DNA of 64,000 nt, from contig CAWGHO010000002.1 of the NCBI GenBank assembly GCA_963822445.1, positions 96,001-160,000 on the forward strand, read 5' to 3'. Under the pieces are notes generated by a model that was not told where the DNA came from, searched no databases, and saw only the letters and a list, made by a program, of their open reading frames with translations. Below, in pieces: positions 1-64,000 of this stretch. A program made the position numbers and the translations under genes. Position 1 is the stretch's first letter; the number at the start of each line of letters is the position of its first letter. The DNA is from an uncultured Acidobacteriota bacterium (GTDB lineage Bacteria > Acidobacteriota > Thermoanaerobaculia > Gp7-AA8).

Positions 1-855
1 GGCGGCAAGGCCGTGAACAACCTCGCTCCCAAAGACCGCGACATCGCCATGGTCTTCCAGAGCTACGCGCTCTACCCGCACATGACCGTGCGCGAGAACC
101 TGGAGTTCGGCCTGAAGATGCGCGACGTCGCCCGCGATGAGATCAACCGCCGCGTCGGCGCTGCCGCGGAGATCCTCGGCATCAGCCACCTCCTCGATCG
201 CAAGCCGAAGGATCTCTCCGGCGGCCAGCGCCAGCGCGTTGCCGTGGGCCGCGCCATCGTCCGCCAGCCCGCGGTGTTCCTCTTCGACGAGCCTCTCTCC
301 AATCTCGACGCGAAACTCCGCGTGCAGACCCGCGGCGAGATCACCCGCCTCCAGCAAACCCTCGGCACGACCTCCGTCTACGTGACCCACGATCAGATCG
401 AAGCCATGACCATGGGCCACCGCATCACCGTGATGCGCGACGGGAAAATCCAGCAGGTCGGAACGCCGCGCGAGGTCTACGAAAGGCCGGCGAACGCGTT
501 CGTCGCGCAGTTCATCGGCACACCGCCGATGAATCTGATCCGCACGACCGTCGAGAACGGCACCGCCTTTTCGATTCCGGTACCGCTCGAGAACGGCAGG
601 AAGATCATTCTCGGCATCCGCCCCGAGCACCTCACGCACGGCGGGTCAATCAGCGCGACTGTCGACGTGGTCGAGCCGATCGGCCACGAATCGATCGTGT
701 ACGGCACCGCGAACGGAGAGAAGCTCGTGGCGATTTTCGATCCGCACGAGACGCCAAAGGTGGGAGAGACGATCGCGCTGGGCGTGGACCCCACTCGCGT
801 TCACCTGTTCGACGCGGAAACCGAGCGGTTCATCCCTTCACGCTTCCCTGCATGA
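1..855 (+). CDS. Sugar ABC transporter ATP-binding protein (MalK/UgpC family), 5' truncated
   Basis: DRDIAMVFQSYALYPHM, LSGGQRQR signature, Walker B FLFDEPLSNLD, H-loop YVTHDQ, C-terminal TOBE-like region. Frame is open from base 1. Confidence 0.95.
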   Translation, partial: GGKAVNNLAPKDRDIAMVFQSYALYPHMTVRENLEFGLKMRDVARDEINRRVGAAAEILGISHLLDRKPKDLSGGQRQRVAVGRAIVRQPAVFLFDEPLSNLDAKLRVQTRGEITRLQQTLGTTSVYVTHDQIEAMTMGHRITVMRDGKIQQVGTPREVYERPANAFVAQFIGTPPMNLIRTTVENGTAFSIPVPLENGRKIILGIRPEHLTHGGSISATVDVVEPIGHESIVYGTANGEKLVAIFDPHETPKVGETIALGVDPTRVHLFDAETERFIPSRFPA

Positions 856-1651
856 TCCCGGCGATGTAGTAGCGCTGCAGGAACATGAACAGCGCCAGCA
901 CCGGCAGCACCGTCACCACCGAGCCGGCCATCATCAACTCCACGTCCTGCACGTGCTCACCGGACAGATTCGCGAGCGCGACCGGCAGCGTGTAATGGGC
1001 CTGATCGGAAAGGATGATCAGCGGCCACATGAAGTCGTTCCACGTCGACATGAACATGAACGTGGCCAGGGTCGCCAGAATCGGCCGCGCCAGCGGCAGC
1101 ACGACACTCCAGTAAATCCGCCACTCGCTCGCGCCGTCGATGCGCGCGGCTTCGAGCAGGTCCTGCGGCACCGACATCATGAACTGCCGGATCATGAAGA
1201 TGCCGAACACGGTCACCATCGACGGGATGATCGCCCCCCAGTAGCTGTTGACCAGGCCGAGGCCTTTCATCAGCAGGAAGAGCGGGAGCATGCCCACTTG
1301 CGGCGGGATCACCAACGCGATGAGAAGCACGCCGAAGAGCCGCTCCCGCCCGCCGAACCGCAACTTCGCGAACGCATATCCGGCCATCGAGCCGAAGAGC
1401 ACCGAGAAGACCGTGACGGCTGTCGCCACGATCGCGCTGCTCAGAAACGCGCGGCCGAGGTTGAGCCGCAGAAACAGCTCGCGATATTGATCGAGCGTCG
1501 GCTCGTGGGGCACGAGGTGCGGCGGAAAGGTGGTCGCTTCGCCCGGCGACATCAGTGATGCGGAGACCATCCAGAACAGAGGGAAGAGCGTGATGATCCC
1601 GCCGGCGATGAGCACGCCGTGCAGCAGGATGCTGTCCATTCGCCGGTTCAT
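830..1651 (-). CDS. Carbohydrate ABC transporter permease (MalG-like)
   Basis: EAA loop LLEAARIDGASE and TM helices. Start re-called at ATG 1651 (MNRRMDS), which overlaps the upstream stop (ATGA). Confidence 0.93.
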   Translation of the reverse strand: MNRRMDSILLHGVLIAGGIITLFPLFWMVSASLMSPGEATTFPPHLVPHEPTLDQYRELFLRLNLGRAFLSSAIVATAVTVFSVLFGSMAGYAFAKLRFGGRERLFGVLLIALVIPPQVGMLPLFLLMKGLGLVNSYWGAIIPSMVTVFGIFMIRQFMMSVPQDLLEAARIDGASEWRIYWSVVLPLARPILATLATFMFMSTWNDFMWPLIILSDQAHYTLPVALANLSGEHVQDVELMMAGSVVTVLPVLALFMFLQRYYIAGIMQGSVKG

Positions 1652-2520
1652 CGATCCTTCTGCATCTTGATCTGCAGCAGCGTTGCGGCGCCGATCACCA
1701 GGAACAGCACGAACGCGACCGCCGCCGCGTAACCCATTTCCCAGAACTTGAAGCCCTGCTGGTACATGAGCATGACCATGGTCACGGTCTTGTTCAGCGG
1801 ACCGCCCTGGGTCATCACGTACGGCTCGGCGAAGATCTGCAGTTGTCCGATCGCCACGACGACGCCGACGAAAAGGAACGTCGGCGCGAGCATCGGCAAC
1901 GTCACGTGCCGGAACTGTTTCCACGCACCGGCGCCATCGAGCCGCGCCGCCTCATACAGCTCTTCCGGAATCTGCTGCAGCCCGGCGATGAAGATGATCA
2001 TCGTGTAGCCGAAGCCCTTCCACACGGCCAGCAGGATGATCGCGAGCATGGCCAGCTTCGGATTGCCCAGCCAGTCCGGCTGCGGCAATCCGATCGTGTC
2101 GAGGAAGCGGTTCAGCATCCCGAAGCGCGGGTGGTAGAGGTATTTGAAGACGATCGACACCGCGACGAGCGTGGTGACGACAGGCGCGAAGTACATCGTC
2201 CGGAACAGCGACTTGAATCGCGTGAGCCGCGCGTTGACGAGGAGCGCCGCCGCGAGCGACACGGCGACGGTCAGCGGACCGCCGACCAGCGCGAAATACA
2301 TCGTGTTCGCGAACGCCGTCCAGAAAATGCTGCTGCTGAGGAGCTCCTGATAGTTGCGGATCCCGACGATGCGCACGTTTTGCGGGTCGCCGAGGGTGTA
2401 GAGATCGAAGTCGGTGAGGCTGAGGGCGAAACCGGCGATGACCGGTGCGAAGAAGAAGACCGTGAGCAGCACGATCGCCGGTGCGAGGAAGAGCAGGGCG
2501 GCGCGGGCTTCAGATTTCAT
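1648..2520 (-). CDS. Carbohydrate ABC transporter permease (MalF/UgpA-like)
   Basis: LYEAARLDGAG EAA motif, FRHVTLPML, multiple TM segments. Confidence 0.93.
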   Translation of the reverse strand: MKSEARAALLFLAPAIVLLTVFFFAPVIAGFALSLTDFDLYTLGDPQNVRIVGIRNYQELLSSSIFWTAFANTMYFALVGGPLTVAVSLAAALLVNARLTRFKSLFRTMYFAPVVTTLVAVSIVFKYLYHPRFGMLNRFLDTIGLPQPDWLGNPKLAMLAIILLAVWKGFGYTMIIFIAGLQQIPEELYEAARLDGAGAWKQFRHVTLPMLAPTFLFVGVVVAIGQLQIFAEPYVMTQGGPLNKTVTMVMLMYQQGFKFWEMGYAAAVAFVLFLVIGAATLLQIKMQKDR

Positions 2521-3830
2521 TTTCGCGTCAAAATCCAGCGCCGTTTTTCCAGCAGCTCGTCGGCGCGCTCATCGAGCGCCTTCACCGCGGCATCAACGCT
2601 CGTCGTGCCTCGCGCGGCCGCCTCGCCACGGTCGTAAATCGCGGTCGCGATCTGCTCCCACTCCGGCACTTGCGGCAGCGGCCGGACTGACTCGAGTTGC
2701 TCGCGGAATGCTGGAAAACGTGGCTCAGCGGCGAGCGCCGGGGATTTCCAGGCCGACCGGCGCGCGGGCAAATCGCCGGTGAGTTCGAAGAAACGAACCT
2801 GCTGGGCCGGCTGTGAGAGAAACTCGATGAACTTGCGCGCCGCCGGTTTGTTCTGCGACGCCCGGAAAATCACCAGACTCGAACCGCCGGCCATGGAAAT
2901 GCCCGGGCCCTTCGCATCGCGACCGGGGATCGGCGCGGTCGCCCATTTGTCCTGCATGTCCTCGGGCAGCCGCCGCCGGAACTCGCCCACGTTCCACGGA
3001 CCGCTGATGTACATGGCGAAATCGCCCTGCGCGAATTGCTGATAGAGATTCGCGATCTGCTGATTGCTCGACGCCGGCGCGTGCCCGTGCTTGAACATGT
3101 CCACGTAAAACGTGAACGCTTCGGCGAACTCACGCTGACGAAATGCCCCGCGCGTCCCCTCGGCATTCAACAGGCCCGATCCGTTCGAGAGCGCGAGCAC
3201 GACCGGAGGCTCGTATTCATTGGTCGGAATGAGGATTCCGAAGCGGCTCCTTTTCTGCGAGACGATTTTCTGCATCGCGTCGCTCCACTCCGCCCAGGTG
3301 CGCGGCCCGTTCGGATAGCCGACGCTGGCGAGAATGTCGCTGCGATAAAAGAGGACGCGCGTGTCGACGTACCACGGCACGCCGTAAAGCGATCCGGCGA
3401 CGACATTCGTCGCCCAGATGCCGGGAAAGTAGTCGCGTTGATCGACGACGTTTGATTGCGCGGCAAACGGCGTCAGATCATCCAGCGCGCGCACCGCCAC
3501 GAACTCGGCGATCCAGGTGTTGCCGATCTGCGCGACGTCCGGCGTCGAGTCGCCAACGTGCGCGGTCAGCAGCTTTTCATGCGCCGCGCTCCAGGGGATC
3601 TGCTGGACTTTGACCTTGATGCCGGGATTGAGCCGCTCGAATTCGGGGATCATCTCCGCGACGACTTCCCCCTCGCGGCCCAGGCCCCAGAACTCGAGCG
3701 TTTCCCGCGAGCTTTGCCCGCGGCACGAGAGCAGTAGGACGAATGCAGAATGCAGAATGCAGAATGCAGAAATGAGGATCCGCGATCTGTATCGCGGACT
3801 TTTCTGCATTCTGCATTCTGCATTCTGCAT
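2517..3830 (-). CDS. Sugar ABC transporter substrate-binding lipoprotein
   Basis: SBP_bac_1-like motifs (PDVAQIG, YGVPWYVDTRVLFYR, AMYISGPW) and lipobox LLSC. The N-terminus is encoded by a heptamer palindrome. Confidence 0.9.
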   Translation of the reverse strand: MQNAECRMQKSPRYRSRILISAFCILHSAFVLLLSCRGQSSRETLEFWGLGREGEVVAEMIPEFERLNPGIKVKVQQIPWSAAHEKLLTAHVGDSTPDVAQIGNTWIAEFVAVRALDDLTPFAAQSNVVDQRDYFPGIWATNVVAGSLYGVPWYVDTRVLFYRSDILASVGYPNGPRTWAEWSDAMQKIVSQKRSRFGILIPTNEYEPPVVLALSNGSGLLNAEGTRGAFRQREFAEAFTFYVDMFKHGHAPASSNQQIANLYQQFAQGDFAMYISGPWNVGEFRRRLPEDMQDKWATAPIPGRDAKGPGISMAGGSSLVIFRASQNKPAARKFIEFLSQPAQQVRFFELTGDLPARRSAWKSPALAAEPRFPAFREQLESVRPLPQVPEWEQIATAIYDRGEAAARGTTSVDAAVKALDERADELLEKRRWILTRK

Positions 3831-3832
3831 TC
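3741..3832. repeat. Perfect 32-bp inverted repeat with (GAATGCA)4 arms and a 28-nt spacer
   Basis: GAATGCAGAATGCAGAATGCAGAATGCAGAAA at 3741-3772 and its exact reverse complement at 3801-3832. Inner hairpin TCCGCGAT-CTGT-ATCGCGGA. Confidence 0.95.
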
Positions 3833-5216
3833 ACTCCCCCAACCACGCGCCGGTGAAGCCGGCCCGCTTCAATCCGCGAATCACATGCGGATTCTTCTTC
3901 ATCGTCTCCCACACCAGACCACTGCGATGGTTCTCGATCATGGCAATGATCGGTCCCTGATCGATGCCGAGGTAGTCGACGTCGAACCAGCCAAGATTGG
4001 GATCGATGCGGCCGTGCAGGAGCTTGGGTGCGGAGCGCAGCGTCGGGTTGAACGCGTCGACGAAGCCGTACTTCGAGTACAGATTGTCACCGTACCGCGT
4101 GCTCATCGCACGCAACGCCTTCATCGACTGCTCGGGCGTGAACACGATCGACGCGATCGCCGCGGTCGGCGCGATTGTCCCGTCATCGCGGATCTCGCCG
4201 TTCGTCGCGCCTCGCGCGGCGTACGATTGAAACGTCCGCTCTCTCCCGTCGATCGTGAGCGTCGCGTCGACCGGTCCGTCGCACGCGGTCAGCCCCCAGA
4301 TCTCATCGCCGTAATCACGCCACCCTCCGGGATTGTCGATGGCGTAGGCGTGTTGCGCCAGCGACGCCCGTCGCGAATTCTCGAAGTAATCGATTCCCCG
4401 CTCTCGCATGTACGCGTCCTTGATTCCGCGGAAATCGATCCAGACGTGCGAATACTGGTGACCGAAGAGCGGCGCGAACAGCAAATGCTCCTGTCCGTAA
4501 AACTCACCCCATTTGTAGGTCTGCGTGTACGCGTCCCAGGCGCTCGCGTCGACGGGATGGGTCGGCGATCCGAGGGCGAGGACGATCACGATCATGGCCT
4601 CGTTGTAGCCGCGCCAGTCCCAGTCGATGAATCCTTTCTCCGGAGTCCAGCCCATGCTGATCAACGGCGTACGCGTCTGTGCCCACGGCCAGTCGACGCG
4701 CGCATACATCACATCAACGGCTGACCGGATTGCCCGTTCCGTTTCATTATCGCGATCGAAATACGACTGCGCGAATAACGCGCCGGCGATGAGGAGCGCC
4801 GTGTCCACTGTCGACAATTCGACAGTCTTGAAACGGTCACCCGTCTTCATGTCCAGGAAGTGGTAGTAAAAACCTTTGTAGCCTGCAACGCCGCTCGCCT
4901 CAGGTCCTTCCTTCATGGCCAGCATCGACTGCAGCGTTGCCAGCGTGCGCTCCGCCGCCTGTTCGCGCGTCACATACCCGCGATGCGCGCCGATTCCGTA
5001 AGCCGTCAATCCGAATCCGACCGCGGCAATGCTCGAAAACGACGGCGTCGGCGCGCGGTCGGGAATCAGTTTCGTGTTCGGGTCGGCCAGTTCCCAGAAG
5101 AAGAGAAAGGTGCGCCGCTGGACATCATCCAGCAGCGCACCTTCAGACGTTCGCGGCGTATTCGTCGCGCACGCAACCGAGAACAGGAGGACGAGCGCGA
5201 CGATACGCCGGATCAT
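3831..5216 (-). CDS. GH144-like (Glycoamylase/DUF3131) endo-beta-1,2-glucanase lipoprotein
   Basis: ELSTVDTA, GYNE, LFGHQYSHVWIDFRG, WGLTACDGP, YGFVDAFNP and YLGIDQGPI motifs; lipobox SVAC. Confidence 0.85.
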   Translation of the reverse strand: MIRRIVALVLLFSVACATNTPRTSEGALLDDVQRRTFLFFWELADPNTKLIPDRAPTPSFSSIAAVGFGLTAYGIGAHRGYVTREQAAERTLATLQSMLAMKEGPEASGVAGYKGFYYHFLDMKTGDRFKTVELSTVDTALLIAGALFAQSYFDRDNETERAIRSAVDVMYARVDWPWAQTRTPLISMGWTPEKGFIDWDWRGYNEAMIVIVLALGSPTHPVDASAWDAYTQTYKWGEFYGQEHLLFAPLFGHQYSHVWIDFRGIKDAYMRERGIDYFENSRRASLAQHAYAIDNPGGWRDYGDEIWGLTACDGPVDATLTIDGRERTFQSYAARGATNGEIRDDGTIAPTAAIASIVFTPEQSMKALRAMSTRYGDNLYSKYGFVDAFNPTLRSAPKLLHGRIDPNLGWFDVDYLGIDQGPIIAMIENHRSGLVWETMKKNPHVIRGLKRAGFTGAWLGE

Positions 5217-5226
5217 TTGTAAACCT

Positions 5227-8070
5227 TTAGAAGCTCACTCGCAGGCCGATCTGCTCACGCCGTCCGAGCGAGACGGCACAGTTGCCGACGCCTAGGTTCG
5301 GATTGCCCTCGGGCGGGAGGAAGTTCGTCAGGCATCCCTCGTTCGTCTCGTTGAAGGCATTGAACACTTCCGCGACCACGCCGATCGTCGTTCCGGCAAA
5401 CGCCCGGAAATCCTTCGACAGACGGAAGTCGGCCGTGCGATATCCACCATCCGGATAGACGGCATCGTTGATCACGCCGGTCTCGAGCCTTCCCGGCAAC
5501 CCGAACCCTTTCGAGAAATCGAACACCGGCGTTGCTTCACCGCTGCTGATGATGATGTTCGTGCTCAGGCGGACGTCCCACGGGAGGCCGACGATGGCCG
5601 TGACGTTGAACCGATTCGGTTCCGCCCCCGCGCGCGGATGTCTGCCATAGAGATTGGCGGCCGGAAGATCGAGGCTGAACAGATCGTTTCCGGTCTGTTC
5701 CGCCGTCGCGTTCGTGTAGGTGAACCGTGCGCCCCAGCGATTCGAGCCCGTGTACGGGCGGTCGAGGGTGAGACTGAAGCCGTCGTACCAGAATTCCTTG
5801 CCGACCGGATCGTTGATGATCACGTTGCCGAATCCCGGCGCAAACGCGCCGCAGCATGTGCCCGACGCCGCGACGTACGTGATGCCGCGCTTGCCGCGAA
5901 CGGCGTTGTAGCCGATCGATCCCAGCCACTGGCCGAAGGTCTGGCGATAGCCGATGTTGTACTGCGTCGAATAAGGCGGCTTCGTTTCGTTGCTGAGCAG
6001 GAAAATCTCCGGCCTGGCCCCGCCGGCAGCGATCAGAGCCTGCAGCCCTTCCTTGGTGAAGTACTTCGGGTCCCACTGGATCGCGCCGCCGGACCCGTCG
6101 GGCGAGAAGCGGAAGCGATAGACGGGGAATTGCAGGCGGAAACGCTCGTCCAGCGTGGAGTTGAGGAACAGCCGATCGTAGTACTTGCCCCAGCCGCCGA
6201 AGACGACGGACCTGCTGTCGCCGCGGAGGTCGTAGGTGAATCCGAGGCGCGGCTGCCACATGCTCTTGTAGGGCTCGCGCTCGTTCCCTGTGGAGAAGTA
6301 TTCATCGGGGATGCTGATCGTGCGGCCGTCGAACGGGAACGATTTCCCTTTCAGCGCCGCGACGATGTTCGACGGCGTGACGTACTCGTCGTCCAGCATC
6401 TTCGACTCGTAATCCCAGCGCAGGCCGAGGTCGAGCGTGAGCTTGTTGTTGACGTTCCACTTGTCCTGCGCGTAGATGCCGTATTCGGTGTTGTCGAGCG
6501 ACAGCCGCGGATTGCCGATTCCGAAGTCCGCTTCGAACGGGATGTTGCTGTAGACGCCGTTGGCGTCCGGCAGGAACTTGAACTCCGGATTGCCGTTGAG
6601 GCTCTTGTTCACCTTGTACTTCATGAAATCGATGTTGCCGCCTACCTGGAAGGTGTGCGTTCCGTACATCGTCATCGGCGCGAAGTGGAAGTTGTCGCGC
6701 AGCTCCAACCGGCGCTGGTCGAACTCCTGGGTAGTGCTGCCGCCGCCGATGCGGATCACCGTGGCGAATCCGGGCGCGAAGTAACGGCGTCCGACGAGGT
6801 CCGGATTGCGCGGCGACGGGTTCCATCCGAATCGCTGCAGGCTCACCGTCGCCTCATTGAGCGCGGAACCCAGGATCCACTGATGCCGCGCCGTGGTGCC
6901 GTAGACGTAGTTCTTGAAGTCGGTGGCCGACTCGAAGCTGTCCTGGCCGCCGAAGTTGCGCGTCTCACTCTCGTCGCGATAGCTCGAGCTGAGCTCCGCG
7001 ATCTGCCCCGACGCGATCTGCCAGCTCACCTTGCCGAACAACAGGTGCGAACGGAACGGAGCGGGGAACGAACCTGTGTACTGAGAAAACTGGCTCCCCA
7101 ACTGGCTGTTGGTGATGACTACCGCGTTTTCCGCGTCCTCGTCGTCTCCCTCGTAGGTGACGAAGAAATGCAGCCGGTCCCTGATGATCGGTCCGCCGAG
7201 GCTGATCCCGGGCTGCAGGCGTTGGTACTCCGTGTTCGCCGTCAGCGTGTTGAACCCGAAGTTCTTCTCCGTCTCCTCGACCCAGGCTTTGGGCTGGTAA
7301 TAGAGGAACGCCTGCCCGTTGAACTCGTTGCCGCCCGATTTCGTCACCGCGGTGATGATGGCGCTCGAGGCCTGGCCGTATTGCGCGCTGTAGTTCTGGG
7401 TGATGACGCGGAACTCCTGCACCGCGCTCTGCGGGAACGGATTGCCGCGGCTCGAGTCCTGGCCGCTCGTTCCACCCTGAAGAATGTCGTTCTTCGTGCT
7501 CACGCCGTCGATGTAGATGTTGGTCTGCTCCGCGTCCTGGGCATCGCCGGCGAACGTCTTCCGGAGCGGGTCTTTGGAGAGGCGGACGCCCGGCGCCAGC
7601 GCGGCGAAATTGAGGAAGTTGCGGTCGTCCTGCGGGAGGTTTTCGATCTGGTGCGTAGTGACGTTCGTGGCGACCTCGCTCGTCTCCGTCTCGACCGCCT
7701 GCGTGCCGACGACGGTGATGCTCTCGCGCAGAACGCTGGTCTCGGAGAGCTGCGGGATCATCTCCAGCGACTGACCGACCAGCACGGTGACTGTCTGGCT
7801 GATCGGATCGAATCCGGGCGCGGCCACGACGATGTTGTATTCGCCCGGGTTGAGGCCGGCAAGGGTGAAGGAACCGTCTGGTCCCGCCGTCACGGTGCGC
7901 ACGAAGCCGGTGGCCGTGCCGACGGCGCTGATCTCTGCGCCGGCGACGGGGTTACCTGCGGCATCTTTGACCGTGCCGCGAATCGTTGCGGTAGTGGACT
8001 GGGCCTGCGCGGTCACCGCCATACCCAATACCAGCAGAGTAAACAGCAACAGCTCGAACGTGCGTCTCAT
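5227..8070 (-). CDS. TonB-dependent receptor (Oar/SusC-like, CarboxypepD_reg N-domain)
   Basis: Signal peptide, plug region (AVQEFRVIT), LGLRWDY, C-terminal RVSF. Start ATG 8070 follows an AGGAG RBS. Confidence 0.92.
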   Translation of the reverse strand: MRRTFELLLFTLLVLGMAVTAQAQSTTATIRGTVKDAAGNPVAGAEISAVGTATGFVRTVTAGPDGSFTLAGLNPGEYNIVVAAPGFDPISQTVTVLVGQSLEMIPQLSETSVLRESITVVGTQAVETETSEVATNVTTHQIENLPQDDRNFLNFAALAPGVRLSKDPLRKTFAGDAQDAEQTNIYIDGVSTKNDILQGGTSGQDSSRGNPFPQSAVQEFRVITQNYSAQYGQASSAIITAVTKSGGNEFNGQAFLYYQPKAWVEETEKNFGFNTLTANTEYQRLQPGISLGGPIIRDRLHFFVTYEGDDEDAENAVVITNSQLGSQFSQYTGSFPAPFRSHLLFGKVSWQIASGQIAELSSSYRDESETRNFGGQDSFESATDFKNYVYGTTARHQWILGSALNEATVSLQRFGWNPSPRNPDLVGRRYFAPGFATVIRIGGGSTTQEFDQRRLELRDNFHFAPMTMYGTHTFQVGGNIDFMKYKVNKSLNGNPEFKFLPDANGVYSNIPFEADFGIGNPRLSLDNTEYGIYAQDKWNVNNKLTLDLGLRWDYESKMLDDEYVTPSNIVAALKGKSFPFDGRTISIPDEYFSTGNEREPYKSMWQPRLGFTYDLRGDSRSVVFGGWGKYYDRLFLNSTLDERFRLQFPVYRFRFSPDGSGGAIQWDPKYFTKEGLQALIAAGGARPEIFLLSNETKPPYSTQYNIGYRQTFGQWLGSIGYNAVRGKRGITYVAASGTCCGAFAPGFGNVIINDPVGKEFWYDGFSLTLDRPYTGSNRWGARFTYTNATAEQTGNDLFSLDLPAANLYGRHPRAGAEPNRFNVTAIVGLPWDVRLSTNIIISSGEATPVFDFSKGFGLPGRLETGVINDAVYPDGGYRTADFRLSKDFRAFAGTTIGVVAEVFNAFNETNEGCLTNFLPPEGNPNLGVGNCAVSLGRREQIGLRVSF

Positions 8071-9131
8071 GGCGTTTCTCCTTTTCTCCGGGCTTTTCGT
8101 TTTTTGTCGGGTGATCCGCACGACTTCCGCACCACCAGCGTGGTGCCGATGCGCTCGCGTCGCGGTTCGCGGGCGCCGTGATGGGCGATGACGTCGAGCA
8201 GTACGGCGAATGCACGGCGTCCGAGCTCGGCGATGTCGACGCCGATGGTGGTCAGTTGGGGCGAGACGTAGCGGGCGATGGGGATGTCATCGAATCCGAC
8301 GACGGTCACTTGGCCCGGCACGGTCACGCCCTCCTCTGCCAGCGCCGCAAGTGCGCCGATGGCCATGGAGTCGTTCGCGGCGAAGATCGCGGTGGGCCGC
8401 GGATTCATCGCCGCAATCTCCTGGGCCGCGGCGTGCCCCGAGGCCTCGGTGAAGTCGCCGCGGAGCTCCACGGGTTTCGCGGACGTGCCGCGCATCGACT
8501 GGCGGTAGCCACGCAGCCGTTCGCGCGCGTCGGCGTTCTGCGCGGGGCCGGTGATGAAGGCGATGTTGGTGTGTCCGAGGGATGCGAGGTGGCGCATCAT
8601 CGCGCGGGCGCCGCCGAAGTTGTCGATGGTGATGGCGTCGTGGTGCTCGTCGCGCGAATTGATCAGCACGATGGGCAGTCGCTCATGCAGTCCATCGACG
8701 GCCACGTCCGGAGCCATGACCACGAGGCCGTCGACACGGCCGCGCATCGCCTCCACCACATCCATCATCTCGTCAGCCTCGGCGTGCGATCCGGAAACGA
8801 GGATGTGGTAGCCCTCGCGACGCGCGGCCACGTCGATGCCGCGGATCACTTCCGAGAAGAACTCGCCGTGGACTTCCGGCAGGACGATGCCGATGGTCTG
8901 GCTGCGGCGGATGCTCAACGCGCGCGCCGCAACGTTCGGTACGTAACGGAGAGTGCGCGCTGCTTCGAGGACGTGCGCGGACGTCGTCTCCTTCACCAGT
9001 TCCTTGCCGTTGAGCACGCGCGAAACGGTGGCCACGGACACTCCGGCGCGGGCAGCGACATCGCGAATCGTCGCCGCTGCCGCCACCTGGCGGCCCTTAG
9101 CGCGACGCAATTCGGACCTGCTTGCACTCAT
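8067..9131 (-). CDS. LacI family transcriptional regulator
   Basis: HTH TIRDVAARAGVSVATVSRVLN, AIFAANDSMA, VVGFDD, PQLTT. Start may be GTG 9086. Confidence 0.95.
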   Translation of the reverse strand: MSASRSELRRAKGRQVAAAATIRDVAARAGVSVATVSRVLNGKELVKETTSAHVLEAARTLRYVPNVAARALSIRRSQTIGIVLPEVHGEFFSEVIRGIDVAARREGYHILVSGSHAEADEMMDVVEAMRGRVDGLVVMAPDVAVDGLHERLPIVLINSRDEHHDAITIDNFGGARAMMRHLASLGHTNIAFITGPAQNADARERLRGYRQSMRGTSAKPVELRGDFTEASGHAAAQEIAAMNPRPTAIFAANDSMAIGALAALAEEGVTVPGQVTVVGFDDIPIARYVSPQLTTIGVDIAELGRRAFAVLLDVIAHHGAREPRRERIGTTLVVRKSCGSPDKKRKARRKGETP

Positions 9132-9132
9132 G

Positions 9133-9148
9133 ATGTAAACGGTTACAT
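9133..9148. promoter_or_regulatory. Putative LacI-family operator
   Basis: ATGTAAACGGTTACAT is a 14/16 palindrome with a central CG, lying between the divergent LacI and GH1 genes. Confidence 0.75.
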
Positions 9149-9170
9149 TTTGGGGTACGCTACTCTCCTC

Positions 9171-10514
9171 ATGGCGAAGATGTCAACGCGGTTCCCTCCT
9201 GAGTTCGTCTGGGGTGCCGCCACCTCCGCGTATCAGATCGAAGGTTCCCCCCTCGCCGACGGGGCGGGACCGAGCATCTGGCAGCGCTTCAGCCACACAC
9301 CCGGCAGGACCGCGAACGGGGAAACCGGCGACGTGGCCTGCGATCACTACAACCGCTACCGCGACGACGTCGCCCTGATGCGCGACCTCGGCCTGAACGC
9401 TTATCGCTTCAGCATTGCGTGGAGCCGCGTGTTGCCCGAGGGGACGGGCCGCGTCAACGAGAAGGGTCTCGATTTCTATCGCCGCCTCGTCGATGAGCTT
9501 CGCAATGCGGGCATCCGTCCGATGGCCACGCTCTATCACTGGGACCTGCCGGCGGCGCTGGATGATCGCGGCGGCTGGCTGAATCGCGACGTTGCGGACT
9601 GGTTCGCCGAGTACGCGACGGTGATGTATCGCGCGCTCGACGATCGCGTGGATTGGTGGGCGACCATCAACGAGCCGTGGGTTGTCATGGACGGCGGTTA
9701 CCTGCATGGACTGCTCGCGCCGGGACACAGCAATCTGTTCGAAGCGCCGATCGTGACGCACAACCTCCTGCGCGCGCATGGCCGCGCCGTGCAGGCCTAT
9801 CGCGCGGAAGGAAAGCATGCGGTCGGGCTCGTCGTGAATCTCGAGCCGAAGTATTCGGCGTCGGAGAGCGAGGAGGATCTCGCCGCGACGGCGCGCGCCG
9901 ACGCGTACATGAATCGCCACTATCTCGATCCGGTGTTTCGCGGCGCGTATCCGGAGGAGTTTCCGGACATGTGGGGCGAGGCCTGGCCGTCGTTTCCCGC
10001 GGAGGATTTCAAGGACATCACCGCGCCGGTCGACTTCATCGGCATCAATTACTACCTGCGCGGCGTGATGAAGGACGATCCGAAGACCATCGTCGAGCGC
10101 GCGACGCGGGTGCGTCAGCCGAATGCGATCTACACGACCACCGACTGGGAGGTCTATCCCGCGGCGCTGACGAAGGTCCTGCTCTGGTTTCGCGAGCGGT
10201 ACGGCGACATGCCGGTGTACATCACGGAAAACGGCTCGGCGTTTTACGACGCGCCGACAGCGATTTCGGATCCGGTCGAGGATCCGCTTCGCGTTCACTA
10301 CCTGCAGGAACACCTCCGCGCCATGGGTGAAGCTCTCGACGCCGGCGCGAACGTGCGCGGCTACTTCGCCTGGTCGCTCCTCGACAACCTCGAATGGAGC
10401 CTCGGCTACACGAAACGCTTCGGCATCGTTCACGTCGACTTTGCCACGCAGAAGCGGACGCTGAAGCGGAGTGCGCTGGTGTACCGGGATGTGATTCGAA
10501 GCGGAGCGTTGTAG
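9171..10514 (+). CDS. GH1 beta-glucosidase
   Basis: FVWGAATSAYQIEG, acid/base TINEP, nucleophile YITENG, WSLLDNLEW. Start re-called at ATG 9171 (or 9180). Confidence 0.95.
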   Translation: MAKMSTRFPPEFVWGAATSAYQIEGSPLADGAGPSIWQRFSHTPGRTANGETGDVACDHYNRYRDDVALMRDLGLNAYRFSIAWSRVLPEGTGRVNEKGLDFYRRLVDELRNAGIRPMATLYHWDLPAALDDRGGWLNRDVADWFAEYATVMYRALDDRVDWWATINEPWVVMDGGYLHGLLAPGHSNLFEAPIVTHNLLRAHGRAVQAYRAEGKHAVGLVVNLEPKYSASESEEDLAATARADAYMNRHYLDPVFRGAYPEEFPDMWGEAWPSFPAEDFKDITAPVDFIGINYYLRGVMKDDPKTIVERATRVRQPNAIYTTTDWEVYPAALTKVLLWFRERYGDMPVYITENGSAFYDAPTAISDPVEDPLRVHYLQEHLRAMGEALDAGANVRGYFAWSLLDNLEWSLGYTKRFGIVHVDFATQKRTLKRSALVYRDVIRSGAL

Positions 10515-10611
10515 ATGGAGTGCGGCGGCTCTGCCGCCGCTTTGACACCGCGCGGAGCGCGGCTCCGCCGCATCTGAAAAGCGGCGGCAGAGCCGCCGCA
10601 CTCCATCTACA
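10510..10611. repeat. REP doublet (REPIN-like), GGAGTGCGGCGGC family
   Basis: 34-bp perfect inverted arms TGTAGATGGAGTGCGGCGGCTCTGCCGCCGCTTT, each with an internal hairpin, between convergent genes. Confidence 0.9.
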
Positions 10612-13192
10612 TCGGCAACCAGTACGACAACTTCACCAGAACCACATCGTGCGACGGAGCCGTCGGGATCGCGCGCAGGTCGCGATTCAGGCTGAAGTCG
10701 CCGACGCGCTCCACGTCGGAACGGTTCTCGTTCCACACCACGTACAACGCCGAGCCGGGGCGGAACTCCCAGCGCACGACGGCGCTTCCGCGGACGCTGC
10801 GGAAATTGAAATCGCGGCTCGGCGCGGCGCCGGTGTACGGCTCGTAATCGCGAGTGCGCGCGGCCACGAGCGTGTGCGGATCGTGATAGTCGCCCGAGGC
10901 GATGAAGGGTTGGAGATAGAGCTGGAAGGAAAGCTGCGGCGTCAGCGTCCAGTCGGCGCGCGTCCCCAACTCGAACGAGCGTTGTTCCAACTCCGCGAAG
11001 AGATAGCGGATGCCGAATGTTTGCGTCGCGCCGTCGTCCTTGAATTTGTCGAGGAACTGCGTCTGCGTGTGCGACTGCGAGTAATAAGGATTCAGGCTGA
11101 GCTGGACGTTCGGCCTCGGTCTCGCGTTCAGCGACAGCCCGAAACCGCGCGTGTACGAACCGTCGTCGCTCCGGGACTGGTACGTGTTCACGTTGCCGTA
11201 GAACGTCTTGCGGTCATCGCTGCCGATGTGGCCGTCGAAACTCCACGAGCCTGGACTGCGCACCACCGGCCCGCCGCGGGTCAGGCGATCGTCGTAGCTC
11301 GACGGCGTGATGAAGACCGCCGAGCGGAACTCCCAGAAATTCTGCAGAGTGCCGAAACCGTCCGCGAAGAAGCCGCGCTCGATCGTGTCGCCGTCGAAAT
11401 TGCGGTTTTGCCAGCCACCGAACCAGAGATGCTTCTCGCGAAACTTCTTCGTCGGGTTCTGATTCACGTACTGCATCACGAAGTGCGAGGAAATGATGTC
11501 CGTGCGCTGCATGAAACCAGCGTCGTTGGTCTCGTATCCCGGCGAATACGCCTGCACCTGCACGATCGGACGCCAGATCCCGGTGGCCTTCGAGATCATG
11601 GCCTTGCCGCCCCAGCCCGTCAGCGACGTGCGGGTCTCGTCGAGCTCCACATGTCGCGCGTCCGGCCGCTGGTAATAGCGCGATGAGGATTGCTGCGTCA
11701 GCGAGATCGCTTCCTCGCTGCCGCTGACACTCGAGCCGAACAGCGAGCCTTCGAGGATCCAGGACTTGTCGCGGAAGCTCGTGTATGCATCCACACCACC
11801 GGTCAGCGCGGAATCGCGGAGCGACGTCATTTCATCCGGCAGGCGCCGATTCACCGACGTCAACAGGAAGCCGACGCGGGACCGGTCGCCGATCTCCTTC
11901 GTCAGGCGCGAGACGAAGTAATTCGTCATCGGCTCGACCTGCTCGCGTCCGAGCTCGATCTTGTCCTCGATGCCGTCTCCGTCCGCATCGACGCGCCGCC
12001 CGAATCGCGAGCGTTCCGCATCCGTCAACGCATCCAGCACGCCCAGCGACCAGCCGCCGGGCAGGCGACCGGTGATCTTTGCCGCGCCGAGGATCGTCGT
12101 TTCCGCGGGGGAGATGAAAAAGTCCGCGTCCGGCGTCACCTGCGGCGAGCGGCCGATGCGCCGCGTGTAGAAAAGGCTCGGCGCGAACATGAAATTGAAG
12201 TGACTCGGCGCCGGCGTGTCGCCGAAACGGAAGATGTTCACCCCTTCTGTGAAGAACGGCCGCTTCTCCGGATAAAAGGTCTCGAACTCGCTGAGGTTCA
12301 CGACCGCGGGATCGACTTCGACCTGTCCGAAATCGGGATTGATCGTGCCGGTCAGAGTGAGGCTCGACGTCAGCGCGTACTTCACGTCGAGCCCGGCGTC
12401 GACGCGATGATCCTGTCCGGGCAGCAGCGGATTGACGTCCTCGTCGAAACGCGTGCGCACGTCGCCGCGAGTCACCGCGTAAGGCACGAGCTCCAGCGAA
12501 CGGCCGCGGCGGATTCCCTCGATGCCGATAATGTCCGCGAAATGGGAGACGAAGCCGGTCTCCCCCTTCTTCGTATTGACGATGCGCGACCACTCGTTGA
12601 TGCGCGTGGTCCGCCGGGTGATGTTGAGACCCCAGGTGTGCACCGGCTTGTCGTGAAAGCGGAGCTGCGAATACGGGATGCGCACTTCGCCGATCCAGCC
12701 GTCAGGAACGATCTTGACCGCCGAGTCCCACACGCCGTCCCAGCTGCCGTCCTCGCCGATGTCGTTGTAGAGGACCGTGTCGACCTGCACGTTCGCCGGC
12801 GAGATCGTGAACGCGTTTCCGGAAAGGCGATCGAGCTGCGGATCGATGTTGATCGAGAGGAAGTCTGACTGCGTGAACGAATCGCGGCGCGCGAGGATGG
12901 CCGTGGGCGGCTGAGGGTCTTCCATCCTCGCGCCGAAATAGATCGCCTCGTCGTCGTACACGATGCGGATGCTCGTGCGCAGGGTCGCCGGCGCACCGTC
13001 GACGGGATCGTGCTGCGTGAAATCGGTGAACTCCGGCGCGTTCTGCCACGCCGCATCGGAGAGATCGCCGTCGAGCACCGGCGGCGCGGTCACGCGGACG
13101 GCGCGCAGTTGCGGACGATCGGGCCAGTTCGCGGCATGCGCGGCTCCGGCGGCGAGAAGAGCGAGGGCGGCGGCGAGCGCGCGTCTGTTCAT
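10607..13192 (-). CDS. CBM9-like + DUF5916 outer membrane protein
   Basis: PVLDGDLSDAAW, WDGVWDSA, TINPDFGQVEVD, YPEKRPFF, LFYTRRIG; signal peptide. Confidence 0.82.
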   Translation of the reverse strand: MNRRALAAALALLAAGAAHAANWPDRPQLRAVRVTAPPVLDGDLSDAAWQNAPEFTDFTQHDPVDGAPATLRTSIRIVYDDEAIYFGARMEDPQPPTAILARRDSFTQSDFLSINIDPQLDRLSGNAFTISPANVQVDTVLYNDIGEDGSWDGVWDSAVKIVPDGWIGEVRIPYSQLRFHDKPVHTWGLNITRRTTRINEWSRIVNTKKGETGFVSHFADIIGIEGIRRGRSLELVPYAVTRGDVRTRFDEDVNPLLPGQDHRVDAGLDVKYALTSSLTLTGTINPDFGQVEVDPAVVNLSEFETFYPEKRPFFTEGVNIFRFGDTPAPSHFNFMFAPSLFYTRRIGRSPQVTPDADFFISPAETTILGAAKITGRLPGGWSLGVLDALTDAERSRFGRRVDADGDGIEDKIELGREQVEPMTNYFVSRLTKEIGDRSRVGFLLTSVNRRLPDEMTSLRDSALTGGVDAYTSFRDKSWILEGSLFGSSVSGSEEAISLTQQSSSRYYQRPDARHVELDETRTSLTGWGGKAMISKATGIWRPIVQVQAYSPGYETNDAGFMQRTDIISSHFVMQYVNQNPTKKFREKHLWFGGWQNRNFDGDTIERGFFADGFGTLQNFWEFRSAVFITPSSYDDRLTRGGPVVRSPGSWSFDGHIGSDDRKTFYGNVNTYQSRSDDGSYTRGFGLSLNARPRPNVQLSLNPYYSQSHTQTQFLDKFKDDGATQTFGIRYLFAELEQRSFELGTRADWTLTPQLSFQLYLQPFIASGDYHDPHTLVAARTRDYEPYTGAAPSRDFNFRSVRGSAVVRWEFRPGSALYVVWNENRSDVERVGDFSLNRDLRAIPTAPSHDVVLVKLSYWLPM

Positions 13193-13283
13193 CGAACGGG
13201 GATGCTACCGGATCGGCACCTCCCCCGAAATGAACAGTTTCGTTGCATCTGGCGTGTAAAATCCGCGCTCCAAAGTCCAATCA

Positions 13284-14732
13284 ATGGCGCGCTTCCGCGA
13301 CCTGCCGATCCGCAGGAAATTGATGACCGGCTTCATGTTGACGAGCCTGGTCGCGCTGATCATCACCGTCGGCGTGTTCGTCCTGTATGACCGGGCCACA
13401 TTCCAGGAGGAAGTGCTCGAGGACACGAGCGTCCTCGCGGGCATCATCGGCGAGAACGCGGTCCCGTCGCTGCTCTTCAACGATGACGAAGGGGCAAAGG
13501 CGACACTGGCCGCGCTGCGGGCCAAGCCGGACGTCCTTGCCGCTCACCTCTTCGACAACGACGGGCGTCTCTTCGCCTCCTACTCCGGCTTGACGGCGAG
13601 CCAGCCGCCGGCGCGAGTCCCCGCCGATGGACGCCGCATCGAGCCGCGCATGATCACCGTCACCAAGCCGGTCCTCTTCAACGGCAACCGCGTCGGCACA
13701 GTCCATCTGCAATCCGGCCTCGGCGCGCTTCAGGAGCGGCGCCGCAACTACCTCCTCTTGTCGGGACTCGTCCTCGCTGCCGCGGCCGCGGTCGCGCTCA
13801 TCCTCTCTTGGCTCTTCGGACGCGCGATCTCCCGCCCCATCCTTCATCTGCTCGCGGCGGAGAAGCGCGTTTCCCGCGAGAAGAATTACGACGTGCACGT
13901 CGAGCGGCAGGCCAACGACGAAGTGGGAATGCTCATCGACGGCTTCAACGACATGCTCCGCGAGATCCGCACGCGCGACGCCGAGATCGAGGAGCGCCAC
14001 ACGCAGGAGATGGCCCTGGCCCGCTCGATCCAGACCTCGGTGCTCCCGCGCACCTTCGACTTCCCCGGCTTCGACATCTCGGCGGTGATGATGCCGGCCG
14101 AGGAGGTTGGCGGGGATTTTTACGAGTTCCGTGCGGTCGAGGGAGGCGCGTGGATCGGCATCGGCGACGTCACCGGTCACGGCGTCACCTCGGGCCTGAT
14201 CATGATGATGGCCCAGTCGATGTTCACCATGCTCTGCGAGAACTCGAACGGCCACGTCTCGCCGGCGAAGTTCATCTCGCTGATGAATCGGGCCATGTTT
14301 TACAACCTGCGCTCGCGTCTCGATCAGGACAAGTTCATGACCATGGTCGTGGCGAAGATCGATCGCGACGGAAAGATGATTTACGCCGGAGCGCATACCG
14401 ACGTCCTGGTGTATCGCGCGGCCACGAAGACCATCGAGCGCCTGCCGACCGACGGAATCTGGTTGGGAATCTCGGAAGACATCGAGGCCGCTACGACAAA
14501 TCGAACGCTGAATCTCGGGCGAGGCGACATCGCCCTGTTCCACACGGACGGCGTGACCGAAGCGCGCAACAGTGCCGGCGAGTGCTTCGACATGAACCGT
14601 CTCGCCCAACAACTCACCGAGCTGCAGGCGCGTCCCGCCGCGGAGCTCGTGACCCGCATCGCCCAGACCGCATGGTCGTGGGCAGGCACGCCGACGGACG
14701 ACGTCAGTCTGCTGGCAGTGAAGAGGAGCTGA
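13284..14732 (+). CDS. Membrane PP2C/SpoIIE phosphatase with YfiN-type (CHASE8-like) periplasmic sensor and HAMP
   Basis: Two TM helices flanking the LLFND...LFASY sensor, HAMP DEVGMLIDGFNDM, PP2C motifs VGGDFY, GDVTGHG, TDGVTEA, DDVS. Confidence 0.9.
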   Translation: MARFRDLPIRRKLMTGFMLTSLVALIITVGVFVLYDRATFQEEVLEDTSVLAGIIGENAVPSLLFNDDEGAKATLAALRAKPDVLAAHLFDNDGRLFASYSGLTASQPPARVPADGRRIEPRMITVTKPVLFNGNRVGTVHLQSGLGALQERRRNYLLLSGLVLAAAAAVALILSWLFGRAISRPILHLLAAEKRVSREKNYDVHVERQANDEVGMLIDGFNDMLREIRTRDAEIEERHTQEMALARSIQTSVLPRTFDFPGFDISAVMMPAEEVGGDFYEFRAVEGGAWIGIGDVTGHGVTSGLIMMMAQSMFTMLCENSNGHVSPAKFISLMNRAMFYNLRSRLDQDKFMTMVVAKIDRDGKMIYAGAHTDVLVYRAATKTIERLPTDGIWLGISEDIEAATTNRTLNLGRGDIALFHTDGVTEARNSAGECFDMNRLAQQLTELQARPAAELVTRIAQTAWSWAGTPTDDVSLLAVKRS

Positions 14733-15217
14733 TGACGATGCAGACGCAGATCTCCAATGACTACGTCGAACTGAGATTCGGACCGCGATGGACGTACATC
14801 AGTTGCGTCCGTAAATTCGTGGCGAGCTTCTTCATGATCGGACTGGCCGACAAAGAGCGCGCCGAGCAGATCTCCATGGCCGCCTCGGAGCTCCTCGAAA
14901 ACGCAGTGAAGTACGCATCCGACGAGGATTCGTATCTGAAGATCTCCATCGCCAAGCAATCGAGCGAGGTCGATGTCTGCGTGCGCAACCGCGCCGAGCC
15001 GCATCACATCAATACGCTTCGCCGCGAGTTCGCGTTGATTCACGCCGGCGAATCGGAACAGGTTTATCTCAAGAAGATGGAAGAAGCCGCGCAGACCGAA
15101 GGGCAGAGCCGCCTCGGATTGATCCGCATCCTCTTCGAGGCCGGCGCGCGACTCAGGCTCGACGTCAACGACGGCGAGGTCTCCATTCACGCGATCTTCC
15201 CGCTGGAGCAAGCATGA
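14732..15217 (+). CDS. RsbW/slr1658-like ATP-binding (anti-sigma kinase fold) protein
   Basis: N-box SELLENAVKY and G-box SRLGL. ATG 14732 overlaps the PP2C stop and has a GAGGAG RBS. Confidence 0.8.
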   Translation: MTMQTQISNDYVELRFGPRWTYISCVRKFVASFFMIGLADKERAEQISMAASELLENAVKYASDEDSYLKISIAKQSSEVDVCVRNRAEPHHINTLRREFALIHAGESEQVYLKKMEEAAQTEGQSRLGLIRILFEAGARLRLDVNDGEVSIHAIFPLEQA

Positions 15218-15600
15218 GAGAGCCGATCAGTCCGCTCAAGGCCGAAGGGCTGTACATCATTCCGGAGATCGGCCAGGACCAGGTCATGCGCGTGGTCATG
15301 TCCGGCGCCGTGGAAATGCGCGATCCCGGCGACGCGCTCAATCCGTACTGGAACGCGATCGACGAACAGGTTCGTGAGCGTTCGATCAAGCGCGTCGAGC
15401 TCGACGTGCGCGACCTCAACTTCATGAACAGCTCGGGCATCCTCACGCTCGTCCGCTGGATCACGAAACTGAAGAACGCGCCGGCGTATCAGCTCGTGCT
15501 GGAGTACGACCGGAATGTGACCTGGCAGCGGACGAGTATCCCGACGCTCGCGAAACTCGCGCCCGCAGCCGTCGTCACATCGGAGATCAATGGGAACTGA
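15214..15600 (+). CDS. STAS-like/slr1659-like (SiaC-related) phospho-acceptor protein
   Basis: LDVRDLNFMNSSG motif with phospho-acceptor Ser; WQRTS C-terminal motif. Confidence 0.75.
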   Translation: MREPISPLKAEGLYIIPEIGQDQVMRVVMSGAVEMRDPGDALNPYWNAIDEQVRERSIKRVELDVRDLNFMNSSGILTLVRWITKLKNAPAYQLVLEYDRNVTWQRTSIPTLAKLAPAAVVTSEINGN

Positions 15601-17170
15601 TCTCACCTTCGTGGCCGGATCGTCGGCGCCTGAACTGCCGTGCAAATCGTGCGGCAGCGGCTGCAGGCCGATCGACCGCTACTGCAGTCAGTGCGGCGTG
15701 TTCAATCCGACGGGCAGTCTCGACGCGGACAACGCGTCGAACGAGATGCTGAACGCGCCGACGATCATCACTCACGACGTGCCCATTCCCGAGCGTTCCG
15801 CAACGTTCGTGTCCTCCGAGGAGGGAACGATGGTCGCGCCGCGCACGCGCCACGTGCCGCCGCCCGAAGGCGCGCGCGGACGGAATCGCAAGCGCAGCGA
15901 GGCCGAGGCGGCGAAGGCGCTCGAGGCGATGCTCGTGCCGGGCGGCGTGTTCGCGCGGCGCTACCGCATCCAACGTCTGCTGGGTGCCGGGGCGATGGGA
16001 CACGTCGCGTCGGCCATCGACGACTCGATCGATGAAGTCGTCGCCCTCAAGATTCTGTCCGTCCCCGTGCACGAGGATCCGGAGGCGTTCGAGCGCTTCA
16101 AGATGGAGCTGAAGCTCGCCCGCCGCATCCGCCATCGCAACGTCGTGCAGAGCTTCGACCTCGGATTCGCGGACGGTTATCCATACATCTCGATGGAGTA
16201 CATCGACGCGGACAACCTGTCGAAACATCTGCAACGGAAGCACAAGTTCGAGGAGAAGCAGGCCCTGGCGATCTTCCGGCAGGTGCTGCGCGGACTTCGC
16301 GCCGCGCACACACTGGGGATCATCCATCGCGACATCAAGCCGGAGAACATCCTCCTGAACAAGGACGAGGTCGCGTTCATCACCGATTTCGGCATCGCCA
16401 CCACTGCCGATCGCGTGCGCCGTCGCGAGATCGCGGGAACACCGGATTACATGGCGCCGGAACAGCTCCGCGGCGAGGATGTGCTGCCCGCTTCGGATCT
16501 GTACGCATGCGGCGTGATGCTGTACCGGATGGTCGCGGGAGCGCTGCCGTTCCGGGCGAGCACGCTCGCCGGCGTCATCGGCGCTCGCCTGCACGACGAT
16601 CCGCATCCGCTGACCGACAGCGGCGTTTCGATCGAGATGCAGGAGCTCATCGAATCGCTGTTGCGCCGCGATGTGAAGGACCGTCCGCAATCGGTCGATG
16701 AAGTACTCGATCGCGTCGATCTCATCGTGCGCCAGCAGCAAGCGAAATCGACAGGCTCGAAGCGGATGACGGTGCTCGTCGCCGACGCGAACGACGAGAC
16801 CCGCTCCTTCCTGACGAATGTGCTCGAGTCAGACGGCTATCGAGTGCTGCCGACGACCAATGCCCGCGATGCGGTGAACGCTGCGTTCGAACAGCAGCCG
16901 GCTGTGATTTTTCTCGACGCCGGAATTCGCGGCGGATTCGAATCGGCGAACGACGCCGCGTCGTCGCCCGAAACCGCCGACGGCCTGGGCTTCCTGCGCA
17001 TCGTCCGCGGCGACGAACAACTGCGGCGCGTGCCGGTGGTGGTGATGAGCGAGCACGCGCCCGCAGAATTGCAGGAGTCGTTCACGCGGGCGGGGGCGGT
17101 GGAGTTCCTGCTGAAGCCGTTCGCGGCGAGTGACGTGGCGGGGACGATGCTCCGCGCCGTTGCGAGCTAG
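15590..17170 (+). CDS. Zn-ribbon + Hanks Ser/Thr kinase + receiver domain protein
   Basis: CKSC/CSQC; GAGAMG, VALK, HRDIKPEN, DFG, APE; REC motifs VLVAD, IFLD, LKPF. Confidence 0.9.
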   Translation: MGTDLTFVAGSSAPELPCKSCGSGCRPIDRYCSQCGVFNPTGSLDADNASNEMLNAPTIITHDVPIPERSATFVSSEEGTMVAPRTRHVPPPEGARGRNRKRSEAEAAKALEAMLVPGGVFARRYRIQRLLGAGAMGHVASAIDDSIDEVVALKILSVPVHEDPEAFERFKMELKLARRIRHRNVVQSFDLGFADGYPYISMEYIDADNLSKHLQRKHKFEEKQALAIFRQVLRGLRAAHTLGIIHRDIKPENILLNKDEVAFITDFGIATTADRVRRREIAGTPDYMAPEQLRGEDVLPASDLYACGVMLYRMVAGALPFRASTLAGVIGARLHDDPHPLTDSGVSIEMQELIESLLRRDVKDRPQSVDEVLDRVDLIVRQQQAKSTGSKRMTVLVADANDETRSFLTNVLESDGYRVLPTTNARDAVNAAFEQQPAVIFLDAGIRGGFESANDAASSPETADGLGFLRIVRGDEQLRRVPVVVMSEHAPAELQESFTRAGAVEFLLKPFAASDVAGTMLRAVAS

Positions 17171-17178
17171 GGCCTCGG

Positions 17179-17272
17179 GGAGCGGGCGTCCCGCCCGCGC
17201 CGCGTGGCCGTCATCGGCCGCGCGTGTGAGCGCCGGGCGACACGCCCGGCGCGAAGCGAGCGGGACGCTCGC
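17179..17272. repeat. REP-like cluster of four GC hairpins between convergent genes
   Basis: GCGGGCG-TCC-CGCCCGC and inverted GCGAGCG-GGA-CGCTCGC flank two further hairpins. Confidence 0.75.
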
Positions 17273-17279
17273 CGTACGG

Positions 17280-20200
17280 TCAGTCGAACAGCTTTTCGGG
17301 AAGGACCACCCGCGGCAACTCCAGCGCGACGCGATACGACACCCTCGCGGGCGGCTTCTCATCGAACGTGATCCCCAGCGCCGACGGCGGAAGCGCGACG
17401 ATCTCGATCCGTTCCGGCGCAGGTCTCGGCGCCACGCGCTCATCGAGCGCCGCGAGTCCGCCGAGGTGCACCGGCGCCAATAAGCGCGTGTTGTCGAGAC
17501 CTTCAAGTGCAGCGATCAACGCGGTCCGGTCGCGCTCGGGCATCGGCGCGAAGGCGATGACAGGGAGCGGGACGGCATTGGTCGTGTGAATCACGCGCAG
17601 CTTTCCAGCGTGCTGCTGCAACAGCGGATTCGCTTCCGACACCAGCGCGGCCTCGGTCGTTCGGTAGAGCGCATTCACGACCGACGTCGCGTCGTCGGCG
17701 GTTCGCACGACCTTCGCGTCGCTTCCGCTGATGTCGCGCAAGCCTTCGGCGACGCTGATCGTGCGGCCGCGCAGATCCGCAAGCGACTGCACGTTGCTTC
17801 CCGCCGCAACGACGACCACCCGCCGATACGTCCGGCGATTCTCACGTGTGAACTGGAAACGCGGCCGGAGGTTGCTGGAACTGATGAAGTCGGAACTGGC
17901 GATCACCAGTCCGACGCGATTCGCGTTCGCGGCGATGAACGCGCGCGCATCATCTGCGCGCCTGAAGAACTCCGGACGCACGGCCACGCCTGCGGTCGTC
18001 GAAATCTGCGCGGCCAGCGCGGTGATCGTCTCGGCGAGCTTCTTCTCGTTTTCCGCCGGCGCATCGGGCATGAAGACCACCGCCGTCGGCCGCGGCTCGC
18101 TCGTCACCGGTTCCGCCTCGGGCTCCGGCGCAGGAGCACGCTCCGCCGCGAGCGCTTTGCGGATCTGATCCTCGTAACGACGCACGGCACTGTCTGCGAG
18201 TCCTGCCAGGCCCGCGGCGTCCGCCTTCGAAAACGATTCGCGCGCGTCCTCGAGTGAACCGGTCAACACGTCGAAGCTGCCGTTCAGGTAATGCGCAGCC
18301 GCACGCGCTCGCGAAGAAAGCGGAAGATCCATCGCCCGCTCGACGAGCTGCCGTCCGCGACGCACGGCCGACGAAGACACTTCGTCATTCGCGCGCGCGA
18401 GCCGCTCCACTTCCTCCGCGGCCTGCCCCAGCAACGCCACACCCAGGACCTGTTTCGCGCGATTGCAGATGTCCTCGGAACCACCGAACGACGCTTCGAG
18501 ACGTCCCGCGTTCATCACCGCTCCACCGCGTGGCTCGCACCGGCTAGCGCGATCGAGCAGCTCGGCGGCGCGATCGTATTTGCGCTCGGCCAGCGCGAGC
18601 TCGCCCGCGACAACGGCGACGTCGATCCACTCCGGATGCGCGGCTACGGCCGCGTTCACGTGCGCAAGCGCGTCCTTGTTGCGCCCGAGCTGCCACAACG
18701 CCAGACCGAGGTTGCCTCGCGTGAGCGGGTTCTGCGGAACCTGGCCGAGGATTCGCGCGGCGATGGCATGGCGTCCGGCGAGACCTTCGAGAACGCCCGC
18801 CAGCGCACCGGCCGGCTGATCGCGCTCCGCCTCGCCGGTCTTTCCTTCCGACGCGAGGAGCAGCGCGCGCACGGTTCTCAGACTGTTGAGCGTCTGCGCA
18901 TCCGCGGGCGGGTTCGTCGCAAGCAGTGCGTCGAGATGCAGGCGAGCTTCGGCGATCTCCCCCTGACGCATCAGCAGCATGACCAGGTTCGCGCGCAACG
19001 GCCAGAGCTCGCGACGAGCGGAATCGCGATTGAGAATTTCTTCGGAGAGCGCGCGCTCCTGCGCGATATCGCCATTCGCATGCGCGAGCAGGAACCGTTC
19101 GAAGACGAGCTGACGATCGGCGGGCGCAACCCGCGCCGCGATCTCGGCGATGCGCGCCGCATCGGCGGCGCGCCGATCCTGTCGATGGATGCGCAGCAAC
19201 TGCAGCAGCGAAGCGGTATCCGTCTCGCTGTAACGCACGGCTTCTTCGAACGCGAGCGCGGCCGCGGCGCGATCGCCACGCTGCAACTCGGCCCGTCCGA
19301 GAATCGGAAGCGCGATCGCGCGCACATCGGGGTCGTACCGCGGCACCCCTTCACGAAGCAGCCGCACCGCGCCCGCGGCATCGCCGCGCTTCAGGACGAT
19401 GTCGCCGAGGTGCACGTACGCGAGCGGCAACGCGGGATCGATTGCCAGTGCCCTTCGATACGCCTGCTCGGCCTCGCTTCCGCGATTGGCGTTGTAGTGA
19501 ATGAAGCCGAGGTTGTAGTGCAGCGATGCGTTCTTTGGATCGAGCCGCAGTGCCTTTTCATACGCCGCGGCGGCCATTGGCCATTGCTTCTGATTGATGT
19601 AGATCGCGCCGAGGTTCGCGTAGGCGCGGGCGTGGATCGGATCGACCTTTTCCTTCTTCGCGAACGACTGCTCGACAGGCGCCAGCGCGACTTCGTATGC
19701 CTTCAGGGCCTCGTCGAAGCGTCCCAGGTCGAACAGCACCGCGCCGAGGTTGTAGTAGGCGCGGAGGTTTTTTGCGTCCGCGTCGATGGCGTTCTGAAAC
19801 GCGGCGATCGCTTCGTCCTTGCGGCCAACGGCGTACAGGAGATTGCCGGCGCTGAAGTGATACCGCGATTCCTCAGGCTCGAGCTCGATCGCCTTCGCGA
19901 GCGCGACGAGCGCGTCGTCAGTGCGATTCAGCCCGCGAAGGATCGTGCCGCGCAGCGAGTGCAGCGCCGCGTCATCCGCCTTTTTCTCGATGGCCCGATC
20001 GACATACCCCAGCGCCTCGGCGGGCTTGCCGATCTGCTGCGCGACCGCGGCGGCGTTCGAGAGCAACGTGCGATCGGCGGGCACGTGCTCGACGCCCTTC
20101 ACGAAGACCGCGTAGGCCTCTTCGGATTTGCCACGCTCATGCAAGAGCGCGCCGAGGTTCACGTACGCGGAGGCGAGGTTCGGCGCGACTTCGAGGACGC

Positions 20201-20360
20201 GGCGGTACTTCTGAATCGCGTCATCGGCGCGGCCGGCCTCGCGTGCGCGGTCGGCTTCCTCCAGAAGACTGCGCGCGATCTCGGGCATCTCCTGCCCGCT
20301 CGATGATGCGGTCAGGAAGATGAGGATGATGAGAGCGAGAACGTGGAGGGTCGAGCGCAC
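17280..20360 (-). CDS. Exported TPR-repeat protein with C-terminal PhnD/SsuA-type binding domain
   Basis: Signal peptide, many TPR repeats (AYVNLGALL, AYYNLGAVL, LHYNLGFI), C-terminal TYRRVVVV...SLADLRGRTI. Confidence 0.8.
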   Translation of the reverse strand: MRSTLHVLALIILIFLTASSSGQEMPEIARSLLEEADRAREAGRADDAIQKYRRVLEVAPNLASAYVNLGALLHERGKSEEAYAVFVKGVEHVPADRTLLSNAAAVAQQIGKPAEALGYVDRAIEKKADDAALHSLRGTILRGLNRTDDALVALAKAIELEPEESRYHFSAGNLLYAVGRKDEAIAAFQNAIDADAKNLRAYYNLGAVLFDLGRFDEALKAYEVALAPVEQSFAKKEKVDPIHARAYANLGAIYINQKQWPMAAAAYEKALRLDPKNASLHYNLGFIHYNANRGSEAEQAYRRALAIDPALPLAYVHLGDIVLKRGDAAGAVRLLREGVPRYDPDVRAIALPILGRAELQRGDRAAAALAFEEAVRYSETDTASLLQLLRIHRQDRRAADAARIAEIAARVAPADRQLVFERFLLAHANGDIAQERALSEEILNRDSARRELWPLRANLVMLLMRQGEIAEARLHLDALLATNPPADAQTLNSLRTVRALLLASEGKTGEAERDQPAGALAGVLEGLAGRHAIAARILGQVPQNPLTRGNLGLALWQLGRNKDALAHVNAAVAAHPEWIDVAVVAGELALAERKYDRAAELLDRASRCEPRGGAVMNAGRLEASFGGSEDICNRAKQVLGVALLGQAAEEVERLARANDEVSSSAVRRGRQLVERAMDLPLSSRARAAAHYLNGSFDVLTGSLEDARESFSKADAAGLAGLADSAVRRYEDQIRKALAAERAPAPEPEAEPVTSEPRPTAVVFMPDAPAENEKKLAETITALAAQISTTAGVAVRPEFFRRADDARAFIAANANRVGLVIASSDFISSSNLRPRFQFTRENRRTYRRVVVVAAGSNVQSLADLRGRTISVAEGLRDISGSDAKVVRTADDATSVVNALYRTTEAALVSEANPLLQQHAGKLRVIHTTNAVPLPVIAFAPMPERDRTALIAALEGLDNTRLLAPVHLGGLAALDERVAPRPAPERIEIVALPPSALGITFDEKPPARVSYRVALELPRVVLPEKLFD

Positions 20361-20366
20361 CGAGGC

Positions 20367-22406
20367 TCAGAAGTCTACTTCGAGCTGCGCGAAGAATTCA
20401 CGTCCCGGACGGGTCATATCAACGCCGATCAGCGTTTCCTTCGGCTGCTCGTCGAGAAGGTTGTTTCCGAAGAAGCTCAGGCGCACGGGACGGTCCTTCG
20501 CGCCGAGGGAGAACGGAAGCTCGTAACTGACGCGCGCGTTCACGAACGTGTAGCCGTCGAGCGGCCCGTACTCGAGACCGTTGAGGCCGTAGTAGAAGTG
20601 CGGCCCGAAATACGAATCGCGCCACGACAGCTCGACAGCGCCGCGCACCCCCGCGACCGGTCCGCCGTACGCGCCGATGTTGATCTTGTTCTGCGGCGCG
20701 TACACGAATTCGGTCTGCGTCTCGTCGCCGTCCTGCGTCTGATACGCGTAGTTGGCGAAGCCGGTAATGCTGCGCGCGAAGTTGGCCCGCAACTCCACTT
20801 CCCCACCCCGAATCGTCGCCTCGGCAGGCGCATTCATGAACTGCAGGCCGGACGGTACCGGGGGCGGATTCTCCACAATGCCGATGACCATGAAGTTCTT
20901 CACGCGCGAGTTGTACAGGTCGACTTTCGCCGAGACCGTGGGTGAGATCTGATATTCGCCGCCCGCTTCGAACGTGCGGATCTCCTCCGGCTGCAGGCCG
21001 GGATTGGGGATGAAGCTGGCCAGCGGAATCGGGCCGAAGGGCGTCGTCAGCGTGAGGAATCCCGTTTCCTGAAAGAGCTCGCTGAACGTCGGGAAGCGGA
21101 ACGCGGTGCTGTAGCCGCCGCGCACCACCAGCTTGTCATTGGGCGTGTAAACGAGTGCGGCGCGCGGCGACGTCTTCGAATCGAAGATGTCGGTCTTCGC
21201 GTCATAACGAAGTCCGACCACGGCGCGCAAACGCTCGCTGCCGACGTTGAACTGATCCTGAACGTAGTAGGCCAGCTTGTCGTAGCCGGTGACGAGATCG
21301 CCGCCCTGGGAGAGCTCGTGCGAGTGATCGGCGCGATCGAGCCGGCGCGCTTCGAGTCCGACCAGCAGGTCGTGGCCCGGAATCATGTTCAGGCCCGCGC
21401 GGAAATCGCCGATGGCCTGATAGCCGTGATCGGCTTCGTGCTCGAACTCCGGTTTCTCCGGCGCGGCATGACATCCGGCGCAGTGCATGCCCTTTCGGTG
21501 AACCCACGATAAGTCGGCAGAGAAAGTGATCGGCGCCTGCTCGCGAGCGCGTTGGTACTTGAGCGTCACCATCTCCAGAGTCTGGGTGAGCTCGTGCGCG
21601 GAGGTGAAGCTCGAGCCGGGAGGCAGGCCGGGAATCGGGAACGCCTCGCTGAAGCCGCCCAGCTCGTCGTCATGACGGTAGACGGAGAGCTGGAAATCCT
21701 TGAACGTGCCTTTGGCGAAGATCTCCGTCGCCTTGTACTTCGATTCGTTTTCCAGCCAGAACTCGGCCGGAAACGCGCTGCGGGTCAGCTGCACTGACCC
21801 GAGGATCGAGCCCCAGTCGAGACGGAGGCCGTATTGCGCGGAGACCGTTGCCGTATCGCGGCTGCCGCCGAACAGCTCGACGTTGCCGCCGGCGAGATCG
21901 TCACCCGACAAAGTGACGATGTTGATCACGCCCCAGTAGGCGTTCTCGCCGTACAGCGAGGATCCGGGACCGCGAACGATCTCGATCCGCTTGATGTTCT
22001 GGATGGGAAAGAAGTCGTAGGAGGGACTGAGCGGCAGGCCGCCGGTGTCGCCGGAGTTCATCGGCGTGCCGTCGATGAGCAGGAGGATGCGATTGGAAAA
22101 CGGGTTCTGGCCGAAGCCGCGAACGTCGACGGTGGGGCCCATCGGATTCCAGCGCACGTTCACGCCGCCGACGAGCCGCAGCAGGTCGGGAACGGTCCGC
22201 GCGCCCGATTCGCTGATCTGCTTCGCGGTGATCACCGTGACCGCGCTGGGTGCCTTCGAGATGGAGATCTCGGTCTTCGTCGCCGCCTGAACCTTCAGCT
22301 GCTCTTCGCCGAAGAGGGTGACTTCACCGATCTGACCGGATGGCGCAACCTGCGCGGATGTGGAAAACGTGAACGCGGCCAACAGAATCGCGGCGGTAAT
22401 GCGCAT
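20367..22406 (-). CDS. TonB-dependent receptor carrying a CxxCH motif
   Basis: APSAVTVIT plug, IEIVRGPGSSLYG, GLRYD, C-terminal VDF; CAGCH at 21468-21482. Confidence 0.9.
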   Translation of the reverse strand: MRITAAILLAAFTFSTSAQVAPSGQIGEVTLFGEEQLKVQAATKTEISISKAPSAVTVITAKQISESGARTVPDLLRLVGGVNVRWNPMGPTVDVRGFGQNPFSNRILLLIDGTPMNSGDTGGLPLSPSYDFFPIQNIKRIEIVRGPGSSLYGENAYWGVINIVTLSGDDLAGGNVELFGGSRDTATVSAQYGLRLDWGSILGSVQLTRSAFPAEFWLENESKYKATEIFAKGTFKDFQLSVYRHDDELGGFSEAFPIPGLPPGSSFTSAHELTQTLEMVTLKYQRAREQAPITFSADLSWVHRKGMHCAGCHAAPEKPEFEHEADHGYQAIGDFRAGLNMIPGHDLLVGLEARRLDRADHSHELSQGGDLVTGYDKLAYYVQDQFNVGSERLRAVVGLRYDAKTDIFDSKTSPRAALVYTPNDKLVVRGGYSTAFRFPTFSELFQETGFLTLTTPFGPIPLASFIPNPGLQPEEIRTFEAGGEYQISPTVSAKVDLYNSRVKNFMVIGIVENPPPVPSGLQFMNAPAEATIRGGEVELRANFARSITGFANYAYQTQDGDETQTEFVYAPQNKINIGAYGGPVAGVRGAVELSWRDSYFGPHFYYGLNGLEYGPLDGYTFVNARVSYELPFSLGAKDRPVRLSFFGNNLLDEQPKETLIGVDMTRPGREFFAQLEVDF

Positions 22407-22415
22407 GCGCTGAGT

Positions 22416-23918
22416 TTACCAATCCGTCGGCTTGTAATCCTTGAGGAACTGCCCCCACATGTGCCGCCCGGTGTTGATGCCGTCGATGATGGGATCGACG
22501 ATGCGCGCGGCGCCGTCGACGATGTCGAGGGGCGGGTGGAAGCGGTGCTCGATGATCTTGCGCGCGGCGATGGCGGCCGGATCTTCATCGGTCACCCAGC
22601 CGGTATCGACGCTGTTCATGTGGATGCCGTCGGCGGCGTAGTCGGCGGCCGAGGTGCGGGTCATCATGTTCAGCGCGGCCTTGGCCATGTTCGTGTGCGG
22701 ATGACGCGTGGTTTTGCTGGTCCGGTAGAACTGCCCTTCCACCGCCGAGACGTTGACGATGTGCTTGTCGCGATTCTGCGTGCGCAACATGAGCGGCTTG
22801 AGTCGGGCGTTGATGATGAACGGCGCGACGGCGTTGACCAGCTGCACTTCCAGCAGTTCGACCGAGGACACTTCGTGGAGGAGCAGGCGCCAGGAGTTGC
22901 GGCCACGGAGATCGACCTGCTGCAGATCCTGATCGAGCCGCCCCTGCGGGAACAGCTCACTGTCCCGCACATGATCCTCGGGTAAGAGCGCGAGCTGCGA
23001 CATTTCCGCGGAAATCGCCGGCGCGCCTCCCTCGCCGAGCATGTGATAGCCGCGCAGTCCGGTGAAGCTTCCGACCAGCTTGCGCTCGTGCTCGGCCATC
23101 GTCTGCAGGGCGGTGGTCTCCCCTTCCATCATGTGCTCGTAGAACGCGGGCGGGCGGCGGACGGTCTGGCAGGCGTTGTTGATGATGAAGTCGAGACGGT
23201 CTTTCGTCGCGAGCATCTGCGCGCAGAAGGCCTCGACGCTCGGCGTGTGACGGAGGTCGAGGCCGTAAATCTCGAGCCGGTGCGACCACTCCGCAAAGTC
23301 CGGCTCAGCGGCGTAGCGCGCCGCCGAGTCTCGCGGAAAGCGCGTGGTGACGATGAGATGAGCGCCCGCGCGCAGGAGCTTGAGTCCGGCCTGATATCCG
23401 ATCTTCACCCGCCCGCCGGTCAGCAGCGCGACGCGTCCCGTGAGATCGGCGAGCTCGGTGCGCTTCATGAAGTTGAAGGCCGCGCACTCGGGACACATCT
23501 GGTCGTAGAAATGATGGACGGTCTGGTACTGCTCCTTGCAGACGTAGCAGTGGCGAGATTCGGCCGTCATCGGCGGCGCTTCCGCCACCGGTTCGCGAGC
23601 AGCCGCATTCAGAAAGTAGTTCGGCGTGTTGAAGACCGGCTTGCGCCGCAGCTCGCGAATGCCTGTCGACGTGAGCACGCTCTCGTCCTGCTGGGCGATG
23701 GCAGCCTTCCGCAGTCGCCGCGTGGCTTTCACCAGGCGCCGTCTCGAGCGAGGATCGGGATCGGAGACGACGCGCGTCGCGCGAAGCAACCGCTCGCGGT
23801 CTTCCGGCGTCAGCTCGGCCAGCAGGCCGCGATCGGCATCGATGGCCTCGAGGAATTCGGTAGCGGCGATTGCTCGCTCGCGGTTGGATGTCTCATTGTC
23901 GATTGCGCTCTTCGTCAT
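22416..23918 (-). CDS. Atypical SDR oxidoreductase with N-terminal Zn-finger
   Basis: CYVC...CPEC, ALLTGGRVKIG, INNA, NVSA, HPHTNMAK, VDTGW. Confidence 0.85.
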   Translation of the reverse strand: MTKSAIDNETSNRERAIAATEFLEAIDADRGLLAELTPEDRERLLRATRVVSDPDPRSRRRLVKATRRLRKAAIAQQDESVLTSTGIRELRRKPVFNTPNYFLNAAAREPVAEAPPMTAESRHCYVCKEQYQTVHHFYDQMCPECAAFNFMKRTELADLTGRVALLTGGRVKIGYQAGLKLLRAGAHLIVTTRFPRDSAARYAAEPDFAEWSHRLEIYGLDLRHTPSVEAFCAQMLATKDRLDFIINNACQTVRRPPAFYEHMMEGETTALQTMAEHERKLVGSFTGLRGYHMLGEGGAPAISAEMSQLALLPEDHVRDSELFPQGRLDQDLQQVDLRGRNSWRLLLHEVSSVELLEVQLVNAVAPFIINARLKPLMLRTQNRDKHIVNVSAVEGQFYRTSKTTRHPHTNMAKAALNMMTRTSAADYAADGIHMNSVDTGWVTDEDPAAIAARKIIEHRFHPPLDIVDGAARIVDPIIDGINTGRHMWGQFLKDYKPTDW

Positions 23919-24024
23919 GGTTCCACGCGGTAACACCAGGAACAGTCATGGTAGTCCTTGTCGGCAGGTGAAGGTCAGCAGGCGATCACGTCGGAGGGAC
24001 CTCGTTGAACGGATCTTTTCGGAG

Positions 24025-24053
24025 TTGACTCAGTACAAGCGGCTATGCATAAT
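24025..24053 (+). promoter_or_regulatory. Sigma70-type promoter
   Basis: TTGACT-17 nt-CATAAT upstream of a GAGGAG RBS and ATG 24120. Confidence 0.7.
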
Positions 24054-24119
24054 CCGCGAACTTTTTCCCCCACAACCCTACTTACCTCCCGCAAAAATTT
24101 TCAAGAGGAGAAGATCTGG

Positions 24120-24989
24120 ATGCAGTCTCGTGTGAGATGTGTGCTCGCAGTGGCTTCACTATTTATTGCGTTGAGTACCCTGGCGAATACCGACGTAGCC
24201 GACAGAGCCCGTGAAAAACGCACGGCCTCACTTGCCGGCAAGGGTTCGCTCGCAGTATCCGAAGCTCTCGGAGACCTCGGAATTCGCGGCATGTCATTGT
24301 CGGCAGCCGAGAACCGCCCCGTCATTACTCTTCAGGACCACGACGGATTGATCGTCGGCAACGTCACCATCGTGCGCACGTCAGGCGCGGACATCGACGT
24401 CACGTTCGAATCCGACTATGCCGACAGGTTCTCGCTTCGCTGGCACCCGTCCAGCGGCGCGTTGTACCTCGACACGGCGGGCGAAACGTTCCGGATCGAC
24501 GCCGACTTCGAGCAGAAGACGTCGCGTTACTCTGACGGTGCAAAGGCGGCTTTCGACAGCCGTGCGACGGAAATCGCATTAATTGCGGAGTCGATTGCGG
24601 AATTGAAACGACATGGCATTTTCGAGGAAGTAACGCGTGAGGTTGCTCAGACCGCGCGCAAGATCGGCAGTAACAACACTTGTTACAACTGCGAGCAGCC
24701 CGAGGATCCGGACGTCGATTGGTGGACCGGCGGCGGCTCGACGAGTGGTAGTGGCGGCGGGGGGTACTACAAGCCGGCGTGCAACGGACCTACTGTCGTT
24801 GGATTTGCGTATGCCGAGGTGACCAAATCCGTCATTTGCGAACTGGCCACGCGAGATGCGAACCTCAAATGCTGGAATCACTACTGCACGGGCTGCTGCC
24901 GTTTTCTGTCGTGCGACGCCTATTGTCAGTATGGAGACTATATGTGCGTGATGGGATCGATCTACGGCCAATCCTGTTCCTACAGATGA
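24120..24989 (+). CDS. Secreted hypothetical protein with Cys-rich C-terminal domain
   Basis: Signal peptide, Gly/Ser linker, 12 Cys in the C-terminal third; own promoter, RBS and terminator. Confidence 0.75.
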   Translation: MQSRVRCVLAVASLFIALSTLANTDVADRAREKRTASLAGKGSLAVSEALGDLGIRGMSLSAAENRPVITLQDHDGLIVGNVTIVRTSGADIDVTFESDYADRFSLRWHPSSGALYLDTAGETFRIDADFEQKTSRYSDGAKAAFDSRATEIALIAESIAELKRHGIFEEVTREVAQTARKIGSNNTCYNCEQPEDPDVDWWTGGGSTSGSGGGGYYKPACNGPTVVGFAYAEVTKSVICELATRDANLKCWNHYCTGCCRFLSCDAYCQYGDYMCVMGSIYGQSCSYR

Positions 24990-25024
24990 TGCTTCCGGGG
25001 AGAAAGCAGCAAACTCGTTAATGT

Positions 25025-25059
25025 AGCGTGGTGCAGCGCGGGGCTGCACCACGCTTTTT
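25025..25059 (+). terminator. Intrinsic terminator
   Basis: 13-bp stem AGCGTGGTGCAGC/GCTGCACCACGCT followed by a T-tract. Confidence 0.75.
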
Positions 25060-25104
25060 CGTTGAGGTCGGTGGTTCCGGCCGCTACATGATTCGGTCCG
25101 AAAC

Positions 25105-25863
25105 GTGAAGGCACCGATAGACATGACCGGGAAGACCAGCCTCGCCGCCACCGGCATCATGTTCATAGCCGCGCTTGCCAGCGCCGCCGACCCATTCGCT
25201 CCGGCGCGGGCGCGCATGATCGACGAGATCGCCGAGGACGTGCGGATGACTCGGCGGGAGATCGGGCGTACCACGCTCGATGTCCGGGTCATCAACGCCA
25301 TCCGCGCCGTCCCGCGACATCTCTTCGTTCCGGCGAACCTGCGCGACGTGGCCTACGAGAACCGGCCGCTTCCGATCGGGCACGGCCAGACCATTTCCCA
25401 GCCGTACATCGTGGCGATCATGACCGAGCTGCTGGGCGTCGACCGCAATGACGTCGTGCTCGAGGTCGGAACCGGGTCGGGCTATCAGGCGGCCGTGCTC
25501 TCGCCGCTCGTGAAACAGGTGTACACCGTCGAGATCGTGGCGCCGCTCGCGAAGCAGGCCACGGAACGGCTCGAGTCACTCGGCTATCGCAACGTCACCG
25601 TCCGTCACGCCGACGGATACAACGGCTGGAAGGAAGCCGCGCCGTTCGACGCGATCATCGTCACCGCGGCCGCGACGCACATTCCGCCGCCGCTCATTCA
25701 GCAACTGAAGCCGGGCGGGCGGATGGTCATCCCCGTCGGCGGCCCGTTTTCCACGCAGTCGTTGATGGTCGTCGACAAGACTGCCGGCGGAAAGGTGCGC
25801 ACCCGGCAGGTGTTGCCGGTGATGTTCGTACCGCTGACCAGGCCGGAGGCGAGTGCGCGATAG
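25105..25863 (+). CDS. pcm: Protein-L-isoaspartate O-methyltransferase
   Basis: PLPIGHGQTISQPY, VLEVGTGSGYQAA, APFDAIIVTAA. Start uncertain. Confidence 0.93.
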   Translation: MKAPIDMTGKTSLAATGIMFIAALASAADPFAPARARMIDEIAEDVRMTRREIGRTTLDVRVINAIRAVPRHLFVPANLRDVAYENRPLPIGHGQTISQPYIVAIMTELLGVDRNDVVLEVGTGSGYQAAVLSPLVKQVYTVEIVAPLAKQATERLESLGYRNVTVRHADGYNGWKEAAPFDAIIVTAAATHIPPPLIQQLKPGGRMVIPVGGPFSTQSLMVVDKTAGGKVRTRQVLPVMFVPLTRPEASAR

Positions 25864-28255
25864 CACACCGCGGACGCTGGCCCTCGCCGTCGCGCTGATC
25901 TCCGGCGCCGCACTCGCGTACGAGATCCTGCTGATCCGCCTCTTCTCCATCATCGAGTGGCATCACCTCGCCTTCCTCATCATCAGCCTGGCCCTCCTCG
26001 GCTACGGAGCCAGCGGCACGATGCTCGCCCTCGCGCGGCAACCGCTCCTGCGGCATTTCGAGCGTGTCGCGGCGACGGCGTCGACGGCGTTTGGCGCGAC
26101 CTCCGTCGGCGCATTCGTGATCGCCCAACGGATCGAGTTGAACTCGCTGGAGATTTTCTGGAGCACACAGCAGTTCGGCCGGCTTTTCCTCCTGTATCTC
26201 CTGTTCGCCGTACCGTTCTTCTGCGCGGCCACGGCAATCGGTCTGACGCTGACGAAGCACGGCGGCGACTCGCCGCGTCTCTATCGCGCCGATCTGATCG
26301 GCGGCGGATTGAGCGCGGCCGCGGCGACCGCGCTGTTGTTCGTCGTCCATCCGATCACCGCGCTGCAGATCGTCGCGGTTGCCGGCTTCATCGCGGCGTC
26401 GCTGTTCGCAATGCGTTGGAAGACGATCGCCATTGGTGTCGCGGGAGTCGTCGCGATCCTCGCCGCGCGACCGCTGCTGCTGCCGTTGCGCATGTCCCAG
26501 TTCAAGGAGCTGCGTCAGGCGATGCGGATCCCCGAGGCTCGGGTTGTTGATGAGCGATCGAGCCCGCATGGCCTGCTCACGTCCGTCGTCAGTCCTGCAG
26601 TTCCGTTCCGGCACGCGCCGGGTCTCAGCCTGGCCTTCACCGGCGAGATCACGGAGCAGATCGCCGTCTTCACCGACGGCGGCGGCCTGACGCCGGTCGT
26701 GCGTTACGACGGGAATCCGGCGTCGGTCGCATACCTCGACTTTCTTCCGACCGCGATCGTGTACCACGCCGGAATGCCGAAGCGGCGCGTGGCCGTGATC
26801 GGTGCGGGCGGCGGATCGGAGGTGCTTTCCGCGCTCGTGCATGGGGCGGAGGAGGTGATCGCGGTCGAGCTCAACCCGCAGATGATCGAGGTTGCGCGGA
26901 AGTTCGGTGCGCCTTACGACGATCCGCGCGTGCGCGTGGTGAAAGCCGAAGCGCGCCGATTCATTCGCGAATCGGATGCGAAGTACGACGCGATTCAGAT
27001 CGCTCTCGTCGGCTCGCACGGCGCGTCCGCCGCCGGCGTGCAGGCGCTGGGCGAGAACTTTCTCTACACGACCGAGGCGATGCGGGAGTTGATCGCGCAT
27101 TTGCGTCCGGATGGGTATCTGGCCATCACCCGCTGGATGCAGGCGCCGCCGCGCGAGGTCGTGAAGCTGGTGGCGACGGCGATCGTCGCGCAGGACTTTC
27201 CACACATGCGCACGGCGCTGATCCGAGGATGGAACACCGCCACGGTGGTTGTGAAAAACGGCGACTTCACGCACGAAGAGCTCGCCGCACTGCGGCGTTT
27301 CTGCGACGAACGCTTTTTCGATCTCGACTACGCGCCGGAAGTCCGCCGCGAAGAAACGAACCAGTTCAACGTGCTCGATGAGCCGTATCTGTTCGACGTG
27401 GTCGGGTCGATTCTGCCGCGCGGCCCGGGTCGCGAGGATTTCTTCGAGCGCTACAAGTTCAACGTCCGGCCGGCGACGGACGAGCGGCCCTACTTTTCCC
27501 ACTCCTTCCGTTGGCGCGCGCTTCCCGAGTTTCTGCGGATGCGCGCGCGCGGAGGCCTGCCGATGCTCGAATGGGGTTACCTCGTGCTCATCGCCGGTCT
27601 CGCGCAGGCCCTGGTCGCCTCCATCGCGCTCATCCTTCTGCCGCTGCTCTTCGTCCGCCGCCGCCTGTCGCCTGCGCGCGAGCCGGCGTGGCGGCTGATC
27701 GTCTACTTCGGCGCGATCGGCCTCGCCTTTCTCTTCATCGAGATCGCCTTCATGCAGCGTCTCACGCTCTTCCTCGGCCAGCCGCTCTACGCGATCGCCG
27801 TCGTCCTCTCATCGTTTCTCGTCTTCGGCGGACTCGGAAGCGGCGCCTCGGCAAGAATCGACGCGAGACGCGCGCGTCTCGTGCCGCTGTTCGTCGCGGC
27901 CATCGCCGTGATCGCGCTCATCGTCGTCCGCCTGCTCACCGGCCTCACCCTCGGCCTTCCCGATCCGGCCAGAATCGCCATCAGCGTCGCCCTGGTGGCA
28001 CCGCTCGCCTTCGCGATGGGGATGCCCTTCCCGCTCGGCCTACGCAGACTCGCCGCCGTCGATGAAGCCGCGATTCCGTGGGCCTGGGGCATCAACGGCA
28101 CGGCCTCCGTCCTCAGCTCAATGCTGGCGACGCTCGTCGCGGTGCACTTCGGGTTTTCGGTGCTCGTGGCGATCGCGGCGGGGTTGTACGCGGTGGCGGC
28201 GACCGGCCTTCGCGGAAACGAAAACGCCGGCCTAGAGGCCGGCGTAAGTTCTTGA
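25853..28255 (+). CDS. Membrane protein fused to spermidine-synthase-like SAM-dependent domain
   Basis: N- and C-terminal TM bundles, VAVIGAGGG SAM motif, VELNP, LYTTEA, WAWGINGTASV. Confidence 0.8.
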   Translation: MRDSTPRTLALAVALISGAALAYEILLIRLFSIIEWHHLAFLIISLALLGYGASGTMLALARQPLLRHFERVAATASTAFGATSVGAFVIAQRIELNSLEIFWSTQQFGRLFLLYLLFAVPFFCAATAIGLTLTKHGGDSPRLYRADLIGGGLSAAAATALLFVVHPITALQIVAVAGFIAASLFAMRWKTIAIGVAGVVAILAARPLLLPLRMSQFKELRQAMRIPEARVVDERSSPHGLLTSVVSPAVPFRHAPGLSLAFTGEITEQIAVFTDGGGLTPVVRYDGNPASVAYLDFLPTAIVYHAGMPKRRVAVIGAGGGSEVLSALVHGAEEVIAVELNPQMIEVARKFGAPYDDPRVRVVKAEARRFIRESDAKYDAIQIALVGSHGASAAGVQALGENFLYTTEAMRELIAHLRPDGYLAITRWMQAPPREVVKLVATAIVAQDFPHMRTALIRGWNTATVVVKNGDFTHEELAALRRFCDERFFDLDYAPEVRREETNQFNVLDEPYLFDVVGSILPRGPGREDFFERYKFNVRPATDERPYFSHSFRWRALPEFLRMRARGGLPMLEWGYLVLIAGLAQALVASIALILLPLLFVRRRLSPAREPAWRLIVYFGAIGLAFLFIEIAFMQRLTLFLGQPLYAIAVVLSSFLVFGGLGSGASARIDARRARLVPLFVAAIAVIALIVVRLLTGLTLGLPDPARIAISVALVAPLAFAMGMPFPLGLRRLAAVDEAAIPWAWGINGTASVLSSMLATLVAVHFGFSVLVAIAAGLYAVAATGLRGNENAGLEAGVSS
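28221..28245 (-). terminator. Intrinsic terminator downstream of tRNA-Thr
   Basis: ACGCCGGCC-TAGA-GGCCGGCGT stem with a T-tract on the minus strand. Confidence 0.6.
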
Positions 28256-28260
28256 AAACG

Positions 28261-28336
28261 TGGAGCCGATGACCGGACTCGAACCGGTGACCTGCTGATT
28301 ACGAATCAGCTGCTCTACCAACTGAGCTACATCGGC
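28261..28336 (-). tRNA. tRNA-Thr(CGT)
   Basis: GCCGATGTAGCTCAGTTGGTAGAGCAGCTGATTCGTAATCAGCAGGTCACCGGTTCGAGTCCGGTCATCGGCTCCA; full cloverleaf, encoded CCA. Confidence 0.97.
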
Positions 28337-28433
28337 GCGTTTGAGCGGGCAGGGTAACAGCGAGGGGGCGGATTCTATTCGCCCTTTCCGCGGCTGTCGA
28401 GAGCGAGGCGGATGGTAGGATTTCGGCCGGCCT

Positions 28434-28509
28434 GCGCCCTTAGCTCAATGGATAGAGCAGCGGTCTTCGGAACCGCTGGTTGGGGGTTCGAGTCCCTCAG
28501 GGCGCGCCA
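28434..28509 (+). tRNA. tRNA-Arg(TCG)
   Basis: GCGCCCT acceptor stem, anticodon arm GCGGT-CTTCGGA-ACCGC, GGTTCGA T-loop, encoded CCA. Confidence 0.95.
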
Positions 28510-28518
28510 AATCACACC

Positions 28519-30024
28519 TTGCCGAAATCCGAACGAATCCTTCTCTGGTCGCTGGCCGCGCTCTCCCTCGGGCTGCGGGCGGTCGCCTTCTTCAACTACC
28601 GCTTCGACGCGGACGAGCAGCAGCACCTGCATGTGACCTGGGGCTGGACCGCCGGGCTCGTCCAGTACCGCGACTACTTCGACAACCACGCACCCCTCTT
28701 CCACCTGACCACCGCGCCGCTCCTGGCCCTCCTCGGCGAGCGGCGGGACATCCTCCACTGGATGCGCGTCCCCATGCTCGTCGTCTTCGCGATCGTGCTC
28801 TGGGCGACGTATGTGATCGCGCGCCGGCTGTACGACGAGCGGGTGGCGACATGGTCGGTGGTTCTGCTCAGCCTCTTCCCGCCGTTCTTTCTGAAGTCGC
28901 TCGAGTACCGGACCGACAACCTCTGGACGATGTTCTGGATGATTGCCCTGGTCCTGCTGATCCGCGAGCGCAGCATGTTCCTCGCCGGCCTGCTTCTCGG
29001 CTGCGCGATGGCCACCTCGCTCAAAACGACTTTGCTCGTGTTCAGCATCGTCGTCGCGGCGATCCTCGCCAAGCGCGGAGGGAACTGGCTCAAGGCGGCG
29101 ATCGGATTCGCGATCGTGCCCGTCGCACTGCTGATCTTCTTCGCGGTCGTCGGGGCGTGGGACCAGCTGGTCTACTGCACGCTGACTTTCAACGGCAATG
29201 TCGCGTTGACTCGCAACAACCTCTGGATTCAGCGCGCGATTTTTCCATTCACCGCCGCGGCGCTGCTGTGGGCCGCGTTGCGCTTTCGCAGGACCGAGCA
29301 TCCCTGGCGCTACTTTTTCGCCGTGGCGATGGGCGTCTTCACGGTCACGCTCGCAGGTTTCTGGGTGCTGATCTCGCCGCGCGACCTTCTGCCGCTGATG
29401 CCTCTCGCGGCGATCTTCGCTGCGGCCGCGCTGACGCGTGCGCGACGGCCGCTTCATGCGATCGGTGCGACGGCGGCGGTCTTCCTCATCGCGCTCTGGT
29501 ACTACGGCGATCGCTTCGCGAACAAGACCGCCTGGCACACCACGATGATGGATCAGGTCCTCCGCCTCTCCCGTCCCGGCGAGCCGCTGATCGATCACAA
29601 GGGCGAGACCATCTTCCGGCCGCGGCCGTTCTACTTCATCTTCGAGAACATCACCCGCGCGCAAATGGCCCGGGGCATCATCAAGGACACGCTGCCCGAG
29701 GATGTCGTTCGCACGCGCACGTACGTCGCGCAGGCCGACGGCGCGATGTGGCCGCCGCGAGCCCGCGCCTTCCTCTCCGAAAACTTCGTCAACCTCGGGC
29801 GCCTCCGCGCGGCCGGCCAATGGCTGCGCGAGGACGGCACGTACACCATCGCCATCCCCGGCGAATACGTGATCGTCAGCGAGCGCGGTGCGATCGGTCC
29901 ATCACGCGTGCTGCAGGCGGGCAGTTATCGCCACGCCGGGTCGCGCGAGCGGCTGGCAGTGGTGTGGGCGCCCGCGATCGAGCGCGGCCACTCTCCGTTT
30001 CATCTGCGCGATACCGATTTCTGA
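28519..30024 (+). CDS. GT-C (ArnT/PMT-like) membrane glycosyltransferase
   Basis: DADE...H, YRDYFDNHAPL, EYRTD motifs and many TM helices. Start re-called at TTG 28519 because the track start lies inside the tRNA. Confidence 0.75.
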   Translation: MPKSERILLWSLAALSLGLRAVAFFNYRFDADEQQHLHVTWGWTAGLVQYRDYFDNHAPLFHLTTAPLLALLGERRDILHWMRVPMLVVFAIVLWATYVIARRLYDERVATWSVVLLSLFPPFFLKSLEYRTDNLWTMFWMIALVLLIRERSMFLAGLLLGCAMATSLKTTLLVFSIVVAAILAKRGGNWLKAAIGFAIVPVALLIFFAVVGAWDQLVYCTLTFNGNVALTRNNLWIQRAIFPFTAAALLWAALRFRRTEHPWRYFFAVAMGVFTVTLAGFWVLISPRDLLPLMPLAAIFAAAALTRARRPLHAIGATAAVFLIALWYYGDRFANKTAWHTTMMDQVLRLSRPGEPLIDHKGETIFRPRPFYFIFENITRAQMARGIIKDTLPEDVVRTRTYVAQADGAMWPPRARAFLSENFVNLGRLRAAGQWLREDGTYTIAIPGEYVIVSERGAIGPSRVLQAGSYRHAGSRERLAVVWAPAIERGHSPFHLRDTDF

Positions 30025-30025
30025 G

Positions 30026-33025
30026 CTACTGCACTCCCGAGCGAAGGTCGTTGATGTGCGACGCGCGCACGACCGACAACCCGGGAACGCTGTACGAAAC
30101 CGGCGGCAGTCCGATTGCCGATCGGGCGGCGGCAAGCGCTTCACGCAGCTGAGCGATGTGCACCGCTTTGATCCTCGCTCCGGAAAGCGACGTGTCGACA
30201 AAGTTCTGCGACGGCAAAACCGCCGCGGTGCGCATGGCGTTGACCGCGGTGCGCAGCTGCAGGATGTGCGTTGCCTTGACCGGGGTGACGCCGGCCAGGA
30301 TCGTCGGGTCGGTGAACATAACCGTCGTGGCCGGATCGAGATTGCTGTACGAGAGCACTCCCGACGCACCGATCGCGCGCACGCGATAGAGGTACGTGCG
30401 GTTCGACGCGAGTCCGGTGTCGGTGTGCGACAGCGAGGAAGTAGCCGTGACCAGACCGAGGCTGCCGCCGTTCGATGAGCGGTAGATCTCGTAACTCGAC
30501 GCGCCGCTCACGGCGGCCCACGTCAACGACGCGGCGCTCGTGCTCGTAGCGGTCGCCGTCAGCGAGAACATCGGCACACCCGCGGCGTTCTGGGTGATGT
30601 TGATGGCGCGGCCGGCGATCCGGATCGTCCCGCTGCGCGCGGTGCCGGTGACGTTTTCGCCGATGACGTAGTAGACGGCCGTTGCCGTGACCGACGAGAT
30701 CTGGATGAAGGCCGACCCGCTTTCGACGACTGCTTCGAATTCGCACGCGGACGTCACGTTGATCGTCCCGGTGCCCGACGCCGAGGTGTGACTCTTCCAC
30801 AGCGGCGAAAACTGGTAGAGGCATTCCGTGGCGGACTGCCGCACCGTCACGTTGATTCCCGCGACGACGAGCGTGCCGACGCGCTCCGCGCCGGTGTTAT
30901 TTGCCTGAACCGTGTACCGCGTGACGCCCTCACCCTGTCCGCCCGTGCCGCTGGTGAGCACGATCCAGGAGCTCGCCGTCGATGAGCTCCAGAAGCACGC
31001 GCTGTTCGTCGTCACCGCCACCTCCCCTTCCCCACCCGATGCCGGCAACGCGACGCTCGTCGGCTGCGCCGAATACGTGCAGCCGCCCGATTGCTGGACG
31101 TTGCGGTAGACGCCGTTGAGATAGACACCGGCGTTCCGGCTGGGACCTTCATTCGGCGCGACGGACACCGTGACCGTGGCATTGCCGCTGCCGAAGCCCG
31201 ACACCGGCGAGGTGATCGTCAGCCAGCTCTCTTCCGTCTCGACGGTCCACGCGCAGACGTCCGTGGTGGTGATGTTGAAGGTGACCGTGCCTCCGGCGGC
31301 ACCGATCGAAGCCGACTCCGGCGAGTACGAATACGCACATCCGCTCTGCTGCTCGATGTTGAACGTTTTGTCCGCGATGGTGAGCTCCGCGTCGCGCGTC
31401 GGGCTCCCGGCGTTCGACGCGTGCTGATACGTGATGATCGCGTTGCCCGTGCCCGACGTTGGACTGGCCGTGAGCCACGCTGCGTTGCTCGACACCGACC
31501 AGCCGCAATGGCTGGCCGTGGTCAGCGAGATCGTTCCGCTTCCGGCGGACGAACCAACCATGACCCAGTCCGGACTGATCGTGATCTGGCAGTCGACATT
31601 CGCCCGCGATCCCGCGAACTCGCGAAGGATGTTGCGCGTGATCTGCCGAGCACCGTGGCTGACGGGCGCATTGGGGTGATTGTGGCCGTTCCAGCTGTCC
31701 AGTCCCCACGCCCATTGAATCGATCCCGTCGCGAACACCCACGCCGCTCCGGCGTCGTAGATGGTCATATCCGAATGCATCGTGCCGCCCGCGGTCGGAA
31801 ACGGCGAGTGGCCGAGACGCACGGTTCCCGGCGGCGTGAACTGGTTCATCGCGTCGACTTCGTAGCCGAGGAGGCCCGGCAGCGACGAACCGGTGGTAAG
31901 TCCGGTCTCCGCGAACACCCACGGCTGGCTGGTGACGTCGTCGATGACGATCGCTTCGTCGACCGGGTAGTAGATGTACTGCACGCCGATCAGCGCGGCC
32001 TCGGGACGATTCACCGGCGCGTCACGCCAGAGCGTCGTGATGCGGTTGTCGTTCGACGGATCGCCGTCGAGCGCATACGGATCGCTGCTGAGCGCCGCCG
32101 ATTTGTATCCGACCATGGTCCGGTCCAGCGCGCCGTTGATCGTGCTCGGCTCGAAGCGGACCTGCCAGTAGCAGGTGTTTGCGGAGAAGAAGCCGAGGTT
32201 CACGCCGCTGGCGAGCGCGTTCTCGACGTTCGTGCGCATCTCCCACGACCAGTACTCATCGTGGCCGATCGACAGAAACGACCTCGCGTTGAGCAGGAGA
32301 TGTCCGCGGCGATGCGTGTCGATGTTCGTGGTGTAGGTGAGGTCGTAGCCTTCGCGCTCGAGGAAACGGATCGCGTTGTACTCCCAGCGCCAGAGAAAGA
32401 TGCCGGTGCCGCTGCCGTCGACGTACGGCCTGTTGAAGGAGACCTTGCGCGCGGGGCTGGCGCCGTACAGCGATTTCCCGCCCCAGCTGTTGTAGGCCTG
32501 CGCGGTGCTAACGGTCAGCTGGAAGTTGTGATTGGCCTGGCGGGAGTCCTCGCGTACGACGAAGAGGATGTATTTGTTCTTCGGCGATGACGTGCCGATG
32601 GTGGTGAGCTTCACCACGTACGCGCCGCTGACCCAGTCGTTCGGAATGGTGATCGTGTACGGATCGACCCAGTTGCACTCGGTCAGCCCGGTTACCGGGT
32701 CGGGTGTGGGAATGACCTGCTGAACGCCTGTGCGAACGACGGTGTCCGCAACGCGCCGTCCGCCCTCACCGCCGTACCAGCCGAGGCGGAAGATGTCGAG
32801 CTGGTAGGTCGAGGAGGTCGTGTTGACGTAGAAGCTGATCGACTCGCCCTGATTCACGCTCGTGGCGGAGGCGTACCCTTCGATCTCGCCGTTGACGGCC
32901 TCGCTGAAGAGACGCCAGTCGCCCGTACCGGGTTTCGCGTTCTCGATCTGGATCGGATTCGCGGCGCCGAGAGTGACCGCGTACAGCGCGCATAGCACGA
33001 AGAAGAGGAACCTGATTGGGGGCAA
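30026..33025 (-). CDS. N,N-dimethylformamidase beta-subunit-like domain + BACON repeats + FN3, secreted
   Basis: IENAKPGT, QAYNSWGG, SFNRPY, GHDEYWS; repeated C-x-W-T/S..WL BACON units; YLYRVRA FN3 motif. Confidence 0.82.
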   Translation of the reverse strand: MPPIRFLFFVLCALYAVTLGAANPIQIENAKPGTGDWRLFSEAVNGEIEGYASATSVNQGESISFYVNTTSSTYQLDIFRLGWYGGEGGRRVADTVVRTGVQQVIPTPDPVTGLTECNWVDPYTITIPNDWVSGAYVVKLTTIGTSSPKNKYILFVVREDSRQANHNFQLTVSTAQAYNSWGGKSLYGASPARKVSFNRPYVDGSGTGIFLWRWEYNAIRFLEREGYDLTYTTNIDTHRRGHLLLNARSFLSIGHDEYWSWEMRTNVENALASGVNLGFFSANTCYWQVRFEPSTINGALDRTMVGYKSAALSSDPYALDGDPSNDNRITTLWRDAPVNRPEAALIGVQYIYYPVDEAIVIDDVTSQPWVFAETGLTTGSSLPGLLGYEVDAMNQFTPPGTVRLGHSPFPTAGGTMHSDMTIYDAGAAWVFATGSIQWAWGLDSWNGHNHPNAPVSHGARQITRNILREFAGSRANVDCQITISPDWVMVGSSAGSGTISLTTASHCGWSVSSNAAWLTASPTSGTGNAIITYQHASNAGSPTRDAELTIADKTFNIEQQSGCAYSYSPESASIGAAGGTVTFNITTTDVCAWTVETEESWLTITSPVSGFGSGNATVTVSVAPNEGPSRNAGVYLNGVYRNVQQSGGCTYSAQPTSVALPASGGEGEVAVTTNSACFWSSSTASSWIVLTSGTGGQGEGVTRYTVQANNTGAERVGTLVVAGINVTVRQSATECLYQFSPLWKSHTSASGTGTINVTSACEFEAVVESGSAFIQISSVTATAVYYVIGENVTGTARSGTIRIAGRAINITQNAAGVPMFSLTATATSTSAASLTWAAVSGASSYEIYRSSNGGSLGLVTATSSLSHTDTGLASNRTYLYRVRAIGASGVLSYSNLDPATTVMFTDPTILAGVTPVKATHILQLRTAVNAMRTAAVLPSQNFVDTSLSGARIKAVHIAQLREALAAARSAIGLPPVSYSVPGLSVVRASHINDLRSGVQ

Positions 33026-33110
33026 GCTGAAGCTCCACGAAGCACTGCCGGTAACTGCGTGGAAAGCGGACTACCACCGCCCCTTGTGCGAGCGAAATGC
33101 CACCCTTCAG

Positions 33111-33839
33111 CTAAGTGTAGAGACCGCCGCTCACGTTCAGAACGGTGCCCGTGATGTAGCTGGCCTGCTCGCTGGCGAGGAACACCACGCTGTAGGCAAT
33201 ATCCTCAGGTGTGCCGAGACGCTTGAGGGCGATGCGGTCGGTCAGCTTCTCGCGCGCGTCGTCGCCGAGGGCGTCCGTCATGGCGGTCTGGATGTAGCCC
33301 GGAGCGATGGCATTGACGGTCACGTTGCGCGACCCGATTTCCAGCGCCAGCGACTTCGTGAAACCGATCAGCGCCGCTTTCGACGACGCGTAATTCACCT
33401 GCCCAGCGTTGCCCATCAAACCGACGATGGATGAGATGTTGATCACTCTCCCCCACCGCGTCCGGATCATCTTCTTCACGACTTCCTGGGTGATGTGAAA
33501 CGCGGAGTCGAGGTTCGTGCGGATCACGTTCGTCCAGGCATCGGGCTTCATCCGGATGAACAGATCGTCCTCGGTGATGCCGGCGTTGTTCACCAGGATG
33601 TCGATGGGCCGCTCTTTCAGCAGTGCGGTCACGCGCTCGCGGACGTCAGCGGCGGAGATGTCCAACTCGACCCCGGTGGCATTGCCGATCTCGCCGGCGA
33701 TCTGATTCACGCGATCGACGGAGCGCGCCGCGACGAGCACGTGCGCGCCTGCTTCGCCGAGGCGGCGGGCGATGGATTCGCCGATGCCGCGCGAGGCGCC
33801 GGTGACGAGAGCGGTTTTGCCGGTGAGGTCGATTTTCAT
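33111..33839 (-). CDS. fabG: 3-oxoacyl-ACP reductase
   Basis: TGASRGIG, NNAGIT, NYASSK, PGYIQT. Start ATG 33839. Confidence 0.95.
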   Translation of the reverse strand: MKIDLTGKTALVTGASRGIGESIARRLGEAGAHVLVAARSVDRVNQIAGEIGNATGVELDISAADVRERVTALLKERPIDILVNNAGITEDDLFIRMKPDAWTNVIRTNLDSAFHITQEVVKKMIRTRWGRVINISSIVGLMGNAGQVNYASSKAALIGFTKSLALEIGSRNVTVNAIAPGYIQTAMTDALGDDAREKLTDRIALKRLGTPEDIAYSVVFLASEQASYITGTVLNVSGGLYT

Positions 33840-34774
33840 TTTTGCTTTTCCAGAAAGGTCTCGAGCGTCGGGACATCGCTGACGTTGATCAGTTCGACGC
33901 TCGCGTCGATGCGTTTGATGAGACCAGTGAGCACGTTTCCGGGTCCGACTTCGACGAAGCGTTTCACGCCCATCGACGCCATCCGCTGCACGGACTCGAC
34001 CCAGCGAACCGGTGATGCGACCTGCCGCAGCAGCGCGTTGCGCACCGCGGTGGCGGTGCCGATCGGCGAGGCGTCGACGTTCGATACGAGCGCGACCCAG
34101 AGGTCCTTGAAGTTCGCGTCGTCGAGAATCGGCTTGAGCCGCTCCTCGGCCGGTTTCATCAGGTCGCAATGGAACGGCGCGGAGACCGGCAACGGCAGCG
34201 CGCGACGCACGCCGCGTTTCTTGGCGACTTCGATGGCTCTGTCGATTCCGGCTTTCGTTCCGGCGATGACGATCTGCCCCGGCGCGTTGATGTTGGCGAC
34301 GGAAAGGACCTCGCCCTGCGCGGCTTCTTCGCAGATCGCACGGGCGTCTTCGACGGAAGGTCCGATCAGCGCGGCCATGCCGCCGGTGCCCACCGGAACC
34401 GCGTCCTGCATGAAGCGTCCGCGGGCGTTCACGATCTTCGCGGCTTCGGCGGGGGTGAGTCCGCCGACGCTGACGATCGCGCTGTATTCGCCGAGGGAGT
34501 GACCGGCCACGAGATCGCGGCGGGCGGCGCCATGTTCTTCGAGCACGGCGTGAATCGCGGACGACACGGCCAGGATCGCCGGCTGCGTGTTCTCGGTCAG
34601 CTTGAGCTGATCCTCGGGACCCTCGAAGCAGAGCTGCGAGATCGAGTACCCGAGAGCGGTGTCGATGTCGTCGAAGACCCGGCGCGCCGCGGGATATTTT
34701 TCGGCGACGTCCCTGCCCATACTGGCGTACTGCGAGCCCTGCCCGGGGAAGACGAAGGCGGTGTTATGTTCCAT
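33836..34774 (-). CDS. fabD: Malonyl-CoA:ACP transacylase
   Basis: FPGQGSQ, GHSLGEY, VSAPFH. Confidence 0.96.
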   Translation of the reverse strand: MEHNTAFVFPGQGSQYASMGRDVAEKYPAARRVFDDIDTALGYSISQLCFEGPEDQLKLTENTQPAILAVSSAIHAVLEEHGAARRDLVAGHSLGEYSAIVSVGGLTPAEAAKIVNARGRFMQDAVPVGTGGMAALIGPSVEDARAICEEAAQGEVLSVANINAPGQIVIAGTKAGIDRAIEVAKKRGVRRALPLPVSAPFHCDLMKPAEERLKPILDDANFKDLWVALVSNVDASPIGTATAVRNALLRQVASPVRWVESVQRMASMGVKRFVEVGPGNVLTGLIKRIDASVELINVSDVPTLETFLEKQK

Positions 34775-34808
34775 TCGGGGGCGGATGATATCGCGACGTC
34801 AGCGAAGC

Positions 34809-34897
34809 TCTGGACTGCGGCGGCAAAGCCGCCGCTCTGGCTGCCGGCGGCTTTGCCGCCGGAGTGGAGAGCGGTAGCTCTGCTACCGCAGTCCAGA
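34809..34897. repeat. REP doublet, GGACTGCGGCGGC variant (related to the 10510 element)
   Basis: 30-nt inverted arms TCTGGACTGCGGCGGCAAAGCCGCCGCTCT and AGAGCGGTAGCTCTGCTACCGCAGTCCAGA with a central hairpin. Confidence 0.85.
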
Positions 34898-35971
34898 CTA
34901 CTGCGCCAGAACCGCGCTGGCGTGCTCGCGCGAATGCAGATCGCTGATCTTCGTCCGGATCTTCGTGTCGATCTTGTTCGCCACGAAGTCGCGCGCGACG
35001 CGCACGGCGTTCTTGATGGCCTTCGCGTTCGAGCGCCCGTGGCAGACGATGCAGCCGCCGTTGACGCCGAGGAGCGGGGCTCCGCCGTATTCGGAGTAAT
35101 CGATGCGTTTCTTGAAGTCGTCCATGGCGCCCTTGAGCATCAGCGCGCCAATTTTGCGGGTCGGTGTGCGGGTGAACTCGGCGCGCAGCATCTTGCTGAT
35201 CATCTCGCCCAGGGACTCGCCTGCTTTGAGCACGACGTTGCCGATGAACCCGTCGCAGACGACGACGTCGGCGTTGCCGTTGAAGACGTCGCGGCCCTCG
35301 GCGTTGCCGATGAAGTTCAGGCCGGTCTCTTTCATCACCCGGAACGTTTCCTTGGTGAGCTCGTTGCCCTTGCCTTCTTCCTCGCCGATGGAAAGCAGAC
35401 CGACGCGCGGCTCCGCCGTGCCGAAGATCATCTGAGCGTAGAAGTGGCCCATGACCGCGAACTCGCGGAGGTAGGCGGGCTTGGCGTCGACGTTCGCGCC
35501 GACGTCGAGCAGGACGGTGTGGCCTTTGGCGCTCGGCAGAACCGCGGCCAGCGCGGGCCGGCTCACGCCTTCGATCATCCCCAGGACTTTGTACGCCGAG
35601 GTCATGGCCGCGCCGGTGTGTCCGGCGGAGACCATCGCGTCGGCTTTCCCTTCACCGACGAGGTTCGCGCAGACGCGGACGGACGAATTCCTCTTCCGGC
35701 GCAGAGGCGCCAGAGAGTTATCGGTCATGTCGACGACTTCGCGCGCGTCGGCGATGTCGATGCGCGAAGGTATGGAGCCACCCAGCGCGGCCAGCTTCTC
35801 GCGAATGACTTCTTCGCGGCCGACCAGCGTGATGGCCACCGTCGGGTACTCGCTGATCGCCAGCAGCGCGCCTTTGAGGATCTCGTCAGGCGCGTTGTCG
35901 CCACCCATCGCATCCAACGCGATGCGGCAGCCGGCACGGCCGGCAGCGTCGGTTGCCATAGGCTCAGCCAC
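34898..35971 (-). CDS. plsX: Phosphate acyltransferase PlsX
   Basis: IALDAMGGD, SAGHTGA, LDVGAN, DGFIGN, GGAPLLG. Start may be ATG 35959. Confidence 0.96.
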   Translation of the reverse strand: MAEPMATDAAGRAGCRIALDAMGGDNAPDEILKGALLAISEYPTVAITLVGREEVIREKLAALGGSIPSRIDIADAREVVDMTDNSLAPLRRKRNSSVRVCANLVGEGKADAMVSAGHTGAAMTSAYKVLGMIEGVSRPALAAVLPSAKGHTVLLDVGANVDAKPAYLREFAVMGHFYAQMIFGTAEPRVGLLSIGEEEGKGNELTKETFRVMKETGLNFIGNAEGRDVFNGNADVVVCDGFIGNVVLKAGESLGEMISKMLRAEFTRTPTRKIGALMLKGAMDDFKKRIDYSEYGGAPLLGVNGGCIVCHGRSNAKAIKNAVRVARDFVANKIDTKIRTKISDLHSREHASAVLAQ

Positions 35972-36102
35972 TAGTCCTGCCTGAATATCACGTTACGTAT
36001 CACGCACGAAATGTCAGGCGCGTTGCGCCGCCCGAAGCCGCTGCCCGCGAAGCACCGGAATCGTGCCGAAGGCGCAGCAACGAGCGCAGCCGGCCGTGCC
36101 GG

Positions 36103-36285
36103 CTACAGGACGTCCTTGACGACGACTTCGCGGCCTTTGTAGTACCCGCATTTCGCGCAGACGCGATGCGGCTCTTTGGCCTCATGGCACTGCGGGCAGG
36201 TGGAAAGCGACTTCAGTTTGAGGAAGTCGTGCGCCCGGCGGGTGCGGGTTCTCGCCTTCGAATGGCGGCGTTTTGGATTTGGCAT
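36103..36285 (-). CDS. rpmF: 50S ribosomal protein L32
   Basis: MPNPKRRHSK, CPQC...HRVCAKCGYY. Confidence 0.97.
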   Translation of the reverse strand: MPNPKRRHSKARTRTRRAHDFLKLKSLSTCPQCHEAKEPHRVCAKCGYYKGREVVVKDVL

Positions 36286-36307
36286 CGTTGACTCCTGTTG
36301 ATGAAAA

Positions 36308-36868
36308 CTAAATGTCTTTTTTCTTCGCGAGCGCGTCCCGAATGTCCTTCAGCGCGCCCCACCGCTCGTCGGTGATGGATTGATCGCACGAGCATTTCTC
36401 GCGCGACCGGTTTGCGCCGCAGTGCGGACAGAGGCCGAGACACGATTCCTCGCATAACGGCTTCATCGGGATTGAAAGCTGAACCTGTTCGAGAGCGAGA
36501 TCGCGAAGAGGGATCGTCCGTTCCGAGTAGAACTCGACGTCCAGCTCTTCTTTGTCGGTGATCTCGATCTCCTCGCCTTCCCGGGAGACCTGAGGACGAG
36601 GGCGAAATCTTACGTGAAAGCTCGAAGTATTGGCAAACGGAAAGGGCTCGACGCAGCGCGAGCACTCCATATCCGCGGTCATCGTCGAGGTCCCCTCCGC
36701 CACATACTCGGCCTCGGCATCCCCGTTCCGGACGGTCGCCTCGATCTTGACGCTGCCGGACGTGATGACCTCGTGACGGTCGAGATCCTTGGTGAAAACG
36801 TCATACGTCCCGCTGTAGGTTTGCGGCCCGTGCTCGTCGATGACGTCGAATTGGATGGTGTCGTTCAT
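36308..36868 (-). CDS. yceD: YceD/DUF177 protein
   Basis: CSRC, PMKPLCEESCLGLCPHCG, DERW; directly upstream of rpmF. Start ATG 36868. Confidence 0.9.
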   Translation of the reverse strand: MNDTIQFDVIDEHGPQTYSGTYDVFTKDLDRHEVITSGSVKIEATVRNGDAEAEYVAEGTSTMTADMECSRCVEPFPFANTSSFHVRFRPRPQVSREGEEIEITDKEELDVEFYSERTIPLRDLALEQVQLSIPMKPLCEESCLGLCPHCGANRSREKCSCDQSITDERWGALKDIRDALAKKKDI

Positions 36869-36917
36869 GGTGAGGGGGAAGCCCCAGAGTGCCCCGTAAC
36901 TCGCTGAGGCTGCAAAT

Positions 36918-38138
36918 CTATTTCGATGCAATGCGCACGCGCAACTCCTCGAATCCGCCGGCGGTCGAGGCCGCGGCCTCGATCGATTCGGCCTGTTCGA
37001 GAGCGGAAATCCAGCGGCGGAGGTCGCGGGCGGCCCGGTGGAGCCGGCCTGAGGCGATGCGGAGGCCGGTGCTGTCCCCCATTTTTTCGAGAACTGGGAC
37101 CAGTTTGGCGGGGTCGATCCGCGCGGCCCAGCTCGTCGCCGGCCAGGTCGCCGGGACGGTCGCATCCTTTAAATATAGGGGGATGCTCTTGCGGTCGAAC
37201 GCGACGAGTAGCTCCTTGCCGGTGTCTTCGGTCTGCCCGACGAGCTCAGCCATGCGCATGACGTCGGCCATCGCCGCGCGGCGGGCATCGGAGGCCGGAA
37301 CGGACACGAGACCCTTTGGCCGGGGGAGCAGTGTTCCGGTGTCGACGTCGTAGACGGTGATCGATCCGCCGCCCGAGGTCAGCTCGGCGACGTTCGTTCC
37401 GGTGAGACGTTGAAGGTCGCCGAGAATTCGGGGTGGCTCGTTGAAGGTGACGGCCAGCATCGCGGTTTGAGGGAAACGGGCCGCGAGTGGGGTGGTGGCT
37501 GGCGCCTTGTCCGTCGCAGCCCGCGAGACCGTCAAAATCTCCTTCTCTGACACTTTCACCGAGCTCACCGCGGGCCGGCCGATCGGTGGAAACGCGCCGC
37601 GGGTGCGATTGCGCTGCACGACGAACACGTCGCCGGCGGGCAAGCCGGAGGCGAGCGCGAGAATCTTCTCGATCTCATTCGGATCGATCGGCGCGCCGCC
37701 ATCACCGTTCATGACGAAGGCCGTTCCGTCCCAGCGCGCGTCGACGTTGCCGCTCGCCCACATCATCCAGATGCGGACGAGAAAGGCGCGGATGGTATCG
37801 ACGCGGATCGCGTAGCTCGTCCTCTTGCCGTTGCGCCAGGCGAGGATGTCCGCGCCGCCGAGCATCCACGGCTGGGGCATGCTCTCCTTCTCCGTCCATT
37901 CCGAGACCGGACCGCGCGTCACCGGGTTCGCGAGCAGCTTGCGATGCATGACCGCCGTGGTGGGAATGAGCGCGAAGGCATCGGCGCCCGCGGGAACGCG
38001 AGCGAGCAGCGCACGTTGATCGGCGGTGATGGGGAACTGAATGCCCGCGGATTCCTTCGGCGTCGTCGCGACGAGATACACCGCGATCGCACCTGCGAGC
38101 AGGCCGAGGACCAGGACGAGAACGAGGAGGGTACGCAT
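36918..38138 (-). CDS. Membrane-anchored hypothetical protein
   Basis: 406-aa ORF with an N-terminal TM segment; no family recognised. Confidence 0.7.
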   Translation of the reverse strand: MRTLLVLVLVLGLLAGAIAVYLVATTPKESAGIQFPITADQRALLARVPAGADAFALIPTTAVMHRKLLANPVTRGPVSEWTEKESMPQPWMLGGADILAWRNGKRTSYAIRVDTIRAFLVRIWMMWASGNVDARWDGTAFVMNGDGGAPIDPNEIEKILALASGLPAGDVFVVQRNRTRGAFPPIGRPAVSSVKVSEKEILTVSRAATDKAPATTPLAARFPQTAMLAVTFNEPPRILGDLQRLTGTNVAELTSGGGSITVYDVDTGTLLPRPKGLVSVPASDARRAAMADVMRMAELVGQTEDTGKELLVAFDRKSIPLYLKDATVPATWPATSWAARIDPAKLVPVLEKMGDSTGLRIASGRLHRAARDLRRWISALEQAESIEAAASTAGGFEELRVRIASK

Positions 38139-38160
38139 GCTGCGATAGGATCGCGCGCCG

Positions 38161-39366
38161 ATGTCGCTGCTGCCGACGCTCGAGGTGATCGTTCACACTC
38201 TACGCCATGCATTCGCCGATCGCGCGCGGCGGGCCTGGCGCGCGGCCGTTCATCGCGACAAGAAGTTACGCATCGGCGTCGACATCCGCCCGTTCTACGA
38301 GCCGCTGACCGGCGTTGGCTGGTATCTCTACTACCTCCTGCACGAGCTGGCGAAGCGCGATGACGTCGACCTGTATCTCTTCGGCGATGCGCGTGTGACC
38401 GATCTCGGCCCGAAGCTGCATGCGGACCTGCCGAAGAACGCGCGCTACTGCACGTTCGATCTGCGCGGGTTGCCGGTGTCGGGCCTCGCGCGACCGTTGA
38501 CCGCCGCGGCGTACGTCGGATGGATGGCGCTGACGGACTGCGACGTCTTCTTCGGCGCGAACTATTTCCTGCCGCGGCTGCACGGCGCGATCGCGAAGCG
38601 GCGGGTGATCACCATCCACGATCTGACCTACAAACGCTTTCCGGAGCTGCTGCAGAAGGAGACGCTGGAGAGTCTCGAGCGTCACGTGTCCCGCGAGATC
38701 GCCATCGCCGACGCGATCATCTGCGTGTCGGAATCGACGCGACGCGATCTGCTGCGGTTTTACCAGGTCGATCCCGCACGCGCCGTCGCCATTCACTCGG
38801 GTCTCGGCACGCCGGCGACCGCGGAGCCTGTCGAAGGTCTGCCCGCGCGCTACATCCTCTTCGTCAGCACCATCGAGCCCCGCAAGGACCTCGGCACCCT
38901 CATCGACGCCTTCGAGCGCCTGCGCGATTACCCGGGGTCGCTGGTGATCGTGGGCAAGGTGGGGTGGAAGTCGGAGCATTTGATTCCTCGCCTGCGCGGA
39001 CCGCGAATCGTGCACCTCGACTATTTGCCAGCGTCTGAGCTGGCGACGGTGTACCGGAGCGCCGAGGTGTTTGTGTTCCCGTCGCTGTACGAGGGTTTCG
39101 GATTCCCGCTGCTCGAAGCAATGGTGAGTGGAGTGCCGACGATTGCGGCGCGGTCTTCGTCCTTGCCGGAGATTGGCGGCGATGCGGCGCTGTACTTCGA
39201 GCCCGGCGATGCCGGGGAACTGGAAGAGCAGCTGCGCCGCCTTCTCGGCGACGAGGTCCTGCGCAATGAGCTCATCGACCGCGGGCGGCGGCGGGCGGCG
39301 GCGTTCCGGTGGGAGGAGGCGGCAAAGAGGACGCTCGAAGTTTTTCGTCGCGTCGCGAACACGTAG
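38161..39366 (+). CDS. GT4 glycosyltransferase
   Basis: ITIHDL, IEPRKD, FPSLYEGFGFPLLEAM. Confidence 0.92.
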   Translation: MSLLPTLEVIVHTLRHAFADRARRAWRAAVHRDKKLRIGVDIRPFYEPLTGVGWYLYYLLHELAKRDDVDLYLFGDARVTDLGPKLHADLPKNARYCTFDLRGLPVSGLARPLTAAAYVGWMALTDCDVFFGANYFLPRLHGAIAKRRVITIHDLTYKRFPELLQKETLESLERHVSREIAIADAIICVSESTRRDLLRFYQVDPARAVAIHSGLGTPATAEPVEGLPARYILFVSTIEPRKDLGTLIDAFERLRDYPGSLVIVGKVGWKSEHLIPRLRGPRIVHLDYLPASELATVYRSAEVFVFPSLYEGFGFPLLEAMVSGVPTIAARSSSLPEIGGDAALYFEPGDAGELEEQLRRLLGDEVLRNELIDRGRRRAAAFRWEEAAKRTLEVFRRVANT

Positions 39367-39449
39367 TCTCAAAGTCGCAAAGTCTCAAAGTCGTAAAGAG
39401 GTGATGGCGTCTACACTTTGAGACTTTGAGACTTTGAGACTTTGCGACT
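39365..39449. repeat. Inverted repeat with four AGTCTCAA-type octamers per arm
   Basis: AGTCTCAA AGTCGCAA AGTCTCAA AGTCGTAA AG at 39365-39398; 17-nt spacer; CT TTGAGACT x3 TTGCGACT at 39416-39449. Confidence 0.9.
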
Positions 39450-40437
39450 CTTAATCGACGGCCGCCCCCTCGTCGGAAATCGCACCGGCATCGGCGTGCA
39501 CACCGCGGAGATCGCGGGGCGGCTGCACGAGTCGCCGCTGATCGCCTCGCACGCCGTCATCGAGAACCGGCAGGGGCTGGAGAACGCCGCGTTTCGCGTC
39601 GATCACTCGCCGTTCGGATTGCTCTGGCAGCAGACCATCCTTCCGGAGATCAAATGCGAGGTCCTGTGGGGTCCGCACGGAACGCTGCCTTTCACCTGGA
39701 AGAGGCCCTCCGTGGTCACGGTCCACGACTTCACCTCCATCACCATGCCCGGACGGCACCGGCTGAAGACGATCCTGTCGTTCAACCTCTTCATCGGGCG
39801 GAGCCTGGAAATCGCAACGCGCGTGGCCTGCGTATCACGTGGCGTGGCGGATGAGGCGATACGGGGCTTCGGTGTTCCCGCGGACAGGATCGAGATCGTG
39901 CCGAACGGCGTCGATGGGTTTTTCTCGCCTGGCGGTGAGGAAGGTGACTACATCCTCTTCACCGGCACGATCGAGCCGCGGAAGGGGATCGACGATCTGT
40001 TTGCGGTCTGGTGGTCGCTGCCGGAGCCACGGCCGCGGCTCGTTCTGGCCGGCGATGCCGGCTGGAAAACAAGAGTGCCGGACGGCGCGGAAGTCCTGGG
40101 CTACGTCACCCGCGAGCGTTTGCGCGACCTGTATCGCGGCGCGCGCGTCTTCGTTTACCCCTCGCGCTACGAAGGATTCGGCATCCCGCCGCTCGAGGCC
40201 ATGGCCTGCGGCGCGCCGGTGATCGCCACGCGCACCGGGGCGATTCCCGAATTCGCCGGCGATGCGGCGGTGCTCATCGAGCCCGGCGATCTCGACGCGC
40301 TCCGCTCGTCGCTGATCCGGCTCCTCGGCGACGCGAATCTGCGCCGCGACCTTCGCGCGCGCGGTCCCGAGCGCGCGAAGCTGTACGACTGGAACCGCAG
40401 CGCAACGCTGATGACGGAGCTGCTGCGATGCGGATAG
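39442..40437 (+). CDS. GT4 glycosyltransferase
   Basis: IEPRKG and YPSRYEGFGIPPLEAM. The TTG start lies inside the repeat arm. Confidence 0.9.
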   Translation: MRLLIDGRPLVGNRTGIGVHTAEIAGRLHESPLIASHAVIENRQGLENAAFRVDHSPFGLLWQQTILPEIKCEVLWGPHGTLPFTWKRPSVVTVHDFTSITMPGRHRLKTILSFNLFIGRSLEIATRVACVSRGVADEAIRGFGVPADRIEIVPNGVDGFFSPGGEEGDYILFTGTIEPRKGIDDLFAVWWSLPEPRPRLVLAGDAGWKTRVPDGAEVLGYVTRERLRDLYRGARVFVYPSRYEGFGIPPLEAMACGAPVIATRTGAIPEFAGDAAVLIEPGDLDALRSSLIRLLGDANLRRDLRARGPERAKLYDWNRSATLMTELLRCG

Positions 40438-41459
40438 GCATCGACGCGCGGAAGATCGCCGACTTCGGAATCGGCACCTACATCCGCGGTCTGCTGCGGG
40501 AGATGCCCGGCGAGTACGTCGCCTTCGCGCCGAAGGATGCGCCGGTTCCGGCGGGCCTCGAGCACATCGCCGTCGATGCGCCTCACTACTCGATTCGCGA
40601 GCTCCTCGCGGTCGGACGCGCCGCCGATCGCGCGGGCCTCGACCTCTTTCACGCGCCGCACTACGTCGTCCCGTTCACGAAAGTGCCGATCGCGGTCACC
40701 ATCCACGACCTCATTCATCTCCATCAGCCGATGCGGAATCCGCTCGCGCCGCTTTACGCGCGGACGATGATCCGGCGGGCCATCCGCAACGCGCGGGTGG
40801 TGCTGACCGTGTCCGAGGCGGTGAAACGGGAGCTGGAGTCGGAGCTTGGGGCGAAGCGGGTGGTGGTCACTCCGAACGGGATCGACGAAGCGTTTTCCCC
40901 GAAAAAGGCAGCAAAAACGCACTTCCTATATGTCGGTAACGATAAGCCACACAAGAATGTGGACGCTCTGGTTGACGCATTTGTACGCGTTCGAACCGAA
41001 GTCGCCGATGCCACGCTGATCCTGGCCGGTGCCCCGTTCAACCGCTTTCGCGGCCGCGACGGCGTGATCGCTCGCGGGTTCGTGAACGACGAAGACCTGG
41101 TGAACCTTTACCGCGGCGCCATCGCGCTGGTGATGCCGAGCCACGAAGAAGGGTTCGGATTGCCGGCGGCGGAGGCGATGGCCTGCGGTGCGGCGGTGAT
41201 CACTTCGCTCGCGCCGGCGTTGGTGGAGATCACCGGCGAGGCCGCCCTGCACGTCGATGCGCGATCGATCGTTGCGCTGGCGACGGCGATGACGCGCGTC
41301 GCGCGCGATGCTTCGTTGCGCGATCGACTCGCCGCGCGCGGCGTCGAGCGCGCGCGATTCTTCACCTGGAAACGCTGCGCGGAGATCACGCGAAGCGCCT
41401 TCGAAGAGGTCCTTCAGCGTGGAACATCGTGGAACAAGGAGTCCGAATTACGATTTTGA
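40428..41459 (+). CDS. GT4 glycosyltransferase
   Basis: MRIGIDAR, GIGTY, KPHKN, EEGFGLPAAEAM. Start ATG 40428. Confidence 0.9.
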   Translation: MRIGIDARKIADFGIGTYIRGLLREMPGEYVAFAPKDAPVPAGLEHIAVDAPHYSIRELLAVGRAADRAGLDLFHAPHYVVPFTKVPIAVTIHDLIHLHQPMRNPLAPLYARTMIRRAIRNARVVLTVSEAVKRELESELGAKRVVVTPNGIDEAFSPKKAAKTHFLYVGNDKPHKNVDALVDAFVRVRTEVADATLILAGAPFNRFRGRDGVIARGFVNDEDLVNLYRGAIALVMPSHEEGFGLPAAEAMACGAAVITSLAPALVEITGEAALHVDARSIVALATAMTRVARDASLRDRLAARGVERARFFTWKRCAEITRSAFEEVLQRGTSWNKESELRF

Positions 41460-41471
41460 TAAACAAATCGC

Positions 41472-41500
41472 TTGACAATATCGATTAACGAATCTATTTT
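41472..41500 (+). promoter_or_regulatory. Sigma70-type promoter
   Basis: Consensus TTGACA-17 nt-TATTTT in an AT-rich patch. Confidence 0.7.
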
Positions 41501-41696
41501 TTGTCCAGTTAACAAATGATGATCGCCAGCGTGAAGAAAAAAGATTCAAGCTCGTCGCAGGTCATCAGCCCCCGTCTCTCCCCTTTCCCCTTCCCCGCTT
41601 TCGATACGGTCAACGAGTTAGCCGGAGCGATCCGGCGTGTTATGCCAAGAAGCGCGATCGGGAGATCCCGTACGGCATGAAAGGTGGTGAGCACTA

Positions 41697-41768
41697 ATGG
41701 CTGCGAAGAAGAAAGCCGCTGCGAAGAAGTCCACCGGTGGCAGTAAGAAGTCCTCGAAGAAGAAATAA
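41697..41768 (+). CDS. 23-aa Lys-rich micro-protein (MAAKKKAAAKKSTGGSKKSSKKK)
   Basis: SD-like AAGGTGGTGA 6 nt upstream, AAG-rich codons, promoter upstream and terminator downstream. Confidence 0.6.
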   Translation: MAAKKKAAAKKSTGGSKKSSKKK

Positions 41769-41803
41769 GCGATCATCACCGAACTTTTGGGGAGTCGTAT
41801 CTC

Positions 41804-41835
41804 GTAGGGCCGGCGCAAGCCGGCCCTACTATTTT
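41804..41835 (+). terminator. Intrinsic terminator with GCAA tetraloop
   Basis: GTAGGGCCGGC-GCAA-GCCGGCCCTAC-TATTTT. Confidence 0.8.
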
Positions 41836-41873
41836 CCGCGCAACTTTCCAACCCCAGCCGCGTAACTCTCTTC

Positions 41874-42536
41874 ATGCGTCACTCCCTTTTCCTCGCCACC
41901 ACGCTCGTCTTCGCCACCTCCGCTCTCGCCGCCGACGTCGAACACGCCTTCCAGGCCACCGCGCCCCGCGGCAAGGTCCAGCGCGTCGTGATCGACATCC
42001 CCTTCGGCAGCTTCACCGTCCGCAACGGATCCGCCGACCGCATTGCCCTCTCCGGCATCGCCTCGCGCGACTACGACGGAGCGAAGGAGAGGACGTGGGC
42101 GCAGGACGTCGTGAACGACACCAGCGTCGAGATCTACGTGAACGGCAGTGAAGCCATCCTCCGCCGGAAGTTCGGCAAGAGCGCGGACAGCTTCCGCGCC
42201 CGCAAGTTCACCGGCATCGACATGCACATCGAACTGCCGCCCGGCGTCGACGTGGAGTTCGAGACGTCCGCGGGTGAAGTCGATCTGGCCGGCACCTACG
42301 GCAACATCGACATCGATCTACGCGCGGGCGAAGTCGAGCTCCGCATTCCGAAAGCGACCGTGCGCGAGCTGAACGCCTCCTGCCGCGTGGGTGAAGTCCG
42401 CGCCCACCTCGGCCACGAGATCGTCAACCGCGAGGGTATCTTCCCCGGCCGCACGAAGTACTTCAACGCCGCGGGAAAGACTCACGTGAGCGTGCACGTG
42501 ACCGCGGGCGAAGTCGACGTCACGCTGACGCCGTAA
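41874..42536 (+). CDS. Exported beta-strand repeat protein (DUF4097/adhesin-like)
   Basis: Signal peptide and repeated xxAGEVxx beta units. Confidence 0.65.
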   Translation: MRHSLFLATTLVFATSALAADVEHAFQATAPRGKVQRVVIDIPFGSFTVRNGSADRIALSGIASRDYDGAKERTWAQDVVNDTSVEIYVNGSEAILRRKFGKSADSFRARKFTGIDMHIELPPGVDVEFETSAGEVDLAGTYGNIDIDLRAGEVELRIPKATVRELNASCRVGEVRAHLGHEIVNREGIFPGRTKYFNAAGKTHVSVHVTAGEVDVTLTP

Positions 42537-43524
42537 CGAATCGCTCCGCCTCTTCGCGGCTCTGCACTTCTCCGCGAATCTGCGCCTCGAGCAGCGCGCG
42601 CTTGATCCTTCCGAGGTCTTTTCCCGGCTCCAGGCCGGTGAGCGCCGCGATCTCTTCGCCGGTGAGCAGCGACCGCGTCGTGAAGTCAGGCCAGTCGAGA
42701 GTGTCGTCGCGCCCCATCGCTCGAAGCACGGCCGGCAACTGCCGCGCAACGGCCTCGCCGGCGTCGTAAAGCTCGATTCGATCGTGGCGATCGACGAGCC
42801 GCCGCAGCGTCGCCGCATCCCCTTTCGGCTCCGGCATTACCAGGGCATACGCGCCGTCGAGCGAGATCTCGTCGATCTGCACGTCCGGCGTGCGCAGGCC
42901 GAGGGCTTCGGCCAGGCCGGTCTCGCGCAGCAGGGCGATCGCTTTTCGCAGGCGGTTCGCCGAGAAGATGACCGACATCTCGTACGCGACGCGCTCCGCG
43001 GCGACGTCGTTGATGCGCGGAGCACGTGCGCGAATCGCGTTCAAGGTCTCGCTCTCGAGCTCGAAGTCGAACCGCACCGCCATCCGCACGCCTTTGAGCA
43101 TCCGTAGCGGATCGTCGTCGAAGTTCGACGCGCGGACCATCCGCACGACGCGCGCTTCCAGATCGCTCTGCCCGTGATGAGGATCGAGCAACTGATCCTT
43201 CGCGAAATCGATGGCCATCGCGTTGACAGTGAAGTCGCGCCGGGTGAGATCGGCGCCGATGTCGTGATGCAGAAGCTCGGTGAAGTCGTAAACGAGATCG
43301 CCGGCAACGACGCGATAGGCGCGCAGATGGTCCTCGTTGCCGAGGGTGATCACGCGCGAGGAGATCTTCCGCGCCGCGGCGAGCGGATCGACGCAGGCAA
43401 TGTCGATGTCGGCCGGGGCGATGCCGACGATCAGGTCGCGGACGGCGCCGCCGACGATGTAGCAGGAGGGATCGAGCTTCGCCAGCGCGGGGAAGAGCCG
43501 CGTGAGCGCGTCACGCCACATCAT
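42520..43524 (-). CDS. Class II tRNA nucleotidyltransferase (possibly CC-adding)
   Basis: VGGAVRD..DID, DLTRRDFTVNAM, DDPLRMLKGVR, ERVAYE. Confidence 0.85.
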   Translation of the reverse strand: MMWRDALTRLFPALAKLDPSCYIVGGAVRDLIVGIAPADIDIACVDPLAAARKISSRVITLGNEDHLRAYRVVAGDLVYDFTELLHHDIGADLTRRDFTVNAMAIDFAKDQLLDPHHGQSDLEARVVRMVRASNFDDDPLRMLKGVRMAVRFDFELESETLNAIRARAPRINDVAAERVAYEMSVIFSANRLRKAIALLRETGLAEALGLRTPDVQIDEISLDGAYALVMPEPKGDAATLRRLVDRHDRIELYDAGEAVARQLPAVLRAMGRDDTLDWPDFTTRSLLTGEEIAALTGLEPGKDLGRIKRALLEAQIRGEVQSREEAERFVTASA

Positions 43525-44134
43525 TCCGCAGCACGCCGATCCCCTCGATCTCCACCTCGACCGTGTCGCCGCTCTCCAGCGGCCCGACACCGGCCGGCGT
43601 GCCGGTGAGAATCAGGTCGCCGGACATCAGGGTCATGATCCCGGAGATGAATTCGATGAGGAACGCGCAGTCGAACATCATCTGGTTGGTGTTGCCGTCC
43701 TGGCGGATCTGCCCGTTGACGCGCGTGGTCACGCGCAGATTCGACACATCGAGCTCGGTCTCGATGTGCGGCCCGACCGGGCAGAAGGTGTCGAAGCCCT
43801 TGCCGCGCGTGAACTGCACGTCTTTCTTCTGGAGGTCGCGCGCGGTGACGTCGTTGGCACAGGTGAAGCCGAGGACGTACTCGCGCCAGTCGCTGCGCTT
43901 CACGTTCTTCGCGGTCTTGCCGATGACGATCGCCAGCTCCCCTTCATGGTCGACGCGGTTCGATGCGGCGGGCCGCACGATCGTTCCACCCGCCGCGAGC
44001 AGTGCGCTGGGCGGCTTGAGAAACAGGATCGGCTCGGACGGCGCCTCGTTGCCGAGCTCTTTCGCATGCTCGGCGTAGTTGCGGCCGACGCAGACGATCT
44101 TCGTGGGAGTGATTGCGGAAAGGGCGATCTTCAC
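43511..44134 (-). CDS. Fumarylacetoacetate hydrolase family protein
   Basis: KIVCVGRNYAEH, HEGEL, NDVTARD, KGFDTFCP, GDLILTGTP. Confidence 0.93.
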   Translation of the reverse strand: MKIALSAITPTKIVCVGRNYAEHAKELGNEAPSEPILFLKPPSALLAAGGTIVRPAASNRVDHEGELAIVIGKTAKNVKRSDWREYVLGFTCANDVTARDLQKKDVQFTRGKGFDTFCPVGPHIETELDVSNLRVTTRVNGQIRQDGNTNQMMFDCAFLIEFISGIMTLMSGDLILTGTPAGVGPLESGDTVEVEIEGIGVLRNDVA

Positions 44135-45657
44135 GATTGGCGATCGTAAATCAACCAGAGCCCCGAAAACCCGCGCAGCAGCCGGAATCGCGACCGGTAC
44201 AGCTGATGGAGGATCTTGCGGTTGGCGTAGTAGACCGCCTCCTGGAGAAAGTCGCCGAACTGCTCGTCGAGCTCTTTCGCCGAATCGAGGCTGCGCTTCG
44301 CCTTCGACAGCAGGTCGCCTTCCGGCTTCACGCCCGCGGCCATCGCCGTCGCGAGGATCGTCGCCTCTTCATCGACCTTGATCCGCAACGCCGCGGCCCG
44401 GAGATACAACATCCACAGCTCTTCCGTGTCCTCTTCCGCCTCGGCCGGCTCGCGCTCGAACAGCTTTTCGTACGCGGACGCCTCCCACGGCTCGAGCCGG
44501 AGCTTCTCGGGATCGGCGGCCTGCAGTGCCGTGCCGATCCGCTGCAGGTATTCGAGCAGCGGTTCGTTCTTGCCGAAGTGCCCGGTGAGATTCTCGAGCT
44601 GCTGTTCGCGCGCGAAGAAGGCCTCGGGCAGATCCGGCGCGCGGTCCTCTTCCAGCTCCAGGCCGCGATCGAGCTGCGCCAGCACCTTGTTCATGCTCGA
44701 TTTGAGCTGCGCGACGATGTCGTGCTTGACGTTCGACTGCGCGCGCAGGCAATCGAAACGCTCCTTGTATTCGCGGAACCGCGCGATCTCTTCGATCAGG
44801 CCGGGATTGGTGTCGCCGAAGTTCCGCTCGATGGCCTGGCCGTGCTCCATCAGCTTGTCCGCCTCTTCGACGAGCCGCTGTTCCTCGCCGCCATACAGAC
44901 GGCCGAAGCGATTCTTCGACGCGACGTTGAGCTCGATGATGGCCATGAGCACGTCTGGATCGAAGTAGAGATCGCCGACGCGATGCTTGAAGGTTCGCGC
45001 GTCGCGCAGGAGGTTGCGCTCGGTGAGGTCGTCGAATTTCGCCGCGGACTGGATCTCGTCACGCATCGAGCGGATCGCACGAATGACCCGCACCACCTCA
45101 TCCCGCGGTGCCTCGGCCACGCGAAGGATGCCCACCAGCTCGATGAGTCGCTGGCGCAGCTCGAGCGATTCGCGAACGACGTACTCCGCGCGCTCGGGGA
45201 TGAGATCCTCGCCGAGGCGGGTGAAAAGGAAGTCGAGCTTGTCGCGGCGATCGCCTTCCACCGCGTCGGCGTAAAGGTAGAAGCGGATCAGGTATTCGAT
45301 GATGCTGTCGTCCTGCCGCTTGAGCTTTTCGAAGAAGCGCCGCAGCAGCGAGGGGCTGATCGTCGAGTCGATTTCGAGGAGCGTCTGCGCCGCGGCGTCG
45401 AGGGCGCATTCGACGTCGAGAAACGGCGCGGCGGTGTTCTCGAGGACGCCCGGCCACGTGCCGTTGATCATGCCCGCGAGTGTGCGCATCTGCTCGTAAA
45501 CAGGCTCGAGATCGAGCTCGTAGGCGTCGGCGGATCCGAGGAAATGACGCATGGCGCCGGACGCGAATTGATGCAGAGTCCAGGTCGCTTTCAGGCGATC
45601 GGAGACTCGCGAATAGCGGGTCTGAACAGCGCTGATCTGACCAACCGGCACGCTCAA
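44131..45657 (-). CDS. Hypothetical alpha-helical protein
   Basis: 508-aa ORF coupled to the downstream gene; charged, helical composition. Confidence 0.7.
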   Translation of the reverse strand: MSVPVGQISAVQTRYSRVSDRLKATWTLHQFASGAMRHFLGSADAYELDLEPVYEQMRTLAGMINGTWPGVLENTAAPFLDVECALDAAAQTLLEIDSTISPSLLRRFFEKLKRQDDSIIEYLIRFYLYADAVEGDRRDKLDFLFTRLGEDLIPERAEYVVRESLELRQRLIELVGILRVAEAPRDEVVRVIRAIRSMRDEIQSAAKFDDLTERNLLRDARTFKHRVGDLYFDPDVLMAIIELNVASKNRFGRLYGGEEQRLVEEADKLMEHGQAIERNFGDTNPGLIEEIARFREYKERFDCLRAQSNVKHDIVAQLKSSMNKVLAQLDRGLELEEDRAPDLPEAFFAREQQLENLTGHFGKNEPLLEYLQRIGTALQAADPEKLRLEPWEASAYEKLFEREPAEAEEDTEELWMLYLRAAALRIKVDEEATILATAMAAGVKPEGDLLSKAKRSLDSAKELDEQFGDFLQEAVYYANRKILHQLYRSRFRLLRGFSGLWLIYDRQS

Positions 45658-45683
45658 CCTCGGGTGCTATGATTCTGGCACGA

Positions 45684-46199
45684 ATGGCACAGACGACGTT
45701 AATCAACCGCGAACAGATCGATGCACGGGTCGCCGAAATGGCAAAGGAAATCGAGGCTGAATTCGCCGGTTCCGAGCTGATCGCTCTCTGTGTCCTGAAA
45801 GGGGCGATGTTCTTCTGCGCCGACCTCGTCCGGCAGATGAAGATGGACGTGGCCATCGACTTCATCCAGATCTCCAGCTACGGCAATCAGAAGTATTCGT
45901 CGGGGGTCGTGACCATCCTCAAGGAGCCGCAGCTCGACATGCGCGGCAAGTCCGTGCTGATCGTCGAGGACATCATCGACAGCGGCCTCTCCATCCGCGA
46001 GGTGAGCAACTTCATCGAGAGCCGCGGCGCGGCGAAGGTGAAGACAGCGGCGTTCCTCGACAAGCCAAAAGCGCGCAAAGTGCCGTTCACTCCCGACTTC
46101 GTGGGCTTCCCGATCGAGCCGCAATTCGTGATCGGGTACGGGCTCGATTTCGCGGAGAAGTATCGGAATATCCCTGAAGTGCAGGTGCTGTCGGATTAG
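45684..46199 (+). CDS. hpt: Hypoxanthine phosphoribosyltransferase
   Basis: VLKGA, VLIVEDIIDSG, FVIGYGLD. Confidence 0.95.
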   Translation: MAQTTLINREQIDARVAEMAKEIEAEFAGSELIALCVLKGAMFFCADLVRQMKMDVAIDFIQISSYGNQKYSSGVVTILKEPQLDMRGKSVLIVEDIIDSGLSIREVSNFIESRGAAKVKTAAFLDKPKARKVPFTPDFVGFPIEPQFVIGYGLDFAEKYRNIPEVQVLSD

Positions 46200-46310
46200 T
46201 TAGTTTATCCCGCGCGCAGACGCGGGATCTCTCGGTGCACCTGCGAAACCGCTCGTCATGATCCCCTCAGTGCACGGAGAGATCCCGCGTCTGCGCGCGG
46301 GATAAACTAA
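46200..46310. repeat. 111-bp MITE/REPIN-like element with 41-bp inverted arms
   Basis: TTAGTTTATCCCGCGCGCAGACGCGGGATCTCTC(G/C)GTGCAC arms, 40/41 complementary, each with an internal ATCCCGCG hairpin. Confidence 0.9.
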
Positions 46311-46321
46311 AAAACCGAAAC

Positions 46322-47227
46322 ATGTACGAATGCGTCCCCAACATCAGCGAAGGTCGTAATCAGGCGACGATCGACGCCGTGGCGGATGCGATTCGCGGGA
46401 CCGCCGGCGTTCATCTCCTCAACATCCACTCCGATCCCGATCACAACCGCTCCGTCTTCACCTACGTCTCCGAAAGCGCGGACGCCATTGCGGCGGCGAC
46501 GTTGCGGCTGTTCGAAGTCGCGGTTCCTCTGATCGATTTGCGCATTCATCACGGGGCCCATCCGCGCGTCGGTGCGGTCGACGTCGTGCCGTTCGTGCCG
46601 CTCGCGGGAACGACGATGGCGGAGTGCGTCGAAGGCGCGGAGCGCGTCGCGACGCAGATTGCCGAGCGCTTTCACATCCCGATCTACCTCTACGAGCACA
46701 ACGCCAAGCAGGATTACCGTCGCGAGCTTCCGGCGATCCGTTCGGGCGGATTCGAAAAGTTCCCGGAGAAGATTCATGACGCGCGGTGGATCCCTGACTT
46801 CGGTCCGGCGCAGGTGCATCCGACCGCGGGCGTCAGCGTCGTCGGCGCGCGGGTACCGCTCATCGCGTTCAACATGCAGCTCGGGACGGACCGGATCGAA
46901 GTTGCGCATGCCTGTGCACGCGCGGTTCGCGGAATCAGCGGCGGCCTGCGCTTCGTTCGCGCGTTGCCAATCGCATTGACCAGCAAGGGGTTGGTGCAGG
47001 TGTCGATGAATCTGCTCGACTACCGCCGCACGCCGATCCATCGCGCGTTTTCGGTCGTCCTAGACGAAGCCCAGCGGCACGGCGTATCAGTCGTATCGAG
47101 TGAAATCGTAGGCCTCGTGCCTGCCGACGCGATGTTCGAGGTGGCCGAGTGGCACCTCAGGATCCACGGCTGGCGCAAGGACATGGTCTTGGAAGAACGG
47201 ATCAGAATCGCCACGGAGCCGCCATGA
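46322..47227 (+). CDS. ftcD: Glutamate formimidoyltransferase
   Basis: ECVPNISEGR, DPDHNRSV, HPRVGAVDVVPF, QVSMNL. Confidence 0.93.
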   Translation: MYECVPNISEGRNQATIDAVADAIRGTAGVHLLNIHSDPDHNRSVFTYVSESADAIAAATLRLFEVAVPLIDLRIHHGAHPRVGAVDVVPFVPLAGTTMAECVEGAERVATQIAERFHIPIYLYEHNAKQDYRRELPAIRSGGFEKFPEKIHDARWIPDFGPAQVHPTAGVSVVGARVPLIAFNMQLGTDRIEVAHACARAVRGISGGLRFVRALPIALTSKGLVQVSMNLLDYRRTPIHRAFSVVLDEAQRHGVSVVSSEIVGLVPADAMFEVAEWHLRIHGWRKDMVLEERIRIATEPP

Positions 47228-48498
47228 AACGGATCATCACGGCCGTAATCGCCATCCTCTCTCTCGTCGTTCTCGTTTCCGCCAAGCGTCGCGCAGTCGC
47301 ACCGCCCGCACCAGTCGATCTGAAGCTCGACGCCAGCCGGTCCTTCGCCATCACCGACAAGGCGATCCTCGATCCGTTCACGTTCCGGCGCGTGCTCGAC
47401 GCGATCACTGCCGGCAGTGACGTCACCTCCGAGGCGTTTTTCAGGCAGTGGTGGAACACGCAGAACGAGCCGCAGTGCAAGGACTCGGGACGGTTCTGCC
47501 CGAACACGGAAGGCAGGCTAGCCACGGAGCCGTTTCGCCCGGAAGACTTCATCCCCATCGGCATCATCAATCGCTTCGATCAGGCTGATGCCACGCAGTG
47601 TGGTCAGTACCGCCTGATCTACGCGAATCGCATGGTCACGTCGCGGGAAGCCTTTCACATCATCTTCGAAGCGGAGATGCCCAACCCCCGGGCGGAGCTC
47701 GGCCTCGCGGCCTGCCGCCCCATCGCCCAGTTCTGGGCCGATCTGAGCAAGTTAGAGTCTCCCGATGAGCGGCGCTCGCGGATCGAGCGATTTTTCTTCG
47801 ACGGCATCGACGGCTTTCCGCCGGCTGTCCACGTTGATCACTACCACCGCAATCAGGCCGGCATTCGCACCCTGCAATTGACGTTGCCCCAGAACTTTTC
47901 GTTCTTCTATCAGTTCCGCGTCGTGCAGGAGAACGGACAGCCGGTGGTGAAAACCGACACGCTGGAGAACACCGCCCACAACTCGCTGATCGACGCGACG
48001 AACCAGGACGAACGCGCGAAGCGGTTCCGCAAGATGTTCGTCGACAACCTCGACACGCTGACCATCCGCGACCACAACCTTTTCTTCATCGACATACCGT
48101 CCGAATACTGGATACCGGACGGGCGGCCGGCGAACAAAGAGTACGTGTCCGCTTTGAACGTCGGCTTCCACCGTTCGCTGTCCTCGCCGGAAGGTCAGGC
48201 ATTCAGCGCGGAGATCGAAGCGGAGCTGAAGCGCCTCGGCAGCACGATCACTCCGGTAGACGCGGTGGCCCGCGCCGAATCCCAGAACTGCTTCGGCTGC
48301 CACTTCGGCAGAGTGCCGATCGGCAACGGTGAGGAATTCGCCGGCACGCTCGACCAGCTGCAGCACGTCTCCGAGGACAATGCCACGGCCACGAACTTCG
48401 TGATCTCACCGGGCATGCGGGACGTGTTCATCCCCCACCGGATGCAGATCCTGAAGGACTTCCTGATCAGCGGGAAAGCACCGGTCCACTCGAACTAG
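47224..48498 (+). CDS. Exported hypothetical protein with a single CxxCH
   Basis: Signal peptide followed by KRRAV; CGQYRLIY; NCFGCH near the C-terminus. Start ATG 47224. Confidence 0.7.
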   Translation: MKRIITAVIAILSLVVLVSAKRRAVAPPAPVDLKLDASRSFAITDKAILDPFTFRRVLDAITAGSDVTSEAFFRQWWNTQNEPQCKDSGRFCPNTEGRLATEPFRPEDFIPIGIINRFDQADATQCGQYRLIYANRMVTSREAFHIIFEAEMPNPRAELGLAACRPIAQFWADLSKLESPDERRSRIERFFFDGIDGFPPAVHVDHYHRNQAGIRTLQLTLPQNFSFFYQFRVVQENGQPVVKTDTLENTAHNSLIDATNQDERAKRFRKMFVDNLDTLTIRDHNLFFIDIPSEYWIPDGRPANKEYVSALNVGFHRSLSSPEGQAFSAEIEAELKRLGSTITPVDAVARAESQNCFGCHFGRVPIGNGEEFAGTLDQLQHVSEDNATATNFVISPGMRDVFIPHRMQILKDFLISGKAPVHSN

Positions 48499-49105
48499 CA
48501 ATCGCCCTCACCCATTCGGTGTACTGCTTGCCGGATGGGTGAAGTCCGTCGCCCGCGACGAGCGCCGGATCGTTGCCGCGCGAGATCGGCGTGATGTCGA
48601 CGTACTTCGCACCGGCACGCGCCGCTTCCTCGCGATTGATGGCGTTGTAGCGATCGATCTCTGTCGCGATCTTGGCGCGATCACGACCTTCGGCGAACGG
48701 GGTCACGCCCCAATCAGGAATCGAGACCACGACGACCTTCTTCGCGTCGCCGCCCGCGAACCCGATCGCCCGCCGCAGTAGTGCTGCAAATTCGCCGCGG
48801 TACTGCTCCGCATCGCGGCCGCGGTACTGGTTGTTCACGCCGATCAGCAACGTCACCAGGTCGAACGAACCCTGCGGATTGGCCGCGTCGATGGCCGCAT
48901 TCAGCTCGTCCGTTGTCCAGCCGGTCTTGGCGATGATCTGCGGCGGCGCGATTCCGAGCTCGCGCGCGAGCTGATTCGGAAAGCGATCCGCTTCGGTGAC
49001 GCTTTCGCCGATGGTGTAGGAATCGCCGAGGGCCAGGTAGCGGACCGGTTCGTTCACGGTCGAACATGATGACAGCAGGGCCAGCGCGAAAAACAGGCGG
49101 ATCAT
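48467..49105 (-). CDS. SGNH/GDSL hydrolase lipoprotein
   Basis: LALGDSYT, IGVNN, DGLHPS; lipobox LSSC. Start ATG 49105. Confidence 0.9.
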   Translation of the reverse strand: MIRLFFALALLSSCSTVNEPVRYLALGDSYTIGESVTEADRFPNQLARELGIAPPQIIAKTGWTTDELNAAIDAANPQGSFDLVTLLIGVNNQYRGRDAEQYRGEFAALLRRAIGFAGGDAKKVVVVSIPDWGVTPFAEGRDRAKIATEIDRYNAINREEAARAGAKYVDITPISRGNDPALVAGDGLHPSGKQYTEWVRAIASSSGPVLSR

Positions 49106-49926
49106 TTCGCGTATCCAGTCACCAGCATTACGGCCAGGATGGCGCCGAGGATGTAGCGGTAGTAGATGAAGATGTGGGTCGTGTGCGTGCGCAGGTACCG
49201 GAGGAGGAAGAAGATCGACGCCCAGCCGGAGATGAACGCGACCACGATGCCGACGAGGAGCGGTGTCGTCCCGATGGCCGTGAGCTCGTCTTTCGCGTCG
49301 AACATCTGAAACACGCCGGCCGCGGTGATCGCCGGAATGCTCATCACGAATGAAAACCGCGCGGCGTAGTCGTGCGGCACGCGCCGGAAGAGCGCGGTCA
49401 TGATCGTCGATCCGCTGCGCGAGGATCCCGGGATCAGGGCGATGCACTGTCCCGCGCCGATGATCCAGGCATCCTTCGCGTTGAAGTCCTCTTTCGTCCG
49501 GAACCCGCGCCGCTTCGCGTACGCCTCGGCCACCTGCATGAGGATGGCGATGAAGATGAGCTGGAAGGTGACGACCCACGTGCTGCGGAACACGCCCTCG
49601 ATCTGTTCCTCGAGGAGCACGCCCACGATGACGATGGGGATGGTGGCAAAGATGACGTACCAGGCTTCGCGTGAATCGGGATCACCGAACGGCTTGCGCG
49701 CGATGAGCCCGCGAAAGAACCCGATCGTGAGCCGGACGATGTCCTTGAAGAAGTAAATGATGACGGCGAGGATCGTCCCGAACTGAATGACGGCGGAGAT
49801 CGCCGCGCCGGGATCCCCCCAGCCGAGAAGCTCGGGGACGATCTTGAGGTGGCCGGTGGAGCTGATGGGGATGAATTCGGTCAGGCCCTGGACGAGACCC
49901 AGAACGACGGCTTCGATTATCGACAT
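49102..49926 (-). CDS. uppP: Undecaprenyl-diphosphatase
   Basis: QGLTEFIPISSTGH, PGSSRSG, ARFSF. Confidence 0.96.
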   Translation of the reverse strand: MSIIEAVVLGLVQGLTEFIPISSTGHLKIVPELLGWGDPGAAISAVIQFGTILAVIIYFFKDIVRLTIGFFRGLIARKPFGDPDSREAWYVIFATIPIVIVGVLLEEQIEGVFRSTWVVTFQLIFIAILMQVAEAYAKRRGFRTKEDFNAKDAWIIGAGQCIALIPGSSRSGSTIMTALFRRVPHDYAARFSFVMSIPAITAAGVFQMFDAKDELTAIGTTPLLVGIVVAFISGWASIFFLLRYLRTHTTHIFIYYRYILGAILAVMLVTGYAK

Positions 49927-49945
49927 GGAGTCTCGCAGGATCTCC

Positions 49946-50035
49946 GAATGCAGAATGCAGAATGCAAAATGCAGAAAAGAATCGACGGTCCGTGCTCAGA
50001 CACTTTCTGCATTCTGCATTTTGCATTCTGCATTT
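49946..50035. repeat. Second (GAATGCA)4-arm inverted repeat
   Basis: GAATGCAGAATGCAGAATGCAAAATGCAGAAA, 26-nt spacer, TTTCTGCATTCTGCATTTTGCATTCTGCATTT. Confidence 0.93.
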
Positions 50036-50044
50036 CGACTCTCC

Positions 50045-51721
50045 TCACATCTCCCAGATCACCGGCAGAATCATCGGCCTGCGCCCCATGCTCTTCCGGA
50101 AGTAGCGTTTGAGCAGGGCGCGCAGGCGGTCTTGCAGCAGGTCGGCGTCGCGGAGCTCGTCGGGCTGACTTTCGTCAAACATGCCAACGAGCTGGTTGCG
50201 CACCTCCACCAGCATTTCCTGACTGGCGTCGACGTGCACCAGACCCCTGGTGATGATCTCTGGATCGCGGATCAGGCGGCCGTTGCTGTCCACGGCGACG
50301 ACGACGATCACGAAACCGTCTTCGGCGAGATGCTGACGGTCCCGCACGACCACATCCGGCACTTCCTCCGCCTCGGAATCGATGAAGACCTTCCCCTGCG
50401 TGACGCGCTCTTCGAGCACGCGAACCCCGTTGCCGTCGATCTCCGCGACCTGCCCGTTGGTGATCACCACGCCGTGCGGTACGCCCACTTCCTCGGCAAG
50501 TCGCGCGTGATGGATGAGATGCCGCAGGGTGCCGTGCATGGGGATGAAGAACTTCGGCCGGGTGACGTTGAGCATCAGCTTCAGCTCTTCCTGGCAGGCG
50601 TGGCCGGAGACGTGGATGTCGGGCTGCTCGTGATGCACGACCTCGGCGCCGCGGCGGTAAAGGTTGTCGATGACGTGCGAGACCGCGCGCTCGTTGCCGG
50701 GAATCGTGCGCGCGGAGATGACGACCACGTCGCCGCTCTCGATCGAGACCTGTTTGTGCTCGCCGATGGCCATCCGCGACAGCGCCGAGGACGGCTCGCC
50801 CTGCGTGCCGGTCGTGAGAATGACCATGTCGCGCGGCGAGAAGTCGGTCGAGCTCGCGCGCGTCTCCCGCGGGAACTTCAGATAGCCGAGGCGCTCCGCG
50901 GTCTCTACGTTGTCGACGAGCGAGCGGCCGATGAGCAGCACCTTGCGGCGGTGCTTGCGCGCGAGGTCGATGATCTGCTGCACGCGATGGATGTGCGAGG
51001 CGAAGGTGGTGACGATGATCCGGCCGCGGGCGTTGCTGAACACGCGATCGAGCGCGCTCCCGACGGTTTTCTCGGAAGGTCCGTGGCCGGGGATCAGCGC
51101 GTTGGTTGAATCGCTGACGAGGAGGAGCACGCCGCGCTCGCCGTAGTCGGCGAATCGGGCGAGGTCGGTGGGCTTCGCATCGATGGGCGTGTGATCGATC
51201 TTGAAGTCGCCGGTGTGGATGATCGTGCCGGCGGGCGTGGTGATCGCGTAGCCGAGGGCGTCGACGATGGAGTGCGTGACGCGGATTGCTTCGATGCGAA
51301 ACGACCCGACTTCCACCGAGTCCCGCGGCATGATCGCCCGCAGCTCGATGTCGTCGATCCCGAACTCCTCGAGCTTGTCCGCGACGAACCCGAGCGCGAG
51401 TGGCATGCCGTAGACGGGAATGGCGTGGCGCTCGACGAGAAACGGCACCGCGCCGATGTGATCTTCATGGCCGTGCGTGAGGAAGAGAGCCTTGATCTTC
51501 GAGGCGTTGTCGAAGATGTAGGTCATGTCCGGAATGATCACGTCCACGCCGAGCGTGGCCGCGTCGGGAAACATCATTCCGCAGTCGACGAGGACGGCCG
51601 TATCGCCATGCTCGTAGACCATGAGGTTCATGCCGATCTCGCCGAGACCGCCGAGGGGGATGACGCGGAGGGACGGCGGGTTGCTGGGTTGCTCGGTTGC
51701 TGGGTTACTGGATTCGCTCAT
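50045..51721 (-). CDS. rnj: Ribonuclease J
   Basis: PLGGLGEIGMN, THGHEDHIG, HTGDFK, GTQGEP, HVSGH, RRPMILP. Confidence 0.96.
   Translation of the reverse strand: MSESSNPATEQPSNPPSLRVIPLGGLGEIGMNLMVYEHGDTAVLVDCGMMFPDAATLGVDVIIPDMTYIFDNASKIKALFLTHGHEDHIGAVPFLVERHAIPVYGMPLALGFVADKLEEFGIDDIELRAIMPRDSVEVGSFRIEAIRVTHSIVDALGYAITTPAGTIIHTGDFKIDHTPIDAKPTDLARFADYGERGVLLLVSDSTNALIPGHGPSEKTVGSALDRVFSNARGRIIVTTFASHIHRVQQIIDLARKHRRKVLLIGRSLVDNVETAERLGYLKFPRETRASSTDFSPRDMVILTTGTQGEPSSALSRMAIGEHKQVSIESGDVVVISARTIPGNERAVSHVIDNLYRRGAEVVHHEQPDIHVSGHACQEELKLMLNVTRPKFFIPMHGTLRHLIHHARLAEEVGVPHGVVITNGQVAEIDGNGVRVLEERVTQGKVFIDSEAEEVPDVVVRDRQHLAEDGFVIVVVAVDSNGRLIRDPEIITRGLVHVDASQEMLVEVRNQLVGMFDESQPDELRDADLLQDRLRALLKRYFRKSMGRRPMILPVIWEM
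51679..51710. repeat. Four tandem octamers (GGTTGCTG-type) within the rnj 5' end
   Basis: GGTTGCTG GGTTGCTC GGTTGCTG GGTTACTG. Confidence 0.75.
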
Positions 51722-51727
51722 GCGCGA

Positions 51728-53020
51728 CTACGGATAGATGCGATTGATCATTCGCGGATACGGAATCGTCTCTCTCAGATGCGGCACGCCCGTCACCCAG
51801 GCCACGCATCTCTCAATCCCCATGCCGAAGCCGGAGTGGGGGAAGGTTCCGTACTTGCGGACGTCGAGATACCACTGGAAGGCATCCATTGGCAGGTTGT
51901 GCTCTTTGATGCGCTGCACGAGCAGGTCGTGGTCGTCGATGCGCTGCGAGCCGCCGATGATCTCGCCATAGCCCTCGGGAGCGATCATGTCCATGGCCAG
52001 GGCGACTTCCGGATCGTCGGGATCGGGCTTCATGTAGAACGCCTTGATGCCCACCGGATACCGGGTGATCAGCACCGGCCGATCGAAGGAGTTGGCGATC
52101 ACCGTCTCCTCATCGCCGCCGATGTCGTCGCCGAAGTTCGCGGGCATGCCCTTCGACTTCAGCAGCTCGATGGCCTCGCGATAGCTGATGCGCGGGAAGG
52201 GTGCCTTCACGTTCTCGAGCTTGGTGACGTCGCGCTCCAGCTGCTTGAGCGCTTCGGGACACCGCTCCATCACCCGGCCGACGATGTACTCGATGAACTC
52301 CTCGGCGAGTTTCTGCAGACCGTCGAAGTCGAGGAAGGCCACTTCCGGCTCCACCATCCAGAACTCGGTGAGGTGGCGTCGCGTCTTCGACTTCTCCGCG
52401 CGGAAGGTCGGACCGAAGCAGTAGACCTTGCCGAACGCCGCGGCCGCCGGCTCGAGATAGAGCTGGCCGGACTGCGACAGGTAGGCCTTCTCGCCGAAGT
52501 AGTCCGTCTCGAACAGCGTCGACGTCCCCTCGGCCGCATTGGCGGTGAGGATCGGCGAGTCGATGAGGATGAAATCGCGGTCGTAGAAAAAGTCGCGGAT
52601 CGACTTCTCGATCTCATTGCGCACCAGAAGCACGTAATGCTGCTTCATCGACCGCAGCCAGAGATGGCGGTGGTTCATGAGGAAGTCGGTGCCGTGCTCC
52701 TTCGGCGAGATCGGATACGGCTCGGCGAGACCTGTCAGCTTCAGCTCCGTGACGTGAAGCTCAACGCCGCCCGGCGCCCTCGCCTCGGCGACGACATTGC
52801 CGGTGACGGAAACCGTCGATTCCTGCGTCGCGCGATCGGAGTCGTTCCACGACTCTTCCGCGACTTCCTTTTTCGACACCACGCACTGCACGAATCCACT
52901 GCCGTCCCGGATGATCGGAAACTGCAGCTTCCCCGAGGTGCGCTTGTTGTACAGCCAGCCGTTGATGACGACCTTCTCGCCGACACGCCGGGGAAGGTCT
53001 TTGATGCGAACCGTGGTCAT
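51728..53020 (-). CDS. asnS: Asparagine--tRNA ligase
   Basis: [45 protein letters not shown]. Start ATG 53020. Confidence 0.95.
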
Positions 53021-53038
53021 AAGGGCGCGGATTATAAG

Positions 53039-53087
53039 GTGGAGCGCCGGCGTCCCCGCCGGCTGGTCCGCCGGCATCCCGCCGGCC
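53039..53087 (+). repeat. REP (GGAGCGCCGGCG family) left of RAYT
   Basis: GTGGAGCGCCGGCGTCCCCGCCGGCTGGTCCGCCGGCATCCCGCCGGCC, two tandem hairpins. Confidence 0.9.
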
Positions 53088-53151
53088 TCCGAGGTACCAT
53101 TCGCGCGAACCGTCGCCGGACCCGGGTCCCCCTCCCGCGCCACAGATACCC

Positions 53152-53730
53152 GTGCGACACGACAACTTCATTCCAGATTCGCGACTTACAGCCATCCACT
53201 CGCGAGGCTACATGCCCCACTGGCAGGTCGACCACGCCATCTACTTCGTTACTTTCCGGCTCGCTGACTCATTACCGACTCACGTCGTGATGGAGCTGAA
53301 ACGAGAACGAGAACACATGCTTCGATCCGCGTCGACAGCCGTCGAACGGGCGCGGGTTGACGCCGCTTTTGCGATCCGGCTCGATCACGAACTGGACGCA
53401 AATCACGGCAGTTGCCTCTTACGTGAGCATGCGGAGACCATCGCGGGAGCGCTGCAACATTTCGACGGCGCTCGTTACGAGCTTCACGCCTGGTGCGTGA
53501 TGCCGAATCACGTTCATGTGATGGTTCAGCCGAACGAAGGGGTCGCGCTCGCGAAGATCATCCACTCATGGAAGTCGTATACGGCGCATGTCATCGGGGA
53601 GGGGTCGATCTGGCAGAGGGAGTATTTCGATCGCGTGGTGCGGACGCCGTCGGAGTACACGGCCACGAAGGCGTACATCGAGGCGAATCCTGCGAAGGCG
53701 GGGTTGAAAGGATGGAAGTGGGTTAGCTAA
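53152..53730 (+). mobile_element. REP-associated tyrosine transposase (RAYT, Y1/HUH)
   Basis: RGYMPH, YFVTFRLADSLP, HUH motif VMPNHVH, WKSYTA, WQREYFD, catalytic YIEANP; flanked by inverted REPs. Confidence 0.92.
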
Positions 53731-53731
53731 A

Positions 53732-53834
53732 GGCCGGCGAGACGCCAGCGCAACAGCCGGCGGGCCGCCGGCGCTCCGGATGACAGTGGAGCGCCGGCGT
53801 CCTCGCCGGCTGGTCCGCCGGCGTCCCGCCGGCC
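53732..53834. repeat. Two REP copies right of RAYT (one degenerate inverted, one direct)
   Basis: Inverted copy at 53732-53777; GTGGAGCGCCGGCGTCCTCGCCGGCTGGTCCGCCGGCGTCCCGCCGGCC at 53786-53834. Confidence 0.9.
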
Positions 53835-53845
53835 GAGAGAGGCGC

Positions 53846-55546
53846 CTACCGAAGCCGCTCGATCTCCGCGGTGATCGCCCGCGCCTCGTCCCCTACCGAC
53901 GTCAGCTTCCCCGCGAAGCGGTCGATCTTCTCCGATTCGGCGGCGTAGAAGCGCTGGTAGGGCTCGAAGGCGCTGGTGATGCTGCGGAGCATGCGGTCGA
54001 TCTCCGTCGTCGATTCGCGGTTCAGCGCTTCGCCGAGTTGCGCGCGGAGCTCTTCGATGCGGCGGCGGAACTCCTCCTTCGCCTTCGAGCGCTTGTACGG
54101 GAGGATCAGGAAGCTCGTGACCAGGAGCATCGTCGCGGCGGTGAGGCCGGTGACGTCGACGGCCGTGCTGCTGACGGCGGTGGTCAACAGGTAGCCGAGG
54201 CCGAGGGCTCCGGCGCCGAGGCCGAAGCTGTGGAGGACGGCGCGCATGGCGTGCTCGATGATCCGGCGCGACTCCACGTTCACGTCGTACGACGACAGGC
54301 GCTGCTCGGCGTTCGTGCGCATGCGCGCGTAAACCTCTTCGCGGTTGTACGCGAACTCGCGGCCCACGCGGCCGATGATCTCCTCGTTGCGCGCGTCCGC
54401 TTCCGCGCGGCGGTGGAACTGGTCGACGGTCGTGTTCCAGAGCTTCATGTTCTCCTTGACCAGCCAGTCCACCGCCTCCTGGATGGTCGTGTCGATGTTC
54501 CCCTTCCAGCCCTGGAAGACCTGGCGCTCGAACTCCTCGCGGAAGCGCAGCGCGTTGCGCAGCAGCATCACGTGCTGGATGCGCACGTAGTTGTCGAGGA
54601 AATCGAGGCCGCGGCGCTCCAGGTCCATCATCAGGTTGTCGATGCGCACCACGAACTGGCGGAAGTTGCCTTCCAGATCGGCGCGGGCCTTTTCCAGCTG
54701 CGCTTCGATCGATTCGATGCGGGCCTTGTCCGAGGCCAGAACCTCGCGGCGCGACTCGATCATCACAAACTGCTTCTTCGACAGGCTCAGCACCGTCTCC
54801 AGCGGCGCGGAGAGCTTGATGCGGACGCGCTCCTTCTCCGAGAGCACCTTGAAGATGTAGTTCTCCAGCGCGTCGAAGCGGGCCATCGTTTTCGTCGAGA
54901 CCGGAAAGATCAGCGCGTCGAAGCCGAAGATCGAGCGGACGTTCGACTTCAGGTAGTTGACCACCTGCACGATCTCGTCCTCCGTCTTCGTGTCGATCTT
55001 GTTGAGGACGAAGACGACTTTCTTCCCCCACTCGCGGATGTATTCGAGGAACTTGCGCTCCGATTCGGACAGCGGGCGATCGATCGACGTCACGAACAGC
55101 ACCAGATCCGCCCGCGGAATGTAATCCTCGGTGATCTCCTGATGCCGCTGCACGATCGAGTTCGTTCCCGGCGTGTCGACGAGGGTGATGTTGCGCAGGA
55201 ACTCGACCGGATAGAACTGCTCGACCACGTAGTCGGTGAGCTGCCGCTGCGAGGGCTGATCGGCGAAGCGGAGGATGGAGATGACATCGTCGACCGGGAT
55301 GGGCCCTTCCACACGCAGCTTCGCGCCGAAGAGGGCATTGATCAGCGAGGATTTGCCGGCGTTGAACTCGCCGACGATGACGATGGTGAAAAGATCTTCG
55401 AGCGTCGCCAGGAGCTCGTCGACGCGGCGGCGCTCGTCGGCCTGCTCGCGGTCGAGCGTTTCCCGCAGCTCGACCAGCAACCGTTGCTCGCGGCGGAGCA
55501 GTGTCTGGACCTTCGCGTCGACGACCGTGTCGAAAATGCCGGGCAT
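53846..55546 (-). CDS. Bacterial dynamin-like protein
   Basis: G1 GEFNAGKS, G3 DTPG, G4 NKID, coiled coils and a hydrophobic paddle. Confidence 0.9.
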   Translation of the reverse strand: MPGIFDTVVDAKVQTLLRREQRLLVELRETLDREQADERRRVDELLATLEDLFTIVIVGEFNAGKSSLINALFGAKLRVEGPIPVDDVISILRFADQPSQRQLTDYVVEQFYPVEFLRNITLVDTPGTNSIVQRHQEITEDYIPRADLVLFVTSIDRPLSESERKFLEYIREWGKKVVFVLNKIDTKTEDEIVQVVNYLKSNVRSIFGFDALIFPVSTKTMARFDALENYIFKVLSEKERVRIKLSAPLETVLSLSKKQFVMIESRREVLASDKARIESIEAQLEKARADLEGNFRQFVVRIDNLMMDLERRGLDFLDNYVRIQHVMLLRNALRFREEFERQVFQGWKGNIDTTIQEAVDWLVKENMKLWNTTVDQFHRRAEADARNEEIIGRVGREFAYNREEVYARMRTNAEQRLSSYDVNVESRRIIEHAMRAVLHSFGLGAGALGLGYLLTTAVSSTAVDVTGLTAATMLLVTSFLILPYKRSKAKEEFRRRIEELRAQLGEALNRESTTEIDRMLRSITSAFEPYQRFYAAESEKIDRFAGKLTSVGDEARAITAEIERLR

Positions 55547-55551
55547 CTGAC

Positions 55552-56001
55552 TCAGCGTTGGTTGCGCGCGCGCGTGCGGGCTGCTTTTTTCGCGGAGGCG
55601 GAGCGGGAGCTGGCGCTCCGTTTCTTCGCGACCTTACGCGCGTGCGCGGCGAGCGCGTTCTTCGACGCGGCCTTGTGGCTCTCGCGTTTCAGCTCGCCTC
55701 GCGTCGCGCGGGAGCGTTTCGCGGACGGCTTCTTTTTCGACGAGGCACGCTTCAAATCCCTCTTCGCCTGCTTGCGCGTGGCGGACGAGGCTTCGCCCTT
55801 CTCCGGAGGCGGGAGCTTCACGCCGGCGCGGCGGGCCTTCGACAGGCCGATGGCGATGGCCTGCTCCGTCGAGCGCGCGCCGTGCTTGCCCTCGCGGATG
55901 TGCTCGATCTCCTCGCGCACGAACTCGCCGGCCTGGGTCGACGGAGCTTTGCCCTCTCGCTTGTCCTTCCTGGCTCGTTTCAGCGTTTCTTTCTCGGGCA
56001 T
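55552..56001 (-). CDS. DUF6496-like basic histone-like protein
   Basis: PSTQAGEFVREE, QAIAIGLSKARRAGV, Lys/Arg/Ala-rich tail. Confidence 0.85.
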   Translation of the reverse strand: MPEKETLKRARKDKREGKAPSTQAGEFVREEIEHIREGKHGARSTEQAIAIGLSKARRAGVKLPPPEKGEASSATRKQAKRDLKRASSKKKPSAKRSRATRGELKRESHKAASKNALAAHARKVAKKRSASSRSASAKKAARTRARNQR

Positions 56002-56016
56002 AGTGCTGGCGGACGC

Positions 56017-56032
56017 TGCAAATCACGATCCT
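56017..56032 (-). promoter_or_regulatory. Possible sigma54 -24/-12 element
   Basis: AGGATCGTGATTTGCA (GG-N10-GC with TTGC) just upstream of the DUF6496-like gene; weak -24 match. Confidence 0.3.
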
Positions 56033-56916
56033 GCACGCGGCACTCGCACCACCAGCGACTGCGGCACGGTCGTGAGGACCAGCGGCGTCGACATCGTGAA
56101 CACTTCGCCGTCGACGCCTACCTTGAGGTGCTTCCGCGACGACTGCACGCGCATGCGCAGCGTGCGAAAGGAGCGAAAGCCGGGAATGGTCCGCACGCGG
56201 CCGGCCAGATAGCGCGACACGTAGCGCGTCAGCACCCAGCGCGAGACGTGCTCGAGCCAGTACACGGACAGCCGCCCTTCCGACATCCGCTCGCGCGGCG
56301 CTTCGATCCCGACCCGCTCCAGGTCATACGAGTTGTTCGAGACCATGAAGACGTGGGTGCGCAGCACCTCGTGGCGGCCGTCGGCTTCGACGGTGATGTT
56401 CACGTGCGGATACCTTCGCAGCGTGGTGTAAATCGCGAAGAGCCTCGCCTTCCAGCGGGGGTAATCGCGTCCGCGCTCCTCGCGAAGCGACACCACCTCC
56501 GGGTACAGGCCGATGGAGACGTTGTTGACGAAGTAGCGATCGTTGATGCGGGCCGTGTCGATCTGGCGCCGCTCCCCTTTCAGCGCGACCTCGAGCGCTT
56601 CCCGCCAATCCAGGGGGATCCCGACGTCGCGCGCGAAATGGTTGTAGGTGCCGTTGGGAATGACCGCGAGTTCGGCGCCGGTGTTCACCAGGGCCTGCAT
56701 GACGTGGTGAACCGTTCCGTCGCCGCCGGTGGCGATGAACAGATTCGTGCCGCGGGCGACCCGCTCGCGGACGATCTGGGCGCAGTCGATTTCATCGGAA
56801 AGGTCGACGACCTCCACGTCCGATTCCCTCACCGCGGCGAGGAACGCCTCGACCTCCTCCGGAGGGAGCTTCACGCCCGAGGAACGGTTCAGAAACAGTG
56901 TGGCTTTCTTGGGCAA
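56023..56916 (-). CDS. Diacylglycerol/lipid kinase family protein (YegS-like)
   Basis: GGDGT, IPNGTYNHFA, FVNNVSIG, DGE. Start uncertain (TTG 56916 chosen). Confidence 0.88.
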   Translation of the reverse strand: MPKKATLFLNRSSGVKLPPEEVEAFLAAVRESDVEVVDLSDEIDCAQIVRERVARGTNLFIATGGDGTVHHVMQALVNTGAELAVIPNGTYNHFARDVGIPLDWREALEVALKGERRQIDTARINDRYFVNNVSIGLYPEVVSLREERGRDYPRWKARLFAIYTTLRRYPHVNITVEADGRHEVLRTHVFMVSNNSYDLERVGIEAPRERMSEGRLSVYWLEHVSRWVLTRYVSRYLAGRVRTIPGFRSFRTLRMRVQSSRKHLKVGVDGEVFTMSTPLVLTTVPQSLVVRVPRAGS

Positions 56917-56956
56917 TATCCGGCCTGCGGCGAGGCGTTCAACGCGGGGTAATCCC

Positions 56957-59770
56957 ATGAAAAAGCTCGCCTTCGCTGCTCTCATCCTGCAAGTTCTCGT
57001 CCTCCCGCTCGCCGCGGCGGAACCCACGCTTTCCGTCGGCATCACCGGCACGGACGGCACGGACGTTCCCGTCCTTGCCCGCGTGGCGGAAAGCGATCTC
57101 GCAACGTTCGCCCCGGCTCGCGCACAGAGTCTGACGGTGATCGTCTCCTACGACGTCGACACGACCACCGATGCGCTGCTCGACATCGAACAGCACACCA
57201 AGACGATCATCGCCTGGGCCCAGAAGCACGGCCCGTTCGACGGCCTCGGCGTCTCGGTGTCGAACGCCAACGCCGAGCTGACCGCGTTCGCGATCAAGCG
57301 GCTGGCCGTCACGGCGCAGGGGCTGAACGTCGCGAACCGGATCGTGATCGACAGGAGCGAAAACGCGACCGAGGCGATGGCTTACTTCGACGCGGTGGTC
57401 GTGAATGCGGCCGATGTCGAACAGACCGCGGTGTGGCTGGCCGAGCGCGATCCGTCGAAGAAGATCTACGCGGTCGTCGACGTCACCTCTCCCAACGCCC
57501 TGTTCGACCTTGCATCGGCGCTCGCCAAAGGCGCAGCGCGTGCCTACGCGACAACCGCCGTCGACATCCCCTCGCTCGCGGCATTCAACAAGACCATGGC
57601 CAGCGACTGGGCGTATGACGCGACGGCGAAGACGACCGTGCTCGATGCAAAAGGCGCCGCTGTCGAGATGCCGGTGCTCAGCTTCGTCCGCGGCGAAGAC
57701 CTGCGCACGATGCTCATTCCGCGAGGCGAGACCGGCGCGGCGTCGATCCTCTCGCTGCCGGACGACCGCTTCACCAAACCGCGTCGCGTCGATGCATCGG
57801 GCGAAAAAGACGTCACCGACACCGGCCAGCGCGGCGGGCGACTGCTGGTCGGCACGCCCGTGCCGAAGCAGCCGTACGCGGTGCTCGTCGACTATCGCGA
57901 GCGCCCCACCGGCAACGTCACCAAGGAAAGCATCAACATCGCCACCGAGCGGGGGATCGCCGTCGAAGAGATCATCCGCAATCACCAGGCGTACGACGCC
58001 TACCAGGAATCGATTCAGCCGCGATACGTGGCGCGCAACACCACCAAGCTCCGCTTCGAGATCGGCGGCGGCGCGGAAGCGCTGGAAGCGGCCATCTCCG
58101 GCGACTACTTCTCCGATCCCGACGGCCGCGCGGACTGGGTGTGGCAGGACTTCTTCATCAACGGCGTGCGCTGGAAGTACGGCCGCATCCCCGAGCTGCC
58201 GCTGATTCAGCCCGAGAAGGTCACCCAGCTTCCGCTCGATATCCATCTCTCGAACGAATACCGCTACGAGCTGGTGCGGCAGACGGACATGCTCGGTTAC
58301 CGCACGTACGAGGTGCGCTTCGAGCCGCCGCCGAACGCGCCGACGGAACTGCCGCTGTACCGCGGCACGGTCTGGATCGACGCGAAGACCTGGGCGCGCG
58401 TGCGCATCAAGATGGTGCAGCTCAACCTCGAGGGGGAGGTGCTGTCGAACGAGGAGCGCGTCGATTTCGCCGCGTTCGCGCGTGACACGAAAGCGCCGCT
58501 GACTGCCGCCGAGGTTGCGAACGCCGATCCTCGCGCGCTGTACTGGCTTCCGTTCGAAGTGGCCGCGCAACAGGTGATTTCCGCGGCAGGCCGCGCCAGC
58601 GTGGTGCAGCGGGCCACGACCTTCGACAACTTCCGCATCGAGCCTGCCGAGTACGAAACGCTGCTCGCGCAGGTATCAGGGTCGGACGCGCGCATGGTCC
58701 GCGAGACCCAGGCTGGGCTCCGCTATCTGGAAAAGAAGCCGGACGGTACGCGAGTGGTGAAGGAAGGGTTCGACACCGCGCAGCTCTTCATGGTCGGCGG
58801 CATCCATCACGACGCCGGTCTCGATTTTCCCGTCGTTCCCCTCGGCGGCATCGACTACTTCAATTTCGACCTCTTCGGCAAAGGCATCCAGACGAACGTC
58901 TTCTTCGCCGGTGTGGTCGTGGCCGCGAACGCGACGCATCCGAACGTCGGCAACACGCGCACGAACGTCGGCGTCGACTTCTTCGGCATTGCCGTTCCGT
59001 TCACGAACACGATGCATCGCCCTGGCGTAGACGGTTTCGAGGAGAGGCTCGACGAAAACGTGAAGGCGTTGCCGCTCGGCCTGACGCTTCGCGCCGGCCA
59101 TCCCTTCCTGCAGTTCGGCAAGATCGACGTGAACCTCGGCATCTCGCACATCACCTACCAGCGCGCCGAAGACACGGCGCCGAATTTCGAGGTGCCGTCG
59201 GATACGTTCATCCTCAGCCCGTCGATCAACGCGCAGTACTCGCGCCGCGGCTACACCATCTCCGGCTTCTACGACTTCAACCGCCGGACGACGTGGGAGC
59301 CGTGGGGCAATCTCGCGGAGTTCAATCCCGATCAGAAGTCCTTCACCCGCTTCGGCGGATCGATCGGGAAGAGCTTCTTCCTGCCGAAGTTCCAGCGCAT
59401 CGGCATCGACATCAATTACCTCGACGGCAAACGCCTCGACCGCTTCTCGAAGTACGAGCTCGGGTTCTTCGGCTCCCAGCGCGTGCACGGCGTGAAATCC
59501 GGCTCGGTGCGCGCCGAGCGCGCGATCCTCGGCCATCTGTCGTACGGGTTCGTCTTCTCCGAGCAGTTCCGCCTCGAGATGTTTTACGACCACGCCCTGC
59601 TCGACGACGCGAACGCCGGGTACAAGGGGGAGCCGTTCCAGGGTGTCGGGATCGCGGGACAGACCGTCGGGCCGTACGGGACGCTGCTGCGGCTGGACAT
59701 CGGCAAGACCATCGGGCGGAACGCGCAGGATGGGTTCGTGGCGAACGTGGTGTTTTTGAAGTTGTTCTAG
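56957..59770 (+). CDS. Large outer membrane protein (periplasmic domains + C-terminal beta-barrel)
   Basis: Signal peptide MKKLAFAAL, central LYRGTVWIDAKTW (LolA/MucB-like), amphipathic strands and terminal Phe. Confidence 0.75.
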   Translation: MKKLAFAALILQVLVLPLAAAEPTLSVGITGTDGTDVPVLARVAESDLATFAPARAQSLTVIVSYDVDTTTDALLDIEQHTKTIIAWAQKHGPFDGLGVSVSNANAELTAFAIKRLAVTAQGLNVANRIVIDRSENATEAMAYFDAVVVNAADVEQTAVWLAERDPSKKIYAVVDVTSPNALFDLASALAKGAARAYATTAVDIPSLAAFNKTMASDWAYDATAKTTVLDAKGAAVEMPVLSFVRGEDLRTMLIPRGETGAASILSLPDDRFTKPRRVDASGEKDVTDTGQRGGRLLVGTPVPKQPYAVLVDYRERPTGNVTKESINIATERGIAVEEIIRNHQAYDAYQESIQPRYVARNTTKLRFEIGGGAEALEAAISGDYFSDPDGRADWVWQDFFINGVRWKYGRIPELPLIQPEKVTQLPLDIHLSNEYRYELVRQTDMLGYRTYEVRFEPPPNAPTELPLYRGTVWIDAKTWARVRIKMVQLNLEGEVLSNEERVDFAAFARDTKAPLTAAEVANADPRALYWLPFEVAAQQVISAAGRASVVQRATTFDNFRIEPAEYETLLAQVSGSDARMVRETQAGLRYLEKKPDGTRVVKEGFDTAQLFMVGGIHHDAGLDFPVVPLGGIDYFNFDLFGKGIQTNVFFAGVVVAANATHPNVGNTRTNVGVDFFGIAVPFTNTMHRPGVDGFEERLDENVKALPLGLTLRAGHPFLQFGKIDVNLGISHITYQRAEDTAPNFEVPSDTFILSPSINAQYSRRGYTISGFYDFNRRTTWEPWGNLAEFNPDQKSFTRFGGSIGKSFFLPKFQRIGIDINYLDGKRLDRFSKYELGFFGSQRVHGVKSGSVRAERAILGHLSYGFVFSEQFRLEMFYDHALLDDANAGYKGEPFQGVGIAGQTVGPYGTLLRLDIGKTIGRNAQDGFVANVVFLKLF

Positions 59771-60217
59771 CTACCTCGAATCGACGTGCCATCCGGGGTG
59801 AAGCCAGCGCCCGTCGCGTTTGACGAAGACTTCCGTCAGGGCTCCGCGGATCTTCGTCTCCGCGGTGCCGTGGGCGAAGGTCACCTCGAACGTTCCGTAG
59901 AAAACGACCGTGTCGCCCGCCCTCTGTGCCCGCGTCTCGGGAAACGAAAGAGACACAAGCCGGCCTCCGGATTTCTTGAACTCCAGCGAGGATGCGATCG
60001 CCTGGTCGCGGTTGGAAATCTCAGTGCCTCCCCAACCGATGGAGAGGAAGTCCTCGGGAAGGATGGAGCGCAGCGTTGCCTCGTCGCCGCCGAACCAAGC
60101 CCGCCAGGCGGCTTCGCGCACCGCAAGAATGTCGGGATCGATCGGCTCGACGGCGAACATCGGAACGGAGCTGATCGCGAGAAGGAGCAAGAGACCCAAG
60201 CGTGCATAGCGCATCAT
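59771..60217 (-). CDS. NTF2-like/DUF4440 exported protein
   Basis: Signal peptide and TEVFVKRDGRWL. Confidence 0.75.
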   Translation of the reverse strand: MMRYARLGLLLLLAISSVPMFAVEPIDPDILAVREAAWRAWFGGDEATLRSILPEDFLSIGWGGTEISNRDQAIASSLEFKKSGGRLVSLSFPETRAQRAGDTVVFYGTFEVTFAHGTAETKIRGALTEVFVKRDGRWLHPGWHVDSR

Positions 60218-60282
60218 TCGAAGTTTCCTTTGCCTCCATCAACACGCCCCGGCGCCGGTCCGTTCGGAAGCGACAACAAAAA

Positions 60283-60331
60283 GGCCGGCGCGACGCCGGC
60301 GGACCAGCCGGCGAGGACGCCGGCGCTCCAC
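60283..60331 (-). repeat. Dispersed copy of the RAYT-flanking REP
   Basis: Reverse complement differs by one base from the 53786-53834 copy. Confidence 0.92.
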
Positions 60332-60339
60332 GGTCAACA

Positions 60340-60367
60340 AAAAAGCCCGGCGAGCGCCGGGCTTTTT
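60340..60367. terminator. Bidirectional intrinsic terminator
   Basis: AAAAAGCCCGGC-GAGC-GCCGGGCTTTTT. Confidence 0.85.
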
Positions 60368-60392
60368 CGTTCTCCGCAAAACGAGTCGAAGG

Positions 60393-62024
60393 TCAGGGCT
60401 GGGGATTGTTGTTTTGTACGTAGAAGTCGACCGAGCCGATCTCCGTGCGCGTGCCCTGCGCGTCCACGGTGCGCGCGGTCAGGCGGTGGCGAGCGTTGGA
60501 GAGGCGGCGCGTGTCCATCGTGAACATCCAGCCCGAGGTGCGCGAGCCGGTGATGAAGGGGAAGACGTCTTCGATGTCGGTGCGCGGGAACCCGTAGGTC
60601 GCCGTTCCGACGTAGTTGCCGTCGATCACGAGCTCCACGGCGATCAGGCGCTCGGTGTTCGCCGGAATCAGCGCCCATCCGCGGAACGTGACGTCGCCGC
60701 CGACGTAGTCGAACGAGTTCGGGAACTCGATGAAGCCGGTGCCCGGAACGTCGAGACCGCCCTCGGTGCACTGGAAGGAAACGGGGAGCCCGTCGCGGTT
60801 CGGGAGATCGGCGAACGTCTGCTCGCGATCGCCGACGCGCACGGTCAGGAAGTGCGGTCCCGGGCGGACGCCCAGAAGCATGAGCGCGCCGACGTCGAGG
60901 GTGAACAGGAATCCGGCGCGCGGCGCGTCGGGGAAGTTCGGGTAGTAGCGGGCCACGTCGTAACGCGGCAGTCCGTAGCAGTTGGCGAAGCGGCCGAGGC
61001 CGTTCACGCCGCAGTCGTTGGCGGTGTTGATCCACTCCACGCCGTCGATCAGCAGCGAGGCATACGCGACGCGTCCAACGTCGCGGCGGGTGCCGAGGTC
61101 GAGGGCCCAGCCGCGGACGGCGATGAGGTGCGCCTGGGGGCGCGCCGGCGGCGAGACCAGAATCGGATCGTCATCGATGCCGTCGCAGTTCGTTCCGAAC
61201 AGGACCGCGTCGCGCTGCGGCTCGTCGATGTAACCGAAGGGCCGCAGGAACTGATCGTTGTTGATGACCTGAATCTGACGGCTGCCGATCCGCTGGGACA
61301 TGCCCTTGCGGTCCACGGCGCGGACGGTCAGCAGATGGACACCGTTCTGCACGCGGGTCGTGTCGACGTTCGCCACGTATCCGCTGTAAAGCGCACCGGT
61401 GAAATCGGGGAACGACGTGCCGACGTCAGGCCGCGGGTCGCCGTGAAGCGCGCCCTGCATGATCTGGTCGTCGATCAGGATCTCGATCCGGTCGATTCCG
61501 TCGATGTCGGCGGCCCAGCCCGAGACGGGGAAGGCGCCGGCGGCGTTGTGAATCGGGCCGGCGTTGGGGATGTCGACGAAGCCGAACGGCGCCTGGTTCA
61601 CGCTGTTATTGATGTTGATCGTGCGGCGGCCGAGCGAGGTGACGTCGCCTTTGCTCGAGTAAGCGCGCATCTCGACGGTATGAGGTCCGTTCGGGAAGCG
61701 GTTCGCCGAGAAGCCGGTGATGAACCCCGGCCGGGCCACGTGGATGCCGGGGTAGTCCGGATAGGCCTCCACGATGTCGATGCGCGGCAGGAACATGACC
61801 GCGTCGTGCTGGTACTGGTCATCGACCCAGAGCTCCATCTTCGAGAGGGAGTTCGGATCGAGAGCCCAGCCCTGGACCAGGACCATTCCGGACTGAACGC
61901 GCGTCGGATCCGGTAGCTCGAGATCGCCGACGAAGTCCTGTGCAAAGAGTGCAGGCGCCAAAAGCGCGAGCAAGGTGAGAATCAGGCCGCGGGTAACCCA
62001 TCTCCACATAACCCCAACCTCCAA
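60393..62024 (-). CDS. Secreted protein of four Ig-like GWA repeats
   Basis: Signal peptide; four units of G(F/Y)xDxP..GWA..RxD(V/I)..G..H.LTVR. Confidence 0.75.
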   Translation of the reverse strand: MEVGVMWRWVTRGLILTLLALLAPALFAQDFVGDLELPDPTRVQSGMVLVQGWALDPNSLSKMELWVDDQYQHDAVMFLPRIDIVEAYPDYPGIHVARPGFITGFSANRFPNGPHTVEMRAYSSKGDVTSLGRRTININNSVNQAPFGFVDIPNAGPIHNAAGAFPVSGWAADIDGIDRIEILIDDQIMQGALHGDPRPDVGTSFPDFTGALYSGYVANVDTTRVQNGVHLLTVRAVDRKGMSQRIGSRQIQVINNDQFLRPFGYIDEPQRDAVLFGTNCDGIDDDPILVSPPARPQAHLIAVRGWALDLGTRRDVGRVAYASLLIDGVEWINTANDCGVNGLGRFANCYGLPRYDVARYYPNFPDAPRAGFLFTLDVGALMLLGVRPGPHFLTVRVGDREQTFADLPNRDGLPVSFQCTEGGLDVPGTGFIEFPNSFDYVGGDVTFRGWALIPANTERLIAVELVIDGNYVGTATYGFPRTDIEDVFPFITGSRTSGWMFTMDTRRLSNARHRLTARTVDAQGTRTEIGSVDFYVQNNNPQP

Positions 62025-62087
62025 CCCGAGTGTGCCTAACTGTCCGGCGTAAATTTAAATAATCGACAGGAGTTTATACTACCGCGG

Positions 62088-63110
62088 GTGAGTTCGCCAA
62101 ACGTCAACGCCACAATCGACTTAGCCGACATTCGCTCTGCCGGCGCCCGCATCGGGCCCTACGTCCACCGCACCCCGCTCCTGGCCAGCCGTTCCCTGTC
62201 CGAGCGCCTCGGCGTGGAAGTGCGCCTCAAGTGCGAGAACCTCCAGCGCGCGGGCTCGTTCAAGATCCGTGGGGCGATGAACGCGCTGCTGCAGGTCGAT
62301 GAGGCCCACCGTTCTCGCGGGGTGGTGGCCTTCTCCTCCGGCAATCACGCTCAGGGTGTGGCCCTGGCGGCGCGGCTCCTGGGCATGACCGCGACGATCG
62401 TCATGCCCGAGAACTCCGTGCGGACAAAGGTCGACGCTACAAAGGCTTACGGCGCGACGGTCGTCCAGGGCGGCGTCACCGCGGCGACGCGGGACACGGT
62501 CGCGCGCGAGATCGCCGAGAAGACCGGCGCGACCGTGATCCCCCCGTTCGACGACGAGCGGATCATCGCCGGCGCGGGCACGGTCGGGCTGGAGATCGTC
62601 GAGGAGTGGCCGGAGGTCAGCACGATCGTCGTCCCGCTGGGCGGCGGCGGGTTGTTGTCCGGGGTGGCGCTGGCGGCCGCCGGTGTGGTGCAGGCCTCCG
62701 GCCTGCCTTTGGGCGGGGGACACGAGAGGCAGGCCGGAGGCCTGCACCACACCCGGATCGATGTCTACGGCGTCGAGCCGGCCGCCGGCAACGACGGCGA
62801 GCAATCCTTCAAAACCGGCAAAATCGTCAACATCGATCCTCCCAACACCATCGCCGACGGCGCCCGGACCCTGGCCATCGGCACCCGGAACTTCGCCGTG
62901 ATCCGGGAGCACGTCCGGGACGTGGTCAGCGTCGACGACGACGTCCTCCTCGAAACCGTGAAGTGGACGATGTACCGCACCAAGATGGTCATCGAGCCGA
63001 CCGGTGCGCTGGGTGTCGCGGCGCTGATCGACGGAAAGATCAAGCCGCGAGGCCCCGTGGCGATCGTGATCAGCGGCGGGAACCTCGACTTCTCGCTCCT
63101 CTGCCGATGA
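62088..63110 (+). CDS. Threonine/serine dehydratase (PLP, serine racemase family)
   Basis: KCENLQRAGSFKIRGA, SSGNHAQG, GGGGL, TIADG, SGGN. Confidence 0.93.
   Translation: MSSPNVNATIDLADIRSAGARIGPYVHRTPLLASRSLSERLGVEVRLKCENLQRAGSFKIRGAMNALLQVDEAHRSRGVVAFSSGNHAQGVALAARLLGMTATIVMPENSVRTKVDATKAYGATVVQGGVTAATRDTVAREIAEKTGATVIPPFDDERIIAGAGTVGLEIVEEWPEVSTIVVPLGGGGLLSGVALAAAGVVQASGLPLGGGHERQAGGLHHTRIDVYGVEPAAGNDGEQSFKTGKIVNIDPPNTIADGARTLAIGTRNFAVIREHVRDVVSVDDDVLLETVKWTMYRTKMVIEPTGALGVAALIDGKIKPRGPVAIVISGGNLDFSLLCR
62682..62753. repeat. REP doublet inserted in frame in the dehydratase gene
   Basis: Perfect 27-bp arms GGTGTGGTGCAGGCCTCCGGCCTGCCT and its reverse complement, 18-nt spacer, 72 nt total. 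Confidence 0.93.
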
Positions 63111-64000
63111 GCGGCTCTCTCTTCGGGGACGACGACTTCGCCCCACTGACCACGCCGCCCGACGCCCCGCTGCCGGAGCGTCTCCGTCCGAAATCGCTCG
63201 AGGACATCGTCGGACTGGAGGACCTCCTCGGCGAAAAGCGCTTCCTGCGCAACGCCATCGAGACCGATCGCATCCCGTCGATGATCTTCTGGGGACCGCC
63301 GGGATCGGGCAAGACCACGCTGGCGCGGATCATCGCCAAGACCACGCGGGCGCGATTCGTCACCTTCTCCGCAACCTCCACCGGAATCAAGGAAATCAAG
63401 ACGTTAATGGAAGAGGCGCGGAAGTCGCGGCAGGCTCGCGGCTCCAAGACCATTGTCTTCATCGACGAGATCCATCGCTTCAACAAAGCGCAGCAGGACG
63501 CGTTTCTGCCGTACGTCGAGGCCGGCGACATCATCCTCATCGGCGCGACCACCGAGAATCCGTCCTTCGAGGTGAACTCCGCGCTCCTGTCGCGGTCGAA
63601 GGTCGTGGTGATCCCTGCTCTGGAGCGCGAGCAGGTCATGACCATTCTTCACCGCGCCGTGGCCGATCCGAGCGTGCAGAAGTTCGGCATCGAGCTGACC
63701 GGCGAGGCACTCGACTTCATCGCCGCGACCTCAGGCGGCGACGCGCGGCAGGCCCTGACCAGCCTGCAACTGGTGATCGAGACCGCGTCGAAGGAAGACA
63801 GCCCGATCGGCGCGCAGAAGGTCACGGAGATCCTCCAGCGCCGCTCGCTGATGTACGACAAAGGCGGCGAAGAGCACTACAACATCATCTCCGCGCTCCA
63901 CAAATCGCTGCGGAACGGCGACGCCGATGCGTCGGTGTACTGGCTGGTACGCATGCTCGAAGGCGGCGAAGATCCGATGTACATCGCCCGCCGGCTCGTG
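63107..64000 (+). CDS. rarA: Replication-associated recombination protein A (MgsA), 3' truncated
   Basis: PLPERLRP, WGPPGSGKTTLA, FIDEIHRFNKAQQD, GATTENPSF, HYNIISALHKS. Absent from the ORF track because it has no stop in the window. Confidence 0.95.
   Translation, partial: MSGSLFGDDDFAPLTTPPDAPLPERLRPKSLEDIVGLEDLLGEKRFLRNAIETDRIPSMIFWGPPGSGKTTLARIIAKTTRARFVTFSATSTGIKEIKTLMEEARKSRQARGSKTIVFIDEIHRFNKAQQDAFLPYVEAGDIILIGATTENPSFEVNSALLSRSKVVVIPALEREQVMTILHRAVADPSVQKFGIELTGEALDFIAATSGGDARQALTSLQLVIETASKEDSPIGAQKVTEILQRRSLMYDKGGEEHYNIISALHKSLRNGDADASVYWLVRMLEGGEDPMYIARRLV

Follow-up and report, generated by a model that had tools for sequence, protein, structure and literature searches.

The locus and its gene products

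Six genes and their domains were found at positions 13284-22406 of the window, by which we mean the whole stretch of 64,000 nucleotides, from an uncultured bacterium of soil type, that was analysed, where they form two convergent, tightly packed sets. The genes and features to which we refer are as follows.

13284-14732, + strand: g1, membrane sensor phosphatase (TM1, periplasmic CHASE8, TM2, HAMP, PP2C of the SpoIIE family)
14732-15217, + strand: g2, slr1658-like GHKL protein (RsbW/SiaB-like), presumed serine kinase of g3
15214-15600, + strand: g3, slr1659-like single-domain STAS-like protein, presumed phospho-switch
15590-17170, + strand: g4, putative output (N-terminal Cys-rich, Zn-ribbon-like region; Hanks Ser/Thr kinase; receiver, REC)
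17280-20360, - strand: g5, exported TPR protein fused to a C-terminal PhnD/BstB-like solute-binding domain
17283-18128, - strand: C-terminal PhnD/BstB-like domain of g5 (residues 745-1026)
20367-22406, - strand: g6, TonB-dependent receptor (TBDR) with Plug and TonB-dependent barrel, without an N-terminal signalling (STN) domain
21468-21482, - strand: CAGCH (CxxCH) motif of g6 (residues 309-313), placed in a long inter-strand loop by the secondary structure of a predicted model (pLDDT 74)
22416-23936, - strand: SDR-family oxidoreductase, 9 bp upstream of g6, extended at its N-terminus by ~160 residues

On the + strand the consecutive genes overlap by 1 nt (g1/g2, TGATG), 4 nt (g2/g3) and 11 nt (g3/g4); g6 and g5 are 6 bp apart, and a convergent gap of 109 bp separates g4 from g5. 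An earlier note on this DNA had described two convergent, tightly coupled operons, a description borne out by the positions, overlaps and gaps of the ORFs, and its domain assignments for the six genes agree with our Pfam and NCBIfam scans. Since the two halves converge, their co-transcription is excluded in the window. The SDR oxidoreductase may be co-transcribed with g6; no SDR gene was found next to the TBDR in five related loci (L004, L010, L032, L034 and L079). The earlier statement that no sigma factor gene lies nearby also holds, in that a scan of window ORFs, non-exhaustive for the small ones, gave no sigma-factor domain. The window likewise has no ABC or TRAP permease gene adjoining g5, no inner-membrane transporter gene beside g5 or g6, and neither an MMPL pump nor sterol genes.

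The g1 product scores 61.4 bits for CHASE8, 30.7 for HAMP and 125.9 for SpoIIE/PP2C in Pfam, and the catalytic motifs of the PP2C domain are present in its translation. Hydropathy places hydrophobic segments at residues 16-34 and 157-175, on either side of CHASE8 (approximately residues 36-154), and residues 8-229 pass the NCBIfam model NF053592, "sensor histidine kinase, YfiR-like protein-associated" (210 bits; cut-off 194). Of 8000 scored candidates, 1719 are homologues of g1 at E<=1e-10.

The g2 protein passes the Pfam cut-offs for HATPase_c_2 (29.2 bits; cut-off 27.4) and DUF6272 (27.3; 26.6), and g3 has a weak STAS match (20.5 bits, under the cut-off of 22.6). In NCBIfam the pair is best matched by the slr1658 and slr1659 regulator superfamilies, at 68 and 56 bits respectively (both under the cut-off of 100), and not by RsbW (22.8 bits; cut-off 145). 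Family profiles of g2 match RsbW (6e-5), SpoIIAB (4e-3) and the chain 6kko_A (5e-3), and those of g3 match the anti-sigma antagonist TM1442 (1.4e-6) and SpoIIAA (2e-4); judged by sequence, g2 and g3 are nearer to RsbW/SpoIIAA and to the slr1658/slr1659 superfamilies than to SiaB/SiaC. An N-box-like ELxENAxKY motif and an SxLGL motif are invariant in the g2 family. The DxGxG motif, which we take to be the canonical G1 box, is not present in the g2 family alignment, and the kinase activity of g2 is uncertain for that reason. In the g3 family S73, S74, W104 and Q105 are invariant in 14/14 sequences and N72 is found in at least 90% (an NSSG motif), the conserved serine presumably occupying a position like that of the SpoIIAA phosphoserine motif.

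The g4 product matches Pkinase (186.8 bits) and Response_reg (45.0 bits) and its translation shows VALK, HRD, DFG and APE motifs. The phospho-acceptor Asp of its receiver is invariant in 22 orthologues, with the acidic pair and the Ser/Thr unconserved, and because this Asp is kept a histidine kinase encoded elsewhere could be the true input of g4. The domain scan found no DNA-binding domain in g4, so its targets should be proteins.

The N-terminus of g5 is hydrophobic; many TPRs follow, and the C-terminal part is a Phosphonate-bd domain that by itself scores 47.8 bits against PF12974 (cut-off 27) and has a conserved tail of ~50 residues terminating in ELPxVxIPE. Fused homologues of this type are 796-1021 aa long, and stand-alone PhnD-like forms of 320-358 aa also exist. 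The AlphaFold model of the PhnD-like domain (pLDDT 90.4) has PtxB, ArrX, BstB, PhnD and AioX as its top Foldseek matches, and the best PDB match of the family profile is BstB (7t1m; E=1.2e-16); on sequence grounds, the nearest solved relative of this domain is thus a sterol-binding protein. Homology between the domain and DUF4154 was not detectable (hhalign probability 1.2%), and the TPR region matched ordinary TPR families and not the TatT family. The predicted model of g6 (pLDDT 74) shows the generic TBDT fold and is matched best by Cir, ChuA/ShuA and BtuB. Its CxxCH motif recurs in 6/6 TBDRs of the PhnD-type loci and in 120/120 homologues, and in 0/27 other TBDR ORFs.

Gene neighbourhoods in related genomes

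Gene order was compared in the best 80 of 511 relatives, a sample in which close relatives have gene order in common through descent. Twenty-nine of these 80 loci are from Thermoanaerobaculia, and in all 25 that extend past the PP2C gene (the contigs of the other four end there) it is followed by g2, g3 and a Pkinase gene. Among the 14 orthologous loci of this sample whose downstream sequence runs to 3 kb or more, a convergent TPR-PhnD gene lies downstream of the kinase gene in eight, at distances of 18 bp to 5.9 kb, and TPR-PhnD or TBDR genes were absent from the other six (L014, L015, L018, L019, L021 and L023) in the ~7.6 kb downstream and ~10 kb upstream that were searched. A TBDR flanks TPR-PhnD in only two (L004 and L010) of the six other loci with sequence beyond it; the gene beyond TPR-PhnD elsewhere is GATase_5 (L013, L025, L026) or beta-propeller-like (L028).

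Thirty-seven loci of the same best 80 of 511 match only the sensor half, and in 27 of them a DUF4154 (YfiR-like) gene lies directly upstream, accompanied by a TBDR in 22 of the 27. Three others (L032, L034 and L079) encode a CHASE8-HAMP histidine kinase together with a TBDR (E 1e-225 to 1e-278 against g6) and separate TPR and PhnD-like genes. The latter three genes are convergent to the sensor in L032 and L034 and co-directional with it in L079, in the order sensor-TBDR-TPR-PhnD and with intergenic gaps compatible with a single operon. An MMPL/Patched ORF is located ~1.4 kb upstream of the L079 sensor. Just upstream of the sensor, L032 and L034 encode a REC-Pkinase protein, so that Hanks kinases bearing a receiver are seen alongside both histidine-kinase and PP2C transmitters.

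A quick ML tree of 68 sensor domains places all 12 PhnD-partnered sensors together with the 20 other Thermoanaerobaculia sensors in a single group (SH-aLRT 87) from which DUF4154-partnered sensors are absent, and the histidine-kinase sensors of L032 and L034 are sister to the PP2C clade (SH-aLRT 99). Partner type follows the clade of the sensor domain and not the type of output. The switch genes keep varied company: in the best 80 of 511 relatives, PP2C-associated slr1658/slr1659-like pairs adjoin genes for GGDEF (L035, L040), MCP (L037), methyltransferase-like (L038, L041, L044) and Pkinase (L044) proteins, and because of these neighbours the switch appears to be a portable module with non-sigma partners.

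The co-occurrence of all six genes, to which the earlier note had looked for its hybrid pathway, is thus complete in this sample for PP2C-g2-g3-kinase (25/25) and partial for TPR-PhnD (8/14) and the TBDR (2/6). The note's statement that YfiN-type sensors often occur with a TBDR and YfiR is upheld by the DUF4154-bearing loci. The suggested replacements, of YfiR by TPR-PhnD and of a diguanylate cyclase by a Hanks kinase, both fit the comparative data, given the NF053592 match, the DUF4154 loci, the three histidine-kinase loci and the switch pairs adjoining GGDEF genes as in SiaABCD; for the former, the missing homology to DUF4154 and the incomplete adjacency count against it. The likeness to a SiaABC switch survives in the shared logic and in those GGDEF-adjacent pairs and not in the sequence kinship of g2 and g3. 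The link between the + strand operon and the TBDR/TPR-PhnD half is supported by these comparisons and unproven.

A proposed pathway and its alternatives

With moderate confidence, we interpret the locus as one envelope-to-cytoplasm signalling pathway built from interchangeable modules, the parts of which are known and the combination of which (membrane PP2C sensor, phospho-switch, eukaryote-like kinase, TBDR and binding protein) is new. The outer-membrane receptor and the periplasmic binding protein probably feed signals to the g1 operon: g6 and g5 would capture or relay a ligand, perhaps hydrophobic or a metal or redox species, and modulate CHASE8 of g1, thereby filling the role that a TBDR and a YfiR-like DUF4154 protein have for related CHASE8 sensors. 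Because no ABC or TRAP permease gene adjoins g5 in the window, its binding domain fits sensing, for which AioX of the PhnD family is a precedent (PMC5908839), better than uptake; the domain's apparent kinship to the lipid carrier BstB suits transport as well as sensing. The domain order of g1 suggests transmission from CHASE8 through HAMP to the cytoplasmic PP2C. By family resemblance, g2 would phosphorylate and the PP2C dephosphorylate S73 of g3, in the NSSG motif, and the strictly conserved, translationally coupled operon suggests that g3 may then leave g2, bind g4 and alter its kinase activity, its choice of partner being set by its phosphorylation state much as SiaC activates SiaD. Such a pathway would operate without a sigma factor.

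It is rather unlikely, in our estimation, that the two halves are unrelated neighbours, with g6 and g5 serving TBDR uptake or Bst-like lipid shuttling and the PP2C operon sensing through CHASE8 alone. Such independence would suit their convergent orientation, the missing adjacency in 6/14 orthologous loci and the TBDR missing beside TPR-PhnD in 4/6 (best 80 of 511 relatives), as well as the match of the g5 domain to a sterol carrier whose partners are the TPR-like BstC and the MMPL pump BstA (PMC10942540), an MMPL/Patched ORF also being found near the L079 sensor. It sits poorly, however, with the three loci in which the same TBDR, TPR and PhnD-like genes accompany CHASE8-HAMP sensors with a different transmitter, co-directionally in L079, with a sensor tree that sets PhnD-partnered apart from DUF4154-partnered sensors, and with the fact that neither g5 nor g6 has an inner-membrane transporter gene next to it in the window.

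Regulators frequently adjoin the genes under their control, and information might flow in reverse, the PP2C/switch/kinase pathway regulating TBDR/TPR-PhnD transport, e.g., by phosphorylating a regulator or partners of the transport proteins. The co-occurrence data and the sensor tree are silent on direction, and protein targets of g4 would be in keeping with such control, which we nevertheless regard as very improbable: the family of the periplasmic sensor domain is defined by association with periplasmic partners (NF053592; DUF4154 in 27/37 loci of the best 80 of 511), partner type tracks the sensor clade and not the output, and in YfiBNR the periplasmic partner acts on the sensor (PMC4887326, PMC4655355). 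We give equally little credence to a classical RsbU/RsbV/RsbW-type switch acting on a sigma factor encoded elsewhere, with g4 as a co-transcribed but mechanistically separate kinase whose receiver is driven by an unlinked histidine kinase. The profile matches of g2 and g3 to RsbW/SpoIIAB and SpoIIAA/TM1442, better than to SiaB/SiaC, and the invariant receiver Asp favour this arrangement, but the best NCBIfam matches are slr1658/slr1659 and not RsbW, no sigma-factor domain was seen in the window ORFs scanned, the 25 orthologous loci (best 80 of 511 relatives) keep a kinase gene and not a sigma gene overlapping g3, and relatives of the pair adjoin GGDEF, MCP, methyltransferase-like and kinase genes.

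Comparison with known systems

The signalling pathway that we favour shares with RsbU-RsbV-RsbW and SpoIIE-SpoIIAA-SpoIIAB a PP2C of the SpoIIE family, a GHKL protein and a STAS-like protein in which a serine is conserved, and differs from them in having no sigma gene nearby, a g2 without the G1 box, and RsbW/SpoIIAA equivalog scores far under the cut-offs. In BstABC of Methylococcus capsulatus, BstB is a PF12974 sterol-trafficking protein partnered by a TPR-like periplasmic protein (PMC10942540); it is, by sequence, the nearest relative of the g5 domain with a solved structure, whereas the window has a TBDR and a sensor in place of an MMPL pump or sterol genes, and the g5 TPRs are unmatched to TatT. 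AioX of AioXSR, a permease-less PhnD-fold periplasmic binding protein, serves a membrane sensor (PMC5908839), and both AioX and ArrX, which share the PhnD-family domain, are among the Foldseek and profile matches of g5. Their sequence kinship is distant (profile E=1.4e-11 to ArrX), the domain here either forms part of a long TPR protein or is encoded next to one, in the company of a TBDR, and the sensor is CHASE8-HAMP-PP2C and not a histidine kinase.

YfiBNR (TpbB/DgcN) and the triads of TBDR, DUF4154 protein and CHASE8-HAMP histidine kinase (NF053592, NF053590) have the same CHASE8-HAMP sensor with exported and outer-membrane partners. In the present locus the DUF4154 gene is absent and a non-homologous TPR and PhnD/BstB-like protein is found instead, g6 belongs to a different, CxxCH-bearing TBDR family (115 bits against the TOL_0244 model; cut-off 645), and the output of g1 is PP2C where theirs is GGDEF or a histidine kinase. 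The proteins g1-g3 fall outside the families of SiaABCD from Pseudomonas aeruginosa (SiaA equivalog 88 bits, cut-off 700; SiaB 16, cut-off 85; SiaC (DUF1987) chains E ~0.8), the sensor domain is CHASE8, and the putative target is a Hanks kinase-REC protein and not a diguanylate cyclase. The two systems have a common logic, in which a membrane HAMP-PP2C protein, a GHKL-type kinase, a phospho-switch and a non-sigma target enzyme are encoded in one operon, a layout and target described for SiaABCD (10.1101/674879, PMC8457831).

Layout and setting of the six-gene locus

Open reading frame (ORF) and domain scans confirm the six genes that the earlier note had placed at 13284-22406 of the window, which form a plus-strand operon (g1-g4) and a convergent minus-strand pair (g5 and g6).

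Features of the locus, with window positions and strand
13284-14732, plus: g1, 482 aa; CHASE8, HAMP and SpoIIE/PP2C domains
14732 (ATG)-15217, plus: g2; HATPase_c_2 and DUF6272 matches barely over their cut-offs
15214-15600, plus: g3; best match to the slr1659 superfamily, weak STAS match
15590-17170, plus: g4; Cys-rich N-terminus, Pkinase (187 bits) and Response_reg (45 bits)
16745-17170, plus: receiver domain of g4; phospho-acceptor Asp and Lys kept
17280-20360, minus: g5, 1026 aa; hydrophobic N-terminus, many TPRs, C-terminal Phosphonate-bd domain
17283-18128, minus: PhnD-like domain of g5
17283-17440, minus: C-terminal tail of g5, ~50 residues past the binding fold (alignment A4)
20367-22406, minus: g6, TonB-dependent receptor (TBDR) with Plug and barrel
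21468-21482, minus: CxxCH motif of g6 (GMHCAGCHA)
22416-23936, minus: SDR oxidoreductase gene, 9 bp upstream of g6; ~160-residue N-terminal extension containing CxxC...CxxC

Successive genes of the plus-strand operon overlap by 1, 4 and 11 nt (g1/g2, g2/g3 and g3/g4), the gap from g6 to g5 is 6 bp and the convergent gap between g4 and g5 is 109 bp. A terminator and promoter scan yielded sites no commoner than in shuffled sequence, and none within that gap. The scanned window ORFs contain neither a sigma factor nor a histidine kinase domain. The G+C content of the window is 62-67%, close homologues come from MAGs of the Thermoanaerobaculia (Acidobacteriota), and the genes that flank 13284-22406 belong to glycan utilisation and housekeeping. 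All components of the locus are "hypothetical" or generically annotated in public sources, where g1 appears as an "RsbU-like phosphatase", g6 as an "iron complex receptor" and the orthologues of g3 as "hypothetical protein". The SDR oxidoreductase gene was ruled out as a member of the system, since other loci lack it beside the TBDR.

The glycan-utilisation cluster at window 1-13192 encodes a sugar ABC transporter with SBP_bac_1, a putative glucoamylase, a CarboxypepD_reg-type TonB-dependent receptor, a DUF5916/CBM9 protein and a GH1 enzyme whose N-terminus bears a long extension. Four large ORFs show coding-like GC3 but matched nothing in Pfam at the chosen thresholds: 56711-59770 (plus, 1019 aa), 44131-45666 (minus, 511 aa), 47104-48498 (plus, 464 aa) and 24045-24989 (plus, 314 aa).

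The sensor phosphatase, the putative switch pair and the kinase

The g1 product matches CHASE8 (61.4 bits), HAMP (30.7 bits) and PF07228, the SpoIIE-family PP2C domain (125.9 bits), in Pfam, and its CHASE8 domain should be periplasmic because it is bracketed by hydrophobic segments at residues 16-34 and 157-175. Residues 8-229 exceed the cut-off of the NCBIfam family NF053592 (210.2 vs 194 bits), which is named "sensor histidine kinase, YfiR-like protein-associated". A genome scan seeded with A1, an alignment of g1 homologues, matched 599 stretches, 511 of them encoding relatives, and the best 80 were kept. Within these best 80 of 511, 29 loci (L001-L029) carry full-length or truncated orthologues of g1 at 62-70% identity, and g2, g3 and the kinase gene follow in the same order at every one of the 25 whose contig extends beyond the PP2C gene; at the other 4 the contig stops no more than about 160 bp from it. 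The cytoplasmic half, g1-g4, is one conserved unit.

For g2 the best NCBIfam match is the slr1658 superfamily regulator (NF047703; 68.1 bits, under the cut-off of 100), and its Pfam scores are 27.3 bits for DUF6272 (cut-off 26.6) and 29.2 bits for HATPase_c_2 (cut-off 27.4); g3 best matches the slr1659 superfamily regulator (NF047705; 56.1 bits, again under 100) and reaches 20.5 bits for STAS in Pfam, under the cut-off of 22.6. Of the GHKL N, G1 and G2 boxes, N-box-like ELxENAxKY and G2-like SxLGL motifs are invariant in the g2 family alignment, from which a DxGxG box is absent. An alignment of g3 that includes distant relatives has G31, S73, S74, W104 and Q105 invariant and N72 nearly so, and its F-[ML]-N-S-S-G motif resembles the SpoIIAA phosphoserine motif, to which it may be equivalent. 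Single-sequence searches of the PDB with g2, g3 and the PhnD-like domain of g5 returned only E>0.2, so that family profiles were required. The g2 profile then matched RsbW (6e-5), SpoIIAB (4e-3) and chain 6kko_A, which we take to be SiaB (5e-3), and the g3 profile matched the TM1442 anti-sigma antagonist (1.4e-6), SpoIIAA (2e-4) and, at E ~0.8, the DUF1987 chains 6k4f and 6kko_C, which we take to be SiaC.

The kinase domain of g4 has the VALK, HRD, DFG and APE motifs. Its receiver keeps the phospho-acceptor Asp in 22/22 orthologues, but varies at the acidic pair and at the Ser/Thr position and has about 20 residues inserted after the Asp; this may be an atypical or pseudo-receiver.

Loci that match the PP2C half only have slr1658/slr1659-like pairs adjoining GGDEF genes (L035, L040), an MCP gene (L037) or a Pkinase gene (L044), and such variable neighbours indicate that the pairs are portable. 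Judged by gene content, the logic across loci with these pairs is that of SiaABCD, the PP2C/kinase/switch/diguanylate cyclase system of Pseudomonas aeruginosa, with putatively variable targets. A recurrent four-gene set of slr1658-like, slr1659-like, methyltransferase-domain and PP2C genes was seen in hosts comprising Spirochaetes, Myxococcus and an unclassified MAG (L038:7033-10720, L044:6824-10729, L041:6036-9339), and looks like a further partner-switch output, so far uncharacterised; the methyltransferase-like gene precedes the PP2C gene in all three loci, and its product is of 467 aa in L038 and L044.

The envelope genes and their proposed link to the sensor

The C-terminal domain of g5 belongs to PF12974 (47.8 bits, cut-off 27), and its family, with 83 representatives at E<=1e-3 and 61 at E<=1e-10 among 1.84 billion entries, consists mostly of stand-alone proteins of 320-358 aa and of a few TPR fusions of 796-1021 aa. 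The domain model (pLDDT 90.4) has the two-lobed binding fold and matched PtxB, ArrX, BstB, PhnD and AioX in Foldseek at TM-scores of about 0.6-0.7; for PtxB the E-value is 5.7e-16 and the TM-scores are 0.63 and 0.69. In the PDB the family profile A6 (54 sequences) was closest to BstB (7t1m; 1.2e-16), followed by the arsenic binder ArrX (1.4e-11) and more weakly by the phosphite binder PtxB (8e-7) and the phosphonate binder PhnD (3e-3). The domain is not a PhnD equivalog (TIGR03431, 11.1 vs 261 bits), and homology to YfiR/DUF4154 was rejected at the sensitivity of hhalign (probability 1.2%). There are no ABC permease or ATPase genes beside g5, the nearest ABC genes lying at window 1-3830 with a sugar-type SBP. 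AioX and ArrX provide a precedent for PhnD-fold sensory proteins (PMC5908839), and PMC10942540 presents BstB as a sterol-binding PF12974 protein whose partners are an MMPL pump, BstA, and a TPR-like protein, BstC. An MMPL/Patched/sterol-sensing ORF was seen at L079:5778-8564, about 1.4 kb upstream of the sensor gene; together with BstB as the nearest solved relative, it hints at a hydrophobic ligand. The tail of g5 carries a conserved motif, ELPxVxIPE(x)LF, that is common to fused and stand-alone forms, and the model is less confident in this tail (pLDDT 58-82).

The Plug of g6 begins at residue 49, directly after a signal-peptide-like N-terminus, and the absence of an STN match ahead of it led us to reject a FecA-type transducer. 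The model has a generic TBDT fold, and its Foldseek matches, all to generic TBDTs, give no hint of the ligand. What sets the family apart is the invariant motif G-M-H-C-A-[GA]-C-H-A: its CxxCH occurs in 120/120 homologues (P0206-P0325, at least 58% identity), in all six TBDRs from loci of the PhnD type (the window, L004, L010, L032, L034 and L079) and in none of the 27 other TBDR ORFs of the fetched loci, and its cysteines are the sole cysteines of 96 of the 120 homologues. In the model, 16 residues that include the motif connect strands 293-307 and 324-339; this connection is in register with the long loops and not with the short turns, and the alternation of the two suggests that it is on the surface side. 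Candidate roles for the motif are haem c attachment, metal binding and a redox disulphide.

Whether these two genes belong with the sensor was approached through gene neighbourhoods. Among the best 80 of 511 relatives, 37 loci matched the sensor half only, and the sensors they encode are histidine kinases of the CHASE8-HAMP type, with frequent hybrids among them. At 27 of these a DUF4154 (YfiR/HmsC-like) ORF lies directly upstream on the same strand, 22 of the 27 having a TBDR as well; the upstream scan covered ORFs on the sensor's strand that are 100 aa or longer and end close to its start, and the 7 loci left partnerless may be under-called. The remaining three (L032, L034 and L079) lack DUF4154, and have a TBDR that matches g6 at E 1e-225 to 1e-278, and individual genes for the TPR and the PhnD-like protein, the latter with a hydrophobic N-terminus of its own, which implies that TPR and PhnD-like parts are fused in the lineage of the window and split elsewhere. 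The three genes converge on the sensor operon in L032 and L034, as in the window, and L079 has the one-strand order sensor-TBDR-TPR-PhnD-(REC-REC-cyclase). A REC-Pkinase gene whose stop overlaps the region of the sensor start in L032 and L034 indicates that both versions end in a Hanks kinase that carries a receiver.

Co-occurrence of all six genes, which the earlier note had looked to, holds for g1-g4 (25/25) and in part for the rest. With at least 3 kb of sequence downstream of the kinase gene required, TPR-PhnD is convergent and 18 bp to 5.9 kb downstream of that gene in 8 of 14 orthologous loci and is not downstream of it in the other 6; among loci whose sequence extends past TPR-PhnD, a TBDR comes next in 2/6 (L004 and L010, not L013, L025, L026 or L028). 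Such raw counts are inflated by the shared ancestry of close genomes. Fur-family regulator and FTR1 iron permease genes were seen directly after the kinase-REC gene in L018 (4108-5395) and L023 (14142-15477), and similar ORFs in L021, a sub-clade without TPR-PhnD adjacency. Two orthologous loci have an ECF-type sigma factor gene 2-3 kb past TPR-PhnD (L013:20073-20696, L028:19427-20053), with GATase_5 and/or beta-propeller-like genes in between; it is probably unrelated to the system.

A tree of 68 sensor domains (quick maximum likelihood, SH-aLRT support only, midpoint root) covers the loci apart from 13 with a partial or absent CHASE8-HAMP match (L027, L030, L031, L033, L035, L037-L041, L044, L047 and L048). 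All 12 PhnD-partnered sensors fall with the 20 other Thermoanaerobaculia sensors in one group (support 87) that holds no DUF4154-partnered sensor, and within it the PP2C clade has the histidine-kinase sensors of L032 and L034 as its sister (support 99). By this grouping, partner type goes with the sensor domain rather than with the transmitter, as physical or functional coupling would predict. Predicted complexes of CHASE8 (g1 36-154, A7) with the PhnD-like domain (g5 piece 12-282, A6) scored 0.21, 0.39 and 0.30, a median of 0.30 vs the mark of 0.32 in a run without controls, and we give them no weight on either side of the question of binding.

Alternative readings and known systems

We lean modestly toward a single pathway, g6/g5 to g1 to g2/g3 to g4, in which the TBDR and TPR-PhnD protein would feed the CHASE8-HAMP-PP2C sensor, the sensor would act on the g2/g3 phospho-switch, and the switch would act on the Hanks kinase-REC. 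Its observed basis is the parts list, the motifs and co-occurrence only. We consider it unlikely that the two halves are neighbours with no relation to each other, g5 and g6 being a system for transport or lipid trafficking; patchy adjacency and the likeness to BstB speak for it, and the partitioning of partner types in the sensor tree speaks against it. A linkage in which the transport genes are instead the regulated target is very unlikely. A switch directed at a sigma factor, with g4 independent of it, we also think very unlikely: the kinase gene keeps its place behind the pair, and the earlier remark that no sigma factor gene is nearby was borne out, no sigma factor domain (including Sigma70) occurring in the scanned window ORFs. 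Partner switches are textbook sigma-factor regulators and, to our knowledge, only a few other targets are known, among them SiaD, SypE/SypA and a cyanobacterial glycosyltransferase.

A bolder and distinctly doubtful proposal is that the CxxCH TBDR would itself act as a sensor in the outer membrane, its surface-side loop holding a signal that is redox-active or a metal or haem, and would form with the TPR scaffold and the BstB/PhnD-like carrier a previously undescribed trans-envelope relay, one that would plug into CHASE8 sensors with interchangeable transmitters (histidine kinase or PP2C partner switch) and converge on receiver-bearing Hanks kinases. If true, it would be an outer-membrane signalling route without a FecA-type extension or a sigma/anti-sigma pair. 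Judged by titles and the starts of abstracts, the open-access papers found for TonB-dependent receptors and CXXCH describe no such receptor; PMC13188914 lists a selenoprotein TBDR with a CxxU motif.

For the preferred single pathway, a switch that acts on a Ser/Thr kinase of eukaryote-like type would bring together two of the main signalling chemistries of bacteria. None of the open-access papers listed for partner switching and STAS contains the term Hanks-type. The locus also offers a concrete handle on an abundant, unstudied arrangement of CHASE8 sensor, TBDR and periplasmic partner, in which the partner can be exchanged (YfiR-like, or TPR plus PhnD-like) while the sensor clade tracks it. 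No open-access paper was found for DUF4154 together with TonB-dependent, those on CHASE8 show no such partners in title or abstract, and those that mention slr1658/slr1659 do so outside title and abstract. With an invariant CxxCH in the TBDR and a sterol carrier as the nearest relative of the PhnD-fold domain, the ligand is indicated to be of another class than the siderophores or oxyanions that are usual.

Set against known systems, the locus differs from NF053592 sensors in that the g1 transmitter is SpoIIE/PP2C and not a histidine kinase or GGDEF domain, and in that the scanned window ORFs include no DUF4154/YfiR-like gene, g5 ending in PF12974 instead. It has the SpoIIE-family PP2C of Rsb/SpoII switches, but no sigma factor target among the scanned window ORFs. 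Compared with SiaABCD, g1 scores 88.3 bits vs the SiaA cut-off of 700, the SiaB family match is 16.2 bits vs 85, and the fourth gene encodes Pkinase plus Response_reg, not a diguanylate cyclase target. Although it thus falls outside the families that define SiaABCD and the YfiR-partnered envelope system YfiBNR, by analogy the envelope side of the system would work as YfiBNR does and its cytoplasmic side as SiaABCD does.

What the first reader, a model, noticed from the sequence alone, without database searches (positions are those of the whole stretch)
62682..62753. REP doublet inserted in frame inside a PLP enzyme, adding a 24-aa palindrome-encoded loop
Seen: a perfect 27-bp inverted repeat with internal hairpins (GCAGGCC-TCC-GGCCTGC), 72 nt long and codon-aligned. 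It encodes GVVQASGLPLGGGHERQAGGLHHT between GGGGLLSGVALAAA and RIDVYGVEP, where family members have only a short helix-strand turn. Catalytic motifs and the frame are intact, and perfect arms imply a recent event. Known analogue: Rickettsia palindromic elements. With the signal-peptide and RNase J cases, this suggests palindromic elements are actively creating protein sequence in this genome.
Basis: partly seen in the sequence, partly recalled or inferred. Interest (0 to 1): 0.78.

Follow-up and report, generated by a model that had tools for sequence, protein, structure and literature searches.

The report
Mobile palindrome inserted inside an enzyme gene
A 72-base palindromic repeat element has landed in frame inside a vitamin-B6-dependent enzyme gene and adds a floppy 24-residue surface loop; this kind of event is already described in other bacteria, so it is a clean new example rather than a new phenomenon.

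Summary
A perfect 27-nt inverted repeat with an 18-nt spacer (72 nt, 62682-62753) starts exactly at codon 199 of a 340-aa fold-type II PLP enzyme of the serine racemase / threonine dehydratase group. Close orthologues (92-93% identical) lack it; deleting 72 nt regenerates the local sequence of one of them exactly. The palindrome is a GTGG-tagged REP doublet (REPIN-like). The same tag plus hairpin recurs, mostly outside genes, in many genomes of Acidobacteriota, Verrucomicrobiota, Planctomycetota and others, and partner arms keep the hairpin through compensatory changes. The element has no stop codon in any frame, is 24 codons long, and is modelled as a disordered loop between a helix and a strand of an otherwise confident fold. 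New here: 10 of the 120 listed proteins (the window's own plus 9 relatives) carry an insert at this same codon, eight from this family including one half element. Two come from a second REP family that is also present in the window. No RAYT transposase was found, and the copy number in the source genome could not be measured. Intragenic REP dimers encoding 20-30 aa are already published (Di Nocera 2013). Verdict: new member of a known kind, moderate interest.

The parts
62682..62753 (.). REP doublet (REPIN-like palindrome), 72 nt = 24 codons (aa 199-222 of the host protein)
   Evidence: Perfect 27-nt arms with an 18-nt spacer; fold z = -9.9; stop-free in all six frames.
62682..62708 (+). Left REP unit: GTGG tag at 62685-62688, then the nested hairpin GCAGGCC-TCC-GGCCTGC at 62690-62706
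   Evidence: The same tag plus hairpin is present in 55 of 111 matches from other genomes.
62709..62726 (.). 18-nt spacer (TTGGGCGGGGGACACGAG), encoding LGGGHE
   Evidence: Spacer length and sequence differ among orthologues and among family copies.
62727..62753 (-). Right REP unit, the exact reverse complement of the left one (hairpin 62729-62745, CCAC at 62747-62750)
62088..63110 (+). Host gene: 340-aa fold-type II PLP enzyme of the serine racemase / threonine dehydratase / threo-3-hydroxy-L-aspartate ammonia-lyase group
   Evidence: PF00291 E = 7.7e-74; PDB 1v71 E = 3.8e-82; Foldseek TM 0.80-0.85 to 1v71, 2gn0 and 5cvc; best NCBIfam model NF005454 at 366 bits, below its 452-bit cutoff.
62672..62681 (.). 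10-nt perfect palindrome GGCGGCCGCC in the host coding sequence, directly abutting the element; a possible target feature (speculative)
   Evidence: Read. No test was possible without DNA of the empty alleles.
63107..64000 (+). Downstream MgsA/RarA-type AAA+ ATPase gene; its ATG overlaps the host gene's TGA (ATGA)
   Evidence: AAA, AAA_assoc_2, MgsA_C.

Best explanation
A REPIN-type doublet of a GT[G/A]G-tagged REP family inserted into the coding sequence of a housekeeping PLP enzyme, at the codon joining the helix that follows the Gly-rich PLP-phosphate loop to the next beta-strand. The gene survives for three reasons: the inserted DNA is 72 nt (24 codons), it has no stop codon in any frame, and it sits at a surface turn at the far end of an 11-residue helix from the cofactor. 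The product is the normal enzyme with an extra, probably disordered, Gly/Ala/His-rich loop. The loop is most likely a tolerated passenger and not an adaptation. Shown: the palindrome, the in-frame position, the empty allele, family membership, recurrence at this site, and the disordered-loop model. Inferred: mobilisation as single-stranded DNA by a RAYT-type (IS200/IS605-like) tyrosine transposase, recency of this copy, and retained enzyme activity.
For: Insertion and empty site: P0007 (92% identical) reads VALAAA-G-IDVY and P0005 (93% identical) reads VALASVGKNVY. Deleting 72 nt starting at 62683, 62684 or 62685 gives GVALAAAGIDVYGVEP, identical to P0007 locally. Of the 120 listed proteins (P0001 is the window's own), 107 have linkers of 11-19 aa, 3 did not fit my motif, and 10 (including the window's) have long linkers of 22-38 aa.

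55 of 111 matches also carry the 5' TGT[G/A] extension. These cluster in particular genomes: 18 loci in one Verrucomicrobiales MAG, 9 in another, 9 in MAG MFD05684.bin.1.163 and 4 in Thermoanaerobaculia MAG149. A 27/27 arm occurs in Thermoanaerobaculia MAG140. Inverted doublets with the tags pointing outward recur (L048, L053, L017, L028, L033, L064, L065, L076, L083). 22 of 24 partner arms keep 7/7 stem pairs despite 1-4 base differences. 40 of the 55 family hits have no open high-GC3 frame across them, and L053 and L061 sit right after TAG stops.

Tolerance: the element is stop-free in six frames. The AlphaFold2 model has pLDDT 80 and pTM 0.82, with helix 188-198, coil 199-224 (pLDDT below 50 at 201-220) and strand 225-231. 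K59, S83-H87, G185-G188 and S329-N332 are invariant in the 28-sequence alignment.

The same family in frame elsewhere: a Phycisphaerae LeuRS reads hfslVVQASGLQELQAGSLHHisvfttrpdt where T. thermophilus LeuRS has lfpvEGKEVRipvfttrpdt.

Authenticity: ten alleles of this gene (the window's plus nine metagenome-derived proteins) keep the frame through inserts of different lengths.
Against: No Y1/RAYT transposase was found: 0 of 43 window ORFs and 0 of 117 ORFs flanking 80 loci. The window holds only one copy of this family, and the source contig was not among the rows returned, so repetition in this genome is unshown. Insertion boundaries are ambiguous by 1-3 nt (a GG on both sides), so no target duplication or cleavage site can be named. 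Activity and expression are untested; a perfect 27-bp GC-rich stem in the mRNA could lower expression. The second in-gene case that I examined in a Thermoanaerobaculia genome (L048) is not a clean insertion, because the REP-coded 21 aa replace a hypervariable segment that is longer in most relatives.
Confidence: 0.8

Rival explanations
1. History rival A: one ancient insertion in the ancestor of this clade, inherited vertically and diverging, with empty alleles produced by later precise excision or by recombination between alleles.
For: All 10 long linkers are among the 14 top-listed proteins. Seven full-length inserts and one half element share the VQASG...GG core at the same codon. Precise excision of REPINs was seen in sequencing reads (PMC3116915, passages). 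Strongly supported tree branches force only 2 or more changes of state.
Against: Filled and empty alleles interleave on the tree: 10 changes are needed for 10 filled rows, with filled/empty sister pairs P0009/P0029 (98), P0004/P0040 (92) and P0008/P0020 (92). Two alleles (P0010, P0012) carry a different REP family, which cannot derive from the first. Several differences between alleles are two-sided and complementary (P0004 V>G with H>P; P0008 Q>W with L>P and V>G with H>S), as expected from separate insertions of distinct palindromic variants. Junctions differ (VALAAA-GVV versus VAL-GVV).
Confidence: 0.3
2. The loop or its RNA hairpin has been recruited for a function, for example regulating mRNA stability or translation of this gene and the coupled downstream gene, or forming a new protein surface. 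It would then be kept by selection and not merely tolerated.
For: Inserts persist in frame in ten alleles. The hairpin is very stable. The gene is translationally coupled to the next one (ATGA overlap). Complementary two-sided changes keep arm pairing in some alleles.
Against: The closest relatives do without it (P0005, P0007, P0011, P0013). Insert sequence, length and even REP family vary between alleles. The loop is modelled as disordered. 40 of 55 family copies elsewhere have no open high-GC3 frame across them.
Confidence: 0.1
3. It is not mobile DNA. It is a native hypervariable loop whose DNA happens to be palindromic, or an assembly artefact.
For: There is only one copy in 64 kb. Reads could not be inspected.
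Against: 0 of 100 shuffles gave the 27-mer and the fold z is -9.9. The same 23-27 nt occurs at unrelated loci in other genomes, including 27/27 in a Thermoanaerobaculia MAG. Empty alleles exist. Related inserts occur in nine other metagenome-derived proteins of this gene.
Confidence: 0.03

Closest known systems
Intragenic GTAG-tagged REP dimers (Di Nocera, De Gregorio and Rocco 2013, BMC Genomics, PMC3733652; passages read and Additional file 3 searched)
   Same: A short stem-loop with a GTAG-type tag at one end (the paper notes GTGG in most O. terrae GTAG-20 units); mostly extragenic; often inverted dimers; a minority lie wholly inside ORFs, where dimers encode 20-30 aa; tRNA synthetase and recB genes are among the hosts; different REPs sit at about the same site in the recB genes of two Xanthomonas species; tolerance is ascribed to flexible linkers or loops.
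   Different: This family's peptides are absent from their list of intragenic REPs; the only hit among 6 peptide words was AGLRPAP in R. castenholzii GTAG-23, whose other peptides differ. Their GTAG survey names Proteobacteria, Cyanobacteria, Chloroflexi and PVC, not Acidobacteria. The host here is a PLP enzyme. Here, ten alleles of one gene show two REP families at one codon.
REPINs (Bertels and Rainey 2011, PLoS Genet, PMC3116915, passages; abstract of PMC3337134)
   Same: Two REPs in inverted orientation with a short spacer that form a long hairpin; about 71 bp for the GI doublet in P. fluorescens SBW25 versus 72 nt here; the doublet is the presumed mobile unit, moved in trans by a RAYT; excision has been observed.
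   Different: REPINs were defined in extragenic space and beside a RAYT gene; here the copy is intragenic and no RAYT was found. REPIN-RAYT systems are described as mostly vertically inherited (abstract of 10.1101/2022.05.22.493013), whereas this tag plus hairpin is seen in several phyla.
Rickettsia palindromic elements (RPE), as described in passages of PMC10969869 and PMC3733652; the primary papers were recalled, not read
   Same: Palindromic repeats inserted in frame in unrelated housekeeping genes, adding peptide segments judged compatible with fold and function.
   Different: RPEs are about 150 bp (PMC10969869), Rickettsia-specific and tagged CGTC rather than GTAG (PMC3733652). This element is 72 nt, GTGG-tagged and probably from an acidobacterium.
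Bacterial MITEs that give in-frame fusions (ERIC, BOX and others; review PMC10969869, passages)
   Same: Small non-autonomous palindromic repeats that are occasionally intragenic and translated.
   Different: MITEs are 70-300 bp derivatives of IS elements with terminal inverted repeats (PMC3733652 passage) and, from memory, target-site duplications. No duplication can be shown here, and the nested tag-plus-hairpin units are REP-like.

Membership tests
REP / REPIN (GTAG-type, RAYT-associated) | Unit of 20-40 nt able to form a stem-loop | tested here: met
   27-nt arm with a 7-bp stem and 3-nt loop; 22 of 24 partner arms keep 7/7 stem pairs through compensatory changes.
REP / REPIN (GTAG-type, RAYT-associated) | GTAG-type tetranucleotide at one end of the stem-loop | tested here: met
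   GTGG at 62685-62688; GTAG in the MAG149 copies L015, L048 and L061. GTRG and GTGG variants are accepted in PMC3733652.
REP / REPIN (GTAG-type, RAYT-associated) | Many copies per genome, mostly extragenic | tested here: inconclusive
   Met in other genomes (18, 9, 9 and 4 loci in four MAGs within a truncated scan; 40 of 55 family hits have no open high-GC3 frame). In the source genome only 1 copy in 64 kb is visible.
REP / REPIN (GTAG-type, RAYT-associated) | Inverted doublet with a spacer that folds into one long hairpin | tested here: met
   the same layout occurs in L048, L053, L017, L028, L033, L064, L065, L076 and L083.
REP / REPIN (GTAG-type, RAYT-associated) | A cognate RAYT (Y1 HUH transposase) gene in the genome, flanked by the REPs | tested here: inconclusive
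   0 of 43 window ORFs and 0 of 117 flanking ORFs match Y1_Tnp. Only 64 kb of the source genome and +/-1.5 kb around 80 loci were seen.
Rickettsia palindromic elements | About 150-bp unit, CGTC tag, Rickettsia host | tested here: not met
   72 nt with a GTGG tag; relatives of the host gene are named Thermoanaerobaculia or Acidobacteriota by their sources.
MITE | Terminal inverted repeats plus a target-site duplication | tested here: inconclusive
   The arms could be read as terminal inverted repeats. Only a 2-nt GG is shared by both junctions, and the boundaries are ambiguous by 1-3 nt.
Fold-type II PLP enzymes (PALP; serine racemase / Ser-Thr dehydratase group) | PALP domain and fold | tested here: met
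   PF00291 at 249 bits against a cutoff of 35; TM 0.80-0.85 to 1v71, 2gn0 and 5cvc.
Fold-type II PLP enzymes (PALP; serine racemase / Ser-Thr dehydratase group) | PLP-lysine (SFKIRG), SSGNHAQ loop, GGGG phosphate loop, C-terminal SGGN (roles recalled from the serine racemase literature) | tested here: met
   K59, S83-H87, G185-G188 and S329-N332 are invariant in 28 sequences and align with 1v71.
threo-3-hydroxy-L-aspartate ammonia-lyase (NF005454 equivalog) | Score at or above the curated cutoff | tested here: not met
   366 bits (filled) and 381 bits (empty allele P0007) against a cutoff of 452; the substrate is left open.

The most novel reading that the evidence does not exclude
This codon of the enzyme gene is a true insertion hot spot. 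At least two unrelated REP families, and several variants of one of them, were targeted there independently in different lineages of an uncultured acidobacterial clade, perhaps because the adjacent 10-nt palindrome GGCGGCCGCC mimics a REP hairpin for the transposase. In addition, the same tag-plus-hairpin REP is shared by four or more phyla, which would mean horizontal spread of a REP/RAYT system usually regarded as vertically inherited.
Probability: 0.25. Interest if true: 0.55.

Novelty: new member of a known kind. Interest (0 to 1): 0.38.

Why it matters
It is a clean natural example, with both filled and empty alleles, of selfish palindromic DNA adding peptide to a conserved enzyme without breaking it. 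It also extends intragenic REPs to a poorly studied, probably acidobacterial, lineage. The series of alleles (empty, full doublet, half element, decayed doublets and a second REP family at one codon) is a ready-made system for two questions. One is whether such inserts are targeted or merely filtered by selection. The other is how much extra loop a fold-type II PLP enzyme tolerates. For annotation, it warns that REP-encoded segments in GC-rich genomes can be real protein sequence, and that they split HMM and BLAST alignments into two pieces.

Tried and rejected
(1) Reading-frame bias. In 8 Pfam-supported genes the core is read as VVQASGL, which looked like a property of the element. The control removed this: among hits without the family's 5' extension, 9 of 16 intragenic calls use the same frame, against 8 of 11 for family hits. 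The bias follows from GC-rich codon usage.

(2) Peptide search. A 40-aa stretch searched against longer proteins gave 184 candidates and 3 hits, all already-known alleles. This says nothing about other host proteins.

(3) RAYT hunt. There was no Y1_Tnp among 43 window ORFs or 117 ORFs next to REP hits (117 of the 206 GC3-filtered ORFs, those of 330 aa or fewer).

(4) Rfam. Only two tRNAs matched in the window and nothing at the element.

(5) L048 as a second clean insertion. It was rejected because the REP-coded segment replaces a hypervariable stretch.

(6) L041. Its match lies inside a CarboxypepD_reg domain match and may be native coding sequence.

(7) Identity with the published GTAG-23 family. 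A single shared peptide word looks coincidental.

(8) The genome scan returned only the first 100 rows, and the source contig (2.53 Mb) was not among them. I chose the DNA pattern over search for related loci, so no orthologue DNA was fetched.

Full report
OBSERVATION. The window holds, at 62682-62753, two 27-nt arms that are 100% complementary, separated by 18 nt. Each arm contains a nested 7-bp/3-nt hairpin, GCAGGCC-TCC-GGCCTGC. The 27-mer occurs nowhere else in the 64 kb, and none of 100 shuffles gave a match. The stretch folds at -76.4 kcal/mol as RNA (z = -9.9) and -42.3 kcal/mol as DNA (z = -8.4). The palindrome begins exactly at codon 199 of ORF 62088..63110 (+) and encodes GVVQASGLPLGGGHERQAGGLHHT.

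HOST GENE. The 340-aa product is a fold-type II PLP enzyme: PF00291 at E = 7.7e-74, and S. pombe serine racemase 1v71 at E = 3.8e-82, followed by T. thermophilus threonine deaminase and maize serine racemase. The best NCBIfam model is threo-3-hydroxy-L-aspartate ammonia-lyase, but both the filled protein (366 bits) and an empty allele (381 bits) fall below its 452-bit cutoff, so I leave the substrate open. The residues that I recall as catalytic or cofactor-binding in this group are invariant in a 28-sequence alignment: the Lys of SFKIRG, SSGNHAQ, GGGG and SGGN. The stop codon overlaps the start of a MgsA/RarA-type AAA+ gene (ATGA). Sources name relatives of the enzyme as Thermoanaerobaculia or Acidobacteriota MAG proteins, so the organism is probably of that class. 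This is an inference.

EMPTY SITE. PDB alignments break between query residues 198/200 and 224, where the homologues have about five residues. The search listed 120 proteins, of which P0001 is the window's own. In these, the linker between GGGGLLxG and GVEP is 11 aa in 36, 13-15 aa in 70 and 19 aa in one; three did not fit my motif; ten, including the window's, have linkers of 22-38 aa. P0007 (92% identical) reads VALAAA-G-IDVY, and P0005 (93% identical) is also empty. Removing 72 nt from the window starting at 62683, 62684 or 62685 gives GVALAAAGIDVYGVEP, identical to P0007 locally. Starting at 62682 gives AAARID. The event is therefore a net gain of exactly 24 codons with no loss of host residues. 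Its boundaries are ambiguous by 1-3 nt because GG flanks both junctions.

THE ELEMENT IS A REP DOUBLET. Of 111 matches, 55 also carry TGT[G/A] immediately 5' of the core, which gives a GTGG or GTAG tag next to the stem. The hits concentrate in particular genomes: 18 and 9 loci in two Verrucomicrobiales MAGs, 9 in MAG MFD05684.bin.1.163, and 4 in Thermoanaerobaculia MAG149. A 27/27 arm lies at a contig end of Thermoanaerobaculia MAG140. Many copies are inverted doublets with the tags outward and a spacer, as in the window; others are tandem arrays (L007, L009, L055). In 24 doublets the partner arm differs from the reference by 1-6 bases, yet 22 keep all seven stem pairs, for example GCAGCCG/CGGCTGC and GCAGTCC/GGACTGC. 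The hairpin is thus conserved as a structure. By a flank-GC3 criterion, 40 of the 55 family hits have no open coding frame across them, 11 are intragenic and 4 lie at locus edges. In MAG149 two copies sit directly after TAG stop codons. A tag, a stem-loop, inverted dimers and mostly extragenic copies are the defining features of GTAG-type REPs and REPINs (PMC3733652 passages; PMC3116915 passages). Two features remain unshown. No Y1/RAYT transposase was found among 43 window ORFs or 117 ORFs flanking the hits. The copy number in the source genome is unknown, because its contig was not among the returned rows.

WHY THE GENE SURVIVES. The 72 nt contain no stop codon in any of the six frames, and 72 is a multiple of three. 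An AlphaFold2 model built on the 28-sequence alignment (pLDDT 80, pTM 0.82) gives helix 188-198, a coil at 199-224 with pLDDT below 50 at 201-220, and strand 225-231, with the rest of the fold confident. The model superposes on serine racemases and TdcB at TM 0.80-0.85. The helix starts at the Gly-rich phosphate loop. The insert is at its other end, about 16 A away by helix geometry (an inference). All ten long-linker alleles keep the downstream frame and the conserved C-terminal half, which argues that the gene is read through the insert and stays under selection.

RECURRENCE AT ONE CODON.

- Seven alleles carry full versions of this family's insert: the window's, plus P0002, P0003, P0004, P0006, P0008 and P0009. 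P0014 carries half an element (GVVQASGLP).
- P0010 and P0012 carry a different insert, KFWSAAAPAAAPAGGERESGSSAAAVQK and its variant. Its ends match translations of the window's own palindrome at 34809-34897 (KLWTAAA in one frame, ESGSSATAVQ in another). This is a second REP family at the same codon.
- On a tree built without the linker (43 of the top 45 proteins; P0022 and P0044 were dropped because my motif failed), filled and empty alleles interleave. Ten changes of state are needed for ten filled rows, and there are filled/empty sister pairs at 98, 92 and 92% SH-aLRT. However, only 4 of 40 inner branches are strongly supported, and those force only two changes.
- I had no orthologue DNA, so I computed the minimum number of arm mismatches that the mirrored codon pairs allow: at least 0 (P0003), 1 (P0004, P0006, P0008), 2 (P0009) and 3 (P0002) of 27.
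- Several differences between alleles are two-sided and complementary: V>G with H>P in P0004, and Q>W with L>P plus V>G with H>S in P0008.
- Together with the different junctions (VALAAA-GVV versus VAL-GVV), I favour several independent insertions, which is certain for the two families. A single old insertion of the first family followed by excisions is not excluded.
- I cannot tell whether the site is targeted or is simply the only place where this compact enzyme tolerates an insert. A 10-nt perfect palindrome, GGCGGCCGCC, abuts the element.

SAME FAMILY INSIDE OTHER GENES. I sent the longest ORFs spanning the core to Pfam. Nine of 20 had domain matches.

- The clearest case is a Phycisphaerae leucyl-tRNA synthetase. 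It reads ...HFSLVVQASGLQELQAGSLHHISVFTTRPDT..., where T. thermophilus LeuRS has ...LFPVEGKEVRIPVFTTRPDT....
- Other cases are a patatin-domain protein (L015), a gene with the element between FG-GAP/ASPIC and TPR domains (L025), a Ser/Thr kinase linker (L001), and a HEAT-repeat protein in four Verrucomicrobiaceae genomes (L012, L022, L059, L080).
- In the RecB-family nuclease of MAG149 (L048), the REP-coded 21 aa replace a hypervariable segment that is longer in most of the 23 closest relatives, so this is not a clean insertion.
- One relative, P0142, has ECGGSPP...KPPHSKS at that position, resembling the translation of the window's 10507-type palindrome.
- The L041 match lies within a CarboxypepD_reg domain and may be native sequence.

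COMPARISON WITH WHAT IS KNOWN. Di Nocera et al. 2013 (PMC3733652; passages and Additional file 3) already report the following. GTAG and CGTC REPs occur wholly inside ORFs in several species. More than half of such inserts are dimers or groups encoding 20-30 aa. O. terrae is richest in them, and its GTAG-20 units mostly carry GTGG. tRNA synthetase and recB genes are among the hosts. Different REPs sit at about the same site in recB of two Xanthomonas species. Location in loops may make the inserts neutral. The Rickettsia RPEs are the older analogue, but they are about 150 bp and CGTC-tagged. This family's peptides are not in that paper's list, and its GTAG survey does not name Acidobacteria. 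A full-text search for REP, Acidobacteria and intragenic returned only that paper. The finding is therefore a new member of a known kind. The allelic series at one codon, and the presence of the same tag plus hairpin in several phyla, are the points that go beyond the published description.

LIMITS. I had no DNA for the orthologues, no reads, no expression data and no full source genome. The peptide search was uninformative. The apparent reading-frame preference of intragenic copies was shown by a control to reflect codon usage.

Noticed in passing
window 3741-3832 and gene 2520-3830 (-): A palindrome built of GAATGCA heptamer repeats overlaps the 5' end of a solute-binding protein gene (SBP_bac_1 from aa 54). 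The only start codons upstream of the domain (3830 and 3809) lie inside the palindrome. Its second arm would encode ...ILISAFCILHSAFVLLLSC, which looks like a lipoprotein signal peptide with a lipobox. This may be a second case of palindrome-encoded protein sequence.
   Followed up: partly
window 49947-50034: A second copy of the same heptamer-repeat palindrome lies between the BacA gene and RNase J. RNase J ends (...VIWEM*) just before it, so this copy is extragenic.
   Followed up: yes
window 10507-10614, 34809-34897, 39365-39449, 46200-46310: Four more long nested palindromes of other sequence families each nearly fill a short gap between ORFs. The 34809 family is the one found translated at the PLP-enzyme site in orthologues P0010 and P0012. 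The 10507 unit carries a GTAG.
   Followed up: partly
loci L001-L100 (genome contigs): The same GT[G/A]G tag plus GCAGGCC-TCC-GGCCTGC hairpin occurs in MAGs labelled Verrucomicrobiales, Planctomycetota/Phycisphaerae, Lentisphaerae, Gemmatimonadaceae, Holophagae, Solibacteraceae and Thermoanaerobaculia. This is unusually wide for one REP family, given that REPIN-RAYT systems are described as mostly vertically inherited.
   Followed up: partly
L007:1490-1610, L009:1580-1780, L055:1500-1580: The REP unit occurs as head-to-tail tandem arrays with periods of 25-29 nt and no spacers, a different arrangement from the inverted doublets.
   Followed up: no
P0134 and P0137 (relatives of the L048 nuclease): Both carry a shared extra segment, VILSR[A/V]DGEGPP..., in the same hypervariable region; possibly another repeat-derived insert.
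   Followed up: no
window 62672-62681: A 10-nt perfect palindrome, GGCGGCCGCC, in the host coding sequence directly abuts the element's first base.
   Followed up: no
window 28264-28336 (-) and 28434-28506 (+): Two divergently oriented tRNA genes.
   Followed up: no
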